Part shown: positions 1 to 57,725 of the stretch, in pieces | How the letters are laid out: each line of letters starts with the position of its first letter | How positions within the stretch are numbered: position 1 is the first letter of the stretch | DNA from: a virus | Taxonomy: Duplodnaviria > Caudoviricetes | IMG/VR virus record: IMGVR_UViG_3300044974_001269 | Location: 1 to 57,725 of that record | DNA: 57,725 bases | Reading direction: 5' to 3' (one strand) | The notes under the pieces: model-generated | The model's input: the letters and a program-made list of their open reading frames with translations, nothing else | Told to the model about the DNA's origin: nothing | The model's database searches: none | Program-made: the position numbers and the translations under genes

Positions 1-74
1 TTGGTTTGACAAGATTTAGCAACTTTTTCTAACCAAATGATAACGTCTCCCCAATGATTACTTTGTTTATCCAT
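1..74 (-). CDS. hypothetical protein, 5' part (runs off window start)
   Basis: ATG at 74, open frame MDKQSNHWGDVIIWLEKVAKSCQT to the edge; TATCTTTG promoter-like element just upstream. Confidence 0.5.
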   Translation of the reverse strand, partial: MDKQSNHWGDVIIWLEKVAKSCQT

Positions 75-98
75 TTTTATAGTTTGAACAAAGATAAG

Positions 99-177
99 AA
101 AAAAATAAGACCCGACAAAATAATTTTTGACGGGTCTTTTGGAAAGGATATATGAGAACACCTTACGGTGATGTCAT
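99..177 (-). ncRNA. candidate small RNA or 4-codon minigene (MTSP)
   Basis: TATATTTA motif at 181-188 (-), GUAA-capped hairpin 152-177, single-stranded AUAUCCUUUCC, then terminator. Confidence 0.35.
107..138. terminator. intrinsic terminator hairpin
   Basis: AAGACCCG...CGGGTCTT inverted repeat flanked by A/T tracts. Confidence 0.7.
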
Positions 178-231
178 TTATAAATATAATAAAGAACCAA
201 AAATTATCAAATTCAGACACAACCAGAGGGG

Positions 232-1065
232 TTATTTTAATAAATGATAATATTCTTTAAAATGTTTCAATCTATCAGCAAGTCCTATGGTTCCACCATT
301 TACACATTTTGTAACGGAAGTTACAGTTGCGTTGGAATCATCAACACATCTTTTCAAACAATTTTTACTGAAAAACCATGCCGCTGAGAGTAAAGGGTAT
401 TTTGTTGAAACCAAATCAGGATTTGAAACAATGTCTTCATTTATTGCTTTTCCAAATGCGGTGTAATTGTCTTTACCTGTGAGTTGAATATAACCTCTAC
501 CACGAAATTTGAAACCTTCTCCTGTTGATTCAGGACCGTTACCCATTCTTCCTCCGTACACCTTTGATGCAATTTTCTGAGGATTTCTTGCGTAAGATTC
601 AGAAAGATTTCCCGGAAAATATTTTGGGAAAATGTTTTTGAGACCCTGAGCGGAATAATTTAAATTCTCTTGAGTAAGTCTAAATCCTCCTGATTCGTGA
701 CCACACTGTGCAAGAAAGTGAGCAAGTTTTAAAGGTGTATCGATACCGAATTTTTTTGCGGTATCAGGAATTTGAGCGATAACATTATCAGGAATGTGAC
801 CCTTCAGATTTTCTAATTTCAAAGAACCAGTGTTTACAATTGGAGCTTGTTGTACAGGAGCGGGTTCAGTAATTAGAACTCCTTGTCCCATAATTTTTTG
901 CCATGTTTGTTCCCCCACGATACCATCGGGACTTAAACCATTTTTTGTTTGGAAATTTTTTACTGCTTGCTCAGTTCCATTACCGAAGATTCCATCGGCA
1001 CCTAAGCCCAATTTTTGTTGAAGTTTTTTAACGTCTTCTCCTTTAGACCCAACTTTTAGTAGCAT
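232..1065 (-). CDS. endolysin: peptidoglycan-binding domain + GH19 lysozyme/chitinase-like domain
   Basis: N-term LKVGSKGEDVKKLQ..ADGIFG..DGIVG; HESGGF, FRGRGYIQLTG and VNGG motifs. Confidence 0.92.
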   Translation of the reverse strand: MLLKVGSKGEDVKKLQQKLGLGADGIFGNGTEQAVKNFQTKNGLSPDGIVGEQTWQKIMGQGVLITEPAPVQQAPIVNTGSLKLENLKGHIPDNVIAQIPDTAKKFGIDTPLKLAHFLAQCGHESGGFRLTQENLNYSAQGLKNIFPKYFPGNLSESYARNPQKIASKVYGGRMGNGPESTGEGFKFRGRGYIQLTGKDNYTAFGKAINEDIVSNPDLVSTKYPLLSAAWFFSKNCLKRCVDDSNATVTSVTKCVNGGTIGLADRLKHFKEYYHLLK

Positions 1066-1093
1066 AGTAATTTACTTTTTCAATAAATATTTT

Positions 1094-2539
1094 CTACTGT
1101 GAAGAATGTGATAGATTAACATCACCTAATATACAATACTTGATGTTTTGAGTAACGTTCGAAGTTGTCACATTTATTGTAAAAAATGTGACGGGTGATA
1201 TAGAACCAAAGTTTGTTCTATTGATGGAGTCATAATTTGTTGCAGTGAACCAAAGCACTTCCGTAATAGGTCTGAGTCCTGTAATATGTGCTAAGATTAG
1301 ATATGCGTCACCTAAATCAATAATACCATTTTTATTTGCGTCAGCGGCTTTCCACTGCTTTGTTCCCGTTAGAAATAAACCTGAGGGAGTATTATTAGGT
1401 GTATTTACGTTTTGAATTTCGTTAAATAGTGGGGTAAAATCGGCGGTTGTTATCCCTTGAATCGAAAGAGAGGGGACTAATTTATAGGTCGAATTTTGTT
1501 GAGGTAAAGTAAAGGTGTAAGTTCCACTTGAAGTTAAAGTTTTATAATCGACCAAGGTTTCAACTCCGTTTACCACCCTATATAATGTCAAAGTTGGATA
1601 AGGGCTCAGTGTCGGAACTGAAACTGTACCCGAAAGTGTATTTGTAATTGCAACAGTATTAGTTGTGTTTGCTGCGTAGTATCCTGTAAAAGTTGCATCC
1701 TGAGGATTTGACCACGTACCAAACTCAATTACGTAAGGATTGGACCAATCAGGTAAATCATTCCAACATCCACCACCACCCCATTTTGTTACTGCAAAAT
1801 CTTCACCACCAGCATCATTAGGTTCACCACCACACCAATTTTGATATGTTCCTGGTTGAGGGTTCCCATTAAAGTTTCCAATATTGACCAAAGTTCCATT
1901 TTCAGGACCCGCATCAACTCTCCAATAACCCTCTTGTAGTCTGTCTGAGAGAGCAAACCATATATTATTCTGAGGAACGTTTGCAATAATAAAGTTTTGT
2001 TCATCCGCAGACGTAATTGTCACCAAATAACCAGTTTGACCTTTGAAGGTTTGTTGAGCAGCTAAAACCTTTGAATTTGTGTAAGTCGCGGTGGTCGAAA
2101 TTGGTCTATAAAAGTGACCATTTGTTGCGTTGTAATAATATCCCACAGGGTTTATTGTTGTTGAAACTGAGATTTGAACACTTCCCAATGCAGAACCTGT
2201 GTTGATTTTGAGTGAGGCAAGTGCGTTATTTACGTTTGCTTGAGTTCCTGTGAAACTTATTCTTGTGATATTTGACCAAGTGTTATATCCTGTGGCAAAA
2301 GATAAACCTGTAGTTGTTGTGATTGAAAATGTTGTTCCTGCGGGGGGATTAACAAGACCTATTGAAGTTAATAAAGTTTCAGATGTGAATCCGTTGATTA
2401 CAAATCCACTTGCATCTTGACCTGAGGTACTCACCTGATAAGTTCTTCCTGGAGGTGCCGTTACACTTTGTGCGAAACAAAAATCATGCGAAACAAACTG
2501 TGCGAAACAAAATAAAAATATGGTAAGGAATATTTTCAT
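1094..2539 (-). CDS. secreted protein with C-type lectin domain and C-terminal dockerin-like region
   Basis: signal peptide; GYLVTITSADEQ, WCGGEPN, WND lectin motifs; ADANKNGIIDLGD Ca-loop; GDVNLSHSS end. Confidence 0.8.
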   Translation of the reverse strand: MKIFLTIFLFCFAQFVSHDFCFAQSVTAPPGRTYQVSTSGQDASGFVINGFTSETLLTSIGLVNPPAGTTFSITTTTGLSFATGYNTWSNITRISFTGTQANVNNALASLKINTGSALGSVQISVSTTINPVGYYYNATNGHFYRPISTTATYTNSKVLAAQQTFKGQTGYLVTITSADEQNFIIANVPQNNIWFALSDRLQEGYWRVDAGPENGTLVNIGNFNGNPQPGTYQNWCGGEPNDAGGEDFAVTKWGGGGCWNDLPDWSNPYVIEFGTWSNPQDATFTGYYAANTTNTVAITNTLSGTVSVPTLSPYPTLTLYRVVNGVETLVDYKTLTSSGTYTFTLPQQNSTYKLVPSLSIQGITTADFTPLFNEIQNVNTPNNTPSGLFLTGTKQWKAADANKNGIIDLGDAYLILAHITGLRPITEVLWFTATNYDSINRTNFGSISPVTFFTINVTTSNVTQNIKYCILGDVNLSHSSQ

Positions 2540-4020
2540 AGATTTACTTTACTACCAATCAAGAAAAATGATAAAATAGGAAACTCAGGATTGGTACTCA
2601 GATTGGCTTTATAATTTACATTAAATTTGAATCTTCTTGAGATTTGGTAATCAAATCCACTTCCTATGAACGCACTGAATGTTCTGTCTGTTACAGTTAC
2701 TTTATCTACTGAAGAATAAACCACAGGTGTTGAAATTAAATAAATCTCAGGGGAGATGGTAAGTTTTTTATTTGCAACAATTGGCTTGGTATAAAATGCA
2801 GTGAATGATGGACTGATAAATAAGTTACTATCTTCAGGAAGTTTGGCAACAGCTCCACTTATATTAAATCCTGTAATTCCCCACTTCTTGGCGTTTATTA
2901 TCATACTATAACCCAAAAATGAAAATAGGTTTCCGTATGAATAAGCACCCGTTAGATTTACATTATGAACGAATTTAAGGGTTCCTGATTGGTTAATTTT
3001 TATTTTTGTATATCTTGAATTGATAGCAAATTGTTTGAAATTAAACCAAATCATTCCTGTTACACCCCAAGAACTTGTTCCCATTAGAGAGGTTCTTGAT
3101 ACACCGACATTTGCAATTCCTGTAAAACTTTTGTCTAAGTTTTGAGCGGAAGTAAGGTCAGATGAGACTATCATGGGGTTCGAATTTCCTGATTTTGATG
3201 AACCTTTTTTTCCTCCACCTCCACCACTTGAACCACCACTTTCTGAACCACGGTCGTTCCTTACATCAACGTTCATTACCGTTGTCGCCACCACCTCTGA
3301 ACCTTTTTCTTTATCTTTCTCACCGCTTCCCGTAGAAGAAGATGTAGAAACGCCACTATTATTATTACCCCCACTATTAGGAGAATTACTGTTCCCCCCG
3401 ACACCACTGCCACCGCTTGTAGGGTTATTTGAAGTCCCTTGAGAAGAAGTTTGACCCCCTTGGTTAGAACTTCCCACAGGTACAGAACTGTTGCCCTGAC
3501 CGCCTGATACACCTGAGCCCCCATTTGGAGAAGTCCCACTACTATTAGTATTAGAAACGGAATTATTAGAGTTAGAATTAGTATTTTCATTTCTATTTCT
3601 TGTTTTTTCGGACCTATTGTCTTTTGAACCCGCATCATTTCCACCCATAGATGAACCTTGCATCACGGATGAGTTTATTTGACCAACAACACTACTTACC
3701 ACATTTCCGATTACTTGTGCGGTTATTTGATTTCTTGTGACACCTACGGATTGAACCGAGCAAGGTGTCAATTTTCTGTAGTCCACATAAGCTTGATTGA
3801 CCCAAGAGGCAAAAGCACCACTCGCCACGTCAGCCGCGGTGAATGATGCCGATTTTCCATAAAAATAAATTATTGTTCCTCCCTGAATAGGGATTGAAAA
3901 GTTTGTGACAGCTTTTGTGCAAGGGTCTATAAACTCGTAATTAATGGTTTGAGCATCAACTTTCAAGCTGAGAAAGAAGATACAAACAATACTTAAAAAA
4001 ATTTTTAACCCTTTCCACAT
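2536..4020 (-). CDS. outer-membrane beta-barrel protein with Gly/Ser/Asn-rich linker
   Basis: signal peptide, low-complexity middle, C-terminal amphipathic beta strands. Confidence 0.7.
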   Translation of the reverse strand: MWKGLKIFLSIVCIFFLSLKVDAQTINYEFIDPCTKAVTNFSIPIQGGTIIYFYGKSASFTAADVASGAFASWVNQAYVDYRKLTPCSVQSVGVTRNQITAQVIGNVVSSVVGQINSSVMQGSSMGGNDAGSKDNRSEKTRNRNENTNSNSNNSVSNTNSSGTSPNGGSGVSGGQGNSSVPVGSSNQGGQTSSQGTSNNPTSGGSGVGGNSNSPNSGGNNNSGVSTSSSTGSGEKDKEKGSEVVATTVMNVDVRNDRGSESGGSSGGGGGKKGSSKSGNSNPMIVSSDLTSAQNLDKSFTGIANVGVSRTSLMGTSSWGVTGMIWFNFKQFAINSRYTKIKINQSGTLKFVHNVNLTGAYSYGNLFSFLGYSMIINAKKWGITGFNISGAVAKLPEDSNLFISPSFTAFYTKPIVANKKLTISPEIYLISTPVVYSSVDKVTVTDRTFSAFIGSGFDYQISRRFKFNVNYKANLSTNPEFPILSFFLIGSKVNL

Positions 4021-4737
4021 TTATTTTGGGAACACGCCCTTTTTAATCATCCTTACAAGAATTCTACTACAAGCAATTTCAAGTGCTTTCTTTGTAGTAA
4101 TTCCTATTGTAGATTGATTGAATTTAACGTCACTCAAATTATCATCATTTAAAAGAGATAATTCTCTGACAGTCTTTGCCTCACCAAGACCTGATGCTGC
4201 AATAATTTCACCTGTTTCTGCGTTTGTAAATCTAACCTGAAGACCGAGTCTTGTGTTTACAATATTTTTAACTCCATCTTTTAAATTTACAGTCTCATCT
4301 TCAGAAACAGAAAAGTCATAAACTTCGATTGTAACGAAATAATGAGCAAGTCTAATCTTACCTCTTCCGTCCAATTTGTCTTGACTGATTCCTGCTTGGG
4401 ATGCCTGAAACTGTTTAACCATACGGTTTTTTATTTCGGTTTTATCTTCAGTAAAAGTAAATCTGTTTAGTTCAGACAAAAACTCCAAACTGATATTTGC
4501 AACACCAAGACCAACTTTCTTTTCTTTGAGTTCAGGATACTGTTCATATACCTCATCACTAATTCCAATTGTTAAGATTTGAATTGGAATTTGTGGACCA
4601 TCATAGTCCATAAGTGAATCGATATTAATCTTTGTTTCAAAACTCGCTTTATACTGCTCAGTTTTTGTTGTCCCCACAACTTGTGCGTTGACAAATGAGC
4701 ATGCAAGTAGAAATACAGGTAATAAAATTTTCTTCAT
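4021..4737 (-). CDS. CsgG/HfaB-like (curli-assembly family) protein
   Basis: likely start MKKILLPVF at 4737; GLGVAN..L..NRF and RLGLQVRFTNAETGEI..ASGLGEA patterns. Confidence 0.7.
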   Translation of the reverse strand: MKKILLPVFLLACSFVNAQVVGTTKTEQYKASFETKINIDSLMDYDGPQIPIQILTIGISDEVYEQYPELKEKKVGLGVANISLEFLSELNRFTFTEDKTEIKNRMVKQFQASQAGISQDKLDGRGKIRLAHYFVTIEVYDFSVSEDETVNLKDGVKNIVNTRLGLQVRFTNAETGEIIAASGLGEAKTVRELSLLNDDNLSDVKFNQSTIGITTKKALEIACSRILVRMIKKGVFPK

Positions 4738-4738
4738 T

Positions 4739-5296
4739 TTAAACTTGTTTAATAAGACCACATTTAAGACACTCTTCATCTCCATCACCATCAGCGTCAC
4801 CCCAAACGTGTTCACACTGACGATGTTCGAAATACATGTCTATAATACCGTCACCATCCTCATCGATACCATCCATTGTACCATCACCATCTTCATCGAT
4901 TTCGACACCGACTTGAGGGGCGACCTGAGGGGTTACTTGAGGGGTGGATACCACAATAGGTTCATTATGTTGAGCCGATGCAAAATCTTTCATATCTAAA
5001 GTAGATGAGAAAGATACACCATCCTCTTCGTCCATTTTTTGAACTAACATCTTGTCCTTATCTGTATCACTGAACCAATAGTCAATAATCTTACCATAAG
5101 AACCGATAAAAGCACCAAGTAATAAAAGTAGAAGCTCTTTCCACTCTCCACTGATAGCACTTTGTTCAAAAATAGCCAAAAAAATTGCGCCCATGATTAC
5201 AACAAATCCTCCAAGAACAAGAGCGGTAATCCACCATCTCTTTTTCATCATGGAGTTTAATAAATCTTTAAATCCTGTTGGTGTTTGTTGACTCAT
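4739..5296 (-). CDS. two-TM membrane protein with DxDxDG Ca-binding loops
   Basis: two hydrophobic helices; DEDGDGTMD, DEDGDGIID, DADGDGDEEC..C. Confidence 0.75.
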   Translation of the reverse strand: MSQQTPTGFKDLLNSMMKKRWWITALVLGGFVVIMGAIFLAIFEQSAISGEWKELLLLLLGAFIGSYGKIIDYWFSDTDKDKMLVQKMDEEDGVSFSSTLDMKDFASAQHNEPIVVSTPQVTPQVAPQVGVEIDEDGDGTMDGIDEDGDGIIDMYFEHRQCEHVWGDADGDGDEECLKCGLIKQV

Positions 5297-5299
5297 AAA

Positions 5300-5608
5300 T
5301 TACCATTTTGGTTCCTCTGAAAAAGGTTTAGGTTTTGGAGCAGGTTCAGCTGGTTTAGCAGCAGGTTGCGACGCTTTTTCTTTGATAATCACAGTTTTCT
5401 CAGGTGCTGCTTGCTGTTGTTGAGAATTGTTAATTACGATTGTTGGTTGAGGAGGAGGTGCTTGTTCTTGTTTTTCTTCATGACCGCCAAACAACAAAGT
5501 GCTTAGCCATACGCCACCACCCGCAACAACAGTTCCGAGTGTTCCTACGATGGTCTTCTTTAGTCCTGACCAAGACCCATCATTTTGTTCTAATTGTTCT
5601 TCTGACAT
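5300..5608 (-). CDS. single-TM protein with Pro/Gln-rich tail
   Basis: ORF tightly packed in operon; one TM helix. Confidence 0.75.
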   Translation of the reverse strand: MSEEQLEQNDGSWSGLKKTIVGTLGTVVAGGGVWLSTLLFGGHEEKQEQAPPPQPTIVINNSQQQQAAPEKTVIIKEKASQPAAKPAEPAPKPKPFSEEPKW

Positions 5609-5612
5609 AGTT

Positions 5613-7517
5613 TTAAATTTTTACAAATGGTTTAGTTATTCTTTCATTATTATTCGCCATCACTAACAAATATTTACCTTGTGCTAGATTTTTGGCGTTA
5701 ATGGCTCTTGTGATTACGTTTGTAAACTCATCGGTTTTGAAATCTCCTAAATCCAAAACCTTTCTTCCGTTGTAATCATAAACATAACCCTTCATCCAAT
5801 AATTATTCGGAAATGTAACAGTTAATTCAAATTGTCCCGAATTTGGATTTGGTCTGATTTCTGCAATAGGCTTCGTTACGGCTAATACTGGCCCTGCCGC
5901 TCTATAAGTTAAAACTATTCTTTCAGATGCTAATTCAATATTGAAATGTTCACCTTCAGAATTGGAGGCGTCCATTAGTTGTCTAACAAAAACATAAGAA
6001 GAAATATCTTCCGAAGGGTCAATTGGCGTAAATTTTAAATTAAAGGGGGTGGATAAACCACTTATCCCCCCCTTTTTTTGATTATTCATTCCACCGAATC
6101 TGATGATTCCATTTTGGTCATCATGAGTTACATATTGTAACCACTCATTCGGAACTTTTGATATTATTTCTGCGAATCTAACTTTTGTTGGGTCATATTT
6201 CATTTCGAATTGTAATCCATAATTTACTAGTCCGTTTGTGGATACATTAAATGGTACAAACATGGGTTGACCTACAGAATATGAGTTCGGAATATTAACA
6301 GAATATCTTCCAGTATAAACAGGACCTCTTACAAGGTTCCCGTTTGCGTCATAAACAGGTGAAGAGTGACTTCTGTCAACATCTCCTTGTACATAATATT
6401 TCAAATCTAATGACAAATTAGAAGTAAGAACCGTATCTAGTACGAAATTTTGTCTACTTGTATAAGTTGTCCAATCTGACCACTGATTTGTACCTAAAGC
6501 CAAACTATCAAACTCGTTTTTGGTGAAAACTTTAATCAAGTTATTTGTTGCAATCGGTCTAAGTCCAGAAACGGAAGCGTAAATACCATAAGGGTCACCA
6601 CCATCAAACTTTTGGTTCCAATTTATATCTGCAATCAAATATGCCAACCCATTTTGTAAATGAGTGCGAGGGTAAGTTTGAGAAATGTCAGCGTTTACAA
6701 ATTCGTTGAACGCTTTTACTGCGTCAGTAACAGTAACTGAATTGTCTCTAATTGAAACTAAACTATCAGGATTGAATCTTAATTCGATTTTATACCTTGT
6801 GTTTTCATCGATATTATCCAAAACATATAAACCTGTGTTTATATCTGGAACTGTAGTTGAAACAAGATTTCCTGTTGCATTTTCATAACAATATAATGTC
6901 GGAACCCAACCTCTTGTAATCACTGATGGTGGAAGCCAAACCTTACCTGAAATTGTAAGGTTTCCAAGTAATTTCACTGCGAGTTTGTTATAATTCAAAA
7001 CCGCCACGTTGTCTCCAATTGTTGTTCCGTCAACTTTGAACATTCTTGCCCAATTAAGGGTTACAGTATCTGATACGAAGTTTGGAATTACGTTGTTAAT
7101 TCTATATTTGTTGTGAATTATGTAACCATTAGAGGAAACCTGTGAACCATTTGATAAAACCAAATAGTTTCTTGCTATAGTCCAGTTTGTATCGGACACA
7201 TAAGTGTAATTTCCACTTGAGTAGGATTGATATTTGTAATCATCCCAACTTCTGTAGGAAATTTCGGGACCGTTTCCACTAACCGCAGCGTCAACAGTTG
7301 TGGATATGTGTGTAAAAAGTCGTTTTTTATATTGCCAGTCCACTTGAAAACTTCTCACATCCGTACCAGTCGCTGGTTTGTAATACCAAGCAACATCTAA
7401 CGTGTCACCTCTCCTTACAGTTTTCAATTGTTGGAAGTGACCGATTTCTGGTGTTTGTGAAAAACCTAAAAATGGGAATGACAATAATGAAATAAATGCC
7501 AATAATTTTTTCATCAT
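5613..7517 (-). CDS. T9SS cargo protein with cohesin-like and dockerin-like regions
   Basis: signal peptide; C-term PNP...YDYNGRKV...LAQGKY...KPFVKI (type A CTD); VPFNVS..YGLQFEMKYDPTKVRF cohesin-like; ADINWNQKFDGGD Ca-loop. Confidence 0.8.
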   Translation of the reverse strand: MMKKLLAFISLLSFPFLGFSQTPEIGHFQQLKTVRRGDTLDVAWYYKPATGTDVRSFQVDWQYKKRLFTHISTTVDAAVSGNGPEISYRSWDDYKYQSYSSGNYTYVSDTNWTIARNYLVLSNGSQVSSNGYIIHNKYRINNVIPNFVSDTVTLNWARMFKVDGTTIGDNVAVLNYNKLAVKLLGNLTISGKVWLPPSVITRGWVPTLYCYENATGNLVSTTVPDINTGLYVLDNIDENTRYKIELRFNPDSLVSIRDNSVTVTDAVKAFNEFVNADISQTYPRTHLQNGLAYLIADINWNQKFDGGDPYGIYASVSGLRPIATNNLIKVFTKNEFDSLALGTNQWSDWTTYTSRQNFVLDTVLTSNLSLDLKYYVQGDVDRSHSSPVYDANGNLVRGPVYTGRYSVNIPNSYSVGQPMFVPFNVSTNGLVNYGLQFEMKYDPTKVRFAEIISKVPNEWLQYVTHDDQNGIIRFGGMNNQKKGGISGLSTPFNLKFTPIDPSEDISSYVFVRQLMDASNSEGEHFNIELASERIVLTYRAAGPVLAVTKPIAEIRPNPNSGQFELTVTFPNNYWMKGYVYDYNGRKVLDLGDFKTDEFTNVITRAINAKNLAQGKYLLVMANNNERITKPFVKI

Positions 7518-8005
7518 TCAAATAGATTTTTGATTAATGTCTCACAGGATTTTTTTATCACATTAGAGACGGATTGTTGATTAATTTTACCACCTTCCGA
7601 AATTATCAGGGAAGACATAGAAATTTCCGAAGACTTTTCAGTTACTATCGTTTCTTTTATTTTTTTTCCTTTTGAGTCCAAAAGTTTTGCTCTCACTCTG
7701 AGAACCGTTTCATCATTTTCTTTATGAATTACAGAAAATCCTGTCTTGGTGTTAAGAACATCAAAGAAAATCAATTCAATTTGCAATTTATTCTCAGATA
7801 AATTACAACTGTCTACTAGTTGAAACTCCCTGTCTTGAAGGTATTCAAGTAAGATGTTCTTGAAACCAAATGTTAGGTTTCTATTACCCAACATTTGTCC
7901 AATTTGGATTTTATTTTCAATAGATGAAATACAAACCTTTTTATCTTGTGAATAAGAAAAAAGGGTGCTAAAAAGCAATAATAAAGTAACGAAAATTTTT
8001 CTCAT
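7514..8005 (-). CDS. secreted protein, short CsgG-like; first gene of envelope operon
   Basis: signal peptide; LTFGFKNILLEYLQDREF resembles the corresponding segment of the 4021-4737 protein. Confidence 0.65.
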   Translation of the reverse strand: MRKIFVTLLLLFSTLFSYSQDKKVCISSIENKIQIGQMLGNRNLTFGFKNILLEYLQDREFQLVDSCNLSENKLQIELIFFDVLNTKTGFSVIHKENDETVLRVRAKLLDSKGKKIKETIVTEKSSEISMSSLIISEGGKINQQSVSNVIKKSCETLIKNLFE

Positions 8006-8029
8006 TTTTCGGTAGTATCTTGGTATTCA

Positions 8030-8037
8030 TAAATATA
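8030..8037 (-). promoter_or_regulatory. TATATTTA promoter-like element for the envelope operon
   Basis: recurrent ATATTTAT motif found shortly upstream of many starts in this window. Confidence 0.55.
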
Positions 8038-8078
8038 TCTTATCTTTGTTCCCGATATTTATTTTAAATTAATTTTTT

Positions 8079-9182
8079 ATGCGGTTATTGACAGAAATAG
8101 ATAGGATAAAATCGGTCATGGGGATTTTGAACGAACAAGATGAAGAATCTTCAGCTCCAAAGATGAATCGTAATCTCAAATCTGTTGTTGAAACATTACA
8201 ATTTTTGAAAATCTACGGTGGCAAAATTGAGAAAATGTTGGTTGATATTTCTGACTACGCAAACAATCAAATTATAGATTTTGATTTGATGAATAGAGGA
8301 TTGAGAAAAGTACTTTTGAAAAAAGGTGACAAAAAAAAGAATATTGAAGATTACTTAGGTAAAATTCTAACATCTCTCAAATATAGAGAAAGAGATGGTT
8401 ATGGTGTTGAACCTGAAAGTGAAGATTATGGTTTTGAAATTGAGGAGCCTTCCTTGATACCAAAAAAAGTTTATAAAAAAGAACTTTATGAACTTCAGGT
8501 AGAGTTACTAAAACTACAGGAGTGGTTGAAAAAAACTGGAAAAACTGTAATAGTTGTTTTCGAAGGAAGAGACTCTGCGGGTAAAGGTTCTACAATCAAA
8601 AAATTCACTGAGAACTTGAACCCAAGATATTATAATGTGGTTGCGTTGGGTGTACCAACACCAGAAGATAGAAAAGATTGGTGGAACAGATACAGAAAAC
8701 AAATAAGACCAGGAGTAATCAATCTTTTTGACCGTAGTTGGTATAATAGAGGACTTGTTGAGCCCGTTATGGGATATGGAACGCCTGAAGAATATGCTGA
8801 TTTCATGGAAAATGTTGAGGACTTTGAAAATGATTTAGTTAAAGACGGAGACTATCTTTTCAAATTATGGTTTTCAATTGATAAAGACACTCAAAAAAGA
8901 AGATTTGATATTCGTCAGAAATCACCTTTGAAATATTGGAAATATTCTCCAAACGATGCAAAAATGCAAGACCTTTGGGATAGGTTCACTGAATTCAAAG
9001 AAAAACTTTTTGATAAGACCTCAACGGTAAACAATCCTTGGGTTGTAATTGACTCTGAAGACAAAAGAATATCAGGACTTAACGCAATTAGATACGTTTT
9101 ACAAAACATTCCTTATGAAGGGAAGAATACGAAAGTTTTGGATGTAGAATACCCAGAAGTTTTAGCTGTTTTGAAACCTTAA
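8079..9182 (+). CDS. ppk2: polyphosphate kinase 2 with ~130-aa N-terminal extension
   Basis: FEGRDSAGKG Walker A, FDRSWYNR Walker B, PLKYWKYSPND. Confidence 0.93.
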   Translation: MRLLTEIDRIKSVMGILNEQDEESSAPKMNRNLKSVVETLQFLKIYGGKIEKMLVDISDYANNQIIDFDLMNRGLRKVLLKKGDKKKNIEDYLGKILTSLKYRERDGYGVEPESEDYGFEIEEPSLIPKKVYKKELYELQVELLKLQEWLKKTGKTVIVVFEGRDSAGKGSTIKKFTENLNPRYYNVVALGVPTPEDRKDWWNRYRKQIRPGVINLFDRSWYNRGLVEPVMGYGTPEEYADFMENVEDFENDLVKDGDYLFKLWFSIDKDTQKRRFDIRQKSPLKYWKYSPNDAKMQDLWDRFTEFKEKLFDKTSTVNNPWVVIDSEDKRISGLNAIRYVLQNIPYEGKNTKVLDVEYPEVLAVLKP

Positions 9183-9367
9183 TTTTCCTCGTTGAATTGT
9201 TTTGAAGAAATTACAATCCAAATATCCAAAAGGAGATAAACGAGATATTGTTGAATTTCTGAAATTGGATGATTTGTAGAGTAATTTTGTTGGAAAAGCC
9301 AAATTAGAATTTTTACCATACAAAATACTCTCACTGATAGCAAAAGTATACCCGTTAATGTTTTCAT
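9179..9367 (-). CDS. small membrane protein
   Basis: two hydrophobic stretches; fills the intergenic space. Confidence 0.5.
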   Translation of the reverse strand: MKTLTGILLLSVRVFCMVKILIWLFQQNYSTNHPISEIQQYLVYLLLDIWIVISSKQFNEEN

Positions 9368-9406
9368 TATCCAAAATTACAACTATTTATTTACAAAGAC
9401 AACGCC

Positions 9407-10027
9407 ATGGTAAATTTACGAGACTTGATAAAAGAGGCATTGGAAGAACACTTAGATAAATCTCTTATTTTAAAAGAGAATACTGAAATTTCAGAGTCCT
9501 TACAATATCACATTGATAATGATTTAACTCTAACAAATAATATTTTCAGAGTATATTCAAAAAGTTATTTTGACTTGGTAAATGAAGTGAGAAATTTGTG
9601 GAAAGAAGGTAAGATTGAGTTGAATGAGGAGGATACTCTAATGGTTGAATCAGATTTAGGACAAAGAGTTAAAATCCGTGGTGAAATCGTTTATTTGGAT
9701 GCTCCTTACATTGTGGAAGAGGAAGAAGATATTATTGAGGAAGCGGAACACAGAGGTAAAAAAGTAAATTTGAACAAACCCTTCAGAACACCAGGTGGTC
9801 CCAAAAAGTTTGCGGTCTATGTGAAAAGTCCCGGTGGTGGAGTAAAAAAGGTAACATTCGGTGACCCAAATCTTAGAGTCAGAAATAGAAATAAAGTGGC
9901 TGCAAAATCTTTCAGAGCTAGACACAAATGTGACCAAAAAAAAGATAGAACCACAGCGGGTTATTGGTCATGTAATGTAGGAAGATATGCTAAACAACTT
10001 GGTTTGTCCTCAAAAAATTCTTGGTAA
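9407..10027 (+). CDS. conserved phage protein with basic C-terminal domain (DUF6321-like)
   Basis: KKFAVYVK..VKKVTFGD...SFRARHKC...AGYWSC motif. Confidence 0.75.
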   Translation: MVNLRDLIKEALEEHLDKSLILKENTEISESLQYHIDNDLTLTNNIFRVYSKSYFDLVNEVRNLWKEGKIELNEEDTLMVESDLGQRVKIRGEIVYLDAPYIVEEEEDIIEEAEHRGKKVNLNKPFRTPGGPKKFAVYVKSPGGGVKKVTFGDPNLRVRNRNKVAAKSFRARHKCDQKKDRTTAGYWSCNVGRYAKQLGLSSKNSW

Positions 10028-10371
10028 TGGATTTGGAAGTTTTGAAAACATATTTACAGAATTACTTCAACTCTGTTTTGAATACAAGATATAGTAAAAT
10101 TACTGAGGAAAAAGGTATGGGTCCGATAGAGTTTACCCTTTATGACATTATAAAAGGGAGTTACCAACCTCCAATATTTCATATTTTTTTAGATTCAGAA
10201 CCCATGATGAAAAAATCTCACACTAACAGGCCTTGGGCCATTATGTTTATGAGTAATGTGGAAGATGATATTAAAAATTTTATGAAAGCACTTTCTATAA
10301 ATTTCCCAATAAAGATACATTGGAATAAAAGACCAATTTTCAAAAATGCAACCCTATCAGCAGACTATTAA
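10027..10371 (+). CDS. hypothetical protein
   Basis: TAATG coupling with the upstream gene. Confidence 0.7.
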   Translation: MDLEVLKTYLQNYFNSVLNTRYSKITEEKGMGPIEFTLYDIIKGSYQPPIFHIFLDSEPMMKKSHTNRPWAIMFMSNVEDDIKNFMKALSINFPIKIHWNKRPIFKNATLSADY

Positions 10372-10609
10372 TGACGGCAAAATTTTACGTACATTTAGTC
10401 CCAATATCGATTCCGAAGAACTGAAATGGCACCAAGATTTGAAGGATAGAAAAGTAACTGTTTTGGAATCCGGTGGATGGTCTTTCCAAATGGATGACAG
10501 TTTGCCAAGCAAATTACAAATTGCCGAACAAATTTTTATTCCAAAATTTGTTTGGCACAGAGTAATAAAAGGTCACTCTGATTTAATTGTTGAAATCGAG
10601 GAATTTTGA
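10346..10609 (+). CDS. small cupin-like phage protein
   Basis: ELKWHQD...IFIPKFVWHRVIKG. Confidence 0.75.
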   Translation: MQPYQQTINDGKILRTFSPNIDSEELKWHQDLKDRKVTVLESGGWSFQMDDSLPSKLQIAEQIFIPKFVWHRVIKGHSDLIVEIEEF

Positions 10610-11557
10610 TTAGTTGACAGTAGGAGGAGAAATTTCTGAGGTTACTGTTGTTGTCCAAGTCATTTCAGGGATTTCTGATGTTATCCCCTCAGCCACATAG
10701 ACTCTCTGCTCTGGTACATCGACACGACATTTTAATTCCATTCCCCCTAAACACTCTTGATGAACCTTTTCCTGTAGTTCATCACTACACAAATTTTTAT
10801 TTGTATCTTTTGATTTGAATATTTTTCTAACAATTGGAAACAGGTACTCGTCTGCTTCAACATCTAAATAATCGACTCTACTATCTTCAGCATTCCAAAA
10901 ACTCATATCATTTTCACTGAGTGATTTGAAACCTGCAAACTTGTAACCCGTGTATTTGTTTATAAAATAAACTAAAATTCCTTGACGCCAGTATCTTTCG
11001 AAATATTGTTTGTCAGTTTGATAAGTGGTGCACCATCTTGTTGACGCTCCGTATCTCGCAGATGATGCAAATGTGAGAGGTCTAACAATGACCCATTTCT
11101 CATCTTCATATTCTTTTATCACTTGACCTTCTAATTCACGATTCAATTCTTTGATACTTGCTAAGGAGACCGCATTTCTGATGTCCTCAATTGTACTGTA
11201 AGAAGTTACATCATTGTTGTCAATTCTTTTATTTTCCATCAAAGAGACAAAATCTCTCAAAGTTTCGAAATGACTATTTGGATAGAAATCCATCAAGTAC
11301 CTCACGAAATAATTTTGATTTTCACTGAAACCTTTGGTGTTAATACCTAAATTAGTAAGCAAGGTTCTATATTCCATAATCACTTTGGGTACTTGGTCTT
11401 TTGGATATTGCTCATTAATTCTCCATCTTTTACTAAAAATTTTACAGAGTAATGGGAAATATTTGTATGAACTTGTAGGGTCAATAGCTTTGAATACATC
11501 AAACATCGTAACATTGAGTTCCGGATATTGTTTTTTTAATTCATCTAATCGAGACAT
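10610..11557 (-). CDS. phage protein with P.T..AS..YG..T.WCTT (PcfJ-like) domain
   Basis: start MSRLDELKK at 11557; WVIVRPLTFASSARYGASTRWCTT; paralog of 42369-43838. Confidence 0.75.
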   Translation of the reverse strand: MSRLDELKKQYPELNVTMFDVFKAIDPTSSYKYFPLLCKIFSKRWRINEQYPKDQVPKVIMEYRTLLTNLGINTKGFSENQNYFVRYLMDFYPNSHFETLRDFVSLMENKRIDNNDVTSYSTIEDIRNAVSLASIKELNRELEGQVIKEYEDEKWVIVRPLTFASSARYGASTRWCTTYQTDKQYFERYWRQGILVYFINKYTGYKFAGFKSLSENDMSFWNAEDSRVDYLDVEADEYLFPIVRKIFKSKDTNKNLCSDELQEKVHQECLGGMELKCRVDVPEQRVYVAEGITSEIPEMTWTTTVTSEISPPTVN

Positions 11558-11604
11558 AAATGAGTTTTTTTGAAAAATAGTTGAAATAAAATTCATCGTC
11601 AAAT

Positions 11605-11633
11605 AAAAAAAAGGTGAGTTATTCACCTTTTTT
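11605..11633. terminator. terminator downstream of tRNA-Ser
   Basis: AAAAAAGGTGA-GTTAT-TCACCTTTTTT. Confidence 0.75.
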
Positions 11634-11636
11634 CTG

Positions 11637-11724
11637 CGGAAGAGGTAGGATTCGAACCCACGATACGGTCACCCGTATGACTGATTTCAAGTCAGTTGCC
11701 GTACAACCACTTGGCTACTCTTCC
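11637..11724 (-). tRNA. tRNA-Ser(TGA)
   Basis: GGAAGAG/CTCTTCC acceptor, ACTGA-CTTGAAA-TCAGT anticodon arm, long variable arm, GGTTCGAATCC. Confidence 0.95.
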
Positions 11725-11725
11725 A

Positions 11726-11757
11726 TTTGTTTGATTTATATAAAAATACTATATTTG
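11726..11757 (+). promoter_or_regulatory. Bacteroidetes-type sigma-A promoter
   Basis: TTTG-N20-TATATTTG just before ATG 11762. Confidence 0.6.
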
Positions 11758-11761
11758 TGGA

Positions 11762-12196
11762 ATGAAAACAACATTAATTTCAATTTTTTTGGTTTTGTCC
11801 ATGAACTGTTTTTCACAAACAACGGACTTACTTTATATTCCCAAACAGAAGTCTCTTTTGTTAACTTACAAGAATTGGAGTCCACTAGGATTTTATGTGG
11901 GAGGATATTTTGTTACCAACTTTCCTCAACCTTACATTTATACCACTCCAATATCCATCATCAATCGAGCAGGTATAAACTTAAATTATGATAATAAAAT
12001 TTCTGTTATGGGTGGTTTTTTCATTCAATCATATTCAGACAGTCTTACGCTAAAACCGGATTTGTGGATTAAAATTAACCCTTTGAGAACAATTCTTAAA
12101 ACTGACCGTGGTTTTGATTTTTCTATTGGAATAAATTACATGGAAGAGTTTCGATATGCGATAGGTTTATCAATCCCAATCCGTGGTATTTATTGA
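11762..12196 (+). CDS. secreted small beta-barrel-like protein
   Basis: signal peptide; alternating beta strands. Confidence 0.7.
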   Translation: MKTTLISIFLVLSMNCFSQTTDLLYIPKQKSLLLTYKNWSPLGFYVGGYFVTNFPQPYIYTTPISIINRAGINLNYDNKISVMGGFFIQSYSDSLTLKPDLWIKINPLRTILKTDRGFDFSIGINYMEEFRYAIGLSIPIRGIY

Positions 12197-12198
12197 TT

Positions 12199-12948
12199 AT
12201 GGAAGAAGAGGTTCTCAAATACCTTCAAAAAAAATTCAAGGGAAAAACTATTGAATATGAAGGATATGAATACGAATTTTTGGATGTTTATATCGAAGAC
12301 TATCATTTCACCTTTGTAGTAAACACCATTTTACCTGTGAAAGGTGGTGCATACCTTTTGGAAAAAATTTATGAAAACATAGGGGATATTGTTGGAGACT
12401 TTTTTTATTCTATAGGAAAACAGTTTACTATCTCCGTAGATGTTTTAGTTGACGGTAAGGATGTAAAATCTAGTTATCTACCGTGGGAAGACGTGGTAAA
12501 AATATTTGAGTTAGCAAATCTTAATGCAAACACAGACACTTTTTCTATTTCTGATAAAGATTATAAACACAACTTTGAAATAAAAGCCAAGTTTTATCCG
12601 CCAATAAAAATCTCAAGCGCAGTTCAATTTGATGATGGAGTTGGACTTATCGTTTACATAGAAATTATTGAAATAAAAATGGATGGAGATGAAGTAATGC
12701 CAAATTTAGATACCGAAAGAAATGTTGGTGTTTTCAGGGAGATTATCGAAGAATATAATGATTTTCATAACAAGATTGAAAATATAATGTATGATGTTTT
12801 GGAACCTCAATTACAATTTGGTAGTAATGAATCTTTCTATTATAATGCTTACGTCAGATTCAAGAAATATAAGGAAATTCCGTTAGAAACTAAAAGCGGT
12901 TACGTCGGTGATAAAGAAATTTTTGTTCAATTATTTAATTCTCTTTGA
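12199..12948 (+). CDS. hypothetical acidic protein
   Basis: long ORF; ATG at 12199 after a TATTTAT motif. Confidence 0.75.
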   Translation: MEEEVLKYLQKKFKGKTIEYEGYEYEFLDVYIEDYHFTFVVNTILPVKGGAYLLEKIYENIGDIVGDFFYSIGKQFTISVDVLVDGKDVKSSYLPWEDVVKIFELANLNANTDTFSISDKDYKHNFEIKAKFYPPIKISSAVQFDDGVGLIVYIEIIEIKMDGDEVMPNLDTERNVGVFREIIEEYNDFHNKIENIMYDVLEPQLQFGSNESFYYNAYVRFKKYKEIPLETKSGYVGDKEIFVQLFNSL

Positions 12949-13557
12949 TATTTTTCGCAGTACTTCATTCAAAATTTCGGCACTTACTAAAACCAATCCT
13001 GAAGCTACAATTCTTTCAGTTATGTTTTCGGCTGTCTTTTCAAAATCACCCGAGCTCCGAACCAAATTTTGAATATCAAGAATTATTGGAATTAAAAAAG
13101 AATAACTTATTAGTTCTGAAATACTTGTAATAGATAGTTGTAGAGAATTTAAAAAACCTAAGAAAGCTTCTCTTAATTTTAGACCTTTCGTATAAACTTT
13201 CAGAAAAATTTGTTCTAATCCTTCTTCTTTTATTTTGGAATATATCTTTTCAAATAAAGATTTATTGTCGAAATATATGATTGATACAACACCTAATAAT
13301 ATGAGAGCTGCCTGATTTTCATCAACTTTGAACTCATTAGTTCTTATATATTCATCCAAAGGTAACACCAAACCACCCACAGAGGTTCCCCAAGTTGAAA
13401 GTAACTTTAAATTTAATGCAAATTTTCTTTTTACCTTATTAATCAAACTATTGGTGAACGCGTTTAGAATTCTCATGTTTTCCGCAAAAAAACTTTTGTA
13501 TCCCTCGTTCATCAAAATTTTTAGTTGCCCTTCGGTGATTAAAAAATTCATATTCAA
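12931..13557 (-). CDS. hypothetical protein, possibly virion-associated
   Basis: N-term LITEGQLKILMNE motif; hydrophobic segments. Confidence 0.75.
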   Translation of the reverse strand: MNMNFLITEGQLKILMNEGYKSFFAENMRILNAFTNSLINKVKRKFALNLKLLSTWGTSVGGLVLPLDEYIRTNEFKVDENQAALILLGVVSIIYFDNKSLFEKIYSKIKEEGLEQIFLKVYTKGLKLREAFLGFLNSLQLSITSISELISYSFLIPIILDIQNLVRSSGDFEKTAENITERIVASGLVLVSAEILNEVLRKISKRIK

Positions 13558-13582
13558 TAAATACCTCGTATATTTATTTAGT

Positions 13583-14185
13583 ATGAGTAAAGGTCTTAAT
13601 CCTGAATTGAATGTTGGTGATAAGGTTGTTTGTTACCACATGGAGGGTGAAATGAGTGTGCCGCCTGGTACAAAGGGTGTTGTTACAAATAAAAGTATTG
13701 ACCCATTTGTGAAGGATGGGTTTTTGTATAAAGTTGAATGGGAAAATGGTTCAAAATTACCTTTACTAACAGATACAGACACTTGGAAAAAACTCGAACA
13801 AGAAATCCGAGAGGAAAAATCTTTTGACCCGATGATGGAATTATTCAAAAAAAACAAATCATTATTCAAACATTTCGATTTGGACTTTTTCAGAGAGTTT
13901 TTATTAAAATTAAGAGAATCAGGGATTACAAATATGTACGGCTCATCACCTCTTATCTATGCGGGAAAAGACCACATTGAAAGATATTATGGTGAAGGAA
14001 AAGAGGACGATGAAAATTTTCAGGAGTTGTTGGATATTGCCGACCAATCAAGGGACAAACTTGTTTCAGGATTAGTTAGTTTTGCAAAGGAACAAAACAT
14101 TGATTTGGAAGACGAAAACAAACTAAACCAATTAGCAAGACAATTTGCAAAAGATATACTTGTTATGTATATCAACACCTTTTAA
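13583..14185 (+). CDS. DUF4314-like domain protein
   Basis: start MSKGLNPEL at 13583; VPPGTKGVV..VEWENGSKL; C-term LRESGITNMYG. Confidence 0.75.
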   Translation: MSKGLNPELNVGDKVVCYHMEGEMSVPPGTKGVVTNKSIDPFVKDGFLYKVEWENGSKLPLLTDTDTWKKLEQEIREEKSFDPMMELFKKNKSLFKHFDLDFFREFLLKLRESGITNMYGSSPLIYAGKDHIERYYGEGKEDDENFQELLDIADQSRDKLVSGLVSFAKEQNIDLEDENKLNQLARQFAKDILVMYINTF

Positions 14186-15339
14186 TTACTCAGTGGTGCT
14201 TTTATTGGTGGGTGTGATTTATAATTGATAAGTTCAATTTGTGAGACATTGATTTTATCCCATAAGATTTTATATCCCTCTTGATATTGATATTCAAAAT
14301 TCAATGAGATTTTGGGTAAAGAGTAAGGTTCTCTTGTTGTTTTTGGTGTTGGTGTCCAATATGGGTTATCGAAATCAACTTTTTCTGATTCATTATATTC
14401 AAAACCTGTTTCGTAGTTGTTTGCAAACCAAATGTGATATCTTTCTTCATAACCTAATTCACGACCAATTTGTTGTTTTGCCTGTTCAATATGGTTCAAA
14501 TATAGATGAACGTCGCCTAAGTTTCCTATTAGTTGGTCAGGGACCATGTTAACTTCCTTAGCGATTAGTGAAAGTAAAAGTCCGTAAGATGCGATATTGA
14601 AAGGTAAACCTAAGAATGTATCCACTGAACGTTGATTCCACATTAAAGAAATTGCTCTTGATGGTGCGTAATCCAAAGGGTCGATATTTTTGATATATCC
14701 CCTTTTTTCATATTCAGCAACCCTCTCTTCAACCGATAGCTCTCTTGTATAAACTTGAAATCCGTAGTGACATGGAGGTAAAACCATTTCATCAAGTTCG
14801 GCGACATTCCACGCAGAAACCATTAGTCTTCTTGAATCAGGATTAGTTTTCAATTGATAGATTAATGTCTGAATTTGGTCATACCAAATCGAACCTCGCC
14901 TATCGTTATCGTGTAAATCCATCCAACCCTGCCATTTTCTCCACTGTTTACCATATATAGGTCCCAATTCACCCCACTTTTTTGCAAATTCATCATTTGT
15001 TTTTATCTCATTGATGAACCATTCTTTTGTTGGAATGTCTTCGTGTCCAACAAAATGATTAGAATAATTTTTATAAGCGTCCCCGTCCCAAATATGACAA
15101 TCATTATCAACAAGATATTTGATATTGGTATCACCACGTAAAAACCATAACAATTCGGTAACCAAAGTTTTCCAAGCCATTTTTTTTGTTGTCAGAAGAG
15201 GAAAACCTTCTTTCATATTGTGTCTAATCGTGTAACCGAAGATAGACTTTGTACCAGTACCGGTTCTGTCCGTCTTTTCTACTCCGTAGTCAATAATATC
15301 TTGTAGAAGTCGTCGATATTGTTTGTCTATATTATTCAC
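14182..15339 (-). CDS. thyA: thymidylate synthase ThyA with insertions
   Basis: DRTGTGT, FPLLTTKK, LGPIYGKQWR, LPPCH, RSVDTFLGLPFN, GDVHLY. Confidence 0.97.
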   Translation of the reverse strand: MNNIDKQYRRLLQDIIDYGVEKTDRTGTGTKSIFGYTIRHNMKEGFPLLTTKKMAWKTLVTELLWFLRGDTNIKYLVDNDCHIWDGDAYKNYSNHFVGHEDIPTKEWFINEIKTNDEFAKKWGELGPIYGKQWRKWQGWMDLHDNDRRGSIWYDQIQTLIYQLKTNPDSRRLMVSAWNVAELDEMVLPPCHYGFQVYTRELSVEERVAEYEKRGYIKNIDPLDYAPSRAISLMWNQRSVDTFLGLPFNIASYGLLLSLIAKEVNMVPDQLIGNLGDVHLYLNHIEQAKQQIGRELGYEERYHIWFANNYETGFEYNESEKVDFDNPYWTPTPKTTREPYSLPKISLNFEYQYQEGYKILWDKINVSQIELINYKSHPPIKAPLSN

Positions 15340-15535
15340 TTTGATAATTTAATCCAGCATGAAGTTTAACGTTATCCATCGAAAGTCTATAAGCCTCCAC
15401 TCTATCCATTTTGGGGTTGAGTTCCAAAATACGTCTTGCATTTTCTAAAACTTCTTCTCTTACTCTTAATTTTTCTGCTTCATGAAGAAGCTCGTCCACA
15501 ATTTCTTCGTTAGTCATTTTTTTTGATTTTTCCAT
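15332..15535 (-). CDS. hypothetical protein
   Basis: packed ORF in thyA operon. Confidence 0.7.
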   Translation of the reverse strand: MEKSKKMTNEEIVDELLHEAEKLRVREEVLENARRILELNPKMDRVEAYRLSMDNVKLHAGLNYQSE

Positions 15536-15726
15536 TCTTGAATCATATAGTTTATGTTGTCAGAAAGGTAATCCATTTTGGATAACCATTCGAGAAGCTC
15601 GTCTTGACCATCATATTTTCCCTTTTCATAACATTTCTGCATGGCATCAACTAAACCCTCCTGATTTAATAAGACACTATGAACATTATGTTCACGAATT
15701 AGGTCGATATAATTTTCTTTTGTCAT
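15514..15726 (-). CDS. hypothetical protein
   Basis: packed ORF. Confidence 0.7.
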   Translation of the reverse strand: MTKENYIDLIREHNVHSVLLNQEGLVDAMQKCYEKGKYDGQDELLEWLSKMDYLSDNINYMIQEWKNQKK

Positions 15727-15938
15727 TTTTCAATAAACATTACGGTGTTTGCAATTGGAAGTCTTGCAACAGGTAATCTACCAACTTCAGGTAGTTCCTG
15801 TAAAACTTCATAATAACCTCTATCATCTACTTTTACGGTCGGTACAGACCCGAAGTTGGAAATAATTTTTGAGTCACCAACAGGTCCATCAAGTACCTTA
15901 ACTGTTTTTTCGGTTGTGTTGAATACTAGTGTGTGCAT
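15723..15938 (-). CDS. hypothetical protein
   Basis: packed ORF with ATGA overlap. Confidence 0.75.
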   Translation of the reverse strand: MHTLVFNTTEKTVKVLDGPVGDSKIISNFGSVPTVKVDDRGYYEVLQELPEVGRLPVARLPIANTVMFIEK

Positions 15939-15979
15939 TTGTTTGTTTTTGTATTGTAAATTTAAGAAAAAAAGAGCAT

Positions 15980-16062
15980 AAAAAAAACAAGTGAACTCAT
16001 AAAAATTTTTGGCGAATAGTAAATTACCAAGATACTATCAAAAATTGAGAGGTTCACTTGTC
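15980..16062 (-). ncRNA. candidate trans-antisense hairpin sRNA
   Basis: GACAAGTGAAC...GTTCACTTGT terminal stem, internal stems, U8 tail; complementary to the leader at 8000-8025. Confidence 0.7.
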
Positions 16063-16066
16063 TAAT

Positions 16067-16097
16067 TAATTCTATCGTTTTAAAACGCCAAAGTCAA
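16067..16097 (-). promoter_or_regulatory. promoter of the hairpin sRNA
   Basis: TTGACT-N17-TAGAAT(TA); predicted start about 16062. Confidence 0.65.
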
Positions 16098-16138
16098 CTC
16101 AAATGTAAAAATTAAACTATTTATAAAGAAAAATTACT

Positions 16139-17641
16139 ATGCAGTATTGGAGTTTAGGACAAATGTCAAATGAGGAGAAAGAAAATATCTTATCCAAACA
16201 CAAAGAGGTTTATAATGGTTACCAAACAATGCAACCAAAAGTTAATAACACACAACCCCTTTATGTTCAAGACTTTGCAAAAGATAAGTTGGGTGCAACT
16301 ATCACAAATGATGGTACTGTAAAACCTTATACTGATTATAGAATCAATGAGTCACATGTTATGGATACTTGTGAACAATGTGGAGGAACGATGAATGAAG
16401 GTGAATGTTCTGAATGTGGTTGGGGTGGACAAATGAACGAAAAAGTTGATATAGAAAAGGTTATAAAAAAAGGGGTTAAGAAAGCTAAGGAATTTGTCTA
16501 TGGTAAACAAAAAGACTCTAAAAAACCTTACACGGCGGAAGCGGTTGATAAAATTATATCATCAATCAAAGGTTCAAAAAACGAAGAGCAACTCAAAAGT
16601 ACTTTGAAAATGTTCGAAAATATTTTGGACACTAATGATGACCTTTTAGACGTTTATAAAGATAGAATAATTAATGCTTTTAAGAGGAAAGCCCAAGAAC
16701 TCGATTTCTATTTGGATAAATCCATGTTAAAAAAACTGGACATCAAGGAATATAAAACAGGCAAATTATCTGACATTTATCATCAGGAAGATTTAAATCC
16801 ATCAGACGATTTCGATTATGTAGAAGGTGGTGGAAATGATTACGGTACTTTTGAAAAAATGCACCATATGAAAGATATAAAAAACGAGGAAACTGCAACA
16901 TCAAATGCTCCTTTGTCATATGGAAAACATTACAACGAAATTGAACCTCCTTATGATTTTAAATCCAATGGACCTGTCGGGGATGGTGGAACTCTAAGAC
17001 AAAAAGATGTGAATGAAGGCAGTTACACTGGCGGTGGAAATTCTCCAGATTTTGAGGCCGATATTGACCCAGCTTTTGATTTTGAAACGGATGGTCCAAT
17101 TGAGGATACTTACACAGAACCAGCAGATGATATGGATTTGGATGAAAAACAGTCTTGGAAAGCTTATGACTTCATGTCAGGTGGACCTGATAATGGAGGA
17201 GATGCGTATCCGATGAACGAAGAGGGTGAGTGTGAAGAATGTTGGGAAAAAATGGAATCAGCATGGACTGAAGAAGTAGATGAACAAGATGTTTCTGGTG
17301 TACAAGGAATATATGGGGCGGCAGAAAAACCATACGCGTTCGTTAGCACGGGTCCTGGTAAAGCAGGTCCATACCAAACTCATAGCTGGGGTGGAGAACA
17401 ATTAAGTGAAGAAGGTTATGAGTCAGAAGATGAAGATGTTTATTGGGAGGAAGATTTGGAACCTAACGAACTTAATTTAGACCTTACAAAGTTCAATCCT
17501 GAAGACAAGTCTTGGGAAGAAATAACCGCACATACAGGTGAAGATGAATTTGCACACTTGAATGAAGATGTGAAAGAAAAGCTAGAAAAACAGCAAGGTA
17601 AAATTCTTGAAATGTTCGAGAGGTTCAAAAGATTTCAGTAA
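16139..17641 (+). CDS. acidic repeat-containing protein, probable internal head protein
   Basis: CxxC..NEGEC motifs, four (Y/F)xFxSxGP-like repeats, many xNE sites. Confidence 0.8.
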   Translation: MQYWSLGQMSNEEKENILSKHKEVYNGYQTMQPKVNNTQPLYVQDFAKDKLGATITNDGTVKPYTDYRINESHVMDTCEQCGGTMNEGECSECGWGGQMNEKVDIEKVIKKGVKKAKEFVYGKQKDSKKPYTAEAVDKIISSIKGSKNEEQLKSTLKMFENILDTNDDLLDVYKDRIINAFKRKAQELDFYLDKSMLKKLDIKEYKTGKLSDIYHQEDLNPSDDFDYVEGGGNDYGTFEKMHHMKDIKNEETATSNAPLSYGKHYNEIEPPYDFKSNGPVGDGGTLRQKDVNEGSYTGGGNSPDFEADIDPAFDFETDGPIEDTYTEPADDMDLDEKQSWKAYDFMSGGPDNGGDAYPMNEEGECEECWEKMESAWTEEVDEQDVSGVQGIYGAAEKPYAFVSTGPGKAGPYQTHSWGGEQLSEEGYESEDEDVYWEEDLEPNELNLDLTKFNPEDKSWEEITAHTGEDEFAHLNEDVKEKLEKQQGKILEMFERFKRFQ

Positions 17642-18761
17642 AAACGTTCTCAAAAGAAAATTTTTTCAATTCTTCAAAAGAAAATGTCATTTTTGATTCG
17701 GATTCAATATCATCTTTGAAAACAATCAAATCTACAAGTCGATTATTCATTAAATTTGAGTTTTTCAATAATCTTTTGAGTTCATTCACTTTATATGTAA
17801 TCCAAAAGTCCTCCAAATTATTCCGTTGATAAAGTTGGTACTTTGGTAAAAAAATATTGTAGGTCTCCAAGTTATTTTCCAAAGACAATTCTGAAAATCT
17901 ATAATCTTCAGTAAAATTGAAATTTAAAACTCTTTGATATGGTTCGCACCACTCACTAAGTACTTTTTTTTGATATACGTTCAAAATAATTAAAATCTTT
18001 TTTTCAGTATTTTCATGAAAAAAGAATTCTTTGAGATTTGAGACGTCGAAAGATATATCTCCTTCATAATCTGTGAAATAACTTTTTTTCTTATTTTCGA
18101 AGAAATTGGGGTGGAAGTTATTTGAGATACAATTATCAAATTCATTTTCATCAACATCTAAGTTTTTTGTGTGGAAGTAATCTAAAATTTTGGATTTTTC
18201 TAAGAAAAAACTAAAATTGTTTCCATTATCAACAACATAAAAACTATCTCCAATTATATTTTTCTTGACCTGACGAATTTCTGTAACAAGATTATTGTTT
18301 TTAAGTAAATTTGAATATGAAACACAAATACTACCCATGTGTCTATTTTTACAATAAATTTTGGTGTTAAAAACAAAATCTGTCATTCTTAAAATAACAG
18401 GTTCAAACTTTAAGTGTTCAGAAACCTTTTCAAAAATTCGAAAATCTGGGACTTCTGATGCTTCGGAAAAACAAATTATATCTTCAAAATCCAATAATAA
18501 CTCAGAAAAAATATCAAATAAACTTTGGGAGTTTACTGATAGCCAAGTGTCGTTATTGTCCGTTTCAATAATCGTAATTTTATCTATCCATTCAGAGCAA
18601 ATTTTTTTTAATCTATTAATTTCTGAAAAACTATTTGGTGTTGTTATGATTATGTGATAAAGGTCTTTATAAACATTTTTTAGATGATGTTTGAGTATTT
18701 CCAAATCTTCAGTGAGATTGATTACCTCAACAATTTTATTTTTTTTTAGTTGACTAATCAT
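17625..18761 (-). CDS. divergent glycosyltransferase family 17-like protein
   Basis: FEDIICFSEASEVPD resembles the GT17 DDIIIISDxDEIP motif. Confidence 0.5.
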   Translation of the reverse strand: MISQLKKNKIVEVINLTEDLEILKHHLKNVYKDLYHIIITTPNSFSEINRLKKICSEWIDKITIIETDNNDTWLSVNSQSLFDIFSELLLDFEDIICFSEASEVPDFRIFEKVSEHLKFEPVILRMTDFVFNTKIYCKNRHMGSICVSYSNLLKNNNLVTEIRQVKKNIIGDSFYVVDNGNNFSFFLEKSKILDYFHTKNLDVDENEFDNCISNNFHPNFFENKKKSYFTDYEGDISFDVSNLKEFFFHENTEKKILIILNVYQKKVLSEWCEPYQRVLNFNFTEDYRFSELSLENNLETYNIFLPKYQLYQRNNLEDFWITYKVNELKRLLKNSNLMNNRLVDLIVFKDDIESESKMTFSFEELKKFSFENVFTEIF

Positions 18762-18816
18762 ATTTGTTGAAATCAGTTTCTTTTTTCTTATAATTAAGAT
18801 ATAAAAATTTTTTCAA

Positions 18817-19413
18817 ATGTCACTATCAAGATATTTTCTAAACGAACATCGTGGAACTATGAACCACTTGAATTATTACTATTTTACAGACGCTTTCACA
18901 AAAGATGAACTGATAGAAATAAGAAGATTAGGTGATGCATTACCCAAAATGTCTGGCACTACTGTTGCCGACTATGATGAACACGTTTCAGATTACAGAA
19001 AGAGTGAGATTGCGTGGATAGGAGATAACGATGATACAAGGTGGTTATTTGAAAAAATGGCAGACCTTTGTAAGATTGCAAATAAAAATATGTGGAACTT
19101 TGATATATGGGGATATCAGGACGGTTTTCAATACACTGTTTATTACGGAGATGGTGGTCACTATGACTGGCACGCTGATTTAGGTCCGGGTATTTCAAAC
19201 AGAAAAATATCTTGTGTTCTACAACTTTCTGACCCAGGTGAGTATGAAGGTGGTGATTTACAAATGAACCCAGGAGGAAATATTTTGACAGTTCCAAAAG
19301 GTTTAGGAACCCTTTGTTTTTTTCCATCGTTTCTTCTTCACCGAGTTACCCCATTGAATGGTGGTGTTAGGAAATCTTTAGTAAATTGGTTTTGTGGTGC
19401 AAATTTCAGATAA
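18817..19413 (+). CDS. 2OG-Fe(II) oxygenase (PKHD-type)
   Basis: YDWHAD, RKIS..LQLSDP..YEGGDL, FPSFLLHRVTP...G.RKSLV.W. Confidence 0.9.
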   Translation: MSLSRYFLNEHRGTMNHLNYYYFTDAFTKDELIEIRRLGDALPKMSGTTVADYDEHVSDYRKSEIAWIGDNDDTRWLFEKMADLCKIANKNMWNFDIWGYQDGFQYTVYYGDGGHYDWHADLGPGISNRKISCVLQLSDPGEYEGGDLQMNPGGNILTVPKGLGTLCFFPSFLLHRVTPLNGGVRKSLVNWFCGANFR

Positions 19414-19867
19414 TAAAGTTCCGAGAGAAGTTATTACAATAAAAGACTTCCATAGAGTTGCTAGAGAAAATGAATTTTTCATTTGGCATTTCTTAAAAAA
19501 AAATCAATGTGCTGGTCAACATGAATTATGTTCCTATTTCGATAATTACACAGGAGGATTGAGTCAAATCACCCATACAATAAAATACATCTTCAACTCC
19601 ATAGATATTCCTTACTTTGAATCCTACACAGAGGAAAGCATGGATTTTTTACTCGATTTAGGTTTCAAAGAAAATTTCTTGTATCAAAGAAATTTCAATG
19701 ATAAGTTTTACATAACCAAAGAACAGAAATTTTCACCATTATTCATTACATTCAATCGTTTTATGATGGTTGGTTCTTCACCTCAGAAATGTTACTGCTC
19801 TGATTATTTGATAGAATTGATAATGGAACTCAATCCAAAATTCATTTTGAATTCACATTTTGACTAA
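19394..19867 (+). CDS. hypothetical protein
   Basis: ORF overlapping upstream stop. Confidence 0.65.
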   Translation: MVQISDNKVPREVITIKDFHRVARENEFFIWHFLKKNQCAGQHELCSYFDNYTGGLSQITHTIKYIFNSIDIPYFESYTEESMDFLLDLGFKENFLYQRNFNDKFYITKEQKFSPLFITFNRFMMVGSSPQKCYCSDYLIELIMELNPKFILNSHFD

Positions 19868-20460
19868 CGTTCAGTGTTGAAGAAAAACACTTGGAATAGT
19901 CTTCCGTCAAACATATCTCTTCCGAAATAATCTAGTGATACGTGGTAATTGTCGGCACGATACATAATCATTCTATTGAATACATTTCCAATTCTGTCAA
20001 CCAAGTCCCACTTGGTCATATCCTGACAGTCAAAACCTGGAGGTGCTAGCTCTTTATATCCTGGCTCATTTTCTCTTTTATAGTCATAATGCATCCATCC
20101 TGTTGCCTTGTGTCTGAAAATTCCTGTACCTGAACTTAATGGTGCATCGGGTGTTAGATAAAGAACCGCGGCCCAATCCGTTGTAGAATCGGCATGTATC
20201 CAAGACCTATCAGCGGCGACTGTGTATTGAAAAGAACCTGTATAATTATTTTCTGGGTCATCACTACCCCAATATGTGATTTCACCAGCAAAGGGGTATA
20301 GAATGTCTCTTAATCTTTTTTTCAAAGCAGGATTGAGAAACGACTTGGTTCTTTGACCAGGGTAGTTTCCACGAACTTTGAATTCTTGTTTAAGCGCAAA
20401 ATCTCTGACCTCCATTGGGTTTTCATAAAAATCATCTATAGTTAGGGAATTGAATCTCAT
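19864..20460 (-). CDS. 2OG-Fe(II) oxygenase-like protein (DUF6445-like)
   Basis: IDDFYENP..VR, GNYPGQRT, WIHAD, AAVLYL, NVFNR, RLFQVFF. Confidence 0.8.
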   Translation of the reverse strand: MRFNSLTIDDFYENPMEVRDFALKQEFKVRGNYPGQRTKSFLNPALKKRLRDILYPFAGEITYWGSDDPENNYTGSFQYTVAADRSWIHADSTTDWAAVLYLTPDAPLSSGTGIFRHKATGWMHYDYKRENEPGYKELAPPGFDCQDMTKWDLVDRIGNVFNRMIMYRADNYHVSLDYFGRDMFDGRLFQVFFFNTER

Positions 20461-20562
20461 ATCAATCTTTTTGATAAAACTAATGCAAAAATTTATGAAA
20501 TCAAATTAAAATTTTTTTGACTTTTCATACATTTTATAATATTTCTATATAAATTAATTGAA

Positions 20563-20862
20563 ATGGAAATCAAAGAGATAGTATCATATTTTTTAAATCC
20601 CGACTCCAATATGTTGGAGGTTTCTTTCAGAACTATTGAGGACAATGATGAAGTTTTGAGAACTGACAACATTGAAGGCTCGGTTATTGAAGATTATGGT
20701 TTTGATTTAGTCACCGAAAGCTTTGATTTTTTCGACGACGAATTCGAAAACGATGAAGTCGAGGAAGTAAAAATTGAACTTGATGAAGATGAACTTATAA
20801 CATTCTTGAATGAATATTATACGGTTAACCCTCATTCATTACCAGCTGCGGATTTTTATTAA
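20563..20862 (+). CDS. acidic hypothetical protein
   Basis: ORF. Confidence 0.75.
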   Translation: MEIKEIVSYFLNPDSNMLEVSFRTIEDNDEVLRTDNIEGSVIEDYGFDLVTESFDFFDDEFENDEVEEVKIELDEDELITFLNEYYTVNPHSLPAADFY

Positions 20863-21389
20863 GGACCAACTCTTGTCCAAACGAATGTAAGGACTTGTTT
20901 TTCACCAAATTTTCCTCTTGCCCAACTACCTGTACTTTGGAGTTGTAAGGTCTCAATTCCATCTTCTTCAATATGAAAAGTTAGGGTTTTGGAACCTGTT
21001 TGATTTTCATAGTCGAATTGTAAATAACCGTGATTGTACGTGGTGTTATTAAGAACTCTATAAAAGATAAAATTTGGAGATGAACCATATTCCCAAATGT
21101 CATTTCCAGACGAGCTAACACCCAAAAGATTCATTCTGAGCGTTGAGTAATCTAAGTGAATATAAAATCGATTCAAAACAATACTATCAAATGGTTTTGG
21201 TAAAGTTGGATTCAAGTAGACAGAACCTGTCCGATAAAGTGAATCTTTTGAAACGTTTTGGTCAACAGAGGTAACATCCAAAAGGGTAAGTTTATATTTT
21301 CCACTAAGTGTTAAATCTGAAATAGGTAAAGCATACCTTTCACAAGAACTTAGTAGAATAATAAGTAAAGAGAAAATTAGGTGTCTCAT
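20859..21389 (-). CDS. lipoprotein (lipocalin-like beta structure)
   Basis: LLSSC lipobox; LSGKYKL. Confidence 0.75.
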   Translation of the reverse strand: MRHLIFSLLIILLSSCERYALPISDLTLSGKYKLTLLDVTSVDQNVSKDSLYRTGSVYLNPTLPKPFDSIVLNRFYIHLDYSTLRMNLLGVSSSGNDIWEYGSSPNFIFYRVLNNTTYNHGYLQFDYENQTGSKTLTFHIEEDGIETLQLQSTGSWARGKFGEKQVLTFVWTRVGP

Positions 21390-21436
21390 TTGAAAAAAAT
21401 AAAAAAACTATTTCATTTTTCAAAATAATTATAGGT

Positions 21437-21688
21437 ATGAATCTTAATACTGATTTTCTTATAGATTTTTTTAGGAAATACACCACATCAGAAAAAAAGG
21501 AGATGGACGAACAAGATGAAGCCGGAGGAGCCGGTGGTGGAAAAGGAAATAACCCGTCAAAATGGGCAGACACAGTTGGTGGACCGACAAGAGGTGTTGC
21601 AAACAGTTTACCAAAAAAGGGACAGTATTGGGCTTCAATACACGGAGGTCCTAAAAGAGGCGTTGCAAATAAGTTAGGAACTGCTTAA
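21437..21688 (+). CDS. small protein with duplicated W..GGP.RGVAN.L motif
   Basis: two internal repeats. Confidence 0.75.
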   Translation: MNLNTDFLIDFFRKYTTSEKKEMDEQDEAGGAGGGKGNNPSKWADTVGGPTRGVANSLPKKGQYWASIHGGPKRGVANKLGTA

Positions 21689-22986
21689 TGAAAAAAAATA
21701 TCCAAAATATCAGTAAAGGAGAAAATATTTCTTTTTTGACTCAAAGAAACTACTTCGGAGAAAAAAAAAGTCTATCAAAATTATTTGAACAGGGTGGATT
21801 TGGTGGTGTTGGTACCTCACCTGAACAAGTAAAAAAAATGGAAGACAAAATTACTCAATCTGAACTAGAGAAAACTAGACAGAATAACTTGAAATCATCT
21901 TTTGATGAAAGATTTGAAATTTATGATATTCCCTATCCAAACTCACACGATAATGATAAAACGATAATTTTACCAATTAAGAGTAGGGTTTCATTTTTTG
22001 AAGGGGTTGAGGATTTGAGAAAAGTTTTTTTCAAGGGATGGGAAGGAACACAGTATGCCAATCAAATTCCAAAAGATTTCCAATTACCAAAAGTTCAACC
22101 TGGAACTTTGAGAACATTTGTCACCCCCGACGAAAAATGGTACAAATTAACCCTAGTCAGAAATGAAGATGGGTACTGGAAATTCGATTGGTTTTTTGAT
22201 GAAAACAATCAACCATTTATACAACAAAATTACTTCGATGAGGAACTTCCAAAAATATACCTTAAGGAGGAGGAAACATGGTGGGATTTATGGAGTGGGT
22301 GGACATTAACCTTGTTATCGATTGCTGCGGCAGCTTTAATTCCTGGTATGCAAGGTTTATTATTATCTGCGGCAATAGATTTAGTTGTGGCAGGTAATGC
22401 TTTAGTAGAAGGAGACGGATTGGGTGCGATAATTTCAACCCTTTTAGCTTTTGCCCCTTTCCTTTCGTATTCAGTAAAAGGGTTGGGAAGATTTTCATCT
22501 CAGGAAGTTAAAGCTGTAAGTTCAAAATTCGCAAGAGCTGAGACTGAGGCGGAAGTGAAAGCAATTTACAAAAGGTTGAGTGATAAGGAAAAAATATTAG
22601 TCAGAGGAGTGATGTCTCAAGAGCCAAAACAGTTTTTAAAACTTCTTGATGAAAACATTTGGAAAGTTTATGAAGAGGGATTGAAAAGAGGTACATGGAA
22701 TGCTAAAGATGTTGTTAATTCTGTGAACAAACTCATAAGTGAAAAAAAATTACCAATGCCTGAGCTGGCTAAATGGTGGCAAAAAAATCCAAATCTTACA
22801 AGATTTGGTATTGATTTAGGTACCACTGGTTTAATTCTTGCAGGTTCAACCCCTTTTGTACTGAAACAAGAATTAGAAAAAACTCTTTCGAAAACTAAAG
22901 AGATGATAAGCACTGGAGAAAAAAGGTCCTTGACTCCTGAAGAACTGAAAAATCTCAAAAACAACTTCTGGGAGGAAAATAATTAG
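21688..22986 (+). CDS. hypothetical protein with hydrophobic helical hairpin, possibly ejected virion protein
   Basis: long ORF, central TM-like helices. Confidence 0.8.
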   Translation: MKKNIQNISKGENISFLTQRNYFGEKKSLSKLFEQGGFGGVGTSPEQVKKMEDKITQSELEKTRQNNLKSSFDERFEIYDIPYPNSHDNDKTIILPIKSRVSFFEGVEDLRKVFFKGWEGTQYANQIPKDFQLPKVQPGTLRTFVTPDEKWYKLTLVRNEDGYWKFDWFFDENNQPFIQQNYFDEELPKIYLKEEETWWDLWSGWTLTLLSIAAAALIPGMQGLLLSAAIDLVVAGNALVEGDGLGAIISTLLAFAPFLSYSVKGLGRFSSQEVKAVSSKFARAETEAEVKAIYKRLSDKEKILVRGVMSQEPKQFLKLLDENIWKVYEEGLKRGTWNAKDVVNSVNKLISEKKLPMPELAKWWQKNPNLTRFGIDLGTTGLILAGSTPFVLKQELEKTLSKTKEMISTGEKRSLTPEELKNLKNNFWEENN

Positions 22987-23031
22987 TAAAAATAAAACTA
23001 ACAACTGACCTTATATTTATAAAGAAAAGAA

Positions 23032-24180
23032 ATGAAGAAAGTATTATTATCAGAGGTTAATAGAATTAACGAATTAATGGGATTATCTTTATTAAATGAA
23101 GCCACTGGCAACCCACTTTTGACAATAATAAAAAGACTCGGAGCGGGTTTGGAAAGAGAAATATTGGCAGTCACAGGAGAAGAACTTAGTAATCTTAGTG
23201 CTAAAGGAGTTTCGAAACTATTAGGTTCTAAAAGCACTGCGTTGAAACCATTGATTATTTCAATATATCAAGAGTTGATTCCAGGTATGACCAAGGCAAT
23301 GTTTAATGCTAAAACTTTCGATGAATTAGTTGATGAGTTAGCACTCCAAGGGGTTTCTACCAACAATATCAAAAGTTTAATGAAAAGAGCCGGTGAGGAT
23401 TGGGGTGAACCAAGGGGAGGTTTTCCTGCTAACCCAAAACTCGGGACTTCCAAAACCAAACCAAAGCCAGTTGATGGACCGAAACCTCCCAAACCTCAAG
23501 AATTGACACCTACAAGTATGGATTTGGCAACTTTGATGGCGGAAGGGGCTTCAGCAGAGCAAGCTGTAGTTTCTTGGTTTTCAAAAAGATTAAAAACTCT
23601 TAATTTACCCAAAATTCCAGCCGACCAAGTGGATGATTTTTTAACAGAGGTTGTTGCTCAAGTAAAAGCAAAAATACCTCAAATAAGCAGATTGGAAGTA
23701 GACTCAAAAAGAATTTTGCAAGAGTTTCAAACTCTACCAAGAGAACAACAAAGGGAAATTTTAATAAAAGTCCAGAAAGAAATGTATAGAGGAGGGATTT
23801 GGTCTGATTTTGCAAATTCGTTCAAATTATTTGATAACCCTAATCTTAAACTTTATGGATACAAAGAAATAATGAAAAAAACTTTGGGGTTAAACATAGC
23901 TTTAACGATTTCTACAATAATCTCTGACGTAATCAGAGCTATATATGATTTCAAAGAAGATATTAATTGGAGAGGACACTTCGGATTGAATTGGTTCCCA
24001 GCGTTGTTGGCTAAATTAAGCGTGAATTTTGTTCCCTATTTCAACGTCGCGGCTAATTTTCTTTTATTTTTAGAATCAATAATTCAAGGTTTCATAGATT
24101 ATGGACTTAGGAGTGGAAAAAAAGATGAAACAGATGGATTGGATAATCTGATGCAACAAGGAGGTTCTGGAAATAAGTAA
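23032..24180 (+). CDS. hypothetical virion-associated protein
   Basis: N-term LLSEVNRINELMG..LLNEA motif; C-term hydrophobic helices. Confidence 0.8.
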   Translation: MKKVLLSEVNRINELMGLSLLNEATGNPLLTIIKRLGAGLEREILAVTGEELSNLSAKGVSKLLGSKSTALKPLIISIYQELIPGMTKAMFNAKTFDELVDELALQGVSTNNIKSLMKRAGEDWGEPRGGFPANPKLGTSKTKPKPVDGPKPPKPQELTPTSMDLATLMAEGASAEQAVVSWFSKRLKTLNLPKIPADQVDDFLTEVVAQVKAKIPQISRLEVDSKRILQEFQTLPREQQREILIKVQKEMYRGGIWSDFANSFKLFDNPNLKLYGYKEIMKKTLGLNIALTISTIISDVIRAIYDFKEDINWRGHFGLNWFPALLAKLSVNFVPYFNVAANFLLFLESIIQGFIDYGLRSGKKDETDGLDNLMQQGGSGNK

Positions 24181-24201
24181 TAGTTCAAAATAATATGAAT
24201 T

Positions 24202-25641
24202 GTGGCAATAGACTATAACATACAAAGAAATAAACTTTACACGACTTTGTTGTCAACGGAGACAAGTAAAGGGAACCCTTTTTTAGATAAAAAGTATTCA
24301 TTTACTGATTTTTACAAAAGATTTTTTTCTGCGGACCAAGGTGTAAAAGATTTATACAATGCTTTGACCACAACAAAAAAAAAGTCAGGTGAATTTTTTT
24401 TAGACCCAAAAAAATACACTTTAGCAAATTTTTATTTTTCGTTTGGATGTGATTTGACATTTGCACCAAAGGAATTCTGTGAAGCTCAAAAATCCAAGTT
24501 TTCAGGAAATTATGTTGATGGGAAAGCCAAACTTTCAATTACAGACATATCAGGTAACTTGAGTTATATTTTAAAATCTGACAAAGATATTACAATTCCG
24601 GTCATTAATAAGAAAATCGACCCTGAAATCAAAGGAAACCTCACAAACAAAGTTGGTGATGTATACGTAGATAAAAAATCTTGGGGAGAAACTAGATTTA
24701 ATTTTATAGATGACGGTAAAGGGAATATAATTCAGATAAATGTAGAGGTTGTTGCAAGTGCAATGAATAAAGAATTGAAATTAGCATCATATAATTTCAC
24801 CAAAAATGACTCTGAGGTTAGTCCTGAGGAGGATAAAGAAAAGGAAGAAGATGGAGAGTGGACTTGGAGGGAGGTTCCAAAAGCCGCTTGGGAAGCACTC
24901 AAGAAAGCGGGTAAATGGGTTAAAGAAGAAGGTGGAAAGTTTTGGGCATATTTAAATGCTGAAGGTGAGGCAAGAGATGCTGAAGAAAATATTTGGGGTT
25001 GTATCAATAAATACAATGAAAATTGGGGTTATTATAAGTTACTTCGTGGTGGCACAGGTACTGGACCTGATTATTTTTATGAGTTTAGTACTTATAAAAT
25101 TGATGGTAAAAAAACAATATTTGTTTACTTTGAAGATGGTAAATTCGTTCTTAGAAGTTTTGATACCAACCAAAATATACCAGGACAATCTGGTAAATGG
25201 AGTTGTCTTGAAGGCGGTGGGTATAAATTAGATTATGATGATGGAAGGAAAGCTGTTTTCGGTATGAATGAAAAAGAATCGAAAATCCAATCATCATCCG
25301 ACCAAGAAGGTAATGAAAAATCAAATCAACCAATCTCCGCTTGTAAGAGCATGATTAGTTGTCCAAGTTTTGTTGATTATGTAAATAAAAACTTGGAATA
25401 TAAAGTTTGTATGAAATGTCCTGAAATACAAAATTTTCAAAATAACCCTGTTCTGAAAGTAATTTATTTTAGAAAATTGAAACAAAATAACCTTCCCGAA
25501 AGAACTGATGATATTTTTGGACCAATTATGAAATCAGCGATTGAGGAATATCAAGAAATGAATGGTATTACAAAAACCGGTACTATCAATCACAATACTT
25601 ACATTGCATTGAAAAAGGATAGTAAAGGAAGAGGTGCATAA
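24202..25641 (+). CDS. protein with C-terminal peptidoglycan-binding domain
   Basis: DDIFGPIMKSAIEEYQEMNGITKTGTI. Confidence 0.8.
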   Translation: MAIDYNIQRNKLYTTLLSTETSKGNPFLDKKYSFTDFYKRFFSADQGVKDLYNALTTTKKKSGEFFLDPKKYTLANFYFSFGCDLTFAPKEFCEAQKSKFSGNYVDGKAKLSITDISGNLSYILKSDKDITIPVINKKIDPEIKGNLTNKVGDVYVDKKSWGETRFNFIDDGKGNIIQINVEVVASAMNKELKLASYNFTKNDSEVSPEEDKEKEEDGEWTWREVPKAAWEALKKAGKWVKEEGGKFWAYLNAEGEARDAEENIWGCINKYNENWGYYKLLRGGTGTGPDYFYEFSTYKIDGKKTIFVYFEDGKFVLRSFDTNQNIPGQSGKWSCLEGGGYKLDYDDGRKAVFGMNEKESKIQSSSDQEGNEKSNQPISACKSMISCPSFVDYVNKNLEYKVCMKCPEIQNFQNNPVLKVIYFRKLKQNNLPERTDDIFGPIMKSAIEEYQEMNGITKTGTINHNTYIALKKDSKGRGA

Positions 25642-25670
25642 ATAAGATATTTATTTTATATAAAACGTTC

Positions 25671-26912
25671 ATGATGACTAAGAAAAAAAATATTTCAGAA
25701 CAAAACATTAATGACCCAAACGCGGAGTTTTTGAAAAAAGCTATGGAATTAGGTTGTTTCAGGCAATTTACCGAAGCTTTGGCTCCAAAGGGTCTTAGAA
25801 TAGACCCTACACCAATTCAAGATAAAAATGGTGAATTTGTGTTAAAAGCCATAGGAAAAAAGTCTGGTAAGACTTATTATGTACATGCAAATCCTCAAAG
25901 AATTGTGGATGAAAAAAATCCCTCAGAATTTTTTGAATGGGAATGCCCAAGTCTTGGTGATAAATCTGTTAGAGTTCAATCCGATATTGAAAGACTACGT
26001 GCAAGTAGAGAAGAACAAAGTGGTATAGATTGTGTTAACACTTTCAGAGAACTTTATGAAAATTATTTAGCTGTAAGTAAAGGTGGCGCCACATTAGATA
26101 CTACAGTTATTGATAGATTGAGAAAAAATGCTCAAGCCTGTTTGATTAAGCCCGAAGTGAAAAGAAAATTATTTCTGAGTAAAATTCCAGGTATTAATCA
26201 AAGATTTGAAAAAATATTTAATGAACTCAAATCAATTAACCCTGCTGATACAAGATTGAAATTTTTTAGATTGGTTGAAAATGAAAACATATCCAAGTTA
26301 ATAAAAAAAACATTAAAAGAATTCAAACAAGTAAAAGAAACCAAGAAAATTGAAAAGAAAATATTCGAGTCGAGAATTAACATGGTGTTTGAAGGATTTG
26401 ATAAGTTTGAAAAACTAAACCAACAAAAAAAAGTTAAAACAGGTTTCAAAACTCTAAAAGAAATTCGTGAAATTCAAAAATCTACCTTGATGACCGAGAC
26501 TTTAGGTAGTTTGTTCAAAGGTATTTACGGAAAATCTTTTGAGTCATCAATAGGTTCAATTTCTGAACCATTATTCAATATGATTTTCACAAAGATTTCT
26601 TTGGACGAGGATTTGAAAGGTAAAATCATGGATAATTTACAATCAAAAACAGAACAATTGATTGCGAGTATGGATAGTTGTTTAGATTTTTCGAAATTTT
26701 TGACCGACATCATCAGTGAAGAGTATGCAAAAAAATTGGACAATGAAAAAAAATCAGGTATGAATGTTTTACAATCTGCTTTGATGGATGCTGTTGACGA
26801 CGAAATGTTCAGGAAAAATTTACAAACAAAAATAGAATCTGAAGTTTGTAGGCTTTATGAAAAATTTACAGAAAATGCAAAAAATTTGATGGTTAGAATG
26901 AACGCACTTTAA
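25671..26912 (+). CDS. hypothetical virion-associated protein
   Basis: long ORF after ATATTTAT motif; ISE/LVE motifs. Confidence 0.8.
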   Translation: MMTKKKNISEQNINDPNAEFLKKAMELGCFRQFTEALAPKGLRIDPTPIQDKNGEFVLKAIGKKSGKTYYVHANPQRIVDEKNPSEFFEWECPSLGDKSVRVQSDIERLRASREEQSGIDCVNTFRELYENYLAVSKGGATLDTTVIDRLRKNAQACLIKPEVKRKLFLSKIPGINQRFEKIFNELKSINPADTRLKFFRLVENENISKLIKKTLKEFKQVKETKKIEKKIFESRINMVFEGFDKFEKLNQQKKVKTGFKTLKEIREIQKSTLMTETLGSLFKGIYGKSFESSIGSISEPLFNMIFTKISLDEDLKGKIMDNLQSKTEQLIASMDSCLDFSKFLTDIISEEYAKKLDNEKKSGMNVLQSALMDAVDDEMFRKNLQTKIESEVCRLYEKFTENAKNLMVRMNAL

Positions 26913-26960
26913 TCATCAATATAAAAGAAAAGAACAAAAAGGGGGTGTTCTAAAATCTAA

Positions 26961-26991
26961 AAAAAAGAAGGGTTATTTACCCTTCTTTTTT
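26961..26991. terminator. bidirectional terminator
   Basis: AAAAAAGAAGGG-TTATTTA-CCCTTCTTTTTT between convergent genes. Confidence 0.75.
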
Positions 26992-27653
26992 GTTTTAACT
27001 ACTTCATCGATTATTCCGTATTCCACAGATTCTTCTGCTGTTAACCAGAAATCTCTTGAGGCGTCTTCTGTGACTTGTTCGGACGTTTTTCCACAGAACT
27101 CACCTAACAACTCGAATAAAATTTTATTCGTTTTTTCCCACTCTATGAAGTTTATACGAGCGTCTTGAATATTTCCACCAGCACCACCTGAAGTTTGGTG
27201 TAACATGGTCTTTGAAAATCTCAAAGAAGAACGTTTACCTTTTGTTCCGGCGCCTAAAAGAACCGAACCCATAGATGCCGCCATACCTGTGTTTACTGTT
27301 CTGATATCGCATGAAATATATTGCATCACGTCAACCATAGAAAGACCTGATTTAACACTACCACCGGGTGAGTCGATATGCATAGTTATATCAGATTTAT
27401 CGGAAGAGTCCAAAAACATCAATTGTGCTTGAACAATTGTGGACATACGGTCATCAACGGGTCCCGCAACCCATAAAAGTCGGTCTCTCATCAAACGAGA
27501 GAAAATGTCCATTTGAGTAACACGTAATTCTCTTTCTTCTAAAATGTAGGGTGTCATTGAAGATTCAATCTTCAAACCTTCATAATGTAAATCGAGAGAG
27601 TTTTTACCGAGGTGTTTAACGTAGTAGTTCTGAAATTCTTTTCCAATTTCCAT
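26973..27653 (-). CDS. clpP: ATP-dependent Clp protease proteolytic subunit
   Basis: DIFSRL, DSPGGSV, AASMG (Ser), MLHQ (His), RD (Asp), YGIIDEV. Confidence 0.96.
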   Translation of the reverse strand: MEIGKEFQNYYVKHLGKNSLDLHYEGLKIESSMTPYILEERELRVTQMDIFSRLMRDRLLWVAGPVDDRMSTIVQAQLMFLDSSDKSDITMHIDSPGGSVKSGLSMVDVMQYISCDIRTVNTGMAASMGSVLLGAGTKGKRSSLRFSKTMLHQTSGGAGGNIQDARINFIEWEKTNKILFELLGEFCGKTSEQVTEDASRDFWLTAEESVEYGIIDEVVKTKKKGK

Positions 27654-27684
27654 ATTTGTGATTTTTCACAAAAATAGAAATTAT

Positions 27685-28326
27685 TTATGACAATCCCAAA
27701 ATATCATCAGCAATTTCTTGAGACGAAAGTTCGGTCCATTTTCTCGGGTGTTGATAAGACCAAAAAGTCTTCCAATTACCAAACCAAATTAAATCTTTTT
27801 TTCTGGTGTCTAAAGTTCTAAAGTCAGTGCTGTCTTTTGGAAATCTTCCGATGTTATACGTTTTATATACATCTATGTATGGAATGTTATAGTAAGTGAT
27901 AAAAGATTTATTTATGTCATCGAAAGGAGTTTCTACAATTGGAGTACAACCATGGATTCTAACATATTCTTGAACTCTTTTTACCCAAAGTTTGCATTCC
28001 TCATAACTTTCGGTTTTCAAAATAAATCGAACTAATTTACCGTAATCATTGAATCGGTGTGAAAAAATCCTGTTCATACCGTGTTCAGGAACATATTTGT
28101 ATATAAGAATTTCCCAATCACCATAAAATTCTATAGGTAGTTTGAAATATGGACAAAAAGATTTTTTGGGAGATATAGGATAAGACTCTACTGTGTATGG
28201 AGTTTCATCATTTTGAAGATACTCTTTGACTTCGACGTAGTAAGATTCGTCAGGACCTGACATTCTAACAAGAATACCTTTATCGAAATTATAAATTATA
28301 CGTTCATTATTCAGTGCTATATACAT
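27685..28326 (-). CDS. hypothetical protein resembling the N-terminal part of TibC-like heptosyltransferases
   Basis: GKLVRF...W...V.EY...HGC..IVET and QEIADDILGL pattern; no catalytic C-lobe. Confidence 0.45.
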   Translation of the reverse strand: MYIALNNERIIYNFDKGILVRMSGPDESYYVEVKEYLQNDETPYTVESYPISPKKSFCPYFKLPIEFYGDWEILIYKYVPEHGMNRIFSHRFNDYGKLVRFILKTESYEECKLWVKRVQEYVRIHGCTPIVETPFDDINKSFITYYNIPYIDVYKTYNIGRFPKDSTDFRTLDTRKKDLIWFGNWKTFWSYQHPRKWTELSSQEIADDILGLS

Positions 28327-29899
28327 AATCCTCTATGACTAATTTATCAATTATTTTTTTATTTAGAGCTCTGAAGGCTTGATTTGGATTTTCAATAATA
28401 GGTTCGTTGTGAGAATTAAAAGATGTATTCAATAAAACAGGAATTCCTGACAATTTATAATACTCGTTCAAAATTTCCCAAAACTTAGGTAAATTATCTT
28501 TGACAACAATTTGTGGTCTAGCAGTTTTATCAGATTTTTGAATTACGGCAGGAATTTCACTTATCCATTCCTCTTTCGTTGAATAACATAACGTCATGAA
28601 TTCTGATGTATATTTTGATTTTGAACAGGTGAAAATTTCATCAAATTTTTCTTCCAAAACGATGGGTGCGAAAGGCATTGTTTCGTATCTATTTAACCTT
28701 TGATTCAAAATACCATGTGTTCCTACATCTGTGGGACGTACTAAAATACTTCTTGCCCCCAAAGCTCTTGGACCGTGTTCAGAACCTCCTTGGAACCAAC
28801 CAATTATTTTACCTTCATTCAAATCTTTAGCAATTTCCTCTACATTATATGGTGATTTGAAAAAATTGTAGTTTTTAGAAATATTTGAAATTTTTTCATT
28901 TGTATAAGAGGGTCCTAACAATACGTTTTTGAGTTTTTTAGGTAATGGCCATTCACCAAGTTCATGTGACTTTTTTATGCAAGCACCTAATGCTAAACCC
29001 TCATCTCCCATAGGAGGAATTACGTAAATTTCTTCAACCCAATCCAATTCGTTTATCTGTTGATTGAGTTTTACATTGGCAAATAAACCACCCGCAAAAC
29101 AAAATTTTTTGTAATCAGGATAAAGTAAATGTAAGTCTTCGATAAAACGTAACATTAAGTCGTTAGTAAGTTTTTGAAGATTGTAACAGTATATTTCTCT
29201 TTTTTCTTTTGTAGAAAAATAACCGTCCTTGAACATCATATCACAAACAAATTTTGTTTTCCACGCTGTTGTTGTTGGATAGAAGTTTAAATTTTTATAA
29301 TTGATGAGGGAATTTAAAACATCATAAATTTTTTGGTCGAAATGACCATCTGCTGCCATTCCCATAAGTTTTCCTTCATCTTTACACATTCTCCAAATCC
29401 CTTCATTATATGCATCATAACCCATAATAGAGGACGTGCTAAAACCCCACAAATGAGACAAACTACCACAAGAATTATATGGGTATTGTCTCAAAAGTTG
29501 CATTTTTCCATCTTCACATAAATAAATTTTCATTACTGTATTTTCTCCACCTCCATCGTAAGTAATGGTAATTACTTTACCCATCATACCACTTGTGAAA
29601 TAAGCTCCGTAGGCATGAGCATCGTGATGAGAACATTTTTCGTAATCTAAATCTGTAATTTCTTTTACATATTTTTCACTAACAGGTGCGGCAAAAACTC
29701 TGTAATCTGAATTTTCAACTTTATAACCTGTGGTTTCTTCAATTTTCTTTGTAGATAAAAGTGCAGAGGTCTCATGTATGTCACCAGCTTTTTTTCTTGA
29801 CATTCTTTCTTCTTCTAATGCTGATACTATTTCGCCGTCTTTTACAACCGCACAACAACCACTATGTGAACCACAATAAAAACCAAAAATTAAACTCAT
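28307..29899 (-). CDS. carbamoyltransferase (NodU/CmcH/TobZ family)
   Basis: EEERMSRKK, HHDAHA, DGGGE, EGKLMG, AGGLFANVKLN, GPRALGARS, LNTSFN. Confidence 0.93.
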   Translation of the reverse strand: MSLIFGFYCGSHSGCCAVVKDGEIVSALEEERMSRKKAGDIHETSALLSTKKIEETTGYKVENSDYRVFAAPVSEKYVKEITDLDYEKCSHHDAHAYGAYFTSGMMGKVITITYDGGGENTVMKIYLCEDGKMQLLRQYPYNSCGSLSHLWGFSTSSIMGYDAYNEGIWRMCKDEGKLMGMAADGHFDQKIYDVLNSLINYKNLNFYPTTTAWKTKFVCDMMFKDGYFSTKEKREIYCYNLQKLTNDLMLRFIEDLHLLYPDYKKFCFAGGLFANVKLNQQINELDWVEEIYVIPPMGDEGLALGACIKKSHELGEWPLPKKLKNVLLGPSYTNEKISNISKNYNFFKSPYNVEEIAKDLNEGKIIGWFQGGSEHGPRALGARSILVRPTDVGTHGILNQRLNRYETMPFAPIVLEEKFDEIFTCSKSKYTSEFMTLCYSTKEEWISEIPAVIQKSDKTARPQIVVKDNLPKFWEILNEYYKLSGIPVLLNTSFNSHNEPIIENPNQAFRALNKKIIDKLVIEDYVYSTE

Positions 29900-31566
29900 G
29901 TAGGTCTTTTGATTAAAAAATTATTTATGACTAAATAATCTAACTTTCTATTGATAGTTGTTGCTATCGCGTCTGAAGGGGTCTCAACTATCGGTTCGGA
30001 AGGTCCGTTGAAACTTGTGTTCAAAAGGACTGGTACCCCTGTTCTTTCGTAAAAACTTGAAATTAATTCGTAGAATTTGGGGTTAGATTCTTGTGTCACA
30101 GATTGGTGTCTCGCAGAGTTATCAATGTGAACAACTGATGGGATTTTTTCTCTCCATTCCTCTTTCACCTCTGTTGTGACGAGCATAAATGGTGAATAAA
30201 CAGAAGATTCAAAAATTTCAGATTGATGTTCGAATAAAACGGCAGGTGCGAAGGGTCTGTACCACTCTCTACCTTTTATGTCCGAATTGATATGTCCAAT
30301 CATCCATTTAGTTATTGGTGAAGCAATGATTGACCTATTACCTAAAGCTCTTGGTCCGATTTCTGAACCCCCTTGAAACCAACCTATAACTCTATTCTGA
30401 GTGAGCCAATGAGAAACTTCATTTATAAGGTCTGAGAAATTTTCATATTCTTTGAATTCAATTTCAGGATGATTATTGAGTGCCAATAAAATTTCCCCCC
30501 TTTCGTATGATTTACCAAAATATGGGTTAATCAAAGAAGTTTCAGAGATATCGGTAATTTGTTGATATCCATACCACGCACAACCTAAAGGTATTCCTGA
30601 GTCATCAGAAGGTGGTAAGAAAAAACAATTTTTATATAAACCAGATTCTAAAATTAATTGATTGGAGTTACAATTCAAAAAAGAACCGCCAGCAACACAA
30701 ACATTATCAGAATTGGTAAACTTTTTTGCTAATTTTGCCAATATTAGGGAGGATTTTTCTTGCCCTTTTTGGTACATACCTGCGACACATGCTCTTGAAA
30801 AAAAGTCAGATTTCCAAGTAACCTTCGGATAGATAAAATTGTTATAAATTCTAATATCATCCTCTAATTCTTCCACAAAGCTGGGACCCTCGTCAACAAT
30901 ACTTTGGTCTGCAAAAGAGGCTAAACCCATCAGTTTTCCAGCACTCCAAGTATGTGTCTTTTCTTCGTAAACCAATTGTAAAGTTGCTTCAGCATAAACT
31001 GTACCTAATGAGACGTCATCATTGGTTGCCCAAGGTGTGGGAAATTTTATCCACTTTTTGTAAATCTCTTCGTAAGAATTTTTTTTGAAATGATAAATTG
31101 ATATTCCTTCTGCCCAATCTTGATTAGGGTCTAAAGACCATTTTTTTGGGTCGTACCATTTGTGTGTTGTATTCTTGTAAGATATTACACTCCCTGATGC
31201 GTCTGCAACAATTACTGCTGCTTCATCAAATCCTGAACTAAAAAAAGTTGAATAAGCGTGAGCTAAATGGTGAGGTATAAACAATAAATTTTCTCTTTTC
31301 AAGTTAGGAAAAACTCTGAAAAATTTTTCGGGAGCATCATCAATTATTTCAGTTGTTGAATATACCCAAAGGTTGATGTCTTGATGTGAAATTCCTAATG
31401 CATTCAAACAATAATTTATTGACTCAAGTGGGATTAGTCCCCCTTGGTAAGCACCGTCATGTTTGATGCGTGACAAACGTTCTTGAGTAATACCCACAAG
31501 AACTTTACCATTTTCAATTATTACCGCACCTTTATCATGACCTACTGAGAAGCCTAATACTTTCAT
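29896..31566 (-). CDS. carbamoyltransferase (NodU/CmcH/TobZ family)
   Basis: HD, QERLSRIKH, HHLAHA, GKLMGLA, GPRALGNRS, REWYRPFAP, LNTSFN. Confidence 0.94.
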   Translation of the reverse strand: MKVLGFSVGHDKGAVIIENGKVLVGITQERLSRIKHDGAYQGGLIPLESINYCLNALGISHQDINLWVYSTTEIIDDAPEKFFRVFPNLKRENLLFIPHHLAHAYSTFFSSGFDEAAVIVADASGSVISYKNTTHKWYDPKKWSLDPNQDWAEGISIYHFKKNSYEEIYKKWIKFPTPWATNDDVSLGTVYAEATLQLVYEEKTHTWSAGKLMGLASFADQSIVDEGPSFVEELEDDIRIYNNFIYPKVTWKSDFFSRACVAGMYQKGQEKSSLILAKLAKKFTNSDNVCVAGGSFLNCNSNQLILESGLYKNCFFLPPSDDSGIPLGCAWYGYQQITDISETSLINPYFGKSYERGEILLALNNHPEIEFKEYENFSDLINEVSHWLTQNRVIGWFQGGSEIGPRALGNRSIIASPITKWMIGHINSDIKGREWYRPFAPAVLFEHQSEIFESSVYSPFMLVTTEVKEEWREKIPSVVHIDNSARHQSVTQESNPKFYELISSFYERTGVPVLLNTSFNGPSEPIVETPSDAIATTINRKLDYLVINNFLIKRPT

Positions 31567-31577
31567 TTTTGAATTTT

Positions 31578-31829
31578 TTAATTTTGTTGTTCAGGAACGT
31601 CTGTATCCAAAAGCACTGCAGTTCCCTCTACCAAATCATCGTCACACTTATATATGTGAACTCTGTCGTTAAATTTAAAAACAACGACTTTTTGAATCAT
31701 TTCATGAACTTTCGATTCTTGGGGGACATCAACGATAATTCCTTGTTTATCTTGAAGTATGAACCCCAAAGCTTTTGCGAAAATGATGGACGCATCAAGA
31801 GCGTCTTGTAAATCTATTTTATTTTCCAT
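31578..31829 (-). CDS. hypothetical protein
   Basis: packed ORF. Confidence 0.7.
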   Translation of the reverse strand: MENKIDLQDALDASIIFAKALGFILQDKQGIIVDVPQESKVHEMIQKVVVFKFNDRVHIYKCDDDLVEGTAVLLDTDVPEQQN

Positions 31830-31831
31830 TT

Positions 31832-32125
31832 TTATTCTGTTTCATCTGCGATTATGTCGTTAAATTCCGACGCGGCAATTGGATATCTTTCCTCAAAAAT
31901 TTCATACGCCCTTTCCCTTCTGAATAATTCAATTTCTTTTTGAAACAACTCATCGTGTAAGGTGTCTATTTTATTCTGGAGATATTCATTTTGATTTTTT
32001 AATTTGTTCAATTCAATGGCCATTTGATGGTACTTTGTAAGTTTAGAGTTTAACATCATTAATACCCCAAGAAAACTTAGACAAATAACAACAAAAGCAA
32101 TTCTTAAACTTTTATCGGAAATCAT
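31832..32125 (-). CDS. N-anchored coiled-coil protein
   Basis: TM helix then coiled coil. Confidence 0.7.
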   Translation of the reverse strand: MISDKSLRIAFVVICLSFLGVLMMLNSKLTKYHQMAIELNKLKNQNEYLQNKIDTLHDELFQKEIELFRRERAYEIFEERYPIAASEFNDIIADETE

Positions 32126-32148
32126 AAGATTAATTTTAATAAATTTTT

Positions 32149-32637
32149 TTAATAAACAAATGAATTTTGAAAATCATTCCATATTTTGGAAAGGGTATGA
32201 TTTTCATTCACTAAGGTTGGTGCAAAAGGTCTATGCCTCATTCTCATTCTTGCTTCTTCAGGAGTTCTATCAGCTTTTCTCAAATTACATTTCTGACAAG
32301 ATGTAACGAGGTTTGTCCAATTATTTGTTCCACCTCTTGATTTGGGCACAACGTGGTCCAAAGTCAAATCCTTGGAGGAACCACAATAAACACATTCATA
32401 GCCATCTCTTTTATATATTCTGTTTCTGTTTGCCCGTAGTTGACGAGTATAGTGTCTAATGTATCTCAATAACCGAATAATTACTGGACGCACATAAGTT
32501 TTGTATCCTGAAACAATTGGATTTTCATCGGATTTAACAATTTCCGCTTTTCCTTTGTCCACAAGAATGAAACCACGTTGAACCGAAGTGACGTTCAAAG
32601 GGGTATAATCATAGTTCAAAACAAGCACGTGACTCAT
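32149..32637 (-). CDS. HNH endonuclease
   Basis: VLVLN..Y.PL, RD...CVYCG, TLDHVVPKSRGG..NWTNLVTSC..CN. Confidence 0.92.
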   Translation of the reverse strand: MSHVLVLNYDYTPLNVTSVQRGFILVDKGKAEIVKSDENPIVSGYKTYVRPVIIRLLRYIRHYTRQLRANRNRIYKRDGYECVYCGSSKDLTLDHVVPKSRGGTNNWTNLVTSCQKCNLRKADRTPEEARMRMRHRPFAPTLVNENHTLSKIWNDFQNSFVY

Positions 32638-32680
32638 ACAAAAAATTTTTACAAAAATAAGTTGTTAATGTCAAAAAAAC

Positions 32681-32708
32681 AAAAAAGGGTCAGTAATTTC
32701 CGACCCTT
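32681..32708 (-). terminator. intrinsic terminator
   Basis: AAGGGTC-N10-GACCCTT followed by T tract on the minus strand. Confidence 0.7.
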
Positions 32709-32722
32709 GTATATTTGAAGTT

Positions 32723-32830
32723 TTAATAGTTGTTTATGGCTCGAGATTTTCCACGTCTCAACATGCCGACTTTCTCATTTATCATTTTAGATTCCAAAAG
32801 ACAATTATTTTGGTCCTGTTTCATATTCAT
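32723..32830 (-). CDS. small ORF, 35 aa (MNMKQDQNNCLLESKM...AINNY)
   Basis: between an ATATTTAT motif and a terminator; not in ORF track. Confidence 0.45.
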   Translation of the reverse strand: MNMKQDQNNCLLESKMINEKVGMLRRGKSRAINNY

Positions 32831-32869
32831 AAATATTACATAATCAAACATATTTATAAATAAAATTGG

Positions 32870-33556
32870 ATGAAGTTTTTACTCTTTTATAGTGATTTGT
32901 TGTCTGAAGCGAGAATGATGGGGAACGAAAAGTTTGATTGGGTTGCCTCCAACATGGGAAATTGGTTATTTGACGAGTTATTTGCAAATCCTGATAAAAT
33001 CCAATCTTTACCTAACATGGACCAATTTTCTACGTGGGTAAGTTCAAAAATCAAAAAAACACCAACTTCTACTGACTTAGTTGACAATTTGGATTTGATG
33101 GAAACATTTCTCCATAGACTTGACCCGAAAGAATCTTCTGCCTTCATTAAATCTGTAATTTCAACTTTTCCAATAATCTTGAATAAAATCACAAGATATG
33201 GTAAACCTGAAGTTATGGGAAAAAGAGGAAGACCAATGGGTTCAAAAAACAAACCTAAACCTGATATGTTGGGTGTAGACATATTGAAAACCGTAAGACC
33301 TGTCAAAACAACCACCCAAATTCCACAAGAACCTCAACCTGAAATGGAAACAAAAAGGAGAGGGAGACCAAAACAATATGACGACGACCTCACCGCGATT
33401 GAAAGAAGTAAGTTCAGAAGAGAGGGACCAGCAATGATACAAAGTTTGGAAGCAAAAGCTCAATCACTTGATAACGAAGTGACATTCATAATTCAAAGGA
33501 TAAAAAAAATTATGGGTGATATTGAGAAAAGAAAAAAGTTTTTCGGTATATCTTAA
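32870..33556 (+). CDS. AT-hook-containing protein
   Basis: GKRGRP and KRRGRPK motifs. Confidence 0.8.
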   Translation: MKFLLFYSDLLSEARMMGNEKFDWVASNMGNWLFDELFANPDKIQSLPNMDQFSTWVSSKIKKTPTSTDLVDNLDLMETFLHRLDPKESSAFIKSVISTFPIILNKITRYGKPEVMGKRGRPMGSKNKPKPDMLGVDILKTVRPVKTTTQIPQEPQPEMETKRRGRPKQYDDDLTAIERSKFRREGPAMIQSLEAKAQSLDNEVTFIIQRIKKIMGDIEKRKKFFGIS

Positions 33557-33589
33557 ATTTTTAATAATTTAGCTTTATATTTCAATGTT

Positions 33590-33663
33590 CGGGAAATAGT
33601 ACAGTCCGGTAGTATGCTTGGTTTGGGACCAAGAGGTCGTAGGTTCGAATCCTGCTTTCCCGA
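33590..33663 (+). tRNA. tRNA-Pro(TGG)
   Basis: CGGGAAA/TTTCCCG, CTTGG-TTTGGGA-CCAAG, GGTTCGAATCC. Confidence 0.95.
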
Positions 33664-33668
33664 CAAAT

Positions 33669-33745
33669 GTCTTCTTAGCTCAGTCGGTTAGAGCGAGTGA
33701 CTGTTAATCACTAGGTCCTTGGTTCGAGCCCAAGAGAGGACGCCA
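33669..33745 (+). tRNA. tRNA-Asn(GTT), CCA encoded
   Basis: AGTGA-CTGTTAA-TCACT; cloverleaf. Confidence 0.95.
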
Positions 33746-33748
33746 CAA

Positions 33749-33821
33749 GCGGAAGTAGCTCATTTGGTAGAGCAACTGATTTGTAATCAGTAGGTCGCAG
33801 GTTCGATTCCTGTCTCTGGCT
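33749..33821 (+). tRNA. tRNA-Thr(TGT) with mismatched acceptor stem
   Basis: ACTGA-TTTGTAA-TCAGT; acceptor GCGGAAG/CTCTGGC has G:G and A:C mismatches. Confidence 0.8.
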
Positions 33822-33835
33822 CAATTTTATTCGGC

Positions 33836-34339
33836 ATGTCTTTATTCAAACAAGAAGTCATAATGACCAAAGATGAATGTGATTTAGTATTGAAAAAATA
33901 TAAATCACAATCTCAAGAATATGAAACCGGACCTGACAAAAACTTTGGGTATGTCTCTATTAATGTTTTTGAGGATGAATGGCTATTGAGAATATTATTG
34001 TCATTTGTGGAAAAAGAAACAAACCTGAAAGTTGAATGGCACAAACCCACAAAAGATTTTTTTAAGGAATTTTGGTTACAAACATATCAGGAGGGTGATA
34101 GGTTCAATAAACATATGGACAAGTATCACGGAAGAAAATATGCCCTTGGTGTTTTGTTAAACACTGAATTTGAAGGAGGTGATTTTATATGTTACAAAGA
34201 AAATGAAATTCACAAATTTGATAAAATAATTGGTAATTGTTATATTTTTTCAGTAGAATTAGTTCACGAAGTAACAAAAATTACCTCGGGTGAACGGAAC
34301 GTACTGGTTATGTTTGTGAATGAAAATCAAATAGCGTAA
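33836..34339 (+). CDS. 2OG-Fe(II) oxygenase
   Basis: Y..GD.F.KHMD, LLN..FEGGDF, HEVTKITSGER. Confidence 0.85.
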   Translation: MSLFKQEVIMTKDECDLVLKKYKSQSQEYETGPDKNFGYVSINVFEDEWLLRILLSFVEKETNLKVEWHKPTKDFFKEFWLQTYQEGDRFNKHMDKYHGRKYALGVLLNTEFEGGDFICYKENEIHKFDKIIGNCYIFSVELVHEVTKITSGERNVLVMFVNENQIA

Positions 34340-34342
34340 ATT

Positions 34343-34576
34343 ATGGGAATTTTTGGAACTTATTACTTAATCTGTTTAGTTTATTGCGTGTTAATGTTCA
34401 TAAAAAGTTGGACTAGAGAATCTAGAGAAGGAGGATTGGGTATTAGTCCAGGTTTGGATACATTAGCAATTTTAATCATATGTTGGGCTTTAGCTCCCGT
34501 TGACATTTATCTAAGATGGGTAAAATTATACCGTGAAGCTGAAGAAGCAAGAAGAAGAAATGATAAAATTCTATAA
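34343..34576 (+). CDS. small membrane protein
   Basis: two TM helices. Confidence 0.75.
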   Translation: MGIFGTYYLICLVYCVLMFIKSWTRESREGGLGISPGLDTLAILIICWALAPVDIYLRWVKLYREAEEARRRNDKIL

Positions 34577-34930
34577 ATGGCACATCCAAACTTACACGCA
34601 AAATCTTCGGCAAAGAAATTTGGAGGAAAACCTGAAGATTACATTCATCTTCACGAATGGTTAGATGAAACAAAAAGTTGGATTGGAGATTCTTTACACA
34701 GAGCCTTCAGACACCACAGTGAAGGTATTTTCGAAATGGAACAAAAATTTGGTACGGAGTTTGTCAACAGTGATGGAAAAGTCGTTTATACGAGATATGT
34801 TGGAGAACAACACGTTAAAGAGGACTGTAACGATTATATTCCTTCGGCAAAAGAATGGATTATAAACATAGGGAATGGAACAAGGCCAAAGTGGATGTTG
34901 AAAACAGTCAACTTAGAGTTCCAAGATTGA
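34577..34930 (+). CDS. DUF6915-like protein
   Basis: HP..HA.SSAKKFGGKPEDY..H.W.D, HR..RHHSEGIF, EQHVKED. Confidence 0.85.
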   Translation: MAHPNLHAKSSAKKFGGKPEDYIHLHEWLDETKSWIGDSLHRAFRHHSEGIFEMEQKFGTEFVNSDGKVVYTRYVGEQHVKEDCNDYIPSAKEWIINIGNGTRPKWMLKTVNLEFQD

Positions 34931-34953
34931 TATTTATTTAGTAAAGGTTCAAA

Positions 34954-35664
34954 ATGGAAGAAATACTAACTCCCGAAGATAAAAAAGTTCTGAATTTAAT
35001 TTCAAACTATATAAGGTCCAATGGTTTAAGAGAGGGTCAAATTGAAATTGATATGGACTACGGCGATTTGGATATTGAACGGATAAAGAATGTCACAATT
35101 TTTTCAAATTCCTACAATGTAGAAATACCTGAAGAGTTAATCGAAATATGTTATAAAATTCTCAAACACATTGATGAGAACCAAGGTTTGGATGTCGATG
35201 TAGACGATTTGAATTATGAAAAGTTAGAAATGGAAATTGATACTATACAAAAATCAATTACGGCTTCACATTTTATTTCCTATTTTGACCAATCTGATTC
35301 CACCTCTACTGAGTGGACTGAAGATGATTATGAAGATTCGGATGAAAACCCAATCACCAAAATGTTCAATGAATTGGAAAACGAACCAGACATAATTCCG
35401 GTCGATGGTCAATTACAACTCAGATATAATGGTTCTGGTGATAGTGGTTACCTTGAAGATTATTTTGAGTCTGGAGGTGCGGTCCCTGCAAGTGTATCTG
35501 ATTGGTGTTATGAGCAATTACAAAGTCTTCACGGTGGATGGGAAATTAATGAAGGTTCACAAGGATATTTTATTTTTGATTTGAACAACAAAACAGTTGA
35601 ATTGAACCATACTATGAATGTTGAAGAATCGGAATCAAAAACTTTGTATGAGGAAAAATTTTAA
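34954..35664 (+). CDS. DUF6878-like protein
   Basis: YNGSGDSG and GWEINEGSQG motifs; adjacent to DUF6915-like gene. Confidence 0.75.
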   Translation: MEEILTPEDKKVLNLISNYIRSNGLREGQIEIDMDYGDLDIERIKNVTIFSNSYNVEIPEELIEICYKILKHIDENQGLDVDVDDLNYEKLEMEIDTIQKSITASHFISYFDQSDSTSTEWTEDDYEDSDENPITKMFNELENEPDIIPVDGQLQLRYNGSGDSGYLEDYFESGGAVPASVSDWCYEQLQSLHGGWEINEGSQGYFIFDLNNKTVELNHTMNVEESESKTLYEEKF

Positions 35665-35667
35665 ACT

Positions 35668-35883
35668 ATGGAAAGATTGTTTTCACCCGTAAGTTTGATT
35701 TCAATAACTCATGAATTGAAAGAAAGAGCATTGCAAATTCAATACATTGGAGATATGTCTGATTTGGGAAATGAGATTGGACTTTGTGTTTCTAAATATT
35801 ATGAAAATATGAACGAAAACGAAATAGAACTTTTCGTTCAAGGTTTCAAACATGGTGCTAGAATTCCCAAAAAAATTGATTGA
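35668..35883 (+). CDS. hypothetical protein
   Basis: packed ORF. Confidence 0.7.
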   Translation: MERLFSPVSLISITHELKERALQIQYIGDMSDLGNEIGLCVSKYYENMNENEIELFVQGFKHGARIPKKID

Positions 35884-35910
35884 CAATTTATTAAAAAAGG
35901 AATATATTTA
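35880..35910 (+). promoter_or_regulatory. promoter of leader-peptide/tRNA transcript
   Basis: TTGACA-N17-TATATTTA. Confidence 0.7.
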
Positions 35911-35916
35911 TTGTAG

Positions 35917-35997
35917 ATGAAAAATGCGAACTATCATATAGAGTTTGTTCAACAACAAGAGATTTGTTGGGAGACTAACCTATGCGTAGTTCGGTAA
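35917..35997 (+). CDS. putative leader peptide MKNANYHIEFVQQQEICWETNLCVVR
   Basis: 26-codon ORF 6 nt after the promoter; last 4 codons form the antiterminator strand. Confidence 0.7.
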   Translation: MKNANYHIEFVQQQEICWETNLCVVR

Positions 35998-36064
35998 AGA
36001 ATAAACTCCTGAAGAGTTATATATACAACCTCGGACTACGCAAGTGGTTCGGGGTTTTTTTTTT
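35983..36064 (+). promoter_or_regulatory. attenuator: antiterminator 35983-35994/36031-36042 versus terminator 36027-36056 + U tract
   Basis: 12-bp helix TGCGTAGTTCGG:TCGGACTACGCA competes with a 13-bp GCAA-capped hairpin followed by T10. Confidence 0.75.
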
Positions 36065-36092
36065 GTGGTATGAAATATTGGTCGTAAATTTG
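36062..36092 (+). promoter_or_regulatory. Bacteroidetes-type promoter directly before tRNA-Glu
   Basis: TTTG-N19-TAAATTTG. Confidence 0.65.
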
Positions 36093-36098
36093 CTTCAT

Positions 36099-36170
36099 GC
36101 TCGGTTCGACTAGTGGTTAGGTCACCACCCTTTCACGGTGGTTGCACGGGTTCGAATCCCGTACCGAGTA
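36099..36170 (+). tRNA. tRNA-Glu(TTC)
   Basis: CCACC-CTTTCAC-GGTGG; GGTTCGAATCC. Confidence 0.95.
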
Positions 36171-36175
36171 CATCT

Positions 36176-36248
36176 GGTAATCAAGCTAACTTAGTAGAAG
36201 CGTAGGACTGAAAATCCTGAGGAGTTGGAGCGTAACCAACGATTACCA
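36176..36248 (+). tRNA. tRNA-Phe(GAA), non-canonical D/T loops
   Basis: GGTAATC/GATTACC, TAGGA-CTGAAAA-TCCTG, T arm GTTGG-AGCGTAA-CCAAC. Confidence 0.85.
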
Positions 36249-36254
36249 CAACAA

Positions 36255-36326
36255 GGTCGGGTGGCCGAGTGGCTTAGGCGGAGGTCTGCAAAACCTTCTA
36301 CGTAGGTTCGATTCCTACTCTGACCT
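36255..36326 (+). tRNA. tRNA-Cys(GCA)
   Basis: GAGGT-CTGCAAA-ACCTT; U73. Confidence 0.95.
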
Positions 36327-36333
36327 CAAACAC

Positions 36334-36405
36334 GGTGGTTGTAGCCTAATGGTAGGGCGGAAGTTTGTGGTACTTCATGTGAGAGTTCGATTCTCTCCAA
36401 TCACA
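36334..36405 (+). tRNA. tRNA-His(GTG)
   Basis: GAAGT-TTGTGGT-ACTTC; encoded G-1, A73. Confidence 0.92.
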
Positions 36406-36411
36406 CACAAC

Positions 36412-36485
36412 GGAAGTATAGCTCAGCTGGTCAGAGCGCTATTCTGATACGATAGATGCCAGTGGTTCGAATCCACTTACTTCCA
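36412..36485 (+). tRNA. tRNA-Ile(GAT)
   Basis: GGAAGTA/TACTTCC; CTATT-CTGATAC-GATAG. Confidence 0.93.
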
Positions 36486-36486
36486 C

Positions 36487-37008
36487 ATGAGACGGAAAAT
36501 TATTTTCATAGATGTTGATGGTCCTTTATCTTGGGGAACATGGGGTGATGGAAAAGTTACGCTCAACTGTGGCTCCGAACTATTCAAGATGCCTTATCCA
36601 TGGGTAGAAGAAGATTGCCAAGCTCTCCGTAAAATTCTCGACGAAAGTAATGCTAAATTAGTTTTGAGTTCTGATTGGAAAAAACATTTTAGTTTCAGAC
36701 AAATGAAAACTATCTTCGAACGATATGGTATGTCAGGTCACCACCTTATCGATACAACTACTCATCAGGATTTATGGACAAAATTGAGTAGACCCTCTAT
36801 TGATTGGGAAAGAGCTGCAGAGATTGTGAAGTGGGTAAAGGATAATAAGATTTCCAATTGGATTGCGATTGATGACCTTAATTTAGCAAACGAGTTCAAA
36901 TGGATGAAGATACCACAATGGAGACATGTACAGGTTGATGGAGATTGGGGACAAGGTGGTAGACTCAGAGATAAAATTGATGAATGTATAAAAAAACTTG
37001 AAAGATGA
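36487..37008 (+). CDS. HAD domain protein, Swiss-Army-Knife RNA-repair-like
   Basis: IIFIDVDG, LVLSSDWK, R..EI..W, WIAIDDL. Confidence 0.85.
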   Translation: MRRKIIFIDVDGPLSWGTWGDGKVTLNCGSELFKMPYPWVEEDCQALRKILDESNAKLVLSSDWKKHFSFRQMKTIFERYGMSGHHLIDTTTHQDLWTKLSRPSIDWERAAEIVKWVKDNKISNWIAIDDLNLANEFKWMKIPQWRHVQVDGDWGQGGRLRDKIDECIKKLER

Positions 37009-37559
37009 AAATTGACAGAAATAGACTAGCATGGTTTTTGAAAAACATAAGGGTTGATGACCCAGGAGAACTTACAGATGAAGTTCTTGTGGATAAGCTT
37101 GCAAATTATATGGAAGTTAATCCTGATTTTGTTGATATTCACGGTGTCAGTCACCCTGGTCGTTTCAGTTATCATACTGTTGGGTATGGTGTTTTTTCTC
37201 TTCTTGGAGAAAGATATAGAATGGGAAGAGTTGAAATATTTGACCGACAAGAAGATACAGGATATGCTGTTAGTGAAGGCGCTTATTGTATGCCGTTTGT
37301 TGCAGCAAGTCAATTCGAGGATTTTATTGAATCTTTGGAAACAGACCTTCCGATAAACATAGAAATTGGTTCCCACAAATGGTGTGAATATGAATGTGCA
37401 AAAGACCTCGGTTTCGAAAACGTTGAAGAGATGAGAAACCCTGAAAAAGTCAAAGAATATCGTAAAAAGAAAAACGATATCCACGCACAAGAACAAGGAT
37501 ATAAAGATTTTGATGATTTGTTGAAAAATAGTAAATTTGGAAATCTTTTGGTTAAATGA
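37005..37559 (+). CDS. hypothetical protein
   Basis: ATGA overlap with HAD gene. Confidence 0.75.
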   Translation: MKIDRNRLAWFLKNIRVDDPGELTDEVLVDKLANYMEVNPDFVDIHGVSHPGRFSYHTVGYGVFSLLGERYRMGRVEIFDRQEDTGYAVSEGAYCMPFVAASQFEDFIESLETDLPINIEIGSHKWCEYECAKDLGFENVEEMRNPEKVKEYRKKKNDIHAQEQGYKDFDDLLKNSKFGNLLVK

Positions 37560-37565
37560 TTACCC

Positions 37566-37638
37566 GCGTGTGTAGCTCAATTGGTAGAGTACTGGCTTCC
37601 AAACCCAGTTGTTTTAGGTTCGAGTCCTAACATACGTG
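37566..37638 (+). tRNA. tRNA-Trp(CCA)
   Basis: CTGGC-TTCCAAA-CCCAG (C:C at 31-39); G73. Confidence 0.9.
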
Positions 37639-37641
37639 CAA

Positions 37642-37767
37642 ATAGGTTGATTGGGGAAGGGATATACGTTAACCTGATGATGGTGGTGGTATATTCGGAG
37701 TTGAAATCATCATAGTAATGCCAATCATAAAAGGAGTTGTCCACTCGACCATCTTCTCCTTTCCTAT
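37642..37767 (+). ncRNA. unknown structured RNA between two tRNAs
   Basis: ATAGG/CCTAT, TGATTGG/CCAATCA, TGATGAT/ATCATCA, AAAGGAG/CTCCTTT nested helices. Confidence 0.65.
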
Positions 37768-37769
37768 AA

Positions 37770-37843
37770 GGACCCCTAGCTCAGCAGGTTAGAGCAACTG
37801 ACTCATAATCAGTAGGTCCACGGTTCGAGCCCGTGGGGGTCCA
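37770..37843 (+). tRNA. tRNA with CAT anticodon, probably Ile2 (lysidine)
   Basis: ACTGA-CTCATAA-TCAGT; paired G1-C72, no initiator GGG/CCC stem. Confidence 0.9.
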
Positions 37844-37895
37844 CAAGGTCTGTCTCTGTTTAGGTTCTTGGATATTTATTAATAAATTATTAATC

Positions 37896-38201
37896 ATGTC
37901 AAGAAATAAAATTTCCTCCGAAGAAAAAGAGTTCATAATCGAAAGTCACATGAGGGCTGGTTATAACACATTTGATTGGTCAGTAATCGAAGAAGATGTT
38001 GACCCTGAATTCGAAATGACTGAAAGAAAAATGGAGAGTGTTGAAGATTTGGAAAAACAAATTAAAGAACTTGAGAAAAAAATTGAGGAACTCAAAGCGA
38101 AAAAATCAAAGAAAAAAGAAACCAAAGAAGACGAGTTTGATAGTTTAGTCGATGCGGATATTGATGTAGAAGACGAAAGAGATTCCTTGGAACAATCTTA
38201 A
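37896..38201 (+). CDS. acidic coiled-coil protein
   Basis: start MSRNKISSEEKE at 37896 after ATATTTAT motif. Confidence 0.75.
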   Translation: MSRNKISSEEKEFIIESHMRAGYNTFDWSVIEEDVDPEFEMTERKMESVEDLEKQIKELEKKIEELKAKKSKKKETKEDEFDSLVDADIDVEDERDSLEQS

Positions 38202-38767
38202 ACTAAGTTTCCTGGTGTTATTACAATTATTTGACCAACATACATGTTTTCAGGTGATATTGGTACTTCAGTAAAATCGAACCAACACCTTGTAAAATCA
38301 ACTTTGTTTACAACTCTCATATCTTCTAAAAAAGGGTCCAAAATAAATAAGTTTTTGTTGTCATACCCAATCACAACGGAAGAGTGTCCTTCAGGCGGGT
38401 CCCCACAGAACCAATCTACAACAACAGGGATTTCACTATCGATATAACTTATTATTTCATCAATTGTAGAATTATTTTTCAAAAATACATTGAAACCCAA
38501 GGTTTCTGCTGCACAGACCATATCTTCACTCTTACATCCCATTTCGTAAGTGTGGTCACAGATTTGGGCGATTAATGCTTCATCATAAAACTTTCCGTAG
38601 TAAGCAAAAATCATTCTGAGAGAAGCTGGCCCACAGGTACTATCATCTGATTGCAGATAGTGAGGTACATCCAAAATTTTGGATTTACCCTCCATTTCGT
38701 TAATAATTTTTTTTACCAAAGAAATTAATTCAACTTCGGACAATAAAATTTTTTTCTGCATATCCAA
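38198..38767 (-). CDS. C39-like cysteine peptidase
   Basis: Q....TCGPASL.M..YYG, GHSSVVIGYD, ILDP. Confidence 0.88.
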   Translation of the reverse strand: MDMQKKILLSEVELISLVKKIINEMEGKSKILDVPHYLQSDDSTCGPASLRMIFAYYGKFYDEALIAQICDHTYEMGCKSEDMVCAAETLGFNVFLKNNSTIDEIISYIDSEIPVVVDWFCGDPPEGHSSVVIGYDNKNLFILDPFLEDMRVVNKVDFTRCWFDFTEVPISPENMYVGQIIVITPGNLV

Positions 38768-38803
38768 TAAATATATTAATTTTACACTTTGAATATTTAA
38801 GTT

Positions 38804-39091
38804 ATGACAATTGGATTAGTAGGAAGTTTGATGTTAACGTTCTGTGGTGTACCAGAGCTAATAAGAACCCTCAAAAATGGACGATGTGATTTAGGTTGGG
38901 GGTTTCTCTTAATGTGGTTCATCGGAGAGGTTCTGTGTACATTATATGGTTTTGATTTGAACGAGGTCCCTCTTATCATAAATTATACCTTCAATTTATT
39001 AGTTTCGGGTATTATGGTCTATTACAAGATACAAGGAGAGTTGCCTGAGCGGTTAAAGGAGCAGTTTGCTAAACTGTGGTCGAGTAATTGA
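38804..39091 (+). CDS. PQ-loop / SemiSWEET-like membrane protein
   Basis: IGLVGS....CGVPELIRT, three TM helices, PLIINY; 3' end runs into tRNA-Ser. Confidence 0.8.
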   Translation: MTIGLVGSLMLTFCGVPELIRTLKNGRCDLGWGFLLMWFIGEVLCTLYGFDLNEVPLIINYTFNLLVSGIMVYYKIQGELPERLKEQFAKLWSSN

Positions 39092-39119
39092 CCCATTGGT
39101 TCGAATCCAATACTCTCCG
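39035..39119 (+). tRNA. tRNA-Ser(GCT)
   Basis: GGAGAGT/ACTCTCC, GCAGT-TTGCTAA-ACTGT, long variable arm. Confidence 0.93.
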
Positions 39120-39123
39120 CATG

Positions 39124-39154
39124 TTGACTCTTTCAAAACCTTTTGATATATTTA
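39124..39154 (+). promoter_or_regulatory. promoter
   Basis: TTGACT-N17-TATATTTA. Confidence 0.65.
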
Positions 39155-39196
39155 TCAATGATACGTTTGTAAAACATTAACCTAAAACAAAAAAAA

Positions 39197-39376
39197 ATGA
39201 AAAAAATTTTCGCTTTGATGTTATTGGCATCTACAATGGTTGCTTGTAACGGAAACGGTGAGTCGGCTGAAGTGAAAGCTGATTCTGCTGTGGTTGCTGT
39301 TGATTCTACAGTTGTTGCTGATTCTGCACTTGTTGTAGATACTGTAAAAGTTGAAGCTCCAGCTGAAGTAAAGTAA
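39197..39376 (+). CDS. small Bacteroidetes-type lipoprotein, 59 aa
   Basis: MKKIFALMLLASTMVAC lipobox; DSA/DST/DSA/DTV motifs; not in ORF track. Confidence 0.85.
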   Translation: MKKIFALMLLASTMVACNGNGESAEVKADSAVVAVDSTVVADSALVVDTVKVEAPAEVK

Positions 39377-39395
39377 TTCAGTTCTTCTGAGAGTT

Positions 39396-39425
39396 AAAAA
39401 AACCCATCAAATGATGGGTTTTTTT
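39396..39425. terminator. bidirectional terminator
   Basis: AAAAAAACCCATC-AAAT-GATGGGTTTTTTT. Confidence 0.8.
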
Positions 39426-40056
39426 ATTTTATGAGTTGTTTTATTCTTTTTACTTCTTCTGCAAAAGGACCTAAAATACTTTTTTGAAACAATTTCTGAA
39501 CCTCAGCAGTATCCAAATTTTTCAAATATTCATCAAAGGAAAGTGGAGATTTCGTACCCAACTTTGATACAATTTTTTTTACTTCATCACCATCACCACC
39601 ATTTTCAACGGAGTTTGTGTCACCTTCAATAAAGTCTTTATTGATAAATTTAAGAGGGTCCACTAAATTATTGTTTTTTTTCAATGCGAAATGAAGGTGG
39701 GGTCCTGTTGTTTTTCCTGCCCCAGGTTCACCAACTTTTCCACCGCTCAATCCAACAATTTGCCCTTGTTCGACCTTGTCTCCCTGTTTTACATCAATTC
39801 TACTCATGTGACAAAATCTACTCCAAAATCCATTTTTATAATCTATATCTATAGTAGCACCACATTTTGGATTGAAGTTAAAGTCCGCAAGCACAACTTC
39901 CCCATTCATAGGAGCTAAAACCTTTGTTCCAACAGGCACAGGAATGTCAACTCCGGGATGAACTTCATCCGGTCTTTTTTCTCCAAAATTTGATTTCAAT
40001 CCCGAGGGAATTGGAACAGGTTCTAAGATGCTTACTTCCGAAAGTATTTTTTTCAT
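39424..40056 (-). CDS. M23 family metallopeptidase
   Basis: H.GVDI...GT.V.AP, HMS, TTGPHLHF. Confidence 0.92.
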   Translation of the reverse strand: MKKILSEVSILEPVPIPSGLKSNFGEKRPDEVHPGVDIPVPVGTKVLAPMNGEVVLADFNFNPKCGATIDIDYKNGFWSRFCHMSRIDVKQGDKVEQGQIVGLSGGKVGEPGAGKTTGPHLHFALKKNNNLVDPLKFINKDFIEGDTNSVENGGDGDEVKKIVSKLGTKSPLSFDEYLKNLDTAEVQKLFQKSILGPFAEEVKRIKQLIK

Positions 40057-40096
40057 TGTATGATAAAATAAATATTTTCGAAAAGGAAAAACTTTA

Positions 40097-40432
40097 TTAT
40101 TTCGGTTTTGTATAACTCAATCTTTTCCCTTTCTTTTTCTCTGAAGGAGTGGGTAAAGGTTTTTTGGGTTCTTTGATGGTATCCAATATTTCTTTTTTTT
40201 GGTTTTTTTTCTGATTGGAGACTAAACCAAACTTGATAAATTTATACCAAATTCTTTCATGTATATAGTATTGAATTGGTTTGTAAACAAGTTCGGCGAC
40301 ACCAAAGGCGGCTCCTAATTTGATAGAACCAGTTGCCCACCACATAGCTAAAAAACCAATGGTGGTACTTAAAATTCTATAACTTATGGTTTTTGCAAGA
40401 TGTCTCTTATAAGATACTTTAAATTGATTCAT
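40097..40432 (-). CDS. DUF2061-like membrane protein
   Basis: RHLAKTISYR...YYIHERIWYK. Confidence 0.8.
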   Translation of the reverse strand: MNQFKVSYKRHLAKTISYRILSTTIGFLAMWWATGSIKLGAAFGVAELVYKPIQYYIHERIWYKFIKFGLVSNQKKNQKKEILDTIKEPKKPLPTPSEKKKGKRLSYTKPK

Positions 40433-40814
40433 ATGAACTAATAAATAGTGGTATCTCTATATCTTGTAAACCTTTGTCTCGGGTGAAATTGATACCCCAA
40501 GCCCTCGGTAATTCTGGCATTTCAGGGTCTTTGTCGTTTAACACAACACGAGTACCACGACCTATACCCATAATCATCTGATGATATTTTACTCCGAGTT
40601 TTTCGAGTTCTTGTTTTGTAAAAAGTTCATATTGTGGGGGTCGAGCCGTTGTGATTACAATGTGGGCTCCTTCATCATATGATTTATTTAAAAAATCAAT
40701 CACATCCTGAATCGGAGTTAGAACTGCTGTTGATAGTTCACTAAATTTTCTGTACTTAACAATAGTACCATCAATGTCCACAAAAAATGTGGGGTTTTTT
40801 GTTATTTTTTCCAT
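40419..40814 (-). CDS. HAD-family phosphatase (PNK 3'-phosphatase-like)
   Basis: FFVDIDGT, ITTARP, LND. Confidence 0.82.
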   Translation of the reverse strand: MEKITKNPTFFVDIDGTIVKYRKFSELSTAVLTPIQDVIDFLNKSYDEGAHIVITTARPPQYELFTKQELEKLGVKYHQMIMGIGRGTRVVLNDKDPEMPELPRAWGINFTRDKGLQDIEIPLFISSYESI

Positions 40815-40816
40815 AG

Positions 40817-40889
40817 AGCAGAAGACGAGGGTCGAACCCGCTACCTACAGCTTGGAAGGCTGTCGCTCTACCAAATGAGCTACTTCTGC
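40817..40889 (-). tRNA. tRNA-Gly(TCC)
   Basis: GCAGAAG/CTTCTGC, ACAGC-CTTCCAA-GCTGT, U73. Confidence 0.95.
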
Positions 40890-40895
40890 TTAAAA

Positions 40896-40976
40896 GATGG
40901 TCAGGGGTTGGTGGAATTAATACCTCGGAGTCGACTTCCTTTCACCGCTGCAGACGGTTACACCAACATGACCACC
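40896..40976 (-). ncRNA. unknown structured RNA upstream of tRNA-Gly
   Basis: GGTGGTCA/TGACCATC and GTTGGTG/CACCAAC closing stems; GC-rich island. Confidence 0.6.
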
Positions 40977-41079
40977 GATTCTTCAAAAAGAAATGTTGTC
41001 GTTATGTTGTTCCCAATTATGACTATCGGGATACTGTTTATGAGTAACGTTAGTTACAATTGTTTTTTTCGAAAATAAC

Positions 41080-41271
41080 CTATTCATTTTCGAAATTATT
41101 CTTGTTAAGATGTTTGATAGATATTTCATTGTTTTTCCAACTTTTCCAAATGTCAAAATCTTTTAAGTCTTCTAAAGTTTTTTCGTGAACTAATATGAAA
41201 CCCTCAGGTGCACACCCCTCAAATTTACGAACAAGACCATCTTCTTCCAATATTTTTTTTATATCAATCAT
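41080..41271 (-). CDS. hypothetical protein
   Basis: ATGA overlap. Confidence 0.7.
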   Translation of the reverse strand: MIDIKKILEEDGLVRKFEGCAPEGFILVHEKTLEDLKDFDIWKSWKNNEISIKHLNKNNFENE

Positions 41272-41732
41272 TTTCCGATGGCATCTTTGTCAGATATAAC
41301 AAAATTATCAAAATTCTCAACATATGCCTCAACAACTTCTTTAACTTTTGGAACTTTATTCCAAACTATACTTTTTTCACATTGTTGATTGTAAACATCA
41401 TCAATCATGTAAACCACTAATGTGTTTGGTTCCAAAGTCAAAAAACCGTGGGCTTTGTTGTTAGGAATTAAAACCGCTTTATCACTATCTAATATTGCAA
41501 AATCAACTTCTTGAGTTTCTAAGTCTAACATGAAATCTACAATTTTTCCTCTAACTACTTTTACGTATTTAGTTTGGGGATTTTCAGTTTGATAGTGTAA
41601 TCCACGGAAGGTGAATGGTTTTTCATTGACACTCACTGAACATTGAATCCAATTTTTATCTAATAAATTGGTATCTATAGGCGTATAGGACCCTCTATGG
41701 TCGGTGAAAGTTGGATGAGCAATTATTTGCAT
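41268..41732 (-). CDS. rmlC: dTDP-4-dehydrorhamnose 3,5-epimerase
   Basis: F.DHRG, TFRGLHYQ...QTKYV.VVRG.I.D, AHGFLTLE. Confidence 0.9.
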   Translation of the reverse strand: MQIIAHPTFTDHRGSYTPIDTNLLDKNWIQCSVSVNEKPFTFRGLHYQTENPQTKYVKVVRGKIVDFMLDLETQEVDFAILDSDKAVLIPNNKAHGFLTLEPNTLVVYMIDDVYNQQCEKSIVWNKVPKVKEVVEAYVENFDNFVISDKDAIGK

Positions 41733-41735
41733 AAA

Positions 41736-42092
41736 TTATTTTTTTCCGTGTGGTTTAGGTTTTCCAAATTCGTCCAAATGTACAAAAACAATTTTATCAA
41801 TTCTAATAATTGAGACTTTTGTTTTTTTATTTCTTACATCACAACTAAAGGTGATTGAAGTATTACCTACCTCAACAAGTTCCATTCCTAATTCAATGAC
41901 GTCACCAACTTTTGCAGAAGATACAAAGTTTATTTCTGACATTGCTTTAGTAACAATATTAGGGTTGTCTAGTTGACATATTGCAAAAATTGCAGCTTCT
42001 TCATCAATCCACTCCAAAACCCTACCTCCAAACAATGTACCCCGGGAATTAAGGTCTCCGGGTTTAATCAACTTTCTCGTTCTATAATTCAT
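41736..42092 (-). CDS. acyl-CoA thioesterase (hotdog fold)
   Basis: P.DLN..GTLFGG..L.WIDEEAA. Confidence 0.9.
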   Translation of the reverse strand: MNYRTRKLIKPGDLNSRGTLFGGRVLEWIDEEAAIFAICQLDNPNIVTKAMSEINFVSSAKVGDVIELGMELVEVGNTSITFSCDVRNKKTKVSIIRIDKIVFVHLDEFGKPKPHGKK

Positions 42093-42157
42093 TGATAAAG
42101 TATTTATCTATGAATATAAGTCTTCGGACCTAAACATTAAATAGTAATAAATGGCAG

Positions 42158-42382
42158 ATGGTGAGAAAAATAAGCACTTGGAAAAGTGCGTTACAAGACA
42201 ACCTTTCACAGGTTTTTTTAATGTTGGCATTGTTTTTCAATCCATTTGGGTTCGATGCCGTTCAATATTCCCTCATATTACTGACAGGAAGTTTATGGAA
42301 AGCGAACTTCGTTTTGTATTGTATTGCGGGGCTATTTTTTGGTTTGTATATCTACTTTCGAAAGTTATCTAAAGAGCCTTAA
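42158..42382 (+). CDS. small membrane protein
   Basis: FFNPFGFD and two TM helices. Confidence 0.7.
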   Translation: MVRKISTWKSALQDNLSQVFLMLALFFNPFGFDAVQYSLILLTGSLWKANFVLYCIAGLFFGLYIYFRKLSKEP

Positions 42383-43838
42383 GTTCACCTTTCTTGAAGG
42401 CTTCAAAATTTGGTCCTGGTTTAATTAAAAATTTTGAACCTTCTTTTACGTAATCAATTATTCCTGCGTGTTTCGCAGATGCAAAAAATGATGCAAAATG
42501 TCCTCTGAATTGTTTTGATGGATGATAAACATCAGAATGAGAGTGAGCGTATTCTTTTTTTCCATTCACAACTCGAGTTTTCAATTTTCCAATATATTCA
42601 AGAAAATCTAACTTGGTTCCATTGTCGTAACCTGAATCCAAATAATTAACCAACTTTTTTATCAGACCTTTGTTCTTACCAAAAGTATATCCATAATTTA
42701 CTCTTGGTTTCCATACAGGACCTGTAATCCCTTTAACATATTTTTCAAAATTTTGGTCTTCCCGAATTTTCTTAGAAACCCTATCAAGTACAAACCTATC
42801 AAAGACCATTCTTGATTCGCTCGTCAAATTTATAGTAAGGTCAAAACCCCAACCTTCCCAAAGTTTAAAATCGTATTTTGGTTCTTCGTCAAAATCTTCA
42901 CTGAAACCTACTGAAGCACTCCACTTATTGTTATCTCTAGAAGAGTAATTTACAAAAACGTCATACTCATCGAGTATTTCATCGTTCAAATAAATTTTCA
43001 GATTACCAATCGCCTTTCCTTCCATATTGGGAATTACATCATAACCTGTAATTAGGAGTTTTAAGTCTTGATTTACAACATTGTGAAAATTTTTGTAAAT
43101 GCCGAGAGATTGGTCTTTGACTTCGAAAATCCTATCTAAATCCTTTAGGGAAATTTTCTTATTTTCTTCATAATGTTTTGATATTGCCTCCCATAGTTGA
43201 GGAAAATATTCTTTGAAAAGTTCGATGGAACTATCGGTCATAGGTCGGTCTTTTGCATCCCACCATTTTTCACTTCCAATATCATTAAAATGCACTGCAA
43301 CTTTATAATGTGGCTCAGTTTGTTTTCCTTTCTTTCTAATGATGTAATAGAGTCCTTGTTTCCCTCTTGTATATCTTTGGAAATGGTCTGCATCTCTTAC
43401 TGTTGTACACCATTTTGTTCCTGCGCCATATTTACAAGAAGCCTCAATTGTTTTTGGAACTAAGACCAAAAAGTTTTCATCTTCGTAAATTTTTTCAGTT
43501 TGGCTTTCTAATTCTTTTTCCTTTTCTTTTCCTTTGAAAGATTCTAAAACTTTTTCTAATTCTTCAATACTGAGATATTGATTAATATCCTTTTTTTCCA
43601 AATTTTTTTGATACTTGTCAAAATCTTTGACCAAGCGTACCGCTATCTCGGCCACCTCGATAACATCGGCATATTCCAGTAGATGTTTCAAAACCCAATC
43701 TGTATATTTGTGATTGAAATCTTGTAAATCGGAAATACTCAATATAAAATCCAAGTCTTCTTGGTCGTATTTGTCGGAATATTTTTTCTTTAGGTCTTCT
43801 TTTCTACCTTCCTTCAATAAAATATCGAGAAACTTCAT
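42369..43838 (-). CDS. phage protein with P.T..AS..YG..T.WCTT (PcfJ-like) domain
   Basis: start MKFLDILLKEG at 43838; LVLVPKTIEASCKYGAGTKWCTT. Confidence 0.8.
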   Translation of the reverse strand: MKFLDILLKEGRKEDLKKKYSDKYDQEDLDFILSISDLQDFNHKYTDWVLKHLLEYADVIEVAEIAVRLVKDFDKYQKNLEKKDINQYLSIEELEKVLESFKGKEKEKELESQTEKIYEDENFLVLVPKTIEASCKYGAGTKWCTTVRDADHFQRYTRGKQGLYYIIRKKGKQTEPHYKVAVHFNDIGSEKWWDAKDRPMTDSSIELFKEYFPQLWEAISKHYEENKKISLKDLDRIFEVKDQSLGIYKNFHNVVNQDLKLLITGYDVIPNMEGKAIGNLKIYLNDEILDEYDVFVNYSSRDNNKWSASVGFSEDFDEEPKYDFKLWEGWGFDLTINLTSESRMVFDRFVLDRVSKKIREDQNFEKYVKGITGPVWKPRVNYGYTFGKNKGLIKKLVNYLDSGYDNGTKLDFLEYIGKLKTRVVNGKKEYAHSHSDVYHPSKQFRGHFASFFASAKHAGIIDYVKEGSKFLIKPGPNFEAFKKGELKAL

Positions 43839-43854
43839 ATGGTATAAATATACA

Positions 43855-43879
43855 AAAAGGGAGATATTAATCTCCCTTT
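43855..43879 (-). terminator. terminator after tRNA-Arg
   Basis: AAAGGGAGA-TATTAA-TCTCCCTTT. Confidence 0.75.
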
Positions 43880-43880
43880 G

Positions 43881-43952
43881 TAGTCCCGCGTGGACTCGAA
43901 CCACGAATAACTGCTTAGAAGGCAGTGGTTATATCCCTTTAACTACAGGACC
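43881..43952 (-). tRNA. tRNA-Arg(TCT)
   Basis: ACTGC-CTTCTAA-GCAGT; GGTTCGAGTCC. Confidence 0.95.
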
Positions 43953-43953
43953 A

Positions 43954-44304
43954 TCATTTCCAAAACAATTGAATCAAAAGTATAACAAAACTTAGAGACA
44001 AACAAATTAAAGTTTTTGTTGTCATAGGTTCTTTCAATATGAGCCAAGCCATAATACTGAATACAATTACACCAATACTGAATCCAATGATACGGTTGGG
44101 CCAAGTTTCACCATTATAAAGACTTACCATTTCTCTACTTGCGAGAATAACCATGTAACCGACAGGTACACCCATCAAAGTCATTAGAAATGGATTATTC
44201 TTAATCCACTTACTCCAAAGATGTCCTTGAAGTTGATAGAAAGTAAAAGCTTGAGAAAATAGATAAACTGTTAAGATAAAAATAATTGAACCAACCTTGT
44301 TCAT
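43954..44304 (-). CDS. four-TM membrane protein (DMT/EamA-like)
   Basis: four hydrophobic helices; L.EP motif. Confidence 0.75.
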   Translation of the reverse strand: MNKVGSIIFILTVYLFSQAFTFYQLQGHLWSKWIKNNPFLMTLMGVPVGYMVILASREMVSLYNGETWPNRIIGFSIGVIVFSIMAWLILKEPMTTKTLICLSLSFVILLIQLFWK

Positions 44305-44335
44305 AATGAAACAAATATAGAAAATTTTTGTTACA

Positions 44336-44362
44336 AAAAAAACCCTCGTGAGAGGGTTTTTA
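44336..44362. terminator. terminator
   Basis: AAAACCCTC-GTGA-GAGGGTTTT. Confidence 0.75.
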
Positions 44363-44363
44363 T

Positions 44364-44579
44364 TTATCCGTTCATTTCTTCTAAAAAGTTATGAACAATT
44401 TCTTGTTTTTCATCCTCAGAACCTTCTTCGTCGTCCCACATTATTGAATCAGGGTCTGCAGACCAATCGTCCCATTCGTCCCAATTTGCAATAATTGTAA
44501 ACTTTTTACCATCTTCAGTTTCTCCGTTATACCAAACGGTCTTAGATGTTGTCTTTGGTGATTCGTAATCAATAAACAT
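44364..44579 (-). CDS. acidic hypothetical protein
   Basis: ORF. Confidence 0.7.
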   Translation of the reverse strand: MFIDYESPKTTSKTVWYNGETEDGKKFTIIANWDEWDDWSADPDSIMWDDEEGSEDEKQEIVHNFLEEMNG

Positions 44580-44646
44580 ATTTCAAATTTTAAAGTGTAT
44601 TGGAAATATAACCTAAAACCGCAAATAATTCAACTAAAACAAAAAA

Positions 44647-44787
44647 TTAGTTGTTGTTCCACCCATCTATAACACCTTGTTTTATGTCCGCCCAATCAAT
44701 TACTAAGTAAATAATAACTATAACACATAGAATTGTCCATTTGTGTTTAAGAACGAGTGTTTTGATATTTTTTAGTAATTCTTTCAT
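44647..44787 (-). CDS. small single-TM protein, 46 aa
   Basis: MKELLKNIK...WTILCVIVIIYLVIDW...GWNNN; ATGA-coupled to PspC gene; not in ORF track. Confidence 0.7.
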   Translation of the reverse strand: MKELLKNIKTLVLKHKWTILCVIVIIYLVIDWADIKQGVIDGWNNN

Positions 44788-44987
44788 ATTTTTTGCCCTA
44801 TAAGTGAGTTATCTTTAGGTATTACCAACCAAGCTAAGAAATAAAAGAAAATAATTGGTACTGGTGCAAATATCAAAGCTAAAAATATCAATCTCCAAAG
44901 TGTGGAGTCTGTATTTGTATACTCACCGAGTCCACCACAAATTCCTGCAATTTTTTTATCTATCTGACTTCTAAATAATTTTTTCAT
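44784..44987 (-). CDS. pspC: PspC domain protein
   Basis: KKLFRS..DKKIAGICGGLGEY...D.TL.RL, Y..AWLVIP. Confidence 0.9.
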   Translation of the reverse strand: MKKLFRSQIDKKIAGICGGLGEYTNTDSTLWRLIFLALIFAPVPIIFFYFLAWLVIPKDNSLIGQKI

Positions 44988-44998
44988 AATATCTTTTT

Positions 44999-45373
44999 TT
45001 ATATTTTATTGAATGTTAAATTGATATCTCCTCCTTGTTCGAATTCATTCCACGCAAGTAGTGTTTCTCCGCCATTAGATGTTTGAGTCCAAGATTTCCC
45101 GTTTGCAACTGCAATCATTTCGATTGTTTGGTCGTTATCAGCCATCCATCCTCTGTCAACATATACACCAGCTTCGGGACCAAATGAACAGTTACCTTGC
45201 ATGTACCATACATTTGGAGTGACCCAAAAAAGTAGTGATTTAGTATTATGAACTTCTTCAGAAGACCATGAAGATTGTGAGTTGGGACCTATAGTATTAT
45301 TACCTGGTCCAACACCGTCAATTGTTAAGTTGTATTCGGTGTTATTGTTGATTGTTACGTTTGCTTGCCACAT
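44999..45373 (-). CDS. hypothetical beta-rich protein
   Basis: ORF with own promoter motif. Confidence 0.75.
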   Translation of the reverse strand: MWQANVTINNNTEYNLTIDGVGPGNNTIGPNSQSSWSSEEVHNTKSLLFWVTPNVWYMQGNCSFGPEAGVYVDRGWMADNDQTIEMIAVANGKSWTQTSNGGETLLAWNEFEQGGDINLTFNKI

Positions 45374-45391
45374 AGTTTTTTCTATAAATAT

Positions 45392-45418
45392 AAAACCCCC
45401 ACCGTGAGGTGAGGGTTT
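45392..45418 (-). repeat. 27-bp terminator repeat copy 1
   Basis: AAAACCCCCACCGTGAGGTGAGGGTTT. Confidence 0.85.
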
Positions 45419-45436
45419 ATCTCTTATTTTTAACTT

Positions 45437-46336
45437 CTATCTTAGAGTGATTGTCTGAGTTTGACCATTTACAGTGAGAAAAGCGAGATTATCACACTGA
45501 CCGTTTCCAAAGTCTAATACTCCAACCCAAGGACTTGTGTTTGTCAAGTTTCTTCTGACTGTTCTAATTTTACCTTTTACAATCCAACGACAAGTAAATC
45601 TTTTGAAAAGTGGTTCGACTGTTTCAGAGTTCCAAAAAGTAGATAGTGTATTTCTAACGGATGCTCCGTTGGAATTACCGATGATTTTGAAAATATCATC
45701 AATAGGAAGTGGGGTATGAGAACCTTCAATTTGTTCAATAGTTTTTTGTGAGTTCCATTCTATAACATTACCATTTGGGTGACCCAATCTTCCGCCAACT
45801 ACTTTCACTAACCATTTATGGTTATATTGAGGAGGAAAAATTGTAATTTGGATTGGTTCTGTAATATTTTTGATGGTGTGTGTTCCTCCCACTGTTACTC
45901 CATCAACGCTATAGTTCATGAATGTAGTGGTAGCTTCAGCGCCAGGGACCAATAATCTGTTTGTGTAAATTGTTTTGATTTGTCCACGTCTTACTCTACC
46001 ATCAGGTCCTATACAACCTGTTTGTGGAAAACTAATAACGACCATTACAGGAAATGGGTTTGGTGGAGACATACGTTCAACTCTTACAGTAAAACATCTC
46101 TGAGCCGTGTCCAAATTTTCACCTCTTCCGAAAACACCAGAACCGTAAACACCAACCTCATCATTTGTACCCATAACATCGTCAAAAATTTGACTGTAGG
46201 ATTGTTCTGATTGGGCATCACCTTCAGAGGCCACAGTTGAAAGTTCTATTTCTTGAGGGTCAAGATTTGTATTATTTTCTTTTGTACAAGAAAACAACAA
46301 AACCGAAAATAGGAAAGAAAAAATTATTTTTTTCAT
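45437..46336 (-). CDS. Bacteroidetes-type lipoprotein
   Basis: LLFSC lipobox; GC.GPDGRVRRG.I, DFGNGQCDN. Confidence 0.85.
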   Translation of the reverse strand: MKKIIFSFLFSVLLFSCTKENNTNLDPQEIELSTVASEGDAQSEQSYSQIFDDVMGTNDEVGVYGSGVFGRGENLDTAQRCFTVRVERMSPPNPFPVMVVISFPQTGCIGPDGRVRRGQIKTIYTNRLLVPGAEATTTFMNYSVDGVTVGGTHTIKNITEPIQITIFPPQYNHKWLVKVVGGRLGHPNGNVIEWNSQKTIEQIEGSHTPLPIDDIFKIIGNSNGASVRNTLSTFWNSETVEPLFKRFTCRWIVKGKIRTVRRNLTNTSPWVGVLDFGNGQCDNLAFLTVNGQTQTITLR

Positions 46337-46380
46337 AAAAATTTATTTAAGGTTTAATATAATAAATATTTCCCAAATAA

Positions 46381-46407
46381 AAAACCCCCACCGTTAGGTG
46401 AGGGTCT
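46381..46407 (-). repeat. 27-bp terminator repeat copy 2
   Basis: AAAACCCCCACCGTTAGGTGAGGGTCT. Confidence 0.85.
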
Positions 46408-46427
46408 AGTAAGATTTTGATAAAAAA

Positions 46428-47294
46428 TTATTTAATTGCGGGTTGGGGGTCAGCTGTAAATCCAATAAATCTACAAATAATTTGACCTCCTTGTCCTGGT
46501 CTGTTGAGTTGAGAAGTGTTTATTTGTCCAAACTTATCAGAACATTTCACAGGGTAGGAAGGATTTGTGCAAGGTGTTGGTGGTTGGAAACTTTTATATC
46601 CCCAATCGCAACCATAAGGGAAAACACCAGGTAGGTTAACACAACCCTCTAACGTTGTGCCGTTTGTTACTGTCTTAAATGGAACAAGTCCTGTGGAGTC
46701 TGTATATCCGAAGTCCCAAAAAGCACCGAAGTTAGTTGATAAAGAATCGGCTCTTGGTCCTGTTGATGTTACTGACATTGATAAAATAGAGTGTAATCCA
46801 TCTACACAAGTTATGTCTGCAGACTCATTAGCACCCTCAATTATTCCATTTTGCCACCATGTATTTACGGTAAATTCAAAGTTGTTTATACCGAATTGGA
46901 ATCCCGCATTTTGTGCTGCTGTACAAGCCTGATTTTGAACCCCCCAAGTGACAATAGCACCTGATAAGGTATTGGTATCACCCAAATGATATTCAAATCC
47001 TTTTTTAGCCCAAAAACTTCCAACACAAGGTGTGCTGTCAGTACAATAGGTTACAATGTTTAAAGAATCCATTCCAAAAAGTCCAATTATTGACTCATTT
47101 CCCTGAAGTGTTAGGAATACTTGAACTGAATCAAGCTCAGAATCGTTTATCAATACAACGTCCGTATATTTGGTTGTATCCACTAAAGGTGTTGGTGTTG
47201 GATTTGGTTTATTACAGTGCCAGTCATATAAAATAACACCAGCGACTAATAATCCAATACCCAAAGCAATTAAAATTTTAGCAATTTTTTTCAT
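46428..47294 (-). CDS. membrane-anchored Cys-rich protein, thaumatin-like
   Basis: N-term TM; FEFTVN...ADITCVDG resembles the thaumatin EF...DIS.VDG motifs. Confidence 0.6.
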   Translation of the reverse strand: MKKIAKILIALGIGLLVAGVILYDWHCNKPNPTPTPLVDTTKYTDVVLINDSELDSVQVFLTLQGNESIIGLFGMDSLNIVTYCTDSTPCVGSFWAKKGFEYHLGDTNTLSGAIVTWGVQNQACTAAQNAGFQFGINNFEFTVNTWWQNGIIEGANESADITCVDGLHSILSMSVTSTGPRADSLSTNFGAFWDFGYTDSTGLVPFKTVTNGTTLEGCVNLPGVFPYGCDWGYKSFQPPTPCTNPSYPVKCSDKFGQINTSQLNRPGQGGQIICRFIGFTADPQPAIK

Positions 47295-47312
47295 AATGTC
47301 TTTTTTTATGTT

Positions 47313-47921
47313 TTATTTCTTTTTCTTTAGTTCACTCAGTGCGTTTACAGGAATAATTGTTCCTACAGGATATGAAGACCCCACAGGTGCCTGAGTTACA
47401 GATGTTTCACCTGGATGAGCTCGTAATGCTCTTCTCATCGGAAACGCTAATTCATTAAGTGGACCAAAACATTCTGCAAGTGTTACACCATTAACCTTAT
47501 TAGGTAATACAACACAAGGCATACACCACATATTACTCATTCCACCTTCAGGTCCTTTAGATATCACGAATGTTCTATTCACCGTGGGTAAATTTTCCCA
47601 AGTTGGTGCTTGAGGAACACTATCATAGTACCAAAAGTAAGACCATACAGTTTTATCTGTTCCATCAGGTGTAAGTGAAGGGTTCGGAACCAAAATTTTG
47701 TTTGCAACTGAAGGACCATCCATAACAGGACAAACTGCAACACCTTCCAAGAACTTTTTACCTTCTACAGTAATAGTTTTACCCGTTGCCTTAGCAGAAG
47801 AAGCCCCACAAAAAGCAAATTTTCCCTCAACAATTGTGAGTGCTTTCCCTCTATGAAGTTTCTGAGTGAATGATGTTGTTCCTAATCCCAACATCGCAAG
47901 TAATAATAGTAGTTTTTTCAT
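47313..47921 (-). CDS. secreted Cys-containing hypothetical protein
   Basis: signal peptide. Confidence 0.8.
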   Translation of the reverse strand: MKKLLLLLAMLGLGTTSFTQKLHRGKALTIVEGKFAFCGASSAKATGKTITVEGKKFLEGVAVCPVMDGPSVANKILVPNPSLTPDGTDKTVWSYFWYYDSVPQAPTWENLPTVNRTFVISKGPEGGMSNMWCMPCVVLPNKVNGVTLAECFGPLNELAFPMRRALRAHPGETSVTQAPVGSSYPVGTIIPVNALSELKKKK

Positions 47922-47942
47922 AATATATTTTATTATAAATAT

Positions 47943-47969
47943 AAAACCCCCACCATAAGGTGAGGGTTT
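47943..47969 (-). repeat. 27-bp terminator repeat copy 3
   Basis: AAAACCCCCACCATAAGGTGAGGGTTT. Confidence 0.85.
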
Positions 47970-47990
47970 GTATAAACTGCGGAATGAAAA

Positions 47991-50900
47991 TTAGTTTCCG
48001 AATGTGTATCTCAAACCAAGTTGTGCTTGCCATACGTCAAACACAGAAGAGTTCCACTGATAAGTGTCCTTGATAAGTGAAGTAGAACCGTCGTAGTTTC
48101 TCTGTGTAGATAATCTATAGACAGGTTCGCCTGCTGTGTTGATTGATGAATAGCTAAGGATTGCTGGGTTTGTTGCTCTTTGAGAAACACCCCAATCATT
48201 ATTCAACATGTTTCCGAAGTTGAGGATATCTAAACGAATTTGGAAATTGTTGTTGATACCTTTTACTTTCACTACGAAATCTTGTTGAACTGAAAGGTCA
48301 AATCTGTGAAGAACAGGGATTGTAGAAGCGTTTCTCTCAGCGTATTGTCCTCTTCTTGTGGAGAGGTATTTGTCTTGAGCGATGTAAGCTTCAAAAGCCG
48401 CTTGTTGTTCAGCTTCTGTGAATGTGTAACTTCCAAGAGTACCATTTGGTAATCTTACTCCTGATGCTGTGAAAGATGCGAATTTGATATCAGAACCTTT
48501 TTGAGGAACGAAAATCATTTCGTTGTTGTTTACTCTATCACCGTTGAGGTCACCAGCTACGAAATAACCGAAAGGATTACCTTGTTGTCCTACATAACCT
48601 AATGTGATTGTTGTAGCACCAGCACCTTTCTTTGCACCGTTTTCAATCTTGTAACCGAGAAGTCCAACAAATCTGTTTGGAATCCAGTTATCAGAGAATG
48701 AAAGAGGTAAGTCGTTATTTCCGTTGATTGACCTTGCACTCTGCCAAGAACCTGATGCGATTGAACCCGCACTCATGTAATCTTTAGCCATAGATGTTGT
48801 CCAAGCCATAGAACCCCAAAGACCCTTTTGTGCAGGGTATTTAAGTTCAAATGTTGCTGAACGGAAGTTAGCACCGTTTCTGTTTGTTAAAACAGCTGCC
48901 ATAGATACGTTGTCATTTACTCTGACACCAGCATCGTTTCTTGCGAATAGAGCTCTTTTGTCAGGACCTTGTAAAGTTCCCACAGGAACATCAAGGTTTG
49001 CGTTGTAGTAATGAACAGCGTTTAAAAATCTGTTGTAAAGAAGTTCCACAGTACCTACAAAACCATAAGGTAGTTTTTGGTCTACCGCCAAGTTTGATTT
49101 CCATACTTGAGGGAATTTGTAGTTAGGGTCTGTGAAAGCTAAATCAAACGTAGAAGGAAGTGTTGGAGTTGAAGGAATGAAGTATTGGTTTGGATTTGCA
49201 GTGAAACCGTAGTTTGCCGCCGCCGCACCTGATACATCAATAAATCCTGTCAATACACCGTTGTTTCCTACTTGGTTTGATACAAACACATAAGGAGGTC
49301 TACCTGTGAAAATACCTGTACCACCTCTTACTTGTGTTTTGTTCTGACCTTTGTGGTTGTAATTAAATCCAAATCTTGGTTCCCACAAAAGTTGTGTCTT
49401 TGGAAGTGTACCTGTATTGAATTTTTCACCACCAGCGAAAGTCATTGCAGTTACTGCAGCGTTTTCAATTGCGGTATTCTCAAATCCAATTACAGCAACT
49501 CTCAGACCACCAGTGAGTTTCAAATTTTGAGTATACTGATACTCATCTTGAACATAAAGGTCAAGACGTGATGTCTTTAACACTTGCATAGGTTCAATAC
49601 CACCAGGAAGAGCTGAATATCTCAACTGAAATCTCGCTGGTGCAAGTGTTGAAGGTATTCCACCGTTTGCTAATGATTGATTAGCTGCTGTGTAGAAATC
49701 TGCAAGTGAATTGAAGATATACACACCGTTTGAAGCGGGGAAGAATAAGTTGTTAGAACGATATTTTTCAAAATTAACACCAGCAACCACTGTGTGCTTG
49801 TCCATAAACTTGGTCAAGTTGTTTGTGATGTGGAAAGTGTTATAATCCAACTTATTACCTGGTGTGAATGGGTCGAAACCTACTGATGTGTAAGTTGCAT
49901 TACCATTCATAATGTCAATAGTTGGAAACATTTGTGAAAGATACGCTCTGTTCTCAATTTGTTTGTCATAACCAACAATCAAGTTGTTATGTAAAGTGTT
50001 AGAAAACTTACTATTCAATTCCAATACACTTGAACGAGTGTTGTCCATAATGATGTATCCACTGTTCTTAAATGACATTGCGTTGAACTGAGTAGTTCTG
50101 TTTCCTGCACCTGCAGATTGAGAGTTTGAGATGTTGATTTCAGCGTCAGAGTTGTGCCAAACATAACGAGCAGTCAATTTGTGTTTGTCGTTAATGTTCC
50201 AGTCAGCTCTTACGAGAAATTTCTCAGATTTGTTTGCGTTGTTGTACCCTTCCCAAGGACCCGTCTCATAATTGAAATTTGTTCTCATGTAATCAGAAAG
50301 TGTCTTCATATCAGAGTAAAGAACTCTTGATACTTGTGACCCTGTGAGAGGAGAACCTGTTGAAATCCAAGTTGTACCTGGTTCAGTTCTTTCCAAAGTT
50401 TCGTAGTTTCCGAAGATGAACAATTTGTTCTTGATAATCGGAGCACCAAGTCTGAAACCTCTCATAGTTTCTTCAAACTTCGAAGCAGTTACAGTAGTTC
50501 CTTTTGCGTTGTTTCCAACATAACGGACGTTGTCTCTGCTTGACTGATAATAAGAACCATCAATTTTGTTCGTACCACTTCTTGTGACTGCGTTGATACC
50601 AGCACCAACGAAACCACTTTGACGAATGTCAAACGGTGCTACGTTGATTTGAAGTTGGTCAATCGCATCCAAAGAAATCGCAGTGGAACCTGTTCTACCA
50701 CCAGCTTGTGCTGAAGAACCAAGACCGAAACCGTTGTTGAATTGAGAACCGTCGATAGTGAAATTGTTTAATCTACTATCAGCAGCACCAAAAGAACGAC
50801 CATCACCCATTGGATTGTACTTGGTGATTCCGTCGATAGTTCTAGCACCTGTGATGGGAACTGAAGTAAGTTCTCTTCTACCAAATTGCTGAGACGCACC

Positions 50901-51296
50901 AGTTCTATCCTTACTGAATGTGTTGTTTCTGTTTGAACCGACAACTACTTCAGACAAGGTCTTAACATCAGAAATCAACACAATTTCCAAGGTGGTTGTA
51001 ATACCGAGGTTTGTGTTAATGTCAGTGAGTTCTTGTTTTTTGTAGCCAACGTTAGAAACGCTAATCACATAAGGACCACCTGGACGCACAGCAGGAATGG
51101 TAAATGTACCAACTTTGTTTGTAGTTGAACGATAAACCGAACCTGTTGGTTGGTGAACCGCTTCAACTGACGCTCCCACTAAAGCATCTCCTTTTTCATT
51201 TTTCACTACACCAGACAGGGCAGAAGTTGTGATTTGCCCGAAAGATGCAAGCGTCACGAATAAGGATAAAAGTGACGTCATGATTGTTTTTTTCAT
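47991..51296 (-). CDS. TonB-dependent receptor (Oar-like) with carboxypeptidase-regulatory-like N-domain
   Basis: start MKKTIM at 51296; signal peptide, plug N.TIDG...ISLDAI..GAGINAVTRSGTN, C-term QLGLRYTF. Confidence 0.93.
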   Translation of the reverse strand: MKKTIMTSLLSLFVTLASFGQITTSALSGVVKNEKGDALVGASVEAVHQPTGSVYRSTTNKVGTFTIPAVRPGGPYVISVSNVGYKKQELTDINTNLGITTTLEIVLISDVKTLSEVVVGSNRNNTFSKDRTGASQQFGRRELTSVPITGARTIDGITKYNPMGDGRSFGAADSRLNNFTIDGSQFNNGFGLGSSAQAGGRTGSTAISLDAIDQLQINVAPFDIRQSGFVGAGINAVTRSGTNKIDGSYYQSSRDNVRYVGNNAKGTTVTASKFEETMRGFRLGAPIIKNKLFIFGNYETLERTEPGTTWISTGSPLTGSQVSRVLYSDMKTLSDYMRTNFNYETGPWEGYNNANKSEKFLVRADWNINDKHKLTARYVWHNSDAEINISNSQSAGAGNRTTQFNAMSFKNSGYIIMDNTRSSVLELNSKFSNTLHNNLIVGYDKQIENRAYLSQMFPTIDIMNGNATYTSVGFDPFTPGNKLDYNTFHITNNLTKFMDKHTVVAGVNFEKYRSNNLFFPASNGVYIFNSLADFYTAANQSLANGGIPSTLAPARFQLRYSALPGGIEPMQVLKTSRLDLYVQDEYQYTQNLKLTGGLRVAVIGFENTAIENAAVTAMTFAGGEKFNTGTLPKTQLLWEPRFGFNYNHKGQNKTQVRGGTGIFTGRPPYVFVSNQVGNNGVLTGFIDVSGAAAANYGFTANPNQYFIPSTPTLPSTFDLAFTDPNYKFPQVWKSNLAVDQKLPYGFVGTVELLYNRFLNAVHYYNANLDVPVGTLQGPDKRALFARNDAGVRVNDNVSMAAVLTNRNGANFRSATFELKYPAQKGLWGSMAWTTSMAKDYMSAGSIASGSWQSARSINGNNDLPLSFSDNWIPNRFVGLLGYKIENGAKKGAGATTITLGYVGQQGNPFGYFVAGDLNGDRVNNNEMIFVPQKGSDIKFASFTASGVRLPNGTLGSYTFTEAEQQAAFEAYIAQDKYLSTRRGQYAERNASTIPVLHRFDLSVQQDFVVKVKGINNNFQIRLDILNFGNMLNNDWGVSQRATNPAILSYSSINTAGEPVYRLSTQRNYDGSTSLIKDTYQWNSSVFDVWQAQLGLRYTFGN

Positions 51297-51507
51297 GTTT
51301 GTTTTGTTTATTGGTTTATAAATAAAAAATCCCGAAGACAGGGCGTCAACGGGACTATTGTATTTTTCTGAGTTGATAAAGTAATACAGTCGATATAAAA
51401 AATTCATATAAAAAATCTCCCCAACTTTCATAATTAGCCCTCGAAATACAAAAAACCCAATCGACTGAACAAACTTAATAATTTCTTAATTGAAAATCAA
51501 TAGGCGA

Positions 51508-51537
51508 AAAAAAACCCCCGATTTCTCGGGGGCTTTG
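51508..51537 (-). terminator. terminator
   Basis: CCCCCGA-TTTC-TCGGGGG with A tract on plus strand. Confidence 0.75.
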
Positions 51538-51539
51538 GA

Positions 51540-51647
51540 TTACTTCTTAAGTTTTCCAAGAAGTTTAGAAATATGTGGTCCTACCACAAATCCGACAACA
51601 ACACCTAATAAAAAGTGCCACTGCCATAAAAATTCAAAATTTTCCAT
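51540..51647 (-). CDS. small single-TM protein, 35 aa
   Basis: MENFEFLWQWHFLLGVVVGFVVGPHISKLLGKLKK; not in ORF track. Confidence 0.7.
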   Translation of the reverse strand: MENFEFLWQWHFLLGVVVGFVVGPHISKLLGKLKK

Positions 51648-51672
51648 ACTCATTTTGATTTTTTTTTAACTT

Positions 51673-52122
51673 TTAAAGATGATACTTCAATCCAAATCCA
51701 ACAAGACTCGAATGTTTGCCATCCTTAACAGTTCTTAGAATTGATTGTTCTAAGCACCATTTTTTGTTTATCCTGTATCCAATGGAAGGAACATAAGTTA
51801 GTTGCCCTTTTTGTCCATTGAAGAAGGTAACACCACCGTCAAGTCCAACATGTAGACCTTTCTTTAGGTGCTTACGGAACCCAACTAAAGCAGGAATTCT
51901 TGCGAACCCGTCTTTATCTTGCATAAAACCAAGAGAGACATTCCAGTTTTTCTTTGAGAAATCTACTCTTTGACCCCATGCTTTGGAATCCCAATCAACA
52001 TTTTTTGCAATTGGTGCCATAGCTGTTGCTCCTACGGAAATATCCCATCCACCGTCTTTTTTCTGAGCAAATGTTGCTAATGAGAACACTGTAGCAAAAA
52101 ATAACAAAATGTGTTTTTTCAT
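51673..52122 (-). CDS. small outer-membrane beta-barrel protein
   Basis: signal peptide, about 8 strands, C-term GFGLKYHL. Confidence 0.8.
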   Translation of the reverse strand: MKKHILLFFATVFSLATFAQKKDGGWDISVGATAMAPIAKNVDWDSKAWGQRVDFSKKNWNVSLGFMQDKDGFARIPALVGFRKHLKKGLHVGLDGGVTFFNGQKGQLTYVPSIGYRINKKWCLEQSILRTVKDGKHSSLVGFGLKYHL

Positions 52123-52231
52123 TTGTGTTTTGTTTATTGATTTATAAATAAAAATCCCATCACAAAATTCTTTCGAAAATGCGGATGGGACTGATATTTC
52201 TGTATTATAAATATCTTTTAAAAAAGGAAAA

Positions 52232-52627
52232 TTAACTTTTTTGTTGTGTGTTATCTATAAGATATTGACACTCAAATAATTGACAAGTTGTGGGTCTTAT
52301 CTCATAGACCATACACGCCCTTAAATTCATGTTGTAAAATATACATGGTCTAATTGAATTGTTTGTATCGACCCTGAGGGCGGGATAGTTTTGAGGTTGT
52401 TGCCAAGTCGCTTTATCAGGGAACAACTTTGAACCTTCTTGATGATTTATAAAAACATCATCATAATGTATTTTTCGTCCGAGTTTATTGGACAAGTCAG
52501 AAATAAATCTATCAGGGTCTGAGTGTGGACCGATTATGAAATCTCTATCTGCTACGGTACAACAACCGCCATGATTGTTGTCAAAACCCAAACATTTGTT
52601 ACTACATATATTGCAATCAGCTCCCAT
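52232..52627 (-). CDS. YkgJ-like cysteine-cluster protein
   Basis: C..C...C...GGCC, CIFY....C.VYE.RP..C..F.C. Confidence 0.85.
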   Translation of the reverse strand: MGADCNICSNKCLGFDNNHGGCCTVADRDFIIGPHSDPDRFISDLSNKLGRKIHYDDVFINHQEGSKLFPDKATWQQPQNYPALRVDTNNSIRPCIFYNMNLRACMVYEIRPTTCQLFECQYLIDNTQQKS

Positions 52628-52637
52628 AATGTGAAAG

Positions 52638-53036
52638 TGGTGGAGAAGACGGGAGTCGAACCCGTTTCTTGTTCGCGATGACTATAAGTGACTACACGTT
52701 TATTACAACATTGTTTCTCAATGTTCCGAAATATTAAGTTTGATATATGTGGGAACCAAACTTACAAACAACCTGGTCTCAGAGTTATTTTAAAGGAGCT
52801 CTGACCTGTGACCCCTATAACGGACTTCTGTTCCTAGGTTTTATGTCCTTCCCGACCCGAATATTGAGTTCTTAATTCAATTAAGCCTCAACAACAGCTT
52901 CCTCAGCAATTAGACCGAGAGCAGCCATTTTAGCAAAAGTATTGCCAGTTGTGTTTCGAACCAGTTTTTAAGGAGTTAATTCAGCTCCTACGTGCCACCT
53001 ATACCCACACACGCCAATCAATGCCGTGACTTCCCC
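52638..53036 (-). ncRNA. ssrA: tmRNA, tag (A)GNTFAKMAALGLIAEEAVVEA at 52946-52881
   Basis: GGGGAAG/CTTCTCC-ACCA acceptor with G3:U, GGTTCGACTCC T arm, AACT-GGC resume context, TATATTTG promoter at 53056-53063. Confidence 0.93.
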
Positions 53037-53100
53037 ATAGTTCAAATAACTTTCACAAATATAGGATAAATATTTTAATTTACAACTTGTATTTATTGTT

Positions 53101-54141
53101 ATGGGTAAGTTTGATTTTTTTATTGGTCTGAAAAACTTCATTACGGGAAAAATTGATAAAAGTGATTTGATAGGTTTGGATGATAAAATTTATAAAATCG
53201 AAACCACAAGAGACGGAAAATCTATTATTTTTTACGATTTCGATTATGACTCTAATGTCTTAGAAAATGCCGGATACACGCAAGATGATATTTCAGTTTA
53301 TTCCAACATGACATCTCACTATGGTAATAGTTATGAATTTTACTCAGATTATAGCGGGATGGAGGATTTCGAATCAGGTTACGGTCCTTGGAATGAACTT
53401 GATGACGATAATTGGGAAAAATTAAAATACATTTCTCATTTCCTCATGAAGGAGCCTTTTTCTATGGACAATAGTTTTTTGGAAAGGTTTGCAAATAAAT
53501 TACTCAACACTTTCCCAACAGAAACAAAAGAAATAGTCTACGACTACTCAAGAGAAAGAAATGAACAGATAAGCAATTCCGTAGCGGAACACGTTGAAAA
53601 AGAAGTAAAAGAATTTTTTGAAACAATTCCTGTAAAATTTGTTGGAGATGGAATAGTTTCGGTTGATGCAAGAGAAGTATTCGATTACTACGTAGAGAGT
53701 GGAAATCTTAATTTTCCTCTCGGAAAAATTATTAAAGGAATAATGCGAAAAGGGGAACCTATGGGTGGATGGTCTGAAAATATTTGGGAATATGAAAACG
53801 ATGAAGGTTTTGATAAAATTTACTATAATAAAGAGGTTGAGAAAGAACTCGACAGTATTATAGATAAATTGACTGAAAACGAAGAAGAAGCCAGAAAATT
53901 CACTTCGATGGTAGAAAGGGTCAGTAGAAAATTCAAACAAGGAACATGGTTTCCTTTACCAAAAGATAAATCAAACTCTGTAAGGTTTAGAATTGACGGT
54001 TTTGATTTTCCATCTCAAAAATTGGTTGTGAGTCTTCAAAAAGAACTCAAAAGGAAAGAATTCAAAATGACCGAAGAGAACTTCTATAATTTACTTTATC
54101 AACCTGAATTATTTAAAATTGGAGAATTACACGATTTTTAA
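53101..54141 (+). CDS. hypothetical acidic protein
   Basis: long ORF after TATTTAT motif. Confidence 0.8.
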   Translation: MGKFDFFIGLKNFITGKIDKSDLIGLDDKIYKIETTRDGKSIIFYDFDYDSNVLENAGYTQDDISVYSNMTSHYGNSYEFYSDYSGMEDFESGYGPWNELDDDNWEKLKYISHFLMKEPFSMDNSFLERFANKLLNTFPTETKEIVYDYSRERNEQISNSVAEHVEKEVKEFFETIPVKFVGDGIVSVDAREVFDYYVESGNLNFPLGKIIKGIMRKGEPMGGWSENIWEYENDEGFDKIYYNKEVEKELDSIIDKLTENEEEARKFTSMVERVSRKFKQGTWFPLPKDKSNSVRFRIDGFDFPSQKLVVSLQKELKRKEFKMTEENFYNLLYQPELFKIGELHDF

Positions 54142-54153
54142 TATCTTTGTGTA

Positions 54154-54981
54154 ATGAACCAAAATTTAGAACTACTTAAAGAAGTTTTATCCGTACCCAC
54201 CTCTACTTATAACGAAGATTTGATGATTTCATATCTTCAAAAATGGTTGGACGAAAAAAATATTCCAAATTATACTGATAGTCATGGCAACGTTTATGCA
54301 ACAAAAAAAATTCAAGAAGTACCTGATGATTTTTATTATCCTTGCGTTATATCTCATACTGATACTGTTCACGGATTGGGGAGTATAAATGTTCATGAAG
54401 AACAACTGCCAAACGCACAAGGTGAGACAAAACTATCTCTCAAGGCTTATGATGACAAAGGTAAACCAACAGGGATTGGAGGGGATGATAAATGTGGTGT
54501 TTTTGCTTGTTTAACTCTACTCGAAGAACTCCCTTACTTGAAAGCGGCATTTTTCGTTTCTGAAGAAACTGGATGTCATGGTTCGAGAAAAGCGGACAAA
54601 TCATTCTTTCATGATGTGGGTTATGCAATTCAATTTGACGCACCAGAAAACTGGATGATTACAGAAAAATGTTTCGGTCATGTTTTGTTTGACAGAGACA
54701 CTGATTTTTTCAAAAGTTGTGATGAGGTTCTCTGTGAGGGAATGAATGCTGACTACATGAGATACATGGTTCATCCTTATACTGATGTCTATGCTTTAAG
54801 AAGTCAATTTGATTTTTCTTGTATCAATTTTTCAATTGGATATTACGATTACCACACAAAAGACGAATACGTCGTGGTTGAAGATGTTTTCAATGGAATT
54901 AAAATGGGTAAAAAGATGATTGAGAAATTGGGAAATAAACTTCACTATAAAGCACTTGCTACAGATTGGAGATACGCTTAA
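54154..54981 (+). CDS. M20/M28 family zinc peptidase
   Basis: GNVYATK, SHTDTV, GGDDKCG, EETGC.GS, YH. Confidence 0.88.
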   Translation: MNQNLELLKEVLSVPTSTYNEDLMISYLQKWLDEKNIPNYTDSHGNVYATKKIQEVPDDFYYPCVISHTDTVHGLGSINVHEEQLPNAQGETKLSLKAYDDKGKPTGIGGDDKCGVFACLTLLEELPYLKAAFFVSEETGCHGSRKADKSFFHDVGYAIQFDAPENWMITEKCFGHVLFDRDTDFFKSCDEVLCEGMNADYMRYMVHPYTDVYALRSQFDFSCINFSIGYYDYHTKDEYVVVEDVFNGIKMGKKMIEKLGNKLHYKALATDWRYA

Positions 54982-55730
54982 AAGAGATTTTCTAAATTCT
55001 TAAGAAACGGTTTAACTACGGGGTGGTCTTGTATGTCATCATACTTTTCACCCCTTCTTTTCATTTGTTTAATTTCTTCTGTTATTTTTCTGAGATTTTG
55101 TTCAATCATTTTGGACATAGATGGGTAATTCACAATATATGGTGATAGTACAAGTTCTTTTTTAGCAATATCCATAGGAATTCCCAAATCTCTTACTAAT
55201 TTTGCAACCATATTTTTTGCAAATTGGTCTGCGTCGAGTTCCATCTCCCAATATTGTTTGTATAGGTTTTCGAAATCTTCGAGGTCAAAATCACTCAAAG
55301 GGTTTGACATTTTTATTTTAGAAATTTGAGACTCGTGTCTCATTTCGTGAAAGAGAGTATAAATAAAATCACCAAGTGTTTGCATCTCGTTGGGTGAACA
55401 GATAATAATTTGGTCTTTGGTTCTTACACCACTGAAACCTGTGTAACAAGATTTTAATAATTTAATTTTAAAACCATTTTTAGAAATATATTTAATGATA
55501 AAATCTTTTATAATGTCGAGTTTATCAACATATTGTGCAGGAAATTTAGTTTTGAATTGGTCAAAAATTGTATCTAAATTAGATTTTGGTGTGTTATCAT
55601 GACCACATTTGTGACAAACGTATTTGTCTTTACCACCATCAGATAAATCCCAACTCCAACCACAACTATCACAAATGACTTTGCCGTCTTTGATTTCTTC
55701 TTTAATAAGTCTTTTGATTAAATCTCTCAC
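54978..55730 (-). CDS. zinc-ribbon + HExxH metalloprotease-like protein
   Basis: CDSCGW...CHKCG; FHEMRHESQ; EMELDAD. Confidence 0.8.
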   Translation of the reverse strand: MRDLIKRLIKEEIKDGKVICDSCGWSWDLSDGGKDKYVCHKCGHDNTPKSNLDTIFDQFKTKFPAQYVDKLDIIKDFIIKYISKNGFKIKLLKSCYTGFSGVRTKDQIIICSPNEMQTLGDFIYTLFHEMRHESQISKIKMSNPLSDFDLEDFENLYKQYWEMELDADQFAKNMVAKLVRDLGIPMDIAKKELVLSPYIVNYPSMSKMIEQNLRKITEEIKQMKRRGEKYDDIQDHPVVKPFLKNLENLF

Positions 55731-55745
55731 AATATTAAATATAAA

Positions 55746-55769
55746 AAAAAGGGGATTAAATCCCCTTTT
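55746..55769. terminator. terminator at clpC stop
   Basis: AAAAGGGGAT-TAA-ATCCCCTTTT. Confidence 0.7.
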
Positions 55770-57725
55770 CAGTTTTTGATTTTTTTACGAGTTTAATTTC
55801 CTCGTCTTGAAGTTTCAATTCATAGGATTTGTTTTCTAAAACATTTCCTGTTAGTACTTCTTCGGAAATCAAATCTTCGATTTTGTCTTGGATTGCTCTT
55901 TTGAGAGGTCTTGCCCCATAAATTTCGTCAAAACCGACTTTTGCTAGATAGTCAACAATGGTCTCATCAAAAGAAATTTTGTACTTGATTTCCTTCAATC
56001 TTTCAACCAATTTATTCAATTCGATTGAGGTAATTTTTTTGATATGTTCCTCGTTGAGTGTGTTGAACACAATCGTATCATCAATACGGTTTAAGAACTC
56101 GGGTGAAAAGAAATTTTTCATTTCTTTGAGTAACGTTTGTTTTTTTGCTTCTTCATTACCATACTGATTGGTGAAACCAATGCCAGAACCGAAGTCTTGA
56201 AGTTTCTTAACACCTAAATTGGTTGTAAGAATAATTAGGGTGTTTTTGAAATTGATTTTTCTTCCGAGACTATCTGTAACGTGACCATCATCCATCATTT
56301 GGAGAAGAATTGTGAAAACGTCTTTATGTGCTTTTTCTACCTCATCGAACAAAATTACGGAGTAAGGTTTGTTTTTCACTTTCTCTGTGAGTTGTCCACC
56401 CTCCTCATATCCAACATAACCTGGAGGAGCACCAACTAATTTGGATACAGTGTGTTTTTCTTGATATTCACTCATATCTACACGAATAAGTGATTCTTCT
56501 GACCCGAAAATTTCTTTTGCTAACTGTTTCGCTAAGTGAGTTTTTCCGACACCAGTTGAACCCAAGAAAATAAAACTACCGATTGGACGATTTGGGTCTT
56601 TGATTCCAAGTCTATTTCTCTTAATAGATTTAACAATCTTTTTGACTGCCTCATCTTGACCAATAACCTTACCCATCAATTCTTTATCCAAATTGAGCAA
56701 ATTTTTGGTGTCATCGATGGTCATTTTACTAACGGGGATTTTGGTCATATTTGAAACGACATCATAAACATTTTCAAGAATAACAATTTGTTTTTGTTTT
56801 TCCATTTCGTCATCAAACTTTTTCTTCTCGGAGTCTAACTTGTCCAAAAGTTTTTTCTCCTTGTCACGAAGTTGTGCTGCCTGCTCATAATTCTGTTTTT
56901 TTACAACATCGATTTTTTGTTGTTTGATTTCTGCCGCTTTCTTTTTCAAGTCCTCAATTACTTCCGGTATTTTCACTTCAGTTTGCATTCTGGCACCCAC
57001 TTCATCCAAGATATCAAAAGCTTTATCGGGGAATTCTCTGTCTGTGATATATCTTTCAGCGAGTTTCACACAGGTTTCAATTATTTCATCTGAATATTTC
57101 ACTTTGTGGAACGACTCATATTTTGGTCGAATATTCTTTAGAATTTCAATTGTTTCTTGAACTGAAGATGGTTCAACAATCACTTTCTGAAATCTTCTTT
57201 CAAGCGCTCCGTCCTTTTCAATATTTTTTCTGAATTCGTCTAAGGTTGTTGCACCGACAACTTGAATTTCTCCTCTCGAAAGGGCGGGTTTGAAAATGTT
57301 TGAACCGTCCATAGAACCGGCAGAATTACCTGAACCCACGAGTGTGTGAATTTCATCAATGAATACAATAATGTTTGGATTATCCTGTAATTCTTCAATG
57401 ATTACTTTCATCCTTTCTTCGAACTGTCCACGGTACTTGGTACCAGCAACCACAGAGGTCAAATCTAAATTGACAATTCTTTTATCAATTAAGTTTTTAG
57501 GACAATTCCCTTGAACAATCTTGATTGCTAAACCTTCCACGATTGCAGTTTTACCACAACCAGGTTCACCCACAATGATAGGGTTATTCTTTTTTCTACG
57601 AGATAGAATTTGAGCAATCCTCATAATTTCTCTATCTCTTCCAATTACAGGGTCAAGTTTACCCTCTTCGGCAAGTTTATTTAGGTCCCGACTGAAATTA
57701 TCTAACACAGGTGTGTTACTATCAG
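55756..57725 (-). CDS. clpC: ClpC-type AAA+ Clp ATPase (5' end outside window)
   Basis: two Walker A motifs ([16 protein letters not shown]), UVR middle domain, IGF ClpP-docking loop; frame open to window end. Confidence 0.95.

What the first reader, a model, noticed from the sequence alone, without database searches (positions are those of the whole stretch)
15980..16097. Hairpin sRNA antisense in trans to the leader and start codon of the envelope operon 8 kb away
Seen: on the minus strand a TTGACT-N17-TAGAAT promoter precedes an ~82-nt long imperfect hairpin ending in U8. Its segment 5'-UCUCAAUUUUUGAUAGUAUCUUGGUA-3' (16050-16025) is complementary to the mRNA leader 5'-UACCAAGAUACUACCGAAAAAUGAGA-3' (8025-8000). 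That gives 23 Watson-Crick pairs plus one G:U out of 26, with 13 contiguous, and covers the AUG at 8005 of the first gene of the CsgG/T9SS operon. The apical loop UCUUGGUAAUU exposes the seed that pairs with the predicted extreme 5' end of that mRNA. Inference: a dedicated phage trans-acting antisense RNA times or silences the envelope module by loop-initiated strand invasion.
Basis: partly seen in the sequence, partly recalled or inferred. Interest (0 to 1): 0.88.

Follow-up and report, generated by a model that had tools for sequence, protein, structure and literature searches.

The report
Conserved phage antisense RNA for envelope/lysis genes
A small hairpin RNA gene kept in one spot by a whole group of huge phages of Bacteroidota is complementary to the start regions of two of the phage's own envelope and lysis genes, so it probably switches them off or delays them.

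Summary
The promoter-like hexamers, the 83-nt hairpin with a U8 tail (16062-15980, minus strand) and the 26-nt complementarity to 8025-8000 are all present, and the match is not chance.

Comparative data support most of the interpretation:
- The hairpin is a single-copy element found in at least 49 distinct versions in IMG/VR huge-phage contigs, always next to the same 500-aa gene.
- It has covarying stems, an invariant 17-nt apical part and more G:U pairs on the minus strand.
- A Bacteroidota-type promoter (TTG-N20-TAnnTTTG) ends just before the hairpin base, and most copies have a U-run after it.
- The 5' leader of the 163-aa gene carries the complementary core in every clade I could pair. 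The variable part next to the core changes in concert. One clade has lost both hairpin and leader motif.
- A second, weaker candidate target is the start site of the endolysin gene (232-1065).

Expression and the regulatory effect are untested. The RNA also forms the leader of the operon downstream of it. A shared DNA operator is not excluded.

Verdict: a new family of phage trans-antisense RNA, probably a translational brake on an envelope/lysis module. Confidence is about 0.65.

The parts
16092..16097 (-). -33 element of the sRNA promoter (begins with TTG)
   Evidence: A TTG lies 15-22 nt (mostly exactly 20) upstream of the -7 box in 39 of 49 family members. In the window the spacing is 20 by my count.
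16067..16074 (-). -7 box position of the sRNA promoter; a weak copy in the window with 2 mismatches to TAnnTTTG
   Evidence: At this position 41 of 49 members match TAnnTTTG with at most 1 mismatch. In Flavobacterium the box occupies -12 to -5 (PMC9723704, passage), which puts the start at 16062.
15980..16062 (-). predicted 83-nt sRNA: one long imperfect hairpin followed by a U8 run (15987-15980)
   Evidence: The covariance model scores 74.2 bits here (E 7.6e-11). It is the only significant copy in the window.
16022..16032 (-). 11-nt apical loop, the proposed seed
   Evidence: MFE and centroid. The closing pair is kept in 49 of 49 members.
16025..16050 (-). anti-leader segment: 5' arm plus the 5' part of the loop
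16020..16036 (+). 17-nt apical stretch, unchanged in 47 of the 49 versions
   Evidence: The other two versions (L053, L054) carry one substitution in it, and L054 also a 1-nt deletion.
8000..8025 (-). target 1: complete 5' leader and first codons of the 163-aa gene
   Evidence: ddG -8.2 kcal/mol, rank 1 of 78 gene starts.
8029..8035 (-). phage-type promoter-like 7-mer (TATTTAT) just upstream of the leader
7514..8005 (-). 163-aa secreted protein with an LptE/PelC/CsgG-like fold; first gene of the envelope module
5613..7517 (-). 634-aa protein with a T9SS C-terminal sorting domain
1057..1075 (-). target 2 (candidate): 10 nt of leader plus the first three codons of the endolysin gene
   Evidence: By my hand count, 16 Watson-Crick pairs, 1 G:U and 2 mismatches of 19 against the apical part of the sRNA; rank 1, 2 or 14 of 78, depending on the window used.
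232..1065 (-). endolysin (PG_binding_1 plus glycoside hydrolase 19)
15723..15938 (-). 71-aa gene, first gene of the operon downstream of the sRNA (followed by 70-aa and 67-aa genes and thymidylate synthase)
16139..17641 (+). 500-aa acidic protein of no known family, the constant divergent neighbour; it has its own TATTTAT motif at 16118-16124

Best explanation
Positions 16062-15980 (minus strand) encode a small RNA of about 83 nt. It is made early by the host RNA polymerase from a Bacteroidota-type promoter, and it ends at, or reads through, its own hairpin and U-run.

The 5' arm and the 11-nt apical loop are antisense to the entire short 5' leader and start codon of the 163-aa gene 8 kb away. 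That gene is the first of an envelope module encoding secreted and T9SS-type proteins. More weakly, the apical part is also antisense to the start site of the endolysin gene at the far end of that module. Both target genes sit behind a phage-type promoter-like motif.

Pairing would begin at the exposed loop against the 5' end of the mRNA, then open the hairpin and cover the start codon. In hosts that do not use Shine-Dalgarno sequences, this should block initiation. The RNA would thus hold back or set a threshold for envelope and lysis proteins.

Shown: sequence, structure, conservation, covariation, co-loss and thermodynamic preference.
Inferred: transcription, the direction of regulation (repression) and its timing.
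For: 1. Family.
- The core is present upstream of the 500-aa homologue in 27 of 32 loci. One further locus is cut off, and 4 lack the core.
- Pattern scans gave 69 candidate sequences. 51 passed my filter and I dropped 2 more by eye, leaving 49 distinct versions.

2. Structure.
- 84.2% of cells are paired, against 79.3% in shuffles (0 of 500 reach it) and 36-48% when the partner is slid.
- 58 cells have changes on both sides, against 24.8 in shuffles. 7 of 8 pairs of the main outer helix show such changes.

3. Strand.
- The minus strand folds better in 38 of 51 versions.
- G:U pairs: 104 of 1139 on the minus strand, 34 of 1051 on the plus strand.
- Two apical pairs are G:U or U:G in 14 and 24 versions, which works on the minus strand only.

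4. Transcription signals: -7 box with at most 1 mismatch in 41 of 49, -33 TTG in 39 of 49, U-run in 37 of 49.

5. Copy number: one copy per genome, 74.2 bits in the window and 68.4 bits in the complete 321-kb relative. The next hits have E >= 0.2.

6. Target kept.
- The core directly follows the phage-type motif in the leader of the 163-aa homologue in the window, L324, G002, G003, L340, L341/344, L346/347, L356, G001, G005, G007 and G019. Protein identity falls as low as 49%.
- In G008 and G012 the core heads other genes.

7. Concerted change. In the 14 nt after the core, each hairpin matches its own leader better than the leaders of other genomes: score sum 63 against 42.9 +/- 6.0 under permutation, p = 7e-4. 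The one clade that changed the core changed it in both the hairpin and the leader.

8. Co-loss. L004-6 lack the hairpin, and the leaders on the same contigs (L048-50, L337-339) lack the motif.

9. Energetics.
- In 11 of 11 genome pairs the cofold optimum pairs the leader with the 5' arm and loop. ddG is -6 to -16 kcal/mol, against -0.6 to -6.6 for shuffled leaders. 0 of 100 shuffles reach the observed value in 9 pairs, 1 and 4 of 100 in the other two.
- Among 78 gene starts of the window, the 163-aa gene is first at -8.2; the next is -1.6, and the mean is -0.37 with sd 0.99.

10. Endolysin.
- It ranks first of 396 gene starts in G001 (-6.1, next -2.7).
- Its start region is conserved in relatives.
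Against: - No expression data. No RNA run was listed, so transcription, RNA ends and effect are untested.
- A crude duplex-energy scan of the whole window ranks the leader only 4th among non-self windows (-36.0, against -37.8, -37.2 and -37.0).
- By my hand count, transitions between hairpin and leader are not clearly biased towards G:U-compatible ones (about 11 against 7, with ambiguous alignments).
- In the permutation table, the own leader ranks first, ties included, for only 5 of 10 hairpins. The clades are also not independent.
- G006 is 98% complete and has the hairpin, but no target was found. The profile search found no 163-aa homologue in G006, G008, G010, G012 or G013.
- The 17-nt core hardly drifts at all. 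This would also fit recognition by a third party such as a protein.
- The antisense segment is largely locked in a -20 kcal/mol hairpin.
- The endolysin result depends on the window used: rank 1, 2 or 14 of 78 in the window. The 163-aa homologue's own value in G001 runs from -1.3 to -5.3.
- The endolysin start motif is also kept in the clade that lacks the hairpin (L337).
Confidence: 0.65

Rival explanations
1. Shared DNA operator. A phage DNA-binding regulator recognises the invariant core at both places: downstream of the start of the 163-aa promoter, and inside the transcribed leader of the 71-aa operon. The hairpin is then only a leader structure or terminator.
For: The core is nearly invariant over deep divergence, which is typical of protein sites. 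Both sites lie in divergent promoter regions. Co-loss fits this model equally well.
Against: The likeness runs well beyond the core, through to the start codon, and is clade-specific. In G008 it covers about 35 nt, including the outer stem, which is long for an operator. Most hairpins carry the complement of a start codon at the right distance. This model does not explain the stem covariation or the strand bias of G:U pairs.
Confidence: 0.12
2. Reverse direction, or cis-only. The hairpin is a terminator/attenuator in the leader of the downstream operon (84-aa gene or 71-aa gene, then thymidylate synthase). The late mRNA 5' ends pair with its 5' arm to open it. The 'targets' would then be the regulators, or sponges, and the operon the thing regulated.
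For: - In 28 of the 49 versions the match to the 84-aa gene starts 37-51 nt beyond the core motif, directly behind the hairpin, so its start codon follows the U-run at once. There is no room there for another promoter.
- In hairpin-less relatives the same promoter drives the operon directly.
- Cofold shows that pairing dissolves the hairpin.
Against: - In the window and its nearest clades a further TAnnTTTG-like box lies between the U-run and the 71-aa gene (read by eye).
- The clade without a U-run keeps the complementarity.
- Pairing covers start codons, which is what translational repression needs and antitermination does not.
- Trans antitermination would have to be very fast.
Confidence: 0.12
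3. A DNA-level hairpin (cruciform, origin or packaging signal), with likeness to the leader through gene conversion and without any RNA function.
For: It is a long inverted repeat at a fixed place in an A+T-rich divergent intergenic region next to an uncharacterised conserved gene.
Against: - A conserved promoter ends a few nt before the hairpin base, and a U-run follows the hairpin.
- G:U pairs are biased to one strand.
- Gene conversion between repeats of about 26 nt that lie 8-13 kb apart in inverted orientation is unlikely to persist in a dozen clades without selection.
Confidence: 0.05

Closest known systems
c4 antisense RNA of phages P1/P7
   Same: A small phage-encoded hairpin RNA, made from the leader of an operon, that blocks expression of phage genes (icd, ant) by base pairing. 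Basis: passages of PMC8198154; that it pairs through loops at the ribosome-binding region is recalled.
   Different: c4 acts on its own operon transcript in the immunity region of a temperate phage. Here the targets lie 8-15 kb away on separate transcripts of a huge phage. There is no likeness in sequence or structure, and no Rfam family matched.
Cis-encoded phage antisense RNAs (lambda OOP, P22 sar) and P4 CI RNA
   Same: Short phage antisense RNAs with a terminator hairpin that set the timing of phage genes (recalled, not read here).
   Different: OOP and sar overlap their targets on the opposite strand, so their complementarity is automatic. Here the complementarity is between distant loci and has to be maintained by selection.
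Trans-acting sRNAs of prophages and phages (DicF; a lambda sRNA that acts on host replication)
   Same: Trans-encoded base-pairing RNAs carried by phages. Basis: search listing and start of the abstract of bioRxiv 10.1101/2024.10.31.621285; DicF is recalled.
   Different: Those act on host mRNAs and use Hfq (recalled). Here the targets are the phage's own late-type genes, and the host phylum is said to lack Hfq and Shine-Dalgarno use. Basis: start of the abstract of PMC6847099 for Shine-Dalgarno; recalled for Hfq.
Loop-initiated antisense systems of plasmids (CopA/CopT, RNAI/RNAII, Sok/hok)
   Same: The recognition loop sits at the top of a long hairpin, followed by progressive pairing. The invariant loop contains a YUNR-like tetranucleotide (recalled motif; my reading).
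   Different: Those are cis-encoded. No kinetic or structural data exist here.

Membership tests
Any Rfam 15 family | Score at or above the family's gathering threshold | tested here: not met
   Over 15700-16400 the best overlapping hit is a plant snoRNA model at 18.7 bits, with a threshold of 47 (E 0.89). The window-wide gathering scan found only tRNAs and a tmRNA.
Trans-encoded base-pairing sRNA | Own promoter in the right orientation | tested here: met
   A TTG-N20-TAnnTTTG arrangement ends 3-8 nt before the hairpin base. The box has at most 1 mismatch in 41 of 49 versions, and the TTG is present in 39 of 49. The window's own box has 2 mismatches.
Trans-encoded base-pairing sRNA | Conserved complementarity to a translation start region at another locus | tested here: met
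Trans-encoded base-pairing sRNA | The RNA is made and changes expression of the target | not testable with these tools
   No RNA run was listed.
Intrinsic (Rho-independent) terminator | Stable stem directly followed by a U-run | tested here: inconclusive
   At least 5 T occur in the 8 nt after the hairpin in 37 of 49 versions. One clade has no U-run. The tool's terminator rule did not list this hairpin. The stem base has 3 G-C pairs in 8.
Bacteroidota sigma-A promoter | TAnnTTTG at -12 to -5, with TTG near -33 (PMC9723704, passage) | tested here: inconclusive
   Met for the family. The window copy has 2 mismatches in the box. No transcription start data exist.
   No CsgG family appeared in any of the 8 genes from 232 to 8005 (down to E 1 for seven of them). 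There is only fold likeness to the wider LptE/PelC/FlgT/CsgG group, with TM scores of 0.34-0.59 on a model of mean pLDDT 69.
T9SS cargo protein | C-terminal sorting domain (Por_Secre_tail) | tested here: met
   Gene 5613-7517, residues 556-629, 31.2 bits with a cut-off of 27.

The most novel reading that the evidence does not exclude
One early RNA acts as an RNA-only timer of lysis in huge phages of Bacteroidota.

- Its invariant loop pairs with the start sites of both the endolysin and the first gene of the envelope module, holding them silent.
- When the late mRNAs accumulate, they titrate it.
- By opening its terminator hairpin, they also let transcription run into the downstream operon.

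This would be a reciprocal two-way RNA switch coupling early and late programmes, in a host phylum without Shine-Dalgarno use or Hfq.
Probability: 0.15. Interest if true: 0.85.

Novelty: new variant of a known kind. Interest (0 to 1): 0.7.

Why it matters
Phage-encoded regulatory RNAs with known targets are few, and almost all come from phages of enterobacteria and Pseudomonas.

This RNA-target pair can be read from sequence alone. It is conserved across a widespread group of uncultured 300-kb freshwater phages. The complete relatives G001 and G007 encode ribosomal protein bS21, as does the group described in PMC9723584.

It suggests that such phages use antisense RNA to control their own envelope and lysis genes. 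It also gives a concrete, mutable 11-nt seed for testing how base-pairing RNAs work in Bacteroidota, where translation starts without Shine-Dalgarno pairing.

My searches listed no paper describing it. This rests on the listings only.

Tried and rejected
- Rfam: no family matched.
- Phage record collection: blastn of 15700-16400 found no match.
- RNA evidence: no RNA holder was listed.
- Whole-window duplex scan: one search timed out. I repeated it with a coarser step. It is crude and does not single out the leader.
- RNAalifold on the MAFFT alignment recovered only the 6 outer pairs. I therefore counted pairs on a structure taken from per-sequence folds. That structure comes from the same sequences, so the slid controls flatter it.
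One search showed that both readings were wrong. The motif is the -33 element of one promoter, and the relative keeps the 17-nt spacing.
- Plus-strand RNA as a leader of the 500-aa gene: rejected. That gene has its own promoter-like motif downstream of the hairpin, and the G:U bias favours the minus strand.
- The 14-nt pattern scan gave mostly chance hits: 112 of 117 matches lacked the hairpin context under my test, which itself missed at least one real copy (L148).
- No target was found in G006.
- No function was found for the 500-aa, 71-aa or 84-aa neighbours. The 84-aa protein matches phrog_13182, of unknown function.

Full report
**The observation**

- Two hexamers lie 17 nt apart on the minus strand at 16097-16069.
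- A long imperfect hairpin follows, ending in eight T at 15987-15980.
- It folds at -21.9 kcal/mol against -10.5 for shuffles (z = -4.0; 0 of 200 shuffles fold as well). The apical loop has 11 nt.
- The 26 nt at 16050-16025 are complementary to the minus-strand RNA of 8025-8000: 23 Watson-Crick pairs, one G:U and two mismatches, with 13 contiguous.
- No shuffle of the window gave such a pair of sites (0 of 100).
- The hexamers alone mean nothing: 48 such sites in 11 kb, against 44.2 +/- 6.7 in shuffles.

**Context**

The window is an IMG/VR virus record of 57.7 kb, rated 19% complete. It carries 14 tRNA genes and a tmRNA. Complete relatives have 317-321 kb.

Both the hairpin and the target lie in divergent intergenic regions.
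- The target gene (7514-8005) encodes a 163-aa secreted protein of no Pfam family. Its model (mean pLDDT 69) resembles small outer-membrane lipoproteins such as FlgT, PelC, LptE and CsgG.
- Downstream come a protein with a T9SS sorting domain, several proteins of no known family, a C-type-lectin-domain protein and an endolysin.
- The hairpin lies between a 500-aa acidic protein of no family (plus strand) and a minus-strand operon of three small genes and thymidylate synthase.

**The hairpin is a conserved, structured, single-copy element**
- Upstream of homologues of the 500-aa gene, the core is present in 27 of 32 loci. One locus is cut off and 4 lack it. Protein identity falls as low as 36%.
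Of 69 distinct candidates, 51 passed a filter for a centred hairpin. I dropped two more by eye, leaving 49 versions.
- Seventeen apical nucleotides (16020-16036) are the same in 47 of the 49. The other two versions, L053 and L054, carry one substitution there, and L054 also a 1-nt deletion. The stems differ freely.
- On a 21-pair structure, 84.2% of cells pair, against 79.3% in shuffles (0 of 500 reach it) and 36-48% when partners are slid. 58 cells have changes on both sides, against 24.8. 7 of 8 pairs of the main outer helix show such changes.
- A covariance model finds one copy in the window (74.2 bits) and one in the complete 321-kb relative G001 (68.4 bits). Everything else has E >= 0.2.
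- The 500-aa homologue follows within 97-898 nt in 48 of 49 loci; the 49th locus ends first.

**Which strand, and is it transcribed?**
- The minus strand folds better in 38 of 51 versions. It has 104 G:U among 1139 pairs, against 34 of 1051 on the plus strand.
- Two apical pairs are G:U or U:G in 14 and 24 versions.
- When the versions are aligned on the hairpin base, the upstream minus-strand sequence shows a promoter of the type used by Bacteroidota. A TAnnTTTG box (at most 1 mismatch in 41 of 49) ends 3-8 nt before the hairpin. A TTG lies mostly 20 nt further up (39 of 49). After the hairpin, 37 of 49 have a U-run.
- In Flavobacterium the box lies at -12 to -5 (PMC9723704, passage).
The window's own box is weak, with 2 mismatches.
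- I could get no RNA data.

**The RNA is also an operon leader**
- In 30 of 49 versions an 84-aa gene (phrog_13182, function unknown) lies downstream on the same strand. In 28 of these its match starts 37-51 nt beyond the core motif, that is, directly behind the hairpin. The sequences show its start codon right after the U-run.
- One clade has no U-run at all.
- In relatives without the hairpin, the same promoter stands directly before the 71-aa gene.

**The link to the 163-aa gene**

A 7-nt motif (TATTTAT) lies 0-40 nt before 20 called gene starts in gene orientation, against 9 in the reverse orientation. I take it as a phage-specific promoter element; this is inference.

In the 163-aa gene the core follows this motif after 2-4 nt, so the complementarity covers the whole predicted leader. 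The same arrangement holds in every clade I could pair:
- the window and its close relative L324;
- G002, G003, L341/344, L347, L356, G001, G005, G007 and G019;
- L340 and L346, where the hairpin was out of range.

In G008 and G012 the core heads other genes: a PAS-domain protein and a 496-aa secreted protein.

Beyond the core, the sequences differ between clades but agree within a genome.
- Permutation of hairpin-leader pairings gives 63 against 42.9 +/- 6.0 (p = 7e-4). The own leader is best, ties included, for 5 of 10 hairpins, and the clades are not independent.
- The only clade that changed the core changed it in both places.
- The clade without the hairpin (L004-6) has a 163-aa gene whose start codon follows the promoter motif after 4 nt, with no core.
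- Most hairpins carry the complement of a start codon at the right distance.

Cofolding gives the same picture.
- It pairs the leader with the 5' arm and loop in 11 of 11 genomes. ddG is -6 to -16 kcal/mol, against -0.6 to -6.6 for shuffled leaders.
- Among 78 gene starts of the window, the 163-aa gene stands alone at -8.2. The next is -1.6, and the mean is -0.37 with sd 0.99.

**A second candidate target**
- The same scan over 396 gene starts of G001 put the endolysin homologue first (-6.1, next -2.7).
- Its start region is conserved among relatives. It resembles the plus-sense apical part of the hairpin, including the bases left of the core that the 163-aa leader does not match.
- By hand: 16 Watson-Crick pairs, 1 G:U and 2 mismatches of 19 in the window (1075-1057); 17, 1 and 1 in G001 and G005.
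- In the window its rank is 2, 1, 2 and 14 of 78 for the regions -35..+25, -15..+30, -20..+40 and -25..+35.
- In G001 both targets give -1.3 to -6.1, depending on the region used.
- The site includes conserved codons of the endolysin, which could explain why the loop does not drift.
- The motif is also kept in the clade without the hairpin, so it has constraints of its own.
- In G005 and G007 the two target genes are divergent neighbours, 50-90 nt apart.

**What does not fit**
- There are no expression data.
- A crude duplex scan ranks the leader only 4th.
- There is no clear excess of G:U-compatible differences (about 11 against 7, by hand).
- G006 is 98% complete and has the hairpin, but no target was found.
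- The near-invariance of the core would also suit a protein.

**Mechanism and rivals**

The best reading, at about 0.65, is an early RNA made by the host polymerase. It pairs loop-first with the 5' ends of two late-type phage mRNAs and covers their start codons, so blocking initiation.

Rivals:
- a DNA operator shared by both loci (0.12);
- the reverse direction, in which the late mRNAs open the terminator hairpin and let the operon be read (0.12; compatible with the main reading and part of the novel case);
- a DNA-level hairpin (0.05).

**Comparison with known systems**

It works like the c4 RNA of P1 (passages of PMC8198154) and like plasmid antisense RNAs that start pairing from a loop (recalled). 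It belongs to no described RNA family. It differs in acting on distant transcripts of the phage's own envelope and lysis genes, and in a host phylum without Shine-Dalgarno use (start of the abstract of PMC6847099).

The complete relatives G001 and G007 encode ribosomal protein bS21, as do the freshwater Bacteroidetes phages of PMC9723584. I saw that paper's listing and passages. The words promoter, non-coding, small RNA and intergenic do not occur in its main text. Its supplements, which I could not open, may list the genomes and their expression.

Noticed in passing
window 1057-1075 (-), gene 232-1065: The endolysin start region is complementary to the apical part of the hairpin RNA and is conserved in relatives. 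It is a possible second target and would link the RNA to lysis.
   Followed up: partly
window, 20 gene starts (for example 8029-8035 -, 16118-16124 +, 1083-1089 -): A 7-nt motif (TATTTAT) lies 0-40 nt upstream of 20 of 78 called genes in gene orientation, against 9 in the reverse orientation. It is probably a phage-specific promoter element. Other genes have the host-type TAnnTTTG box.
   Followed up: partly
window 52638-53036 (-) and 14 tRNA genes between 11636 and 43952: The phage carries a tmRNA gene (82.5 bits; tag peptide predicted) and 14 tRNAs.
   Followed up: no
G001:108720-108872, G007:107695-107847: The complete relatives encode ribosomal protein bS21. This is a hallmark of the published group of huge freshwater phages of Bacteroidetes (PMC9723584). 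It was not found in the window, which is a fragment.
   Followed up: partly
L004-L006 and L008, upstream of position 4001: Relatives without the hairpin keep the -33/-7 promoter directly before the 71-aa gene. L004-6 retain a short remnant resembling part of the loop.
   Followed up: partly
L360 (G008:28350-31360): In G008 the core heads a 79-nt leader of a gene for a protein with repeated PAS-like segments (my reading of the sequence, not tested). The likeness to the hairpin runs about 35 nt, and a second partial copy of the core lies next to the start codon.
   Followed up: no
window 16139-17641 (+): A 500-aa, very acidic protein with paired-cysteine (zinc-ribbon-like) motifs and no family in Pfam or PHROGs. 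It is the constant neighbour of the hairpin, in 48 of 49 loci.
   Followed up: partly
G005:104591-104715 and G007:171708-171793: In these relatives the 163-aa gene and the endolysin gene are divergent neighbours, so both candidate target sites lie within about 125 and 90 bp.
   Followed up: no
window 14182-15339 (-) and 8079-9182 (+): A 385-aa thymidylate synthase whose Pfam match falls into two stretches, so it may carry an insertion. A polyphosphate kinase 2 gene lies divergent to the 163-aa gene.
   Followed up: no

What the first reader, a model, noticed from the sequence alone, without database searches (positions are those of the whole stretch)
35880..37843. Leader-peptide attenuator in front of a phage tRNA array: candidate sensor of tRNA depletion
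Seen: a TTGACA-N17-TATATTTA promoter and an unannotated 26-codon ORF (35917-35997, MKNANYHIEFVQQQEICWETNLCVVR). A 13-bp GNRA-capped terminator (36027-36056) with T10 follows. The last four codons (35983-35994) pair over 12 bp with the 5' arm and loop of that terminator (36031-36042). Downstream lie tRNA-Glu, Phe, Cys, His, Ile(GAT), an RNA-repair-like HAD gene, tRNA-Trp, an unknown ncRNA and tRNA-CAT (probably Ile2). The leader has a codon for each of these tRNAs: GAG x3, TTT, TGT/TGC, CAT, ATT, TGG, ATA. Established: this geometry matches ribosome-mediated attenuation in amino-acid biosynthesis operons. Inference: a ribosome reaching the stop masks the antiterminator and transcription ends; a ribosome stalled earlier, by starvation or host anticodon nucleases, lets the phage transcribe back-up tRNAs plus a repair enzyme. 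Caveats: the leader uses 16 amino acid types, so codon overlap is partly expected and it may be a general translation sensor. A second promoter (36062-36092) lies after the terminator and could give attenuator-independent expression.
Basis: partly seen in the sequence, partly recalled or inferred. Interest (0 to 1): 0.9.

Follow-up and report, generated by a model that had tools for sequence, protein, structure and literature searches.

The report
Leader-peptide attenuator controlling phage tRNA genes
A tiny translated reading frame in front of a giant phage's tRNA genes seems to measure whether those same tRNAs are scarce and, if they are, lets transcription run on into the tRNA genes: a classic bacterial control logic applied to tRNA genes themselves.

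Summary
The 26-codon frame (35917-35997) is open in 23 of 23 distinct relatives. Its 3' end pairs with the terminator's 5' arm in both divergent clades, with compensatory changes. The frame alone folds into a hairpin that hides that segment. The conserved codons 14-18 specify Gln, Glu, Ile, Cys and Trp, kept through synonymous changes. tRNA-Glu, Cys, Ile and Trp are the tRNAs always found downstream.

A paralogous leader heads the Pro-Asn-Asp-Gly-Thr-Ala array in relatives. Its core is a run of 9-10 codons for just those amino acids, with its own covarying antiterminator. Two further leader types behave alike.

Caveats:
- A host-type promoter lies between terminator and tRNAs.
- One relative keeps the leader without tRNAs, and one keeps the tRNAs with a decayed leader.
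- Two longer leader types show no codon match.
- No expression data exist.

Best reading: ribosome-mediated attenuation giving feedback control of phage tRNA supply. I found no published precedent in eight literature searches.

The parts
35880..35911 (+). Promoter P1 of the leader: -35-like hexamer 35880-35885 and a -10-like box 35903-35911, ending 5 nt before the start codon (a near-leaderless transcript).
   Evidence: Best promoter-like site of the scan, 11 of 12. The nine-base box occurs 10 times in the window against 5.2 +/- 2.5 in shuffles, mostly 5-15 nt before ORF starts and three times right after terminators. A seven-base core of it is invariant in alignment A2.
35917..35997 (+). Leader ORF, 26 codons plus stop.
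   Evidence: Open in 23 of 23 distinct homologues: 26 codons in 19, 25 in 1, 28 in 2 and 32 in 1. Synonymous variation occurs at many codons and NG86 dN/dS is about 0.52. Frames +1 and +2 are stop-free in only 15 and 10 of 253 sequence pairs.
35927..35993 (+). ORF-internal hairpin (segments 1:2). The bottom helix pairs 35927-35933 with 35987-35993; the apical hairpin is 35953-35969.
   Evidence: MFE -22.3 kcal/mol, z = -3.46 against dinucleotide shuffles. The median z over the 23 homologues is -3.26. The 3' segment is sequestered in 23 of 23.
35953..35970 (+). Sensor codons 13-18 (Gln, Gln, Glu, Ile, Cys, Trp) at the apex of the hairpin.
   Evidence: Amino acids kept in 21-23 of 23 sequences, with synonymous changes at codons 13, 15 and 16. 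tRNA-Glu, Cys, Ile and Trp are the constant tRNAs downstream.
35983..35994 (+). Segment 2: the last four sense codons and the 5' strand of the antiterminator.
   Evidence: 12 contiguous pairs with 36031-36042. Covariation is shown. It begins 12 nt after the last sensor codon, the same spacing as in the paralogous Pro-array leader.
36004..36018 (+). Small invariant hairpin, enclosed by the antiterminator when that forms. It may be a pause element (inference).
   Evidence: The sequence is invariant in the 10 homologues found through the HAD gene, so this is not forced by my search patterns.
36027..36064 (+). Intrinsic terminator (segments 3:4: stem 36027-36056, four-base loop) with its T run 36055-36064. 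36031-36042 is the 3' strand of the antiterminator.
   Evidence: 95.7% of cells are paired across the 23 homologues.
36063..36092 (+). Promoter P2, of the host (Bacteroidota) type, ending 6 nt before tRNA-Glu.
   Evidence: The pattern occurs 25 times in the window against 6.6 +/- 2.6 in shuffles. It also lies in front of tRNA-Trp, tRNA-Arg and the tmRNA. In the alignment only the two free positions of the -7 box vary.
36099..36486 (+). tRNA array: Glu, Phe, Cys, His, Ile.
36487..37008 (+). HAD_SAK_2 phosphatase-like gene, starting one base after tRNA-Ile.
   Evidence: Pfam E 2e-19. Homologues were found in 49 viral loci, 27 of them with tRNAs within about 4 kb.
37005..37559 (+). 184-codon ORF of unknown family. 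Its 3' end holds a host-type promoter (37510-37539) for tRNA-Trp.
   Evidence: no Pfam match.
37566..37844 (+). tRNA-Trp (37566-37639), conserved structured ncRNA (37640-37769) and CAT-anticodon tRNA (37770-37844).

Best explanation
The element is a ribosome-mediated transcription attenuator of the trp/his/thr-leader type, but what it gates and what it senses are the same thing: tRNAs.

Proposed mechanism:
- RNA polymerase starts at P1 and transcribes the 26-codon leader.
- If the leader is not translated, or a ribosome runs through to the stop codon, segment 2 (35983-35994) is unavailable. It is either locked in the ORF hairpin or covered by the ribosome. The terminator 36027-36056 then forms and transcription ends.
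- If the ribosome stalls at codons 13-18, because charged tRNA for Gln, Glu, Ile, Cys or Trp is short, the hairpin stays unwound. Segment 2 lies just beyond the ribosome's leading edge and pairs with the terminator's 5' arm as that arm emerges.
- The polymerase then reads on into tRNA-Glu, Phe, Cys, His and Ile, the HAD gene and probably tRNA-Trp.

The result is negative feedback on the phage's own tRNA supply.

Shown here by computation: the conserved ORF, the three alternative helices, their covariation, the spacing, and the match between leader codons and downstream tRNAs in several paralogous leader-array pairs.

Inferred: that the ORF is translated, that stalling causes read-through, and that P1 and P2 serve different phases of infection.
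For: 1. ORF. It is open in 23 of 23 distinct homologues. The start codon is kept in 22, with an alternative start in 1. The stop falls at the same column in 19, using two different stop codons in the two clades. A 2-nt deletion in one lineage changes the tail but not the core. There is third-position variation at many codons, and dN/dS is about 0.52.

2. Antiterminator. 89.5% of cells are paired, against 24-39% for slid registers. Three pairs have changes on both sides, and 0 of 500 shuffles reach the observed value. The 12-bp run in the window arises in 1 of 1000 shuffles.

3. ORF hairpin. It sequesters segment 2 in 23 of 23, with median z -3.26. With segment 1 masked and segment 4 absent, segment 2 pairs with segment 3 in 23 of 23.

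4. Core codons. Codons 13-18 are kept at the amino-acid (that is, tRNA) level through synonymous changes. tRNA-Glu follows in 21 of 23, and Cys, Ile and Trp follow wherever enough sequence is held.

5. Paralogous leader before the Pro-Asn-(Asp)-Gly-Thr-(Ala) array, 10 distinct sequences.
   - The ORF is open in 10 of 10 and its indels come in whole codons.
   - The core is a run of 9-10 codons all cognate to that array, matched by 1-8 of 20000 random peptides.
   - Its own antiterminator is 95% paired against at most 52.5% when slid, with 2 compensatory pairs.
   - The spacing of core to segment 2 is the same 12 nt.

6. Within-phage comparison. In six phage contigs that hold both leaders, each leader is enriched for its own array's amino acids (Fisher p 0.00044 to 0.06, five of six below 0.05). 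These contigs are related, so they are not six independent tests.

7. Third leader type, before Ile-Trp-Cys-His arrays: enriched at p 0.00038 and 0.0022. A relative of it in another complete phage stands before an 11-tRNA array, with 15 of 21 residues cognate and a run of 9.

8. Specificity.
   - 22 of 23 leaders found by leader sequence alone are followed by tRNAs within 2.6 kb.
   - In a complete 321-kb relative the covariance model finds the two leaders. The two other matches I examined there are not leaders: one is a plain terminator and one is an unrelated stretch.
Against: 1. A conserved host-type promoter (36063-36092) lies between the terminator and tRNA-Glu, and another lies before tRNA-Trp. 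Nine of 10 Pro-array leaders have such a box right after the T run. Attenuation can therefore govern only part of the array's transcription.

2. One relative (L096) keeps a variant leader with a weakened terminator and no tRNA within 5 kb. One (L046) keeps the terminator, P2 and Glu-Cys-Ile, but its start codon and core have decayed.

3. A recombinant (L084) joins the ORF of one clade to the terminator loop of the other. It loses two of the covarying pairs, leaving 8 pairs.

4. Each sensor codon occurs once, not in runs as in classical leaders.

5. Within the family, codon tracking is weak. Phe gives p 0.03; His, Val and Lys residues are present whether or not the tRNA is.

6. Two longer leader-like ORF types (52 codons, L003/L033; 35 codons, L024) show no enrichment (p 0.7-0.9). 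L024 has no significant complementarity. The 8-bp complementarities of the other types arise in 5-11% of shuffles each.

7. The full-length MFE is the terminator in 23 of 23, so read-through has to be kinetic.

8. There is no Shine-Dalgarno sequence and the 5' untranslated part is about 2 nt. Translation is inferred only from conservation.
Confidence: 0.72

Rival explanations
1. An independent small gene. P1, the ORF and the terminator form a self-contained unit whose product is the 26-residue peptide, or the roughly 140-nt terminated RNA acting in trans. The tRNA array is expressed only from P2. The closeness to tRNAs reflects gene order, not control.
For: The promoter-ORF-terminator layout is complete in itself. 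P2 is conserved. L096 keeps the unit without tRNAs. Attenuator RNAs and leader peptides with functions of their own are on record for the Sinorhizobium trp leader (PMC6614838 and PMC7968998; I saw only the abstracts in the search listings).
Against: It does not explain why segment 2 stays complementary to the terminator's 5' arm through compensatory changes in two paralogous families. It does not explain why the peptide tail can be frame-shifted while the core is kept. It does not explain why the cores of paralogous leaders match their own arrays.
Confidence: 0.12
2. A translation-status or arrest-peptide sensor that is not specific for these tRNAs. The conserved core acts as a nascent peptide that stalls the ribosome in response to some other signal, or the leader merely reports whether ribosomes are working at all.
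For: Conservation is at the amino-acid level, which fits a peptide function as well as a tRNA function. Each sensor codon occurs only once. Residues outside the core (His 7, Ser 11, Val 24-25) are also conserved. The leader uses 16 amino-acid types.
Against: The Pro-array leader has a quite different core built only from its own array's amino acids, and the Ile-Trp type likewise. An arrest motif would not be expected to change with the array.
Confidence: 0.1
3. An ordinary terminator or insulator that ends upstream transcription before a tRNA promoter, with a fortuitous open frame and chance complementarity.
For: In most relatives tRNA-Leu genes lie directly upstream, so a terminator there is expected anyway. 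L046 retains the terminator without the ORF.
Against: The ORF is open in 23 of 23 and 10 of 10 while the other frames are closed. The 12-bp complementarity arises in 1 of 1000 shuffles. There is covariation and an ORF hairpin with median z -3.26.
Confidence: 0.04

Closest known systems
Leader-peptide attenuators of amino-acid biosynthesis operons (trp, his, pheA, leu; thr and ilv as multivalent cases). Recalled from textbook knowledge, apart from pheL, for which I saw the abstract of PMC3082878 and one passage.
   Same: A short translated leader. A 1:2 hairpin, a 2:3 antiterminator and a 3:4 intrinsic terminator. Regulatory codons placed so that a stalled ribosome frees segment 2. A stop codon placed so that a finishing ribosome covers it. 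Several amino acids are sensed by one leader, as in thr and ilv.
   Different: The genes gated are tRNA genes, not enzymes. What is sensed and what is produced are therefore the same molecules, and the loop acts on tRNA supply rather than amino-acid supply. Sensor codons occur singly or in mixed runs, not as repeats of one codon. The element is in a phage whose promoters point to a Bacteroidota host (inferred). A second promoter follows the terminator. No Rfam leader family matches.
Attenuators and T-box leaders of aminoacyl-tRNA synthetase genes (pheST leader; T-box riboswitches). Recalled.
   Same: They tie expression of a component of the translation apparatus to the charging state or amount of a given tRNA through conditional termination.
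   Different: T-boxes bind uncharged tRNA directly and need no ribosome, and no T-box match was found here. Those systems control synthetases, not tRNA genes.
The trp attenuator of Sinorhizobium meliloti, with its trans-acting attenuator RNA and functional leader peptide (PMC6614838, PMC7968998; abstracts in search listings only).
   Same: It shows that a terminated leader transcript and its peptide can have roles of their own. That is the basis of the main rival reading.
   Different: There is no evidence here for targets in trans.
Small stable RNAs inside the phage T4 tRNA cluster (species 1 and 2 RNAs). Recalled.
   Same: Conserved non-tRNA RNAs embedded in a phage tRNA array, like the element at 37640-37769.
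   Different: No sequence relation was tested. The leader itself is coding, not a stable RNA.

Membership tests
Ribosome-mediated (leader-peptide) transcription attenuator | Short ORF upstream of the controlled genes, conserved as an ORF rather than as a protein. | tested here: met
   Open in 23 of 23 homologues and in 10 of 10 of the paralogous family. The tail tolerates a frame shift, and the other frames are closed.
Ribosome-mediated (leader-peptide) transcription attenuator | Intrinsic terminator between the leader and the controlled genes. | tested here: met
   13-bp stem plus a run of ten T. 95.7% of cells are paired across the 23 sequences.
Ribosome-mediated (leader-peptide) transcription attenuator | Antiterminator mutually exclusive with the terminator, formed by the 3' end of the leader ORF. 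| tested here: met
   12 bp in the window, arising in 1 of 1000 shuffles. 89.5% paired against 24-39% when slid, with 3 compensatory pairs. In the paralogous family, 95% against at most 52.5%, with 2 compensatory pairs.
Ribosome-mediated (leader-peptide) transcription attenuator | Upstream segment that sequesters the antiterminator strand when no ribosome is present (1:2). | tested here: met
   Seen in the per-sequence MFE of 23 of 23. Median z is -3.26 and -1.99 in the two families. The register differs between clades, so no column-wise covariation count was made.
Ribosome-mediated (leader-peptide) transcription attenuator | Regulatory codons that correspond to what the controlled genes supply. 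| tested here: met
   Core codons are cognate to the constant downstream tRNAs in three leader types. This does not hold in two longer ORF types.
Ribosome-mediated (leader-peptide) transcription attenuator | Controlled genes depend on read-through, with no promoter between terminator and genes. | tested here: not met
   A conserved host-type promoter pattern lies at 36063-36092 and another at 37510-37539. The prediction is by pattern only. This lowers 'sole control', not 'works like an attenuator'.
Ribosome-mediated (leader-peptide) transcription attenuator | Read-through rises when the cognate charged tRNA is limiting; the leader is translated. | not testable with these tools
   This needs Term-seq, Ribo-seq or reporters.
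Curated Rfam leader and riboswitch families (amino-acid operon leaders, T-box) | Match to the family covariance model. | tested here: not met
   cmscan of 33000-41000 at E up to 1 gave only tRNAs and chance-level hits, and nothing over 35880-36098.

The most novel reading that the evidence does not exclude
Giant phages run their tRNA arrays under closed-loop control. Each array is headed by a paralogous leader peptide whose core is spelled in the codons of that array's tRNAs. The phage thus senses, codon by codon, which host tRNAs are missing, whether through codon-usage mismatch, host shut-off or cleavage by anticodon nucleases. It answers by transcribing just the matching back-up tRNAs, together with an RNA-repair-type phosphatase. 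The host-type promoter after each terminator would give an early basal dose. The phage-type promoter with the attenuator would take over later.
Probability: 0.3. Interest if true: 0.95.

Novelty: new variant of a known kind. Interest (0 to 1): 0.85.

Why it matters
Phage-encoded tRNAs are widely discussed as a means of codon adaptation and as a counter to host tRNA depletion. How their expression is controlled is hardly known.

If these leaders work as read here, they are the first case I could find of leader-peptide attenuation applied to tRNA genes. That rests on eight full-text searches, which gave no such report. Subscription journals and supplementary files were not searchable. The product of the operon would be the very molecule that the sensor reads.

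Three consequences follow:
- It would give a direct, testable handle on what limits translation during infection by giant phages.
- It would offer a natural multi-tRNA sensor for synthetic biology.
- It would provide an annotation rule: a small ORF plus terminator whose core spells the downstream tRNA set. Such units could then be found in other phages.

Tried and rejected
Searches that gave nothing:
- Megablast of 35000-38500 against 50,697 phage records: no match.
- Rfam at E up to 1: nothing over the leader or the 37640-37769 element.
- Expression data: no RNA holder listed.

Scans that brought in chance matches:
- The 17-base scan of viral contigs gave 10 extra contigs. On alignment these were 7 distinct non-homologous chance matches, and I dropped them.
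- The 18-base scan gave one non-homologue (L094), also dropped.

Sequences left out:
- L088 and L082 lie too near contig ends and were left out of alignment A2.
- L037 and L092 were left out of A5 as near-duplicates.

Ideas rejected:
- A hammerhead-like reading of the invariant small hairpin was considered from memory and dropped, because Rfam found no ribozyme.
- A 12-codon frame inside the 37640-37769 element was considered as a further leader and rejected. It is not conserved, and the element shows RNA covariation instead.

Tests with weak or negative results:
- Within-family tests of codon tracking were mostly not significant.
- The 52-codon and 35-codon ORF types before other arrays show no enrichment.

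Not attempted:
- Host assignment beyond the promoter pattern.
- Whether the phage belongs to the 'moraphage' lineage of PMC12619734. I read that paper through find passages only.

Bias to note: the metagenome pattern forces two blocks to be invariant in the 12 sequences it added. Invariance claims therefore rest on the 10 HAD-anchored sequences and on the three variants.


Full report
**What is in the window**

The window is a whole IMG/VR record of 57.7 kb. It is estimated to be 19% of a genome, that is a fragment of a jumbo phage.

- At 35880-35908 lies the best promoter-like site of the 5-kb scan, with 11 of 12 consensus positions.
- Its -10-like box ends 5 nt before the start codon of a 26-codon frame, 35917-35997.
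- A 13-bp hairpin with a four-base loop (36027-36056) and ten T follow.
- Then come tRNA-Glu, Phe, Cys, His and Ile (36099-36486).
- Next is a gene with the HAD_SAK_2 domain (E 2e-19), then a 184-codon ORF without a family.
- Last are tRNA-Trp, a 130-nt spacer and a CAT-anticodon tRNA.
- The last four sense codons (35983-35994) pair over 12 contiguous positions with 36031-36042. A run that long arose in 1 of 1000 shuffles of the upstream 110 nt.
- The 152-nt stretch folds with z = -4.85. It forms a long hairpin inside the ORF (35927-35993), a small hairpin (36004-36018) and the terminator.

**Relatives**

There is no close relative among deposited phages. The HAD protein, however, found 49 viral loci, many on contigs of 200-335 kb.

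- 27 of the 49 hold tRNAs within about 4 kb, and 22 hold none.
- nhmmer found the leader region in 17 of the 49, always just upstream of tRNA-Glu.
- In most of these, tRNA-Leu genes lie directly upstream, so the element sits inside the tRNA region rather than at its head.
- Pattern scans of viral and metagenome contigs raised the set to 23 distinct sequences, aligned as A2.
- The metagenome pattern forces two blocks to be invariant. The 10 HAD-anchored sequences and the 3 variants are free of that bias.

**Test 1: is the ORF conserved?**

Yes.

- The frame is open in 23 of 23. It has 26 codons in 19, 25 in 1, 28 in 2 (a 2-nt deletion after codon 20 shifts the tail) and 32 in 1.
- The two clades use different stop codons at the same column.
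- One sequence has an alternative start codon.
- All 253 sequence pairs are stop-free in this frame, against 15 and 10 in the other two frames.
- Synonymous variants occur at many codons, and NG86 dN/dS is about 0.52.
- The peptide outside codons 13-18 varies freely between clades.
- Codons 13-18 specify Gln, Gln, Glu, Ile, Cys and Trp in 21-23 of 23 sequences, with synonymous changes at codons 13, 15 and 16 in the unbiased variants.

**Test 2: are the helices conserved?**

*Antiterminator.* It is paired in 89.5% of cells, against 24-39% when the partner is slid by 1-3 columns. Three pairs change on both sides, and 0 of 500 shuffles reach the observed paired fraction or covariation score. Most of this signal is one split between two clades. 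One recombinant (L084) joins the ORF of one clade to the loop of the other and keeps only 8 pairs.

*Terminator.* It is paired in 95.7% of cells, with little variation.

*Per-sequence folding*:
- In 23 of 23, the ORF alone forms a hairpin (-14 to -26.5 kcal/mol) that ties up segment 2.
- In 23 of 23, with the 5' part masked and the terminator's 3' arm not yet made, segment 2 pairs with the terminator's 5' arm and encloses the small hairpin.
- In 23 of 23, the complete RNA folds to the terminator.

*ORF hairpin.* It is more stable than dinucleotide shuffles, with a median z of -3.26. The 5' partner of segment 2 differs between clades. In one clade it includes the start codon.

**Test 3: do leader codons track the tRNAs?**

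The constant tRNAs downstream are Glu, Cys, Ile and, after the HAD gene, Trp. Gln follows in many relatives. These are the amino acids of the conserved core.

The decisive evidence came from other arrays.

*Pro-array leader.*
- In relatives, the Pro-Asn-(Asp)-Gly-Thr-(Ala) array is headed by a paralogous unit. A scan with its terminator gave 10 distinct sequences.
- Each has an ORF of 30-34 codons, open in 10 of 10. Indels come in whole codons and the other frames hold 1-5 stops.
- Each has the same three-state folding pattern.
- The antiterminator is paired in 95% of cells against at most 52.5% when slid, with two compensatory pairs.
- The core is a run of 9-10 codons that specify only the amino acids of that array. 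Random peptides of window composition reach such a run in 1-8 of 20000 trials.
- The relative whose array lacks tRNA-Asp and tRNA-Ala has neither residue in that run. One relative (L095) has Asp in the run but no tRNA-Asp within 2.6 kb.

*Both leaders in one phage.* In six contigs that carry both leaders, each leader is enriched for its own array's amino acids (Fisher p 0.00044, 0.015, 0.011, 0.011, 0.06, 0.0022). The contigs are related, so this is essentially one contrast between families seen six times.

*Third leader type.*
- A type before Ile-Trp-[HAD]-Cys-His arrays is enriched for these four amino acids (p 0.00038 and 0.0022).
- A covariance model of the leader found a relative of it in another complete phage. 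It has 22 codons and stands before an 11-tRNA array. 15 of 21 residues are cognate, in a run of 9, which 469 of 20000 random peptides reach.

*Spacing.* The last core codon ends 12 nt before segment 2 in both main families. This is about the reach of a ribosome beyond its A site. A figure of up to 12 nt past the stop codon is quoted in PMC4833913 (passage seen).

**Results against, or limiting**

- Within the Glu-array family, tracking of the variable tRNAs is weak. Phe gives p 0.03. His, Val and Lys residues occur regardless.
- Two longer ORF types before other arrays (52 and 35 codons) show no enrichment (p 0.7-0.9). The 35-codon type has no significant complementarity. The 8-bp complementarities of the other types arise in 5-11% of shuffles each.
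- L096 keeps a variant leader with a weakened terminator in front of protein genes, with no tRNA in the 8.3-kb locus held (5 kb downstream of the leader).
- L046 keeps the terminator, promoter and Glu-Cys-Ile, but has lost the start codon and core.

Most important is the promoter question.
- The two-box pattern of Bacteroidota housekeeping promoters is a consensus recalled from the literature. The exact pattern is in the script.
- It occurs 25 times in the window against 6.6 +/- 2.6 in shuffles.
- It lies at 36063-36092, ending 6 nt before tRNA-Glu, at 37510-37539 before tRNA-Trp, and before tRNA-Arg and the tmRNA.
- In the alignments only its two free positions vary.
- The array therefore very probably has attenuator-independent transcription.

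**A possible reason for two promoters (inference)**

- The nine-base -10-like box of P1 occurs 10 times in the window, against 5.2 +/- 2.5 in shuffles.
- It mostly lies 5-15 nt before ORF starts, and three times directly after terminators.
- A seven-base core of it is invariant before the leaders.
- It looks like a phage promoter class that gives near-leaderless mRNAs.
- P2 could give an early basal dose by the host enzyme, and P1 with the attenuator a later, demand-controlled dose. This is untested.

**Mechanism proposed**

Without translation, or with a ribosome that reaches the stop codon, segment 2 is unavailable and the terminator forms. A ribosome held at codons 13-18 keeps the ORF hairpin open and leaves segment 2 free to capture the terminator's 5' arm, so the polymerase reads into the array. 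Because the full-length RNA prefers the terminator, the choice must be kinetic, as in classical attenuators.

The loop is negative feedback. Plentiful charged tRNA of the sensed kinds, whether host or phage, shuts off further synthesis. Scarcity of any one of them turns it on.

Whether scarcity in nature comes from codon-usage mismatch, host shut-off or anticodon nucleases is open. The HAD_SAK_2 gene in the same unit is suggestive only. Its homologues also occur in 22 of 49 loci without nearby tRNAs.

**Comparison with what is known**

- The anatomy is that of the trp/his/thr/ilv leaders (recalled). All structural features of that class that could be tested are met.
- The feature 'no promoter between terminator and genes' is not met, and the functional features cannot be tested here.
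- No Rfam leader or T-box family matches.
- Eight full-text searches found no report of leader-peptide attenuation of tRNA genes, in phages or cells. Subscription journals and supplements were not covered.
- I therefore file it as a new variant of a known kind.

**Verdict**

- Confidence in the attenuator-feedback reading: 0.72.
- Main rival: an independent small gene followed by a separate tRNA promoter, 0.12.
- Interest: 0.85.

Noticed in passing
window 37640-37769 (+): The 130-nt spacer between tRNA-Trp and the CAT-anticodon tRNA is a conserved structured RNA of no known family. nhmmer finds it in 33 loci (E down to 7e-34). The RNAalifold consensus has 26 pairs, 5 of them with compensatory changes, and there are long invariant blocks. 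Rfam has no match. The single-sequence z is only -0.23.
   Followed up: partly
window 13569, 23012, 35903, 39147 (+); 47943, 45392, 43852, 38775, 8037, 188 (-): A nine-base -10-like box, the one of promoter P1, occurs 10 times against 5.2 expected. It mostly lies 5-15 nt before ORF start codons, and three times directly after terminator hairpins. It looks like a phage promoter class that gives near-leaderless mRNAs.
   Followed up: partly
window 37510-37539 (+), 44005-43975 (-), 53085-53056 (-): Bacteroidota-type two-box promoter patterns stand in front of tRNA-Trp, tRNA-Arg and the tmRNA gene. The pattern is four-fold enriched in the window, which points to a Bacteroidota host.
   Followed up: partly
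window 52638-53036 (-): The phage encodes a tmRNA with an eight-residue tag (ARAGORN).
   Followed up: no
L046 3540-3680; L096 2990-3180: There are two natural 'mutants' of the leader. L046 has lost the start codon and core but keeps the terminator, promoter and Glu-Cys-Ile. L096 keeps a variant ORF and a weakened terminator but has no tRNAs in the locus held (5 kb downstream of the leader).
   Followed up: partly
L095 (reverse strand) 10205-11104 and 11564-12205: Long ORFs (299 and 213 codons) are inserted between the leader and tRNA-Glu and between tRNAs. They look like homing endonuclease genes to the eye, but were not checked against Pfam.
   Followed up: no
L002 2748-2819, L080 1141-1212: Leu-rich 23-codon frames end 5 nt before tRNA-Leu, with no room for a terminator. 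They may be chance products of T-rich promoter DNA.
   Followed up: no
window 28307-31566 (-), 55756-57708 (-), 38198-38767 (-): Two tandem carbamoyltransferase-like ORFs (PHROG 1601), a ClpA-like ATP-dependent protease ATPase (PHROG 4871) and a peptidase C39-like ORF. The last lies antisense within the tRNA region.
   Followed up: no
L001-L049: The HAD_SAK_2 gene is conserved in 49 viral loci, but 22 of them have no tRNA within about 4 kb. Its link to tRNA arrays is therefore not obligatory.
   Followed up: partly
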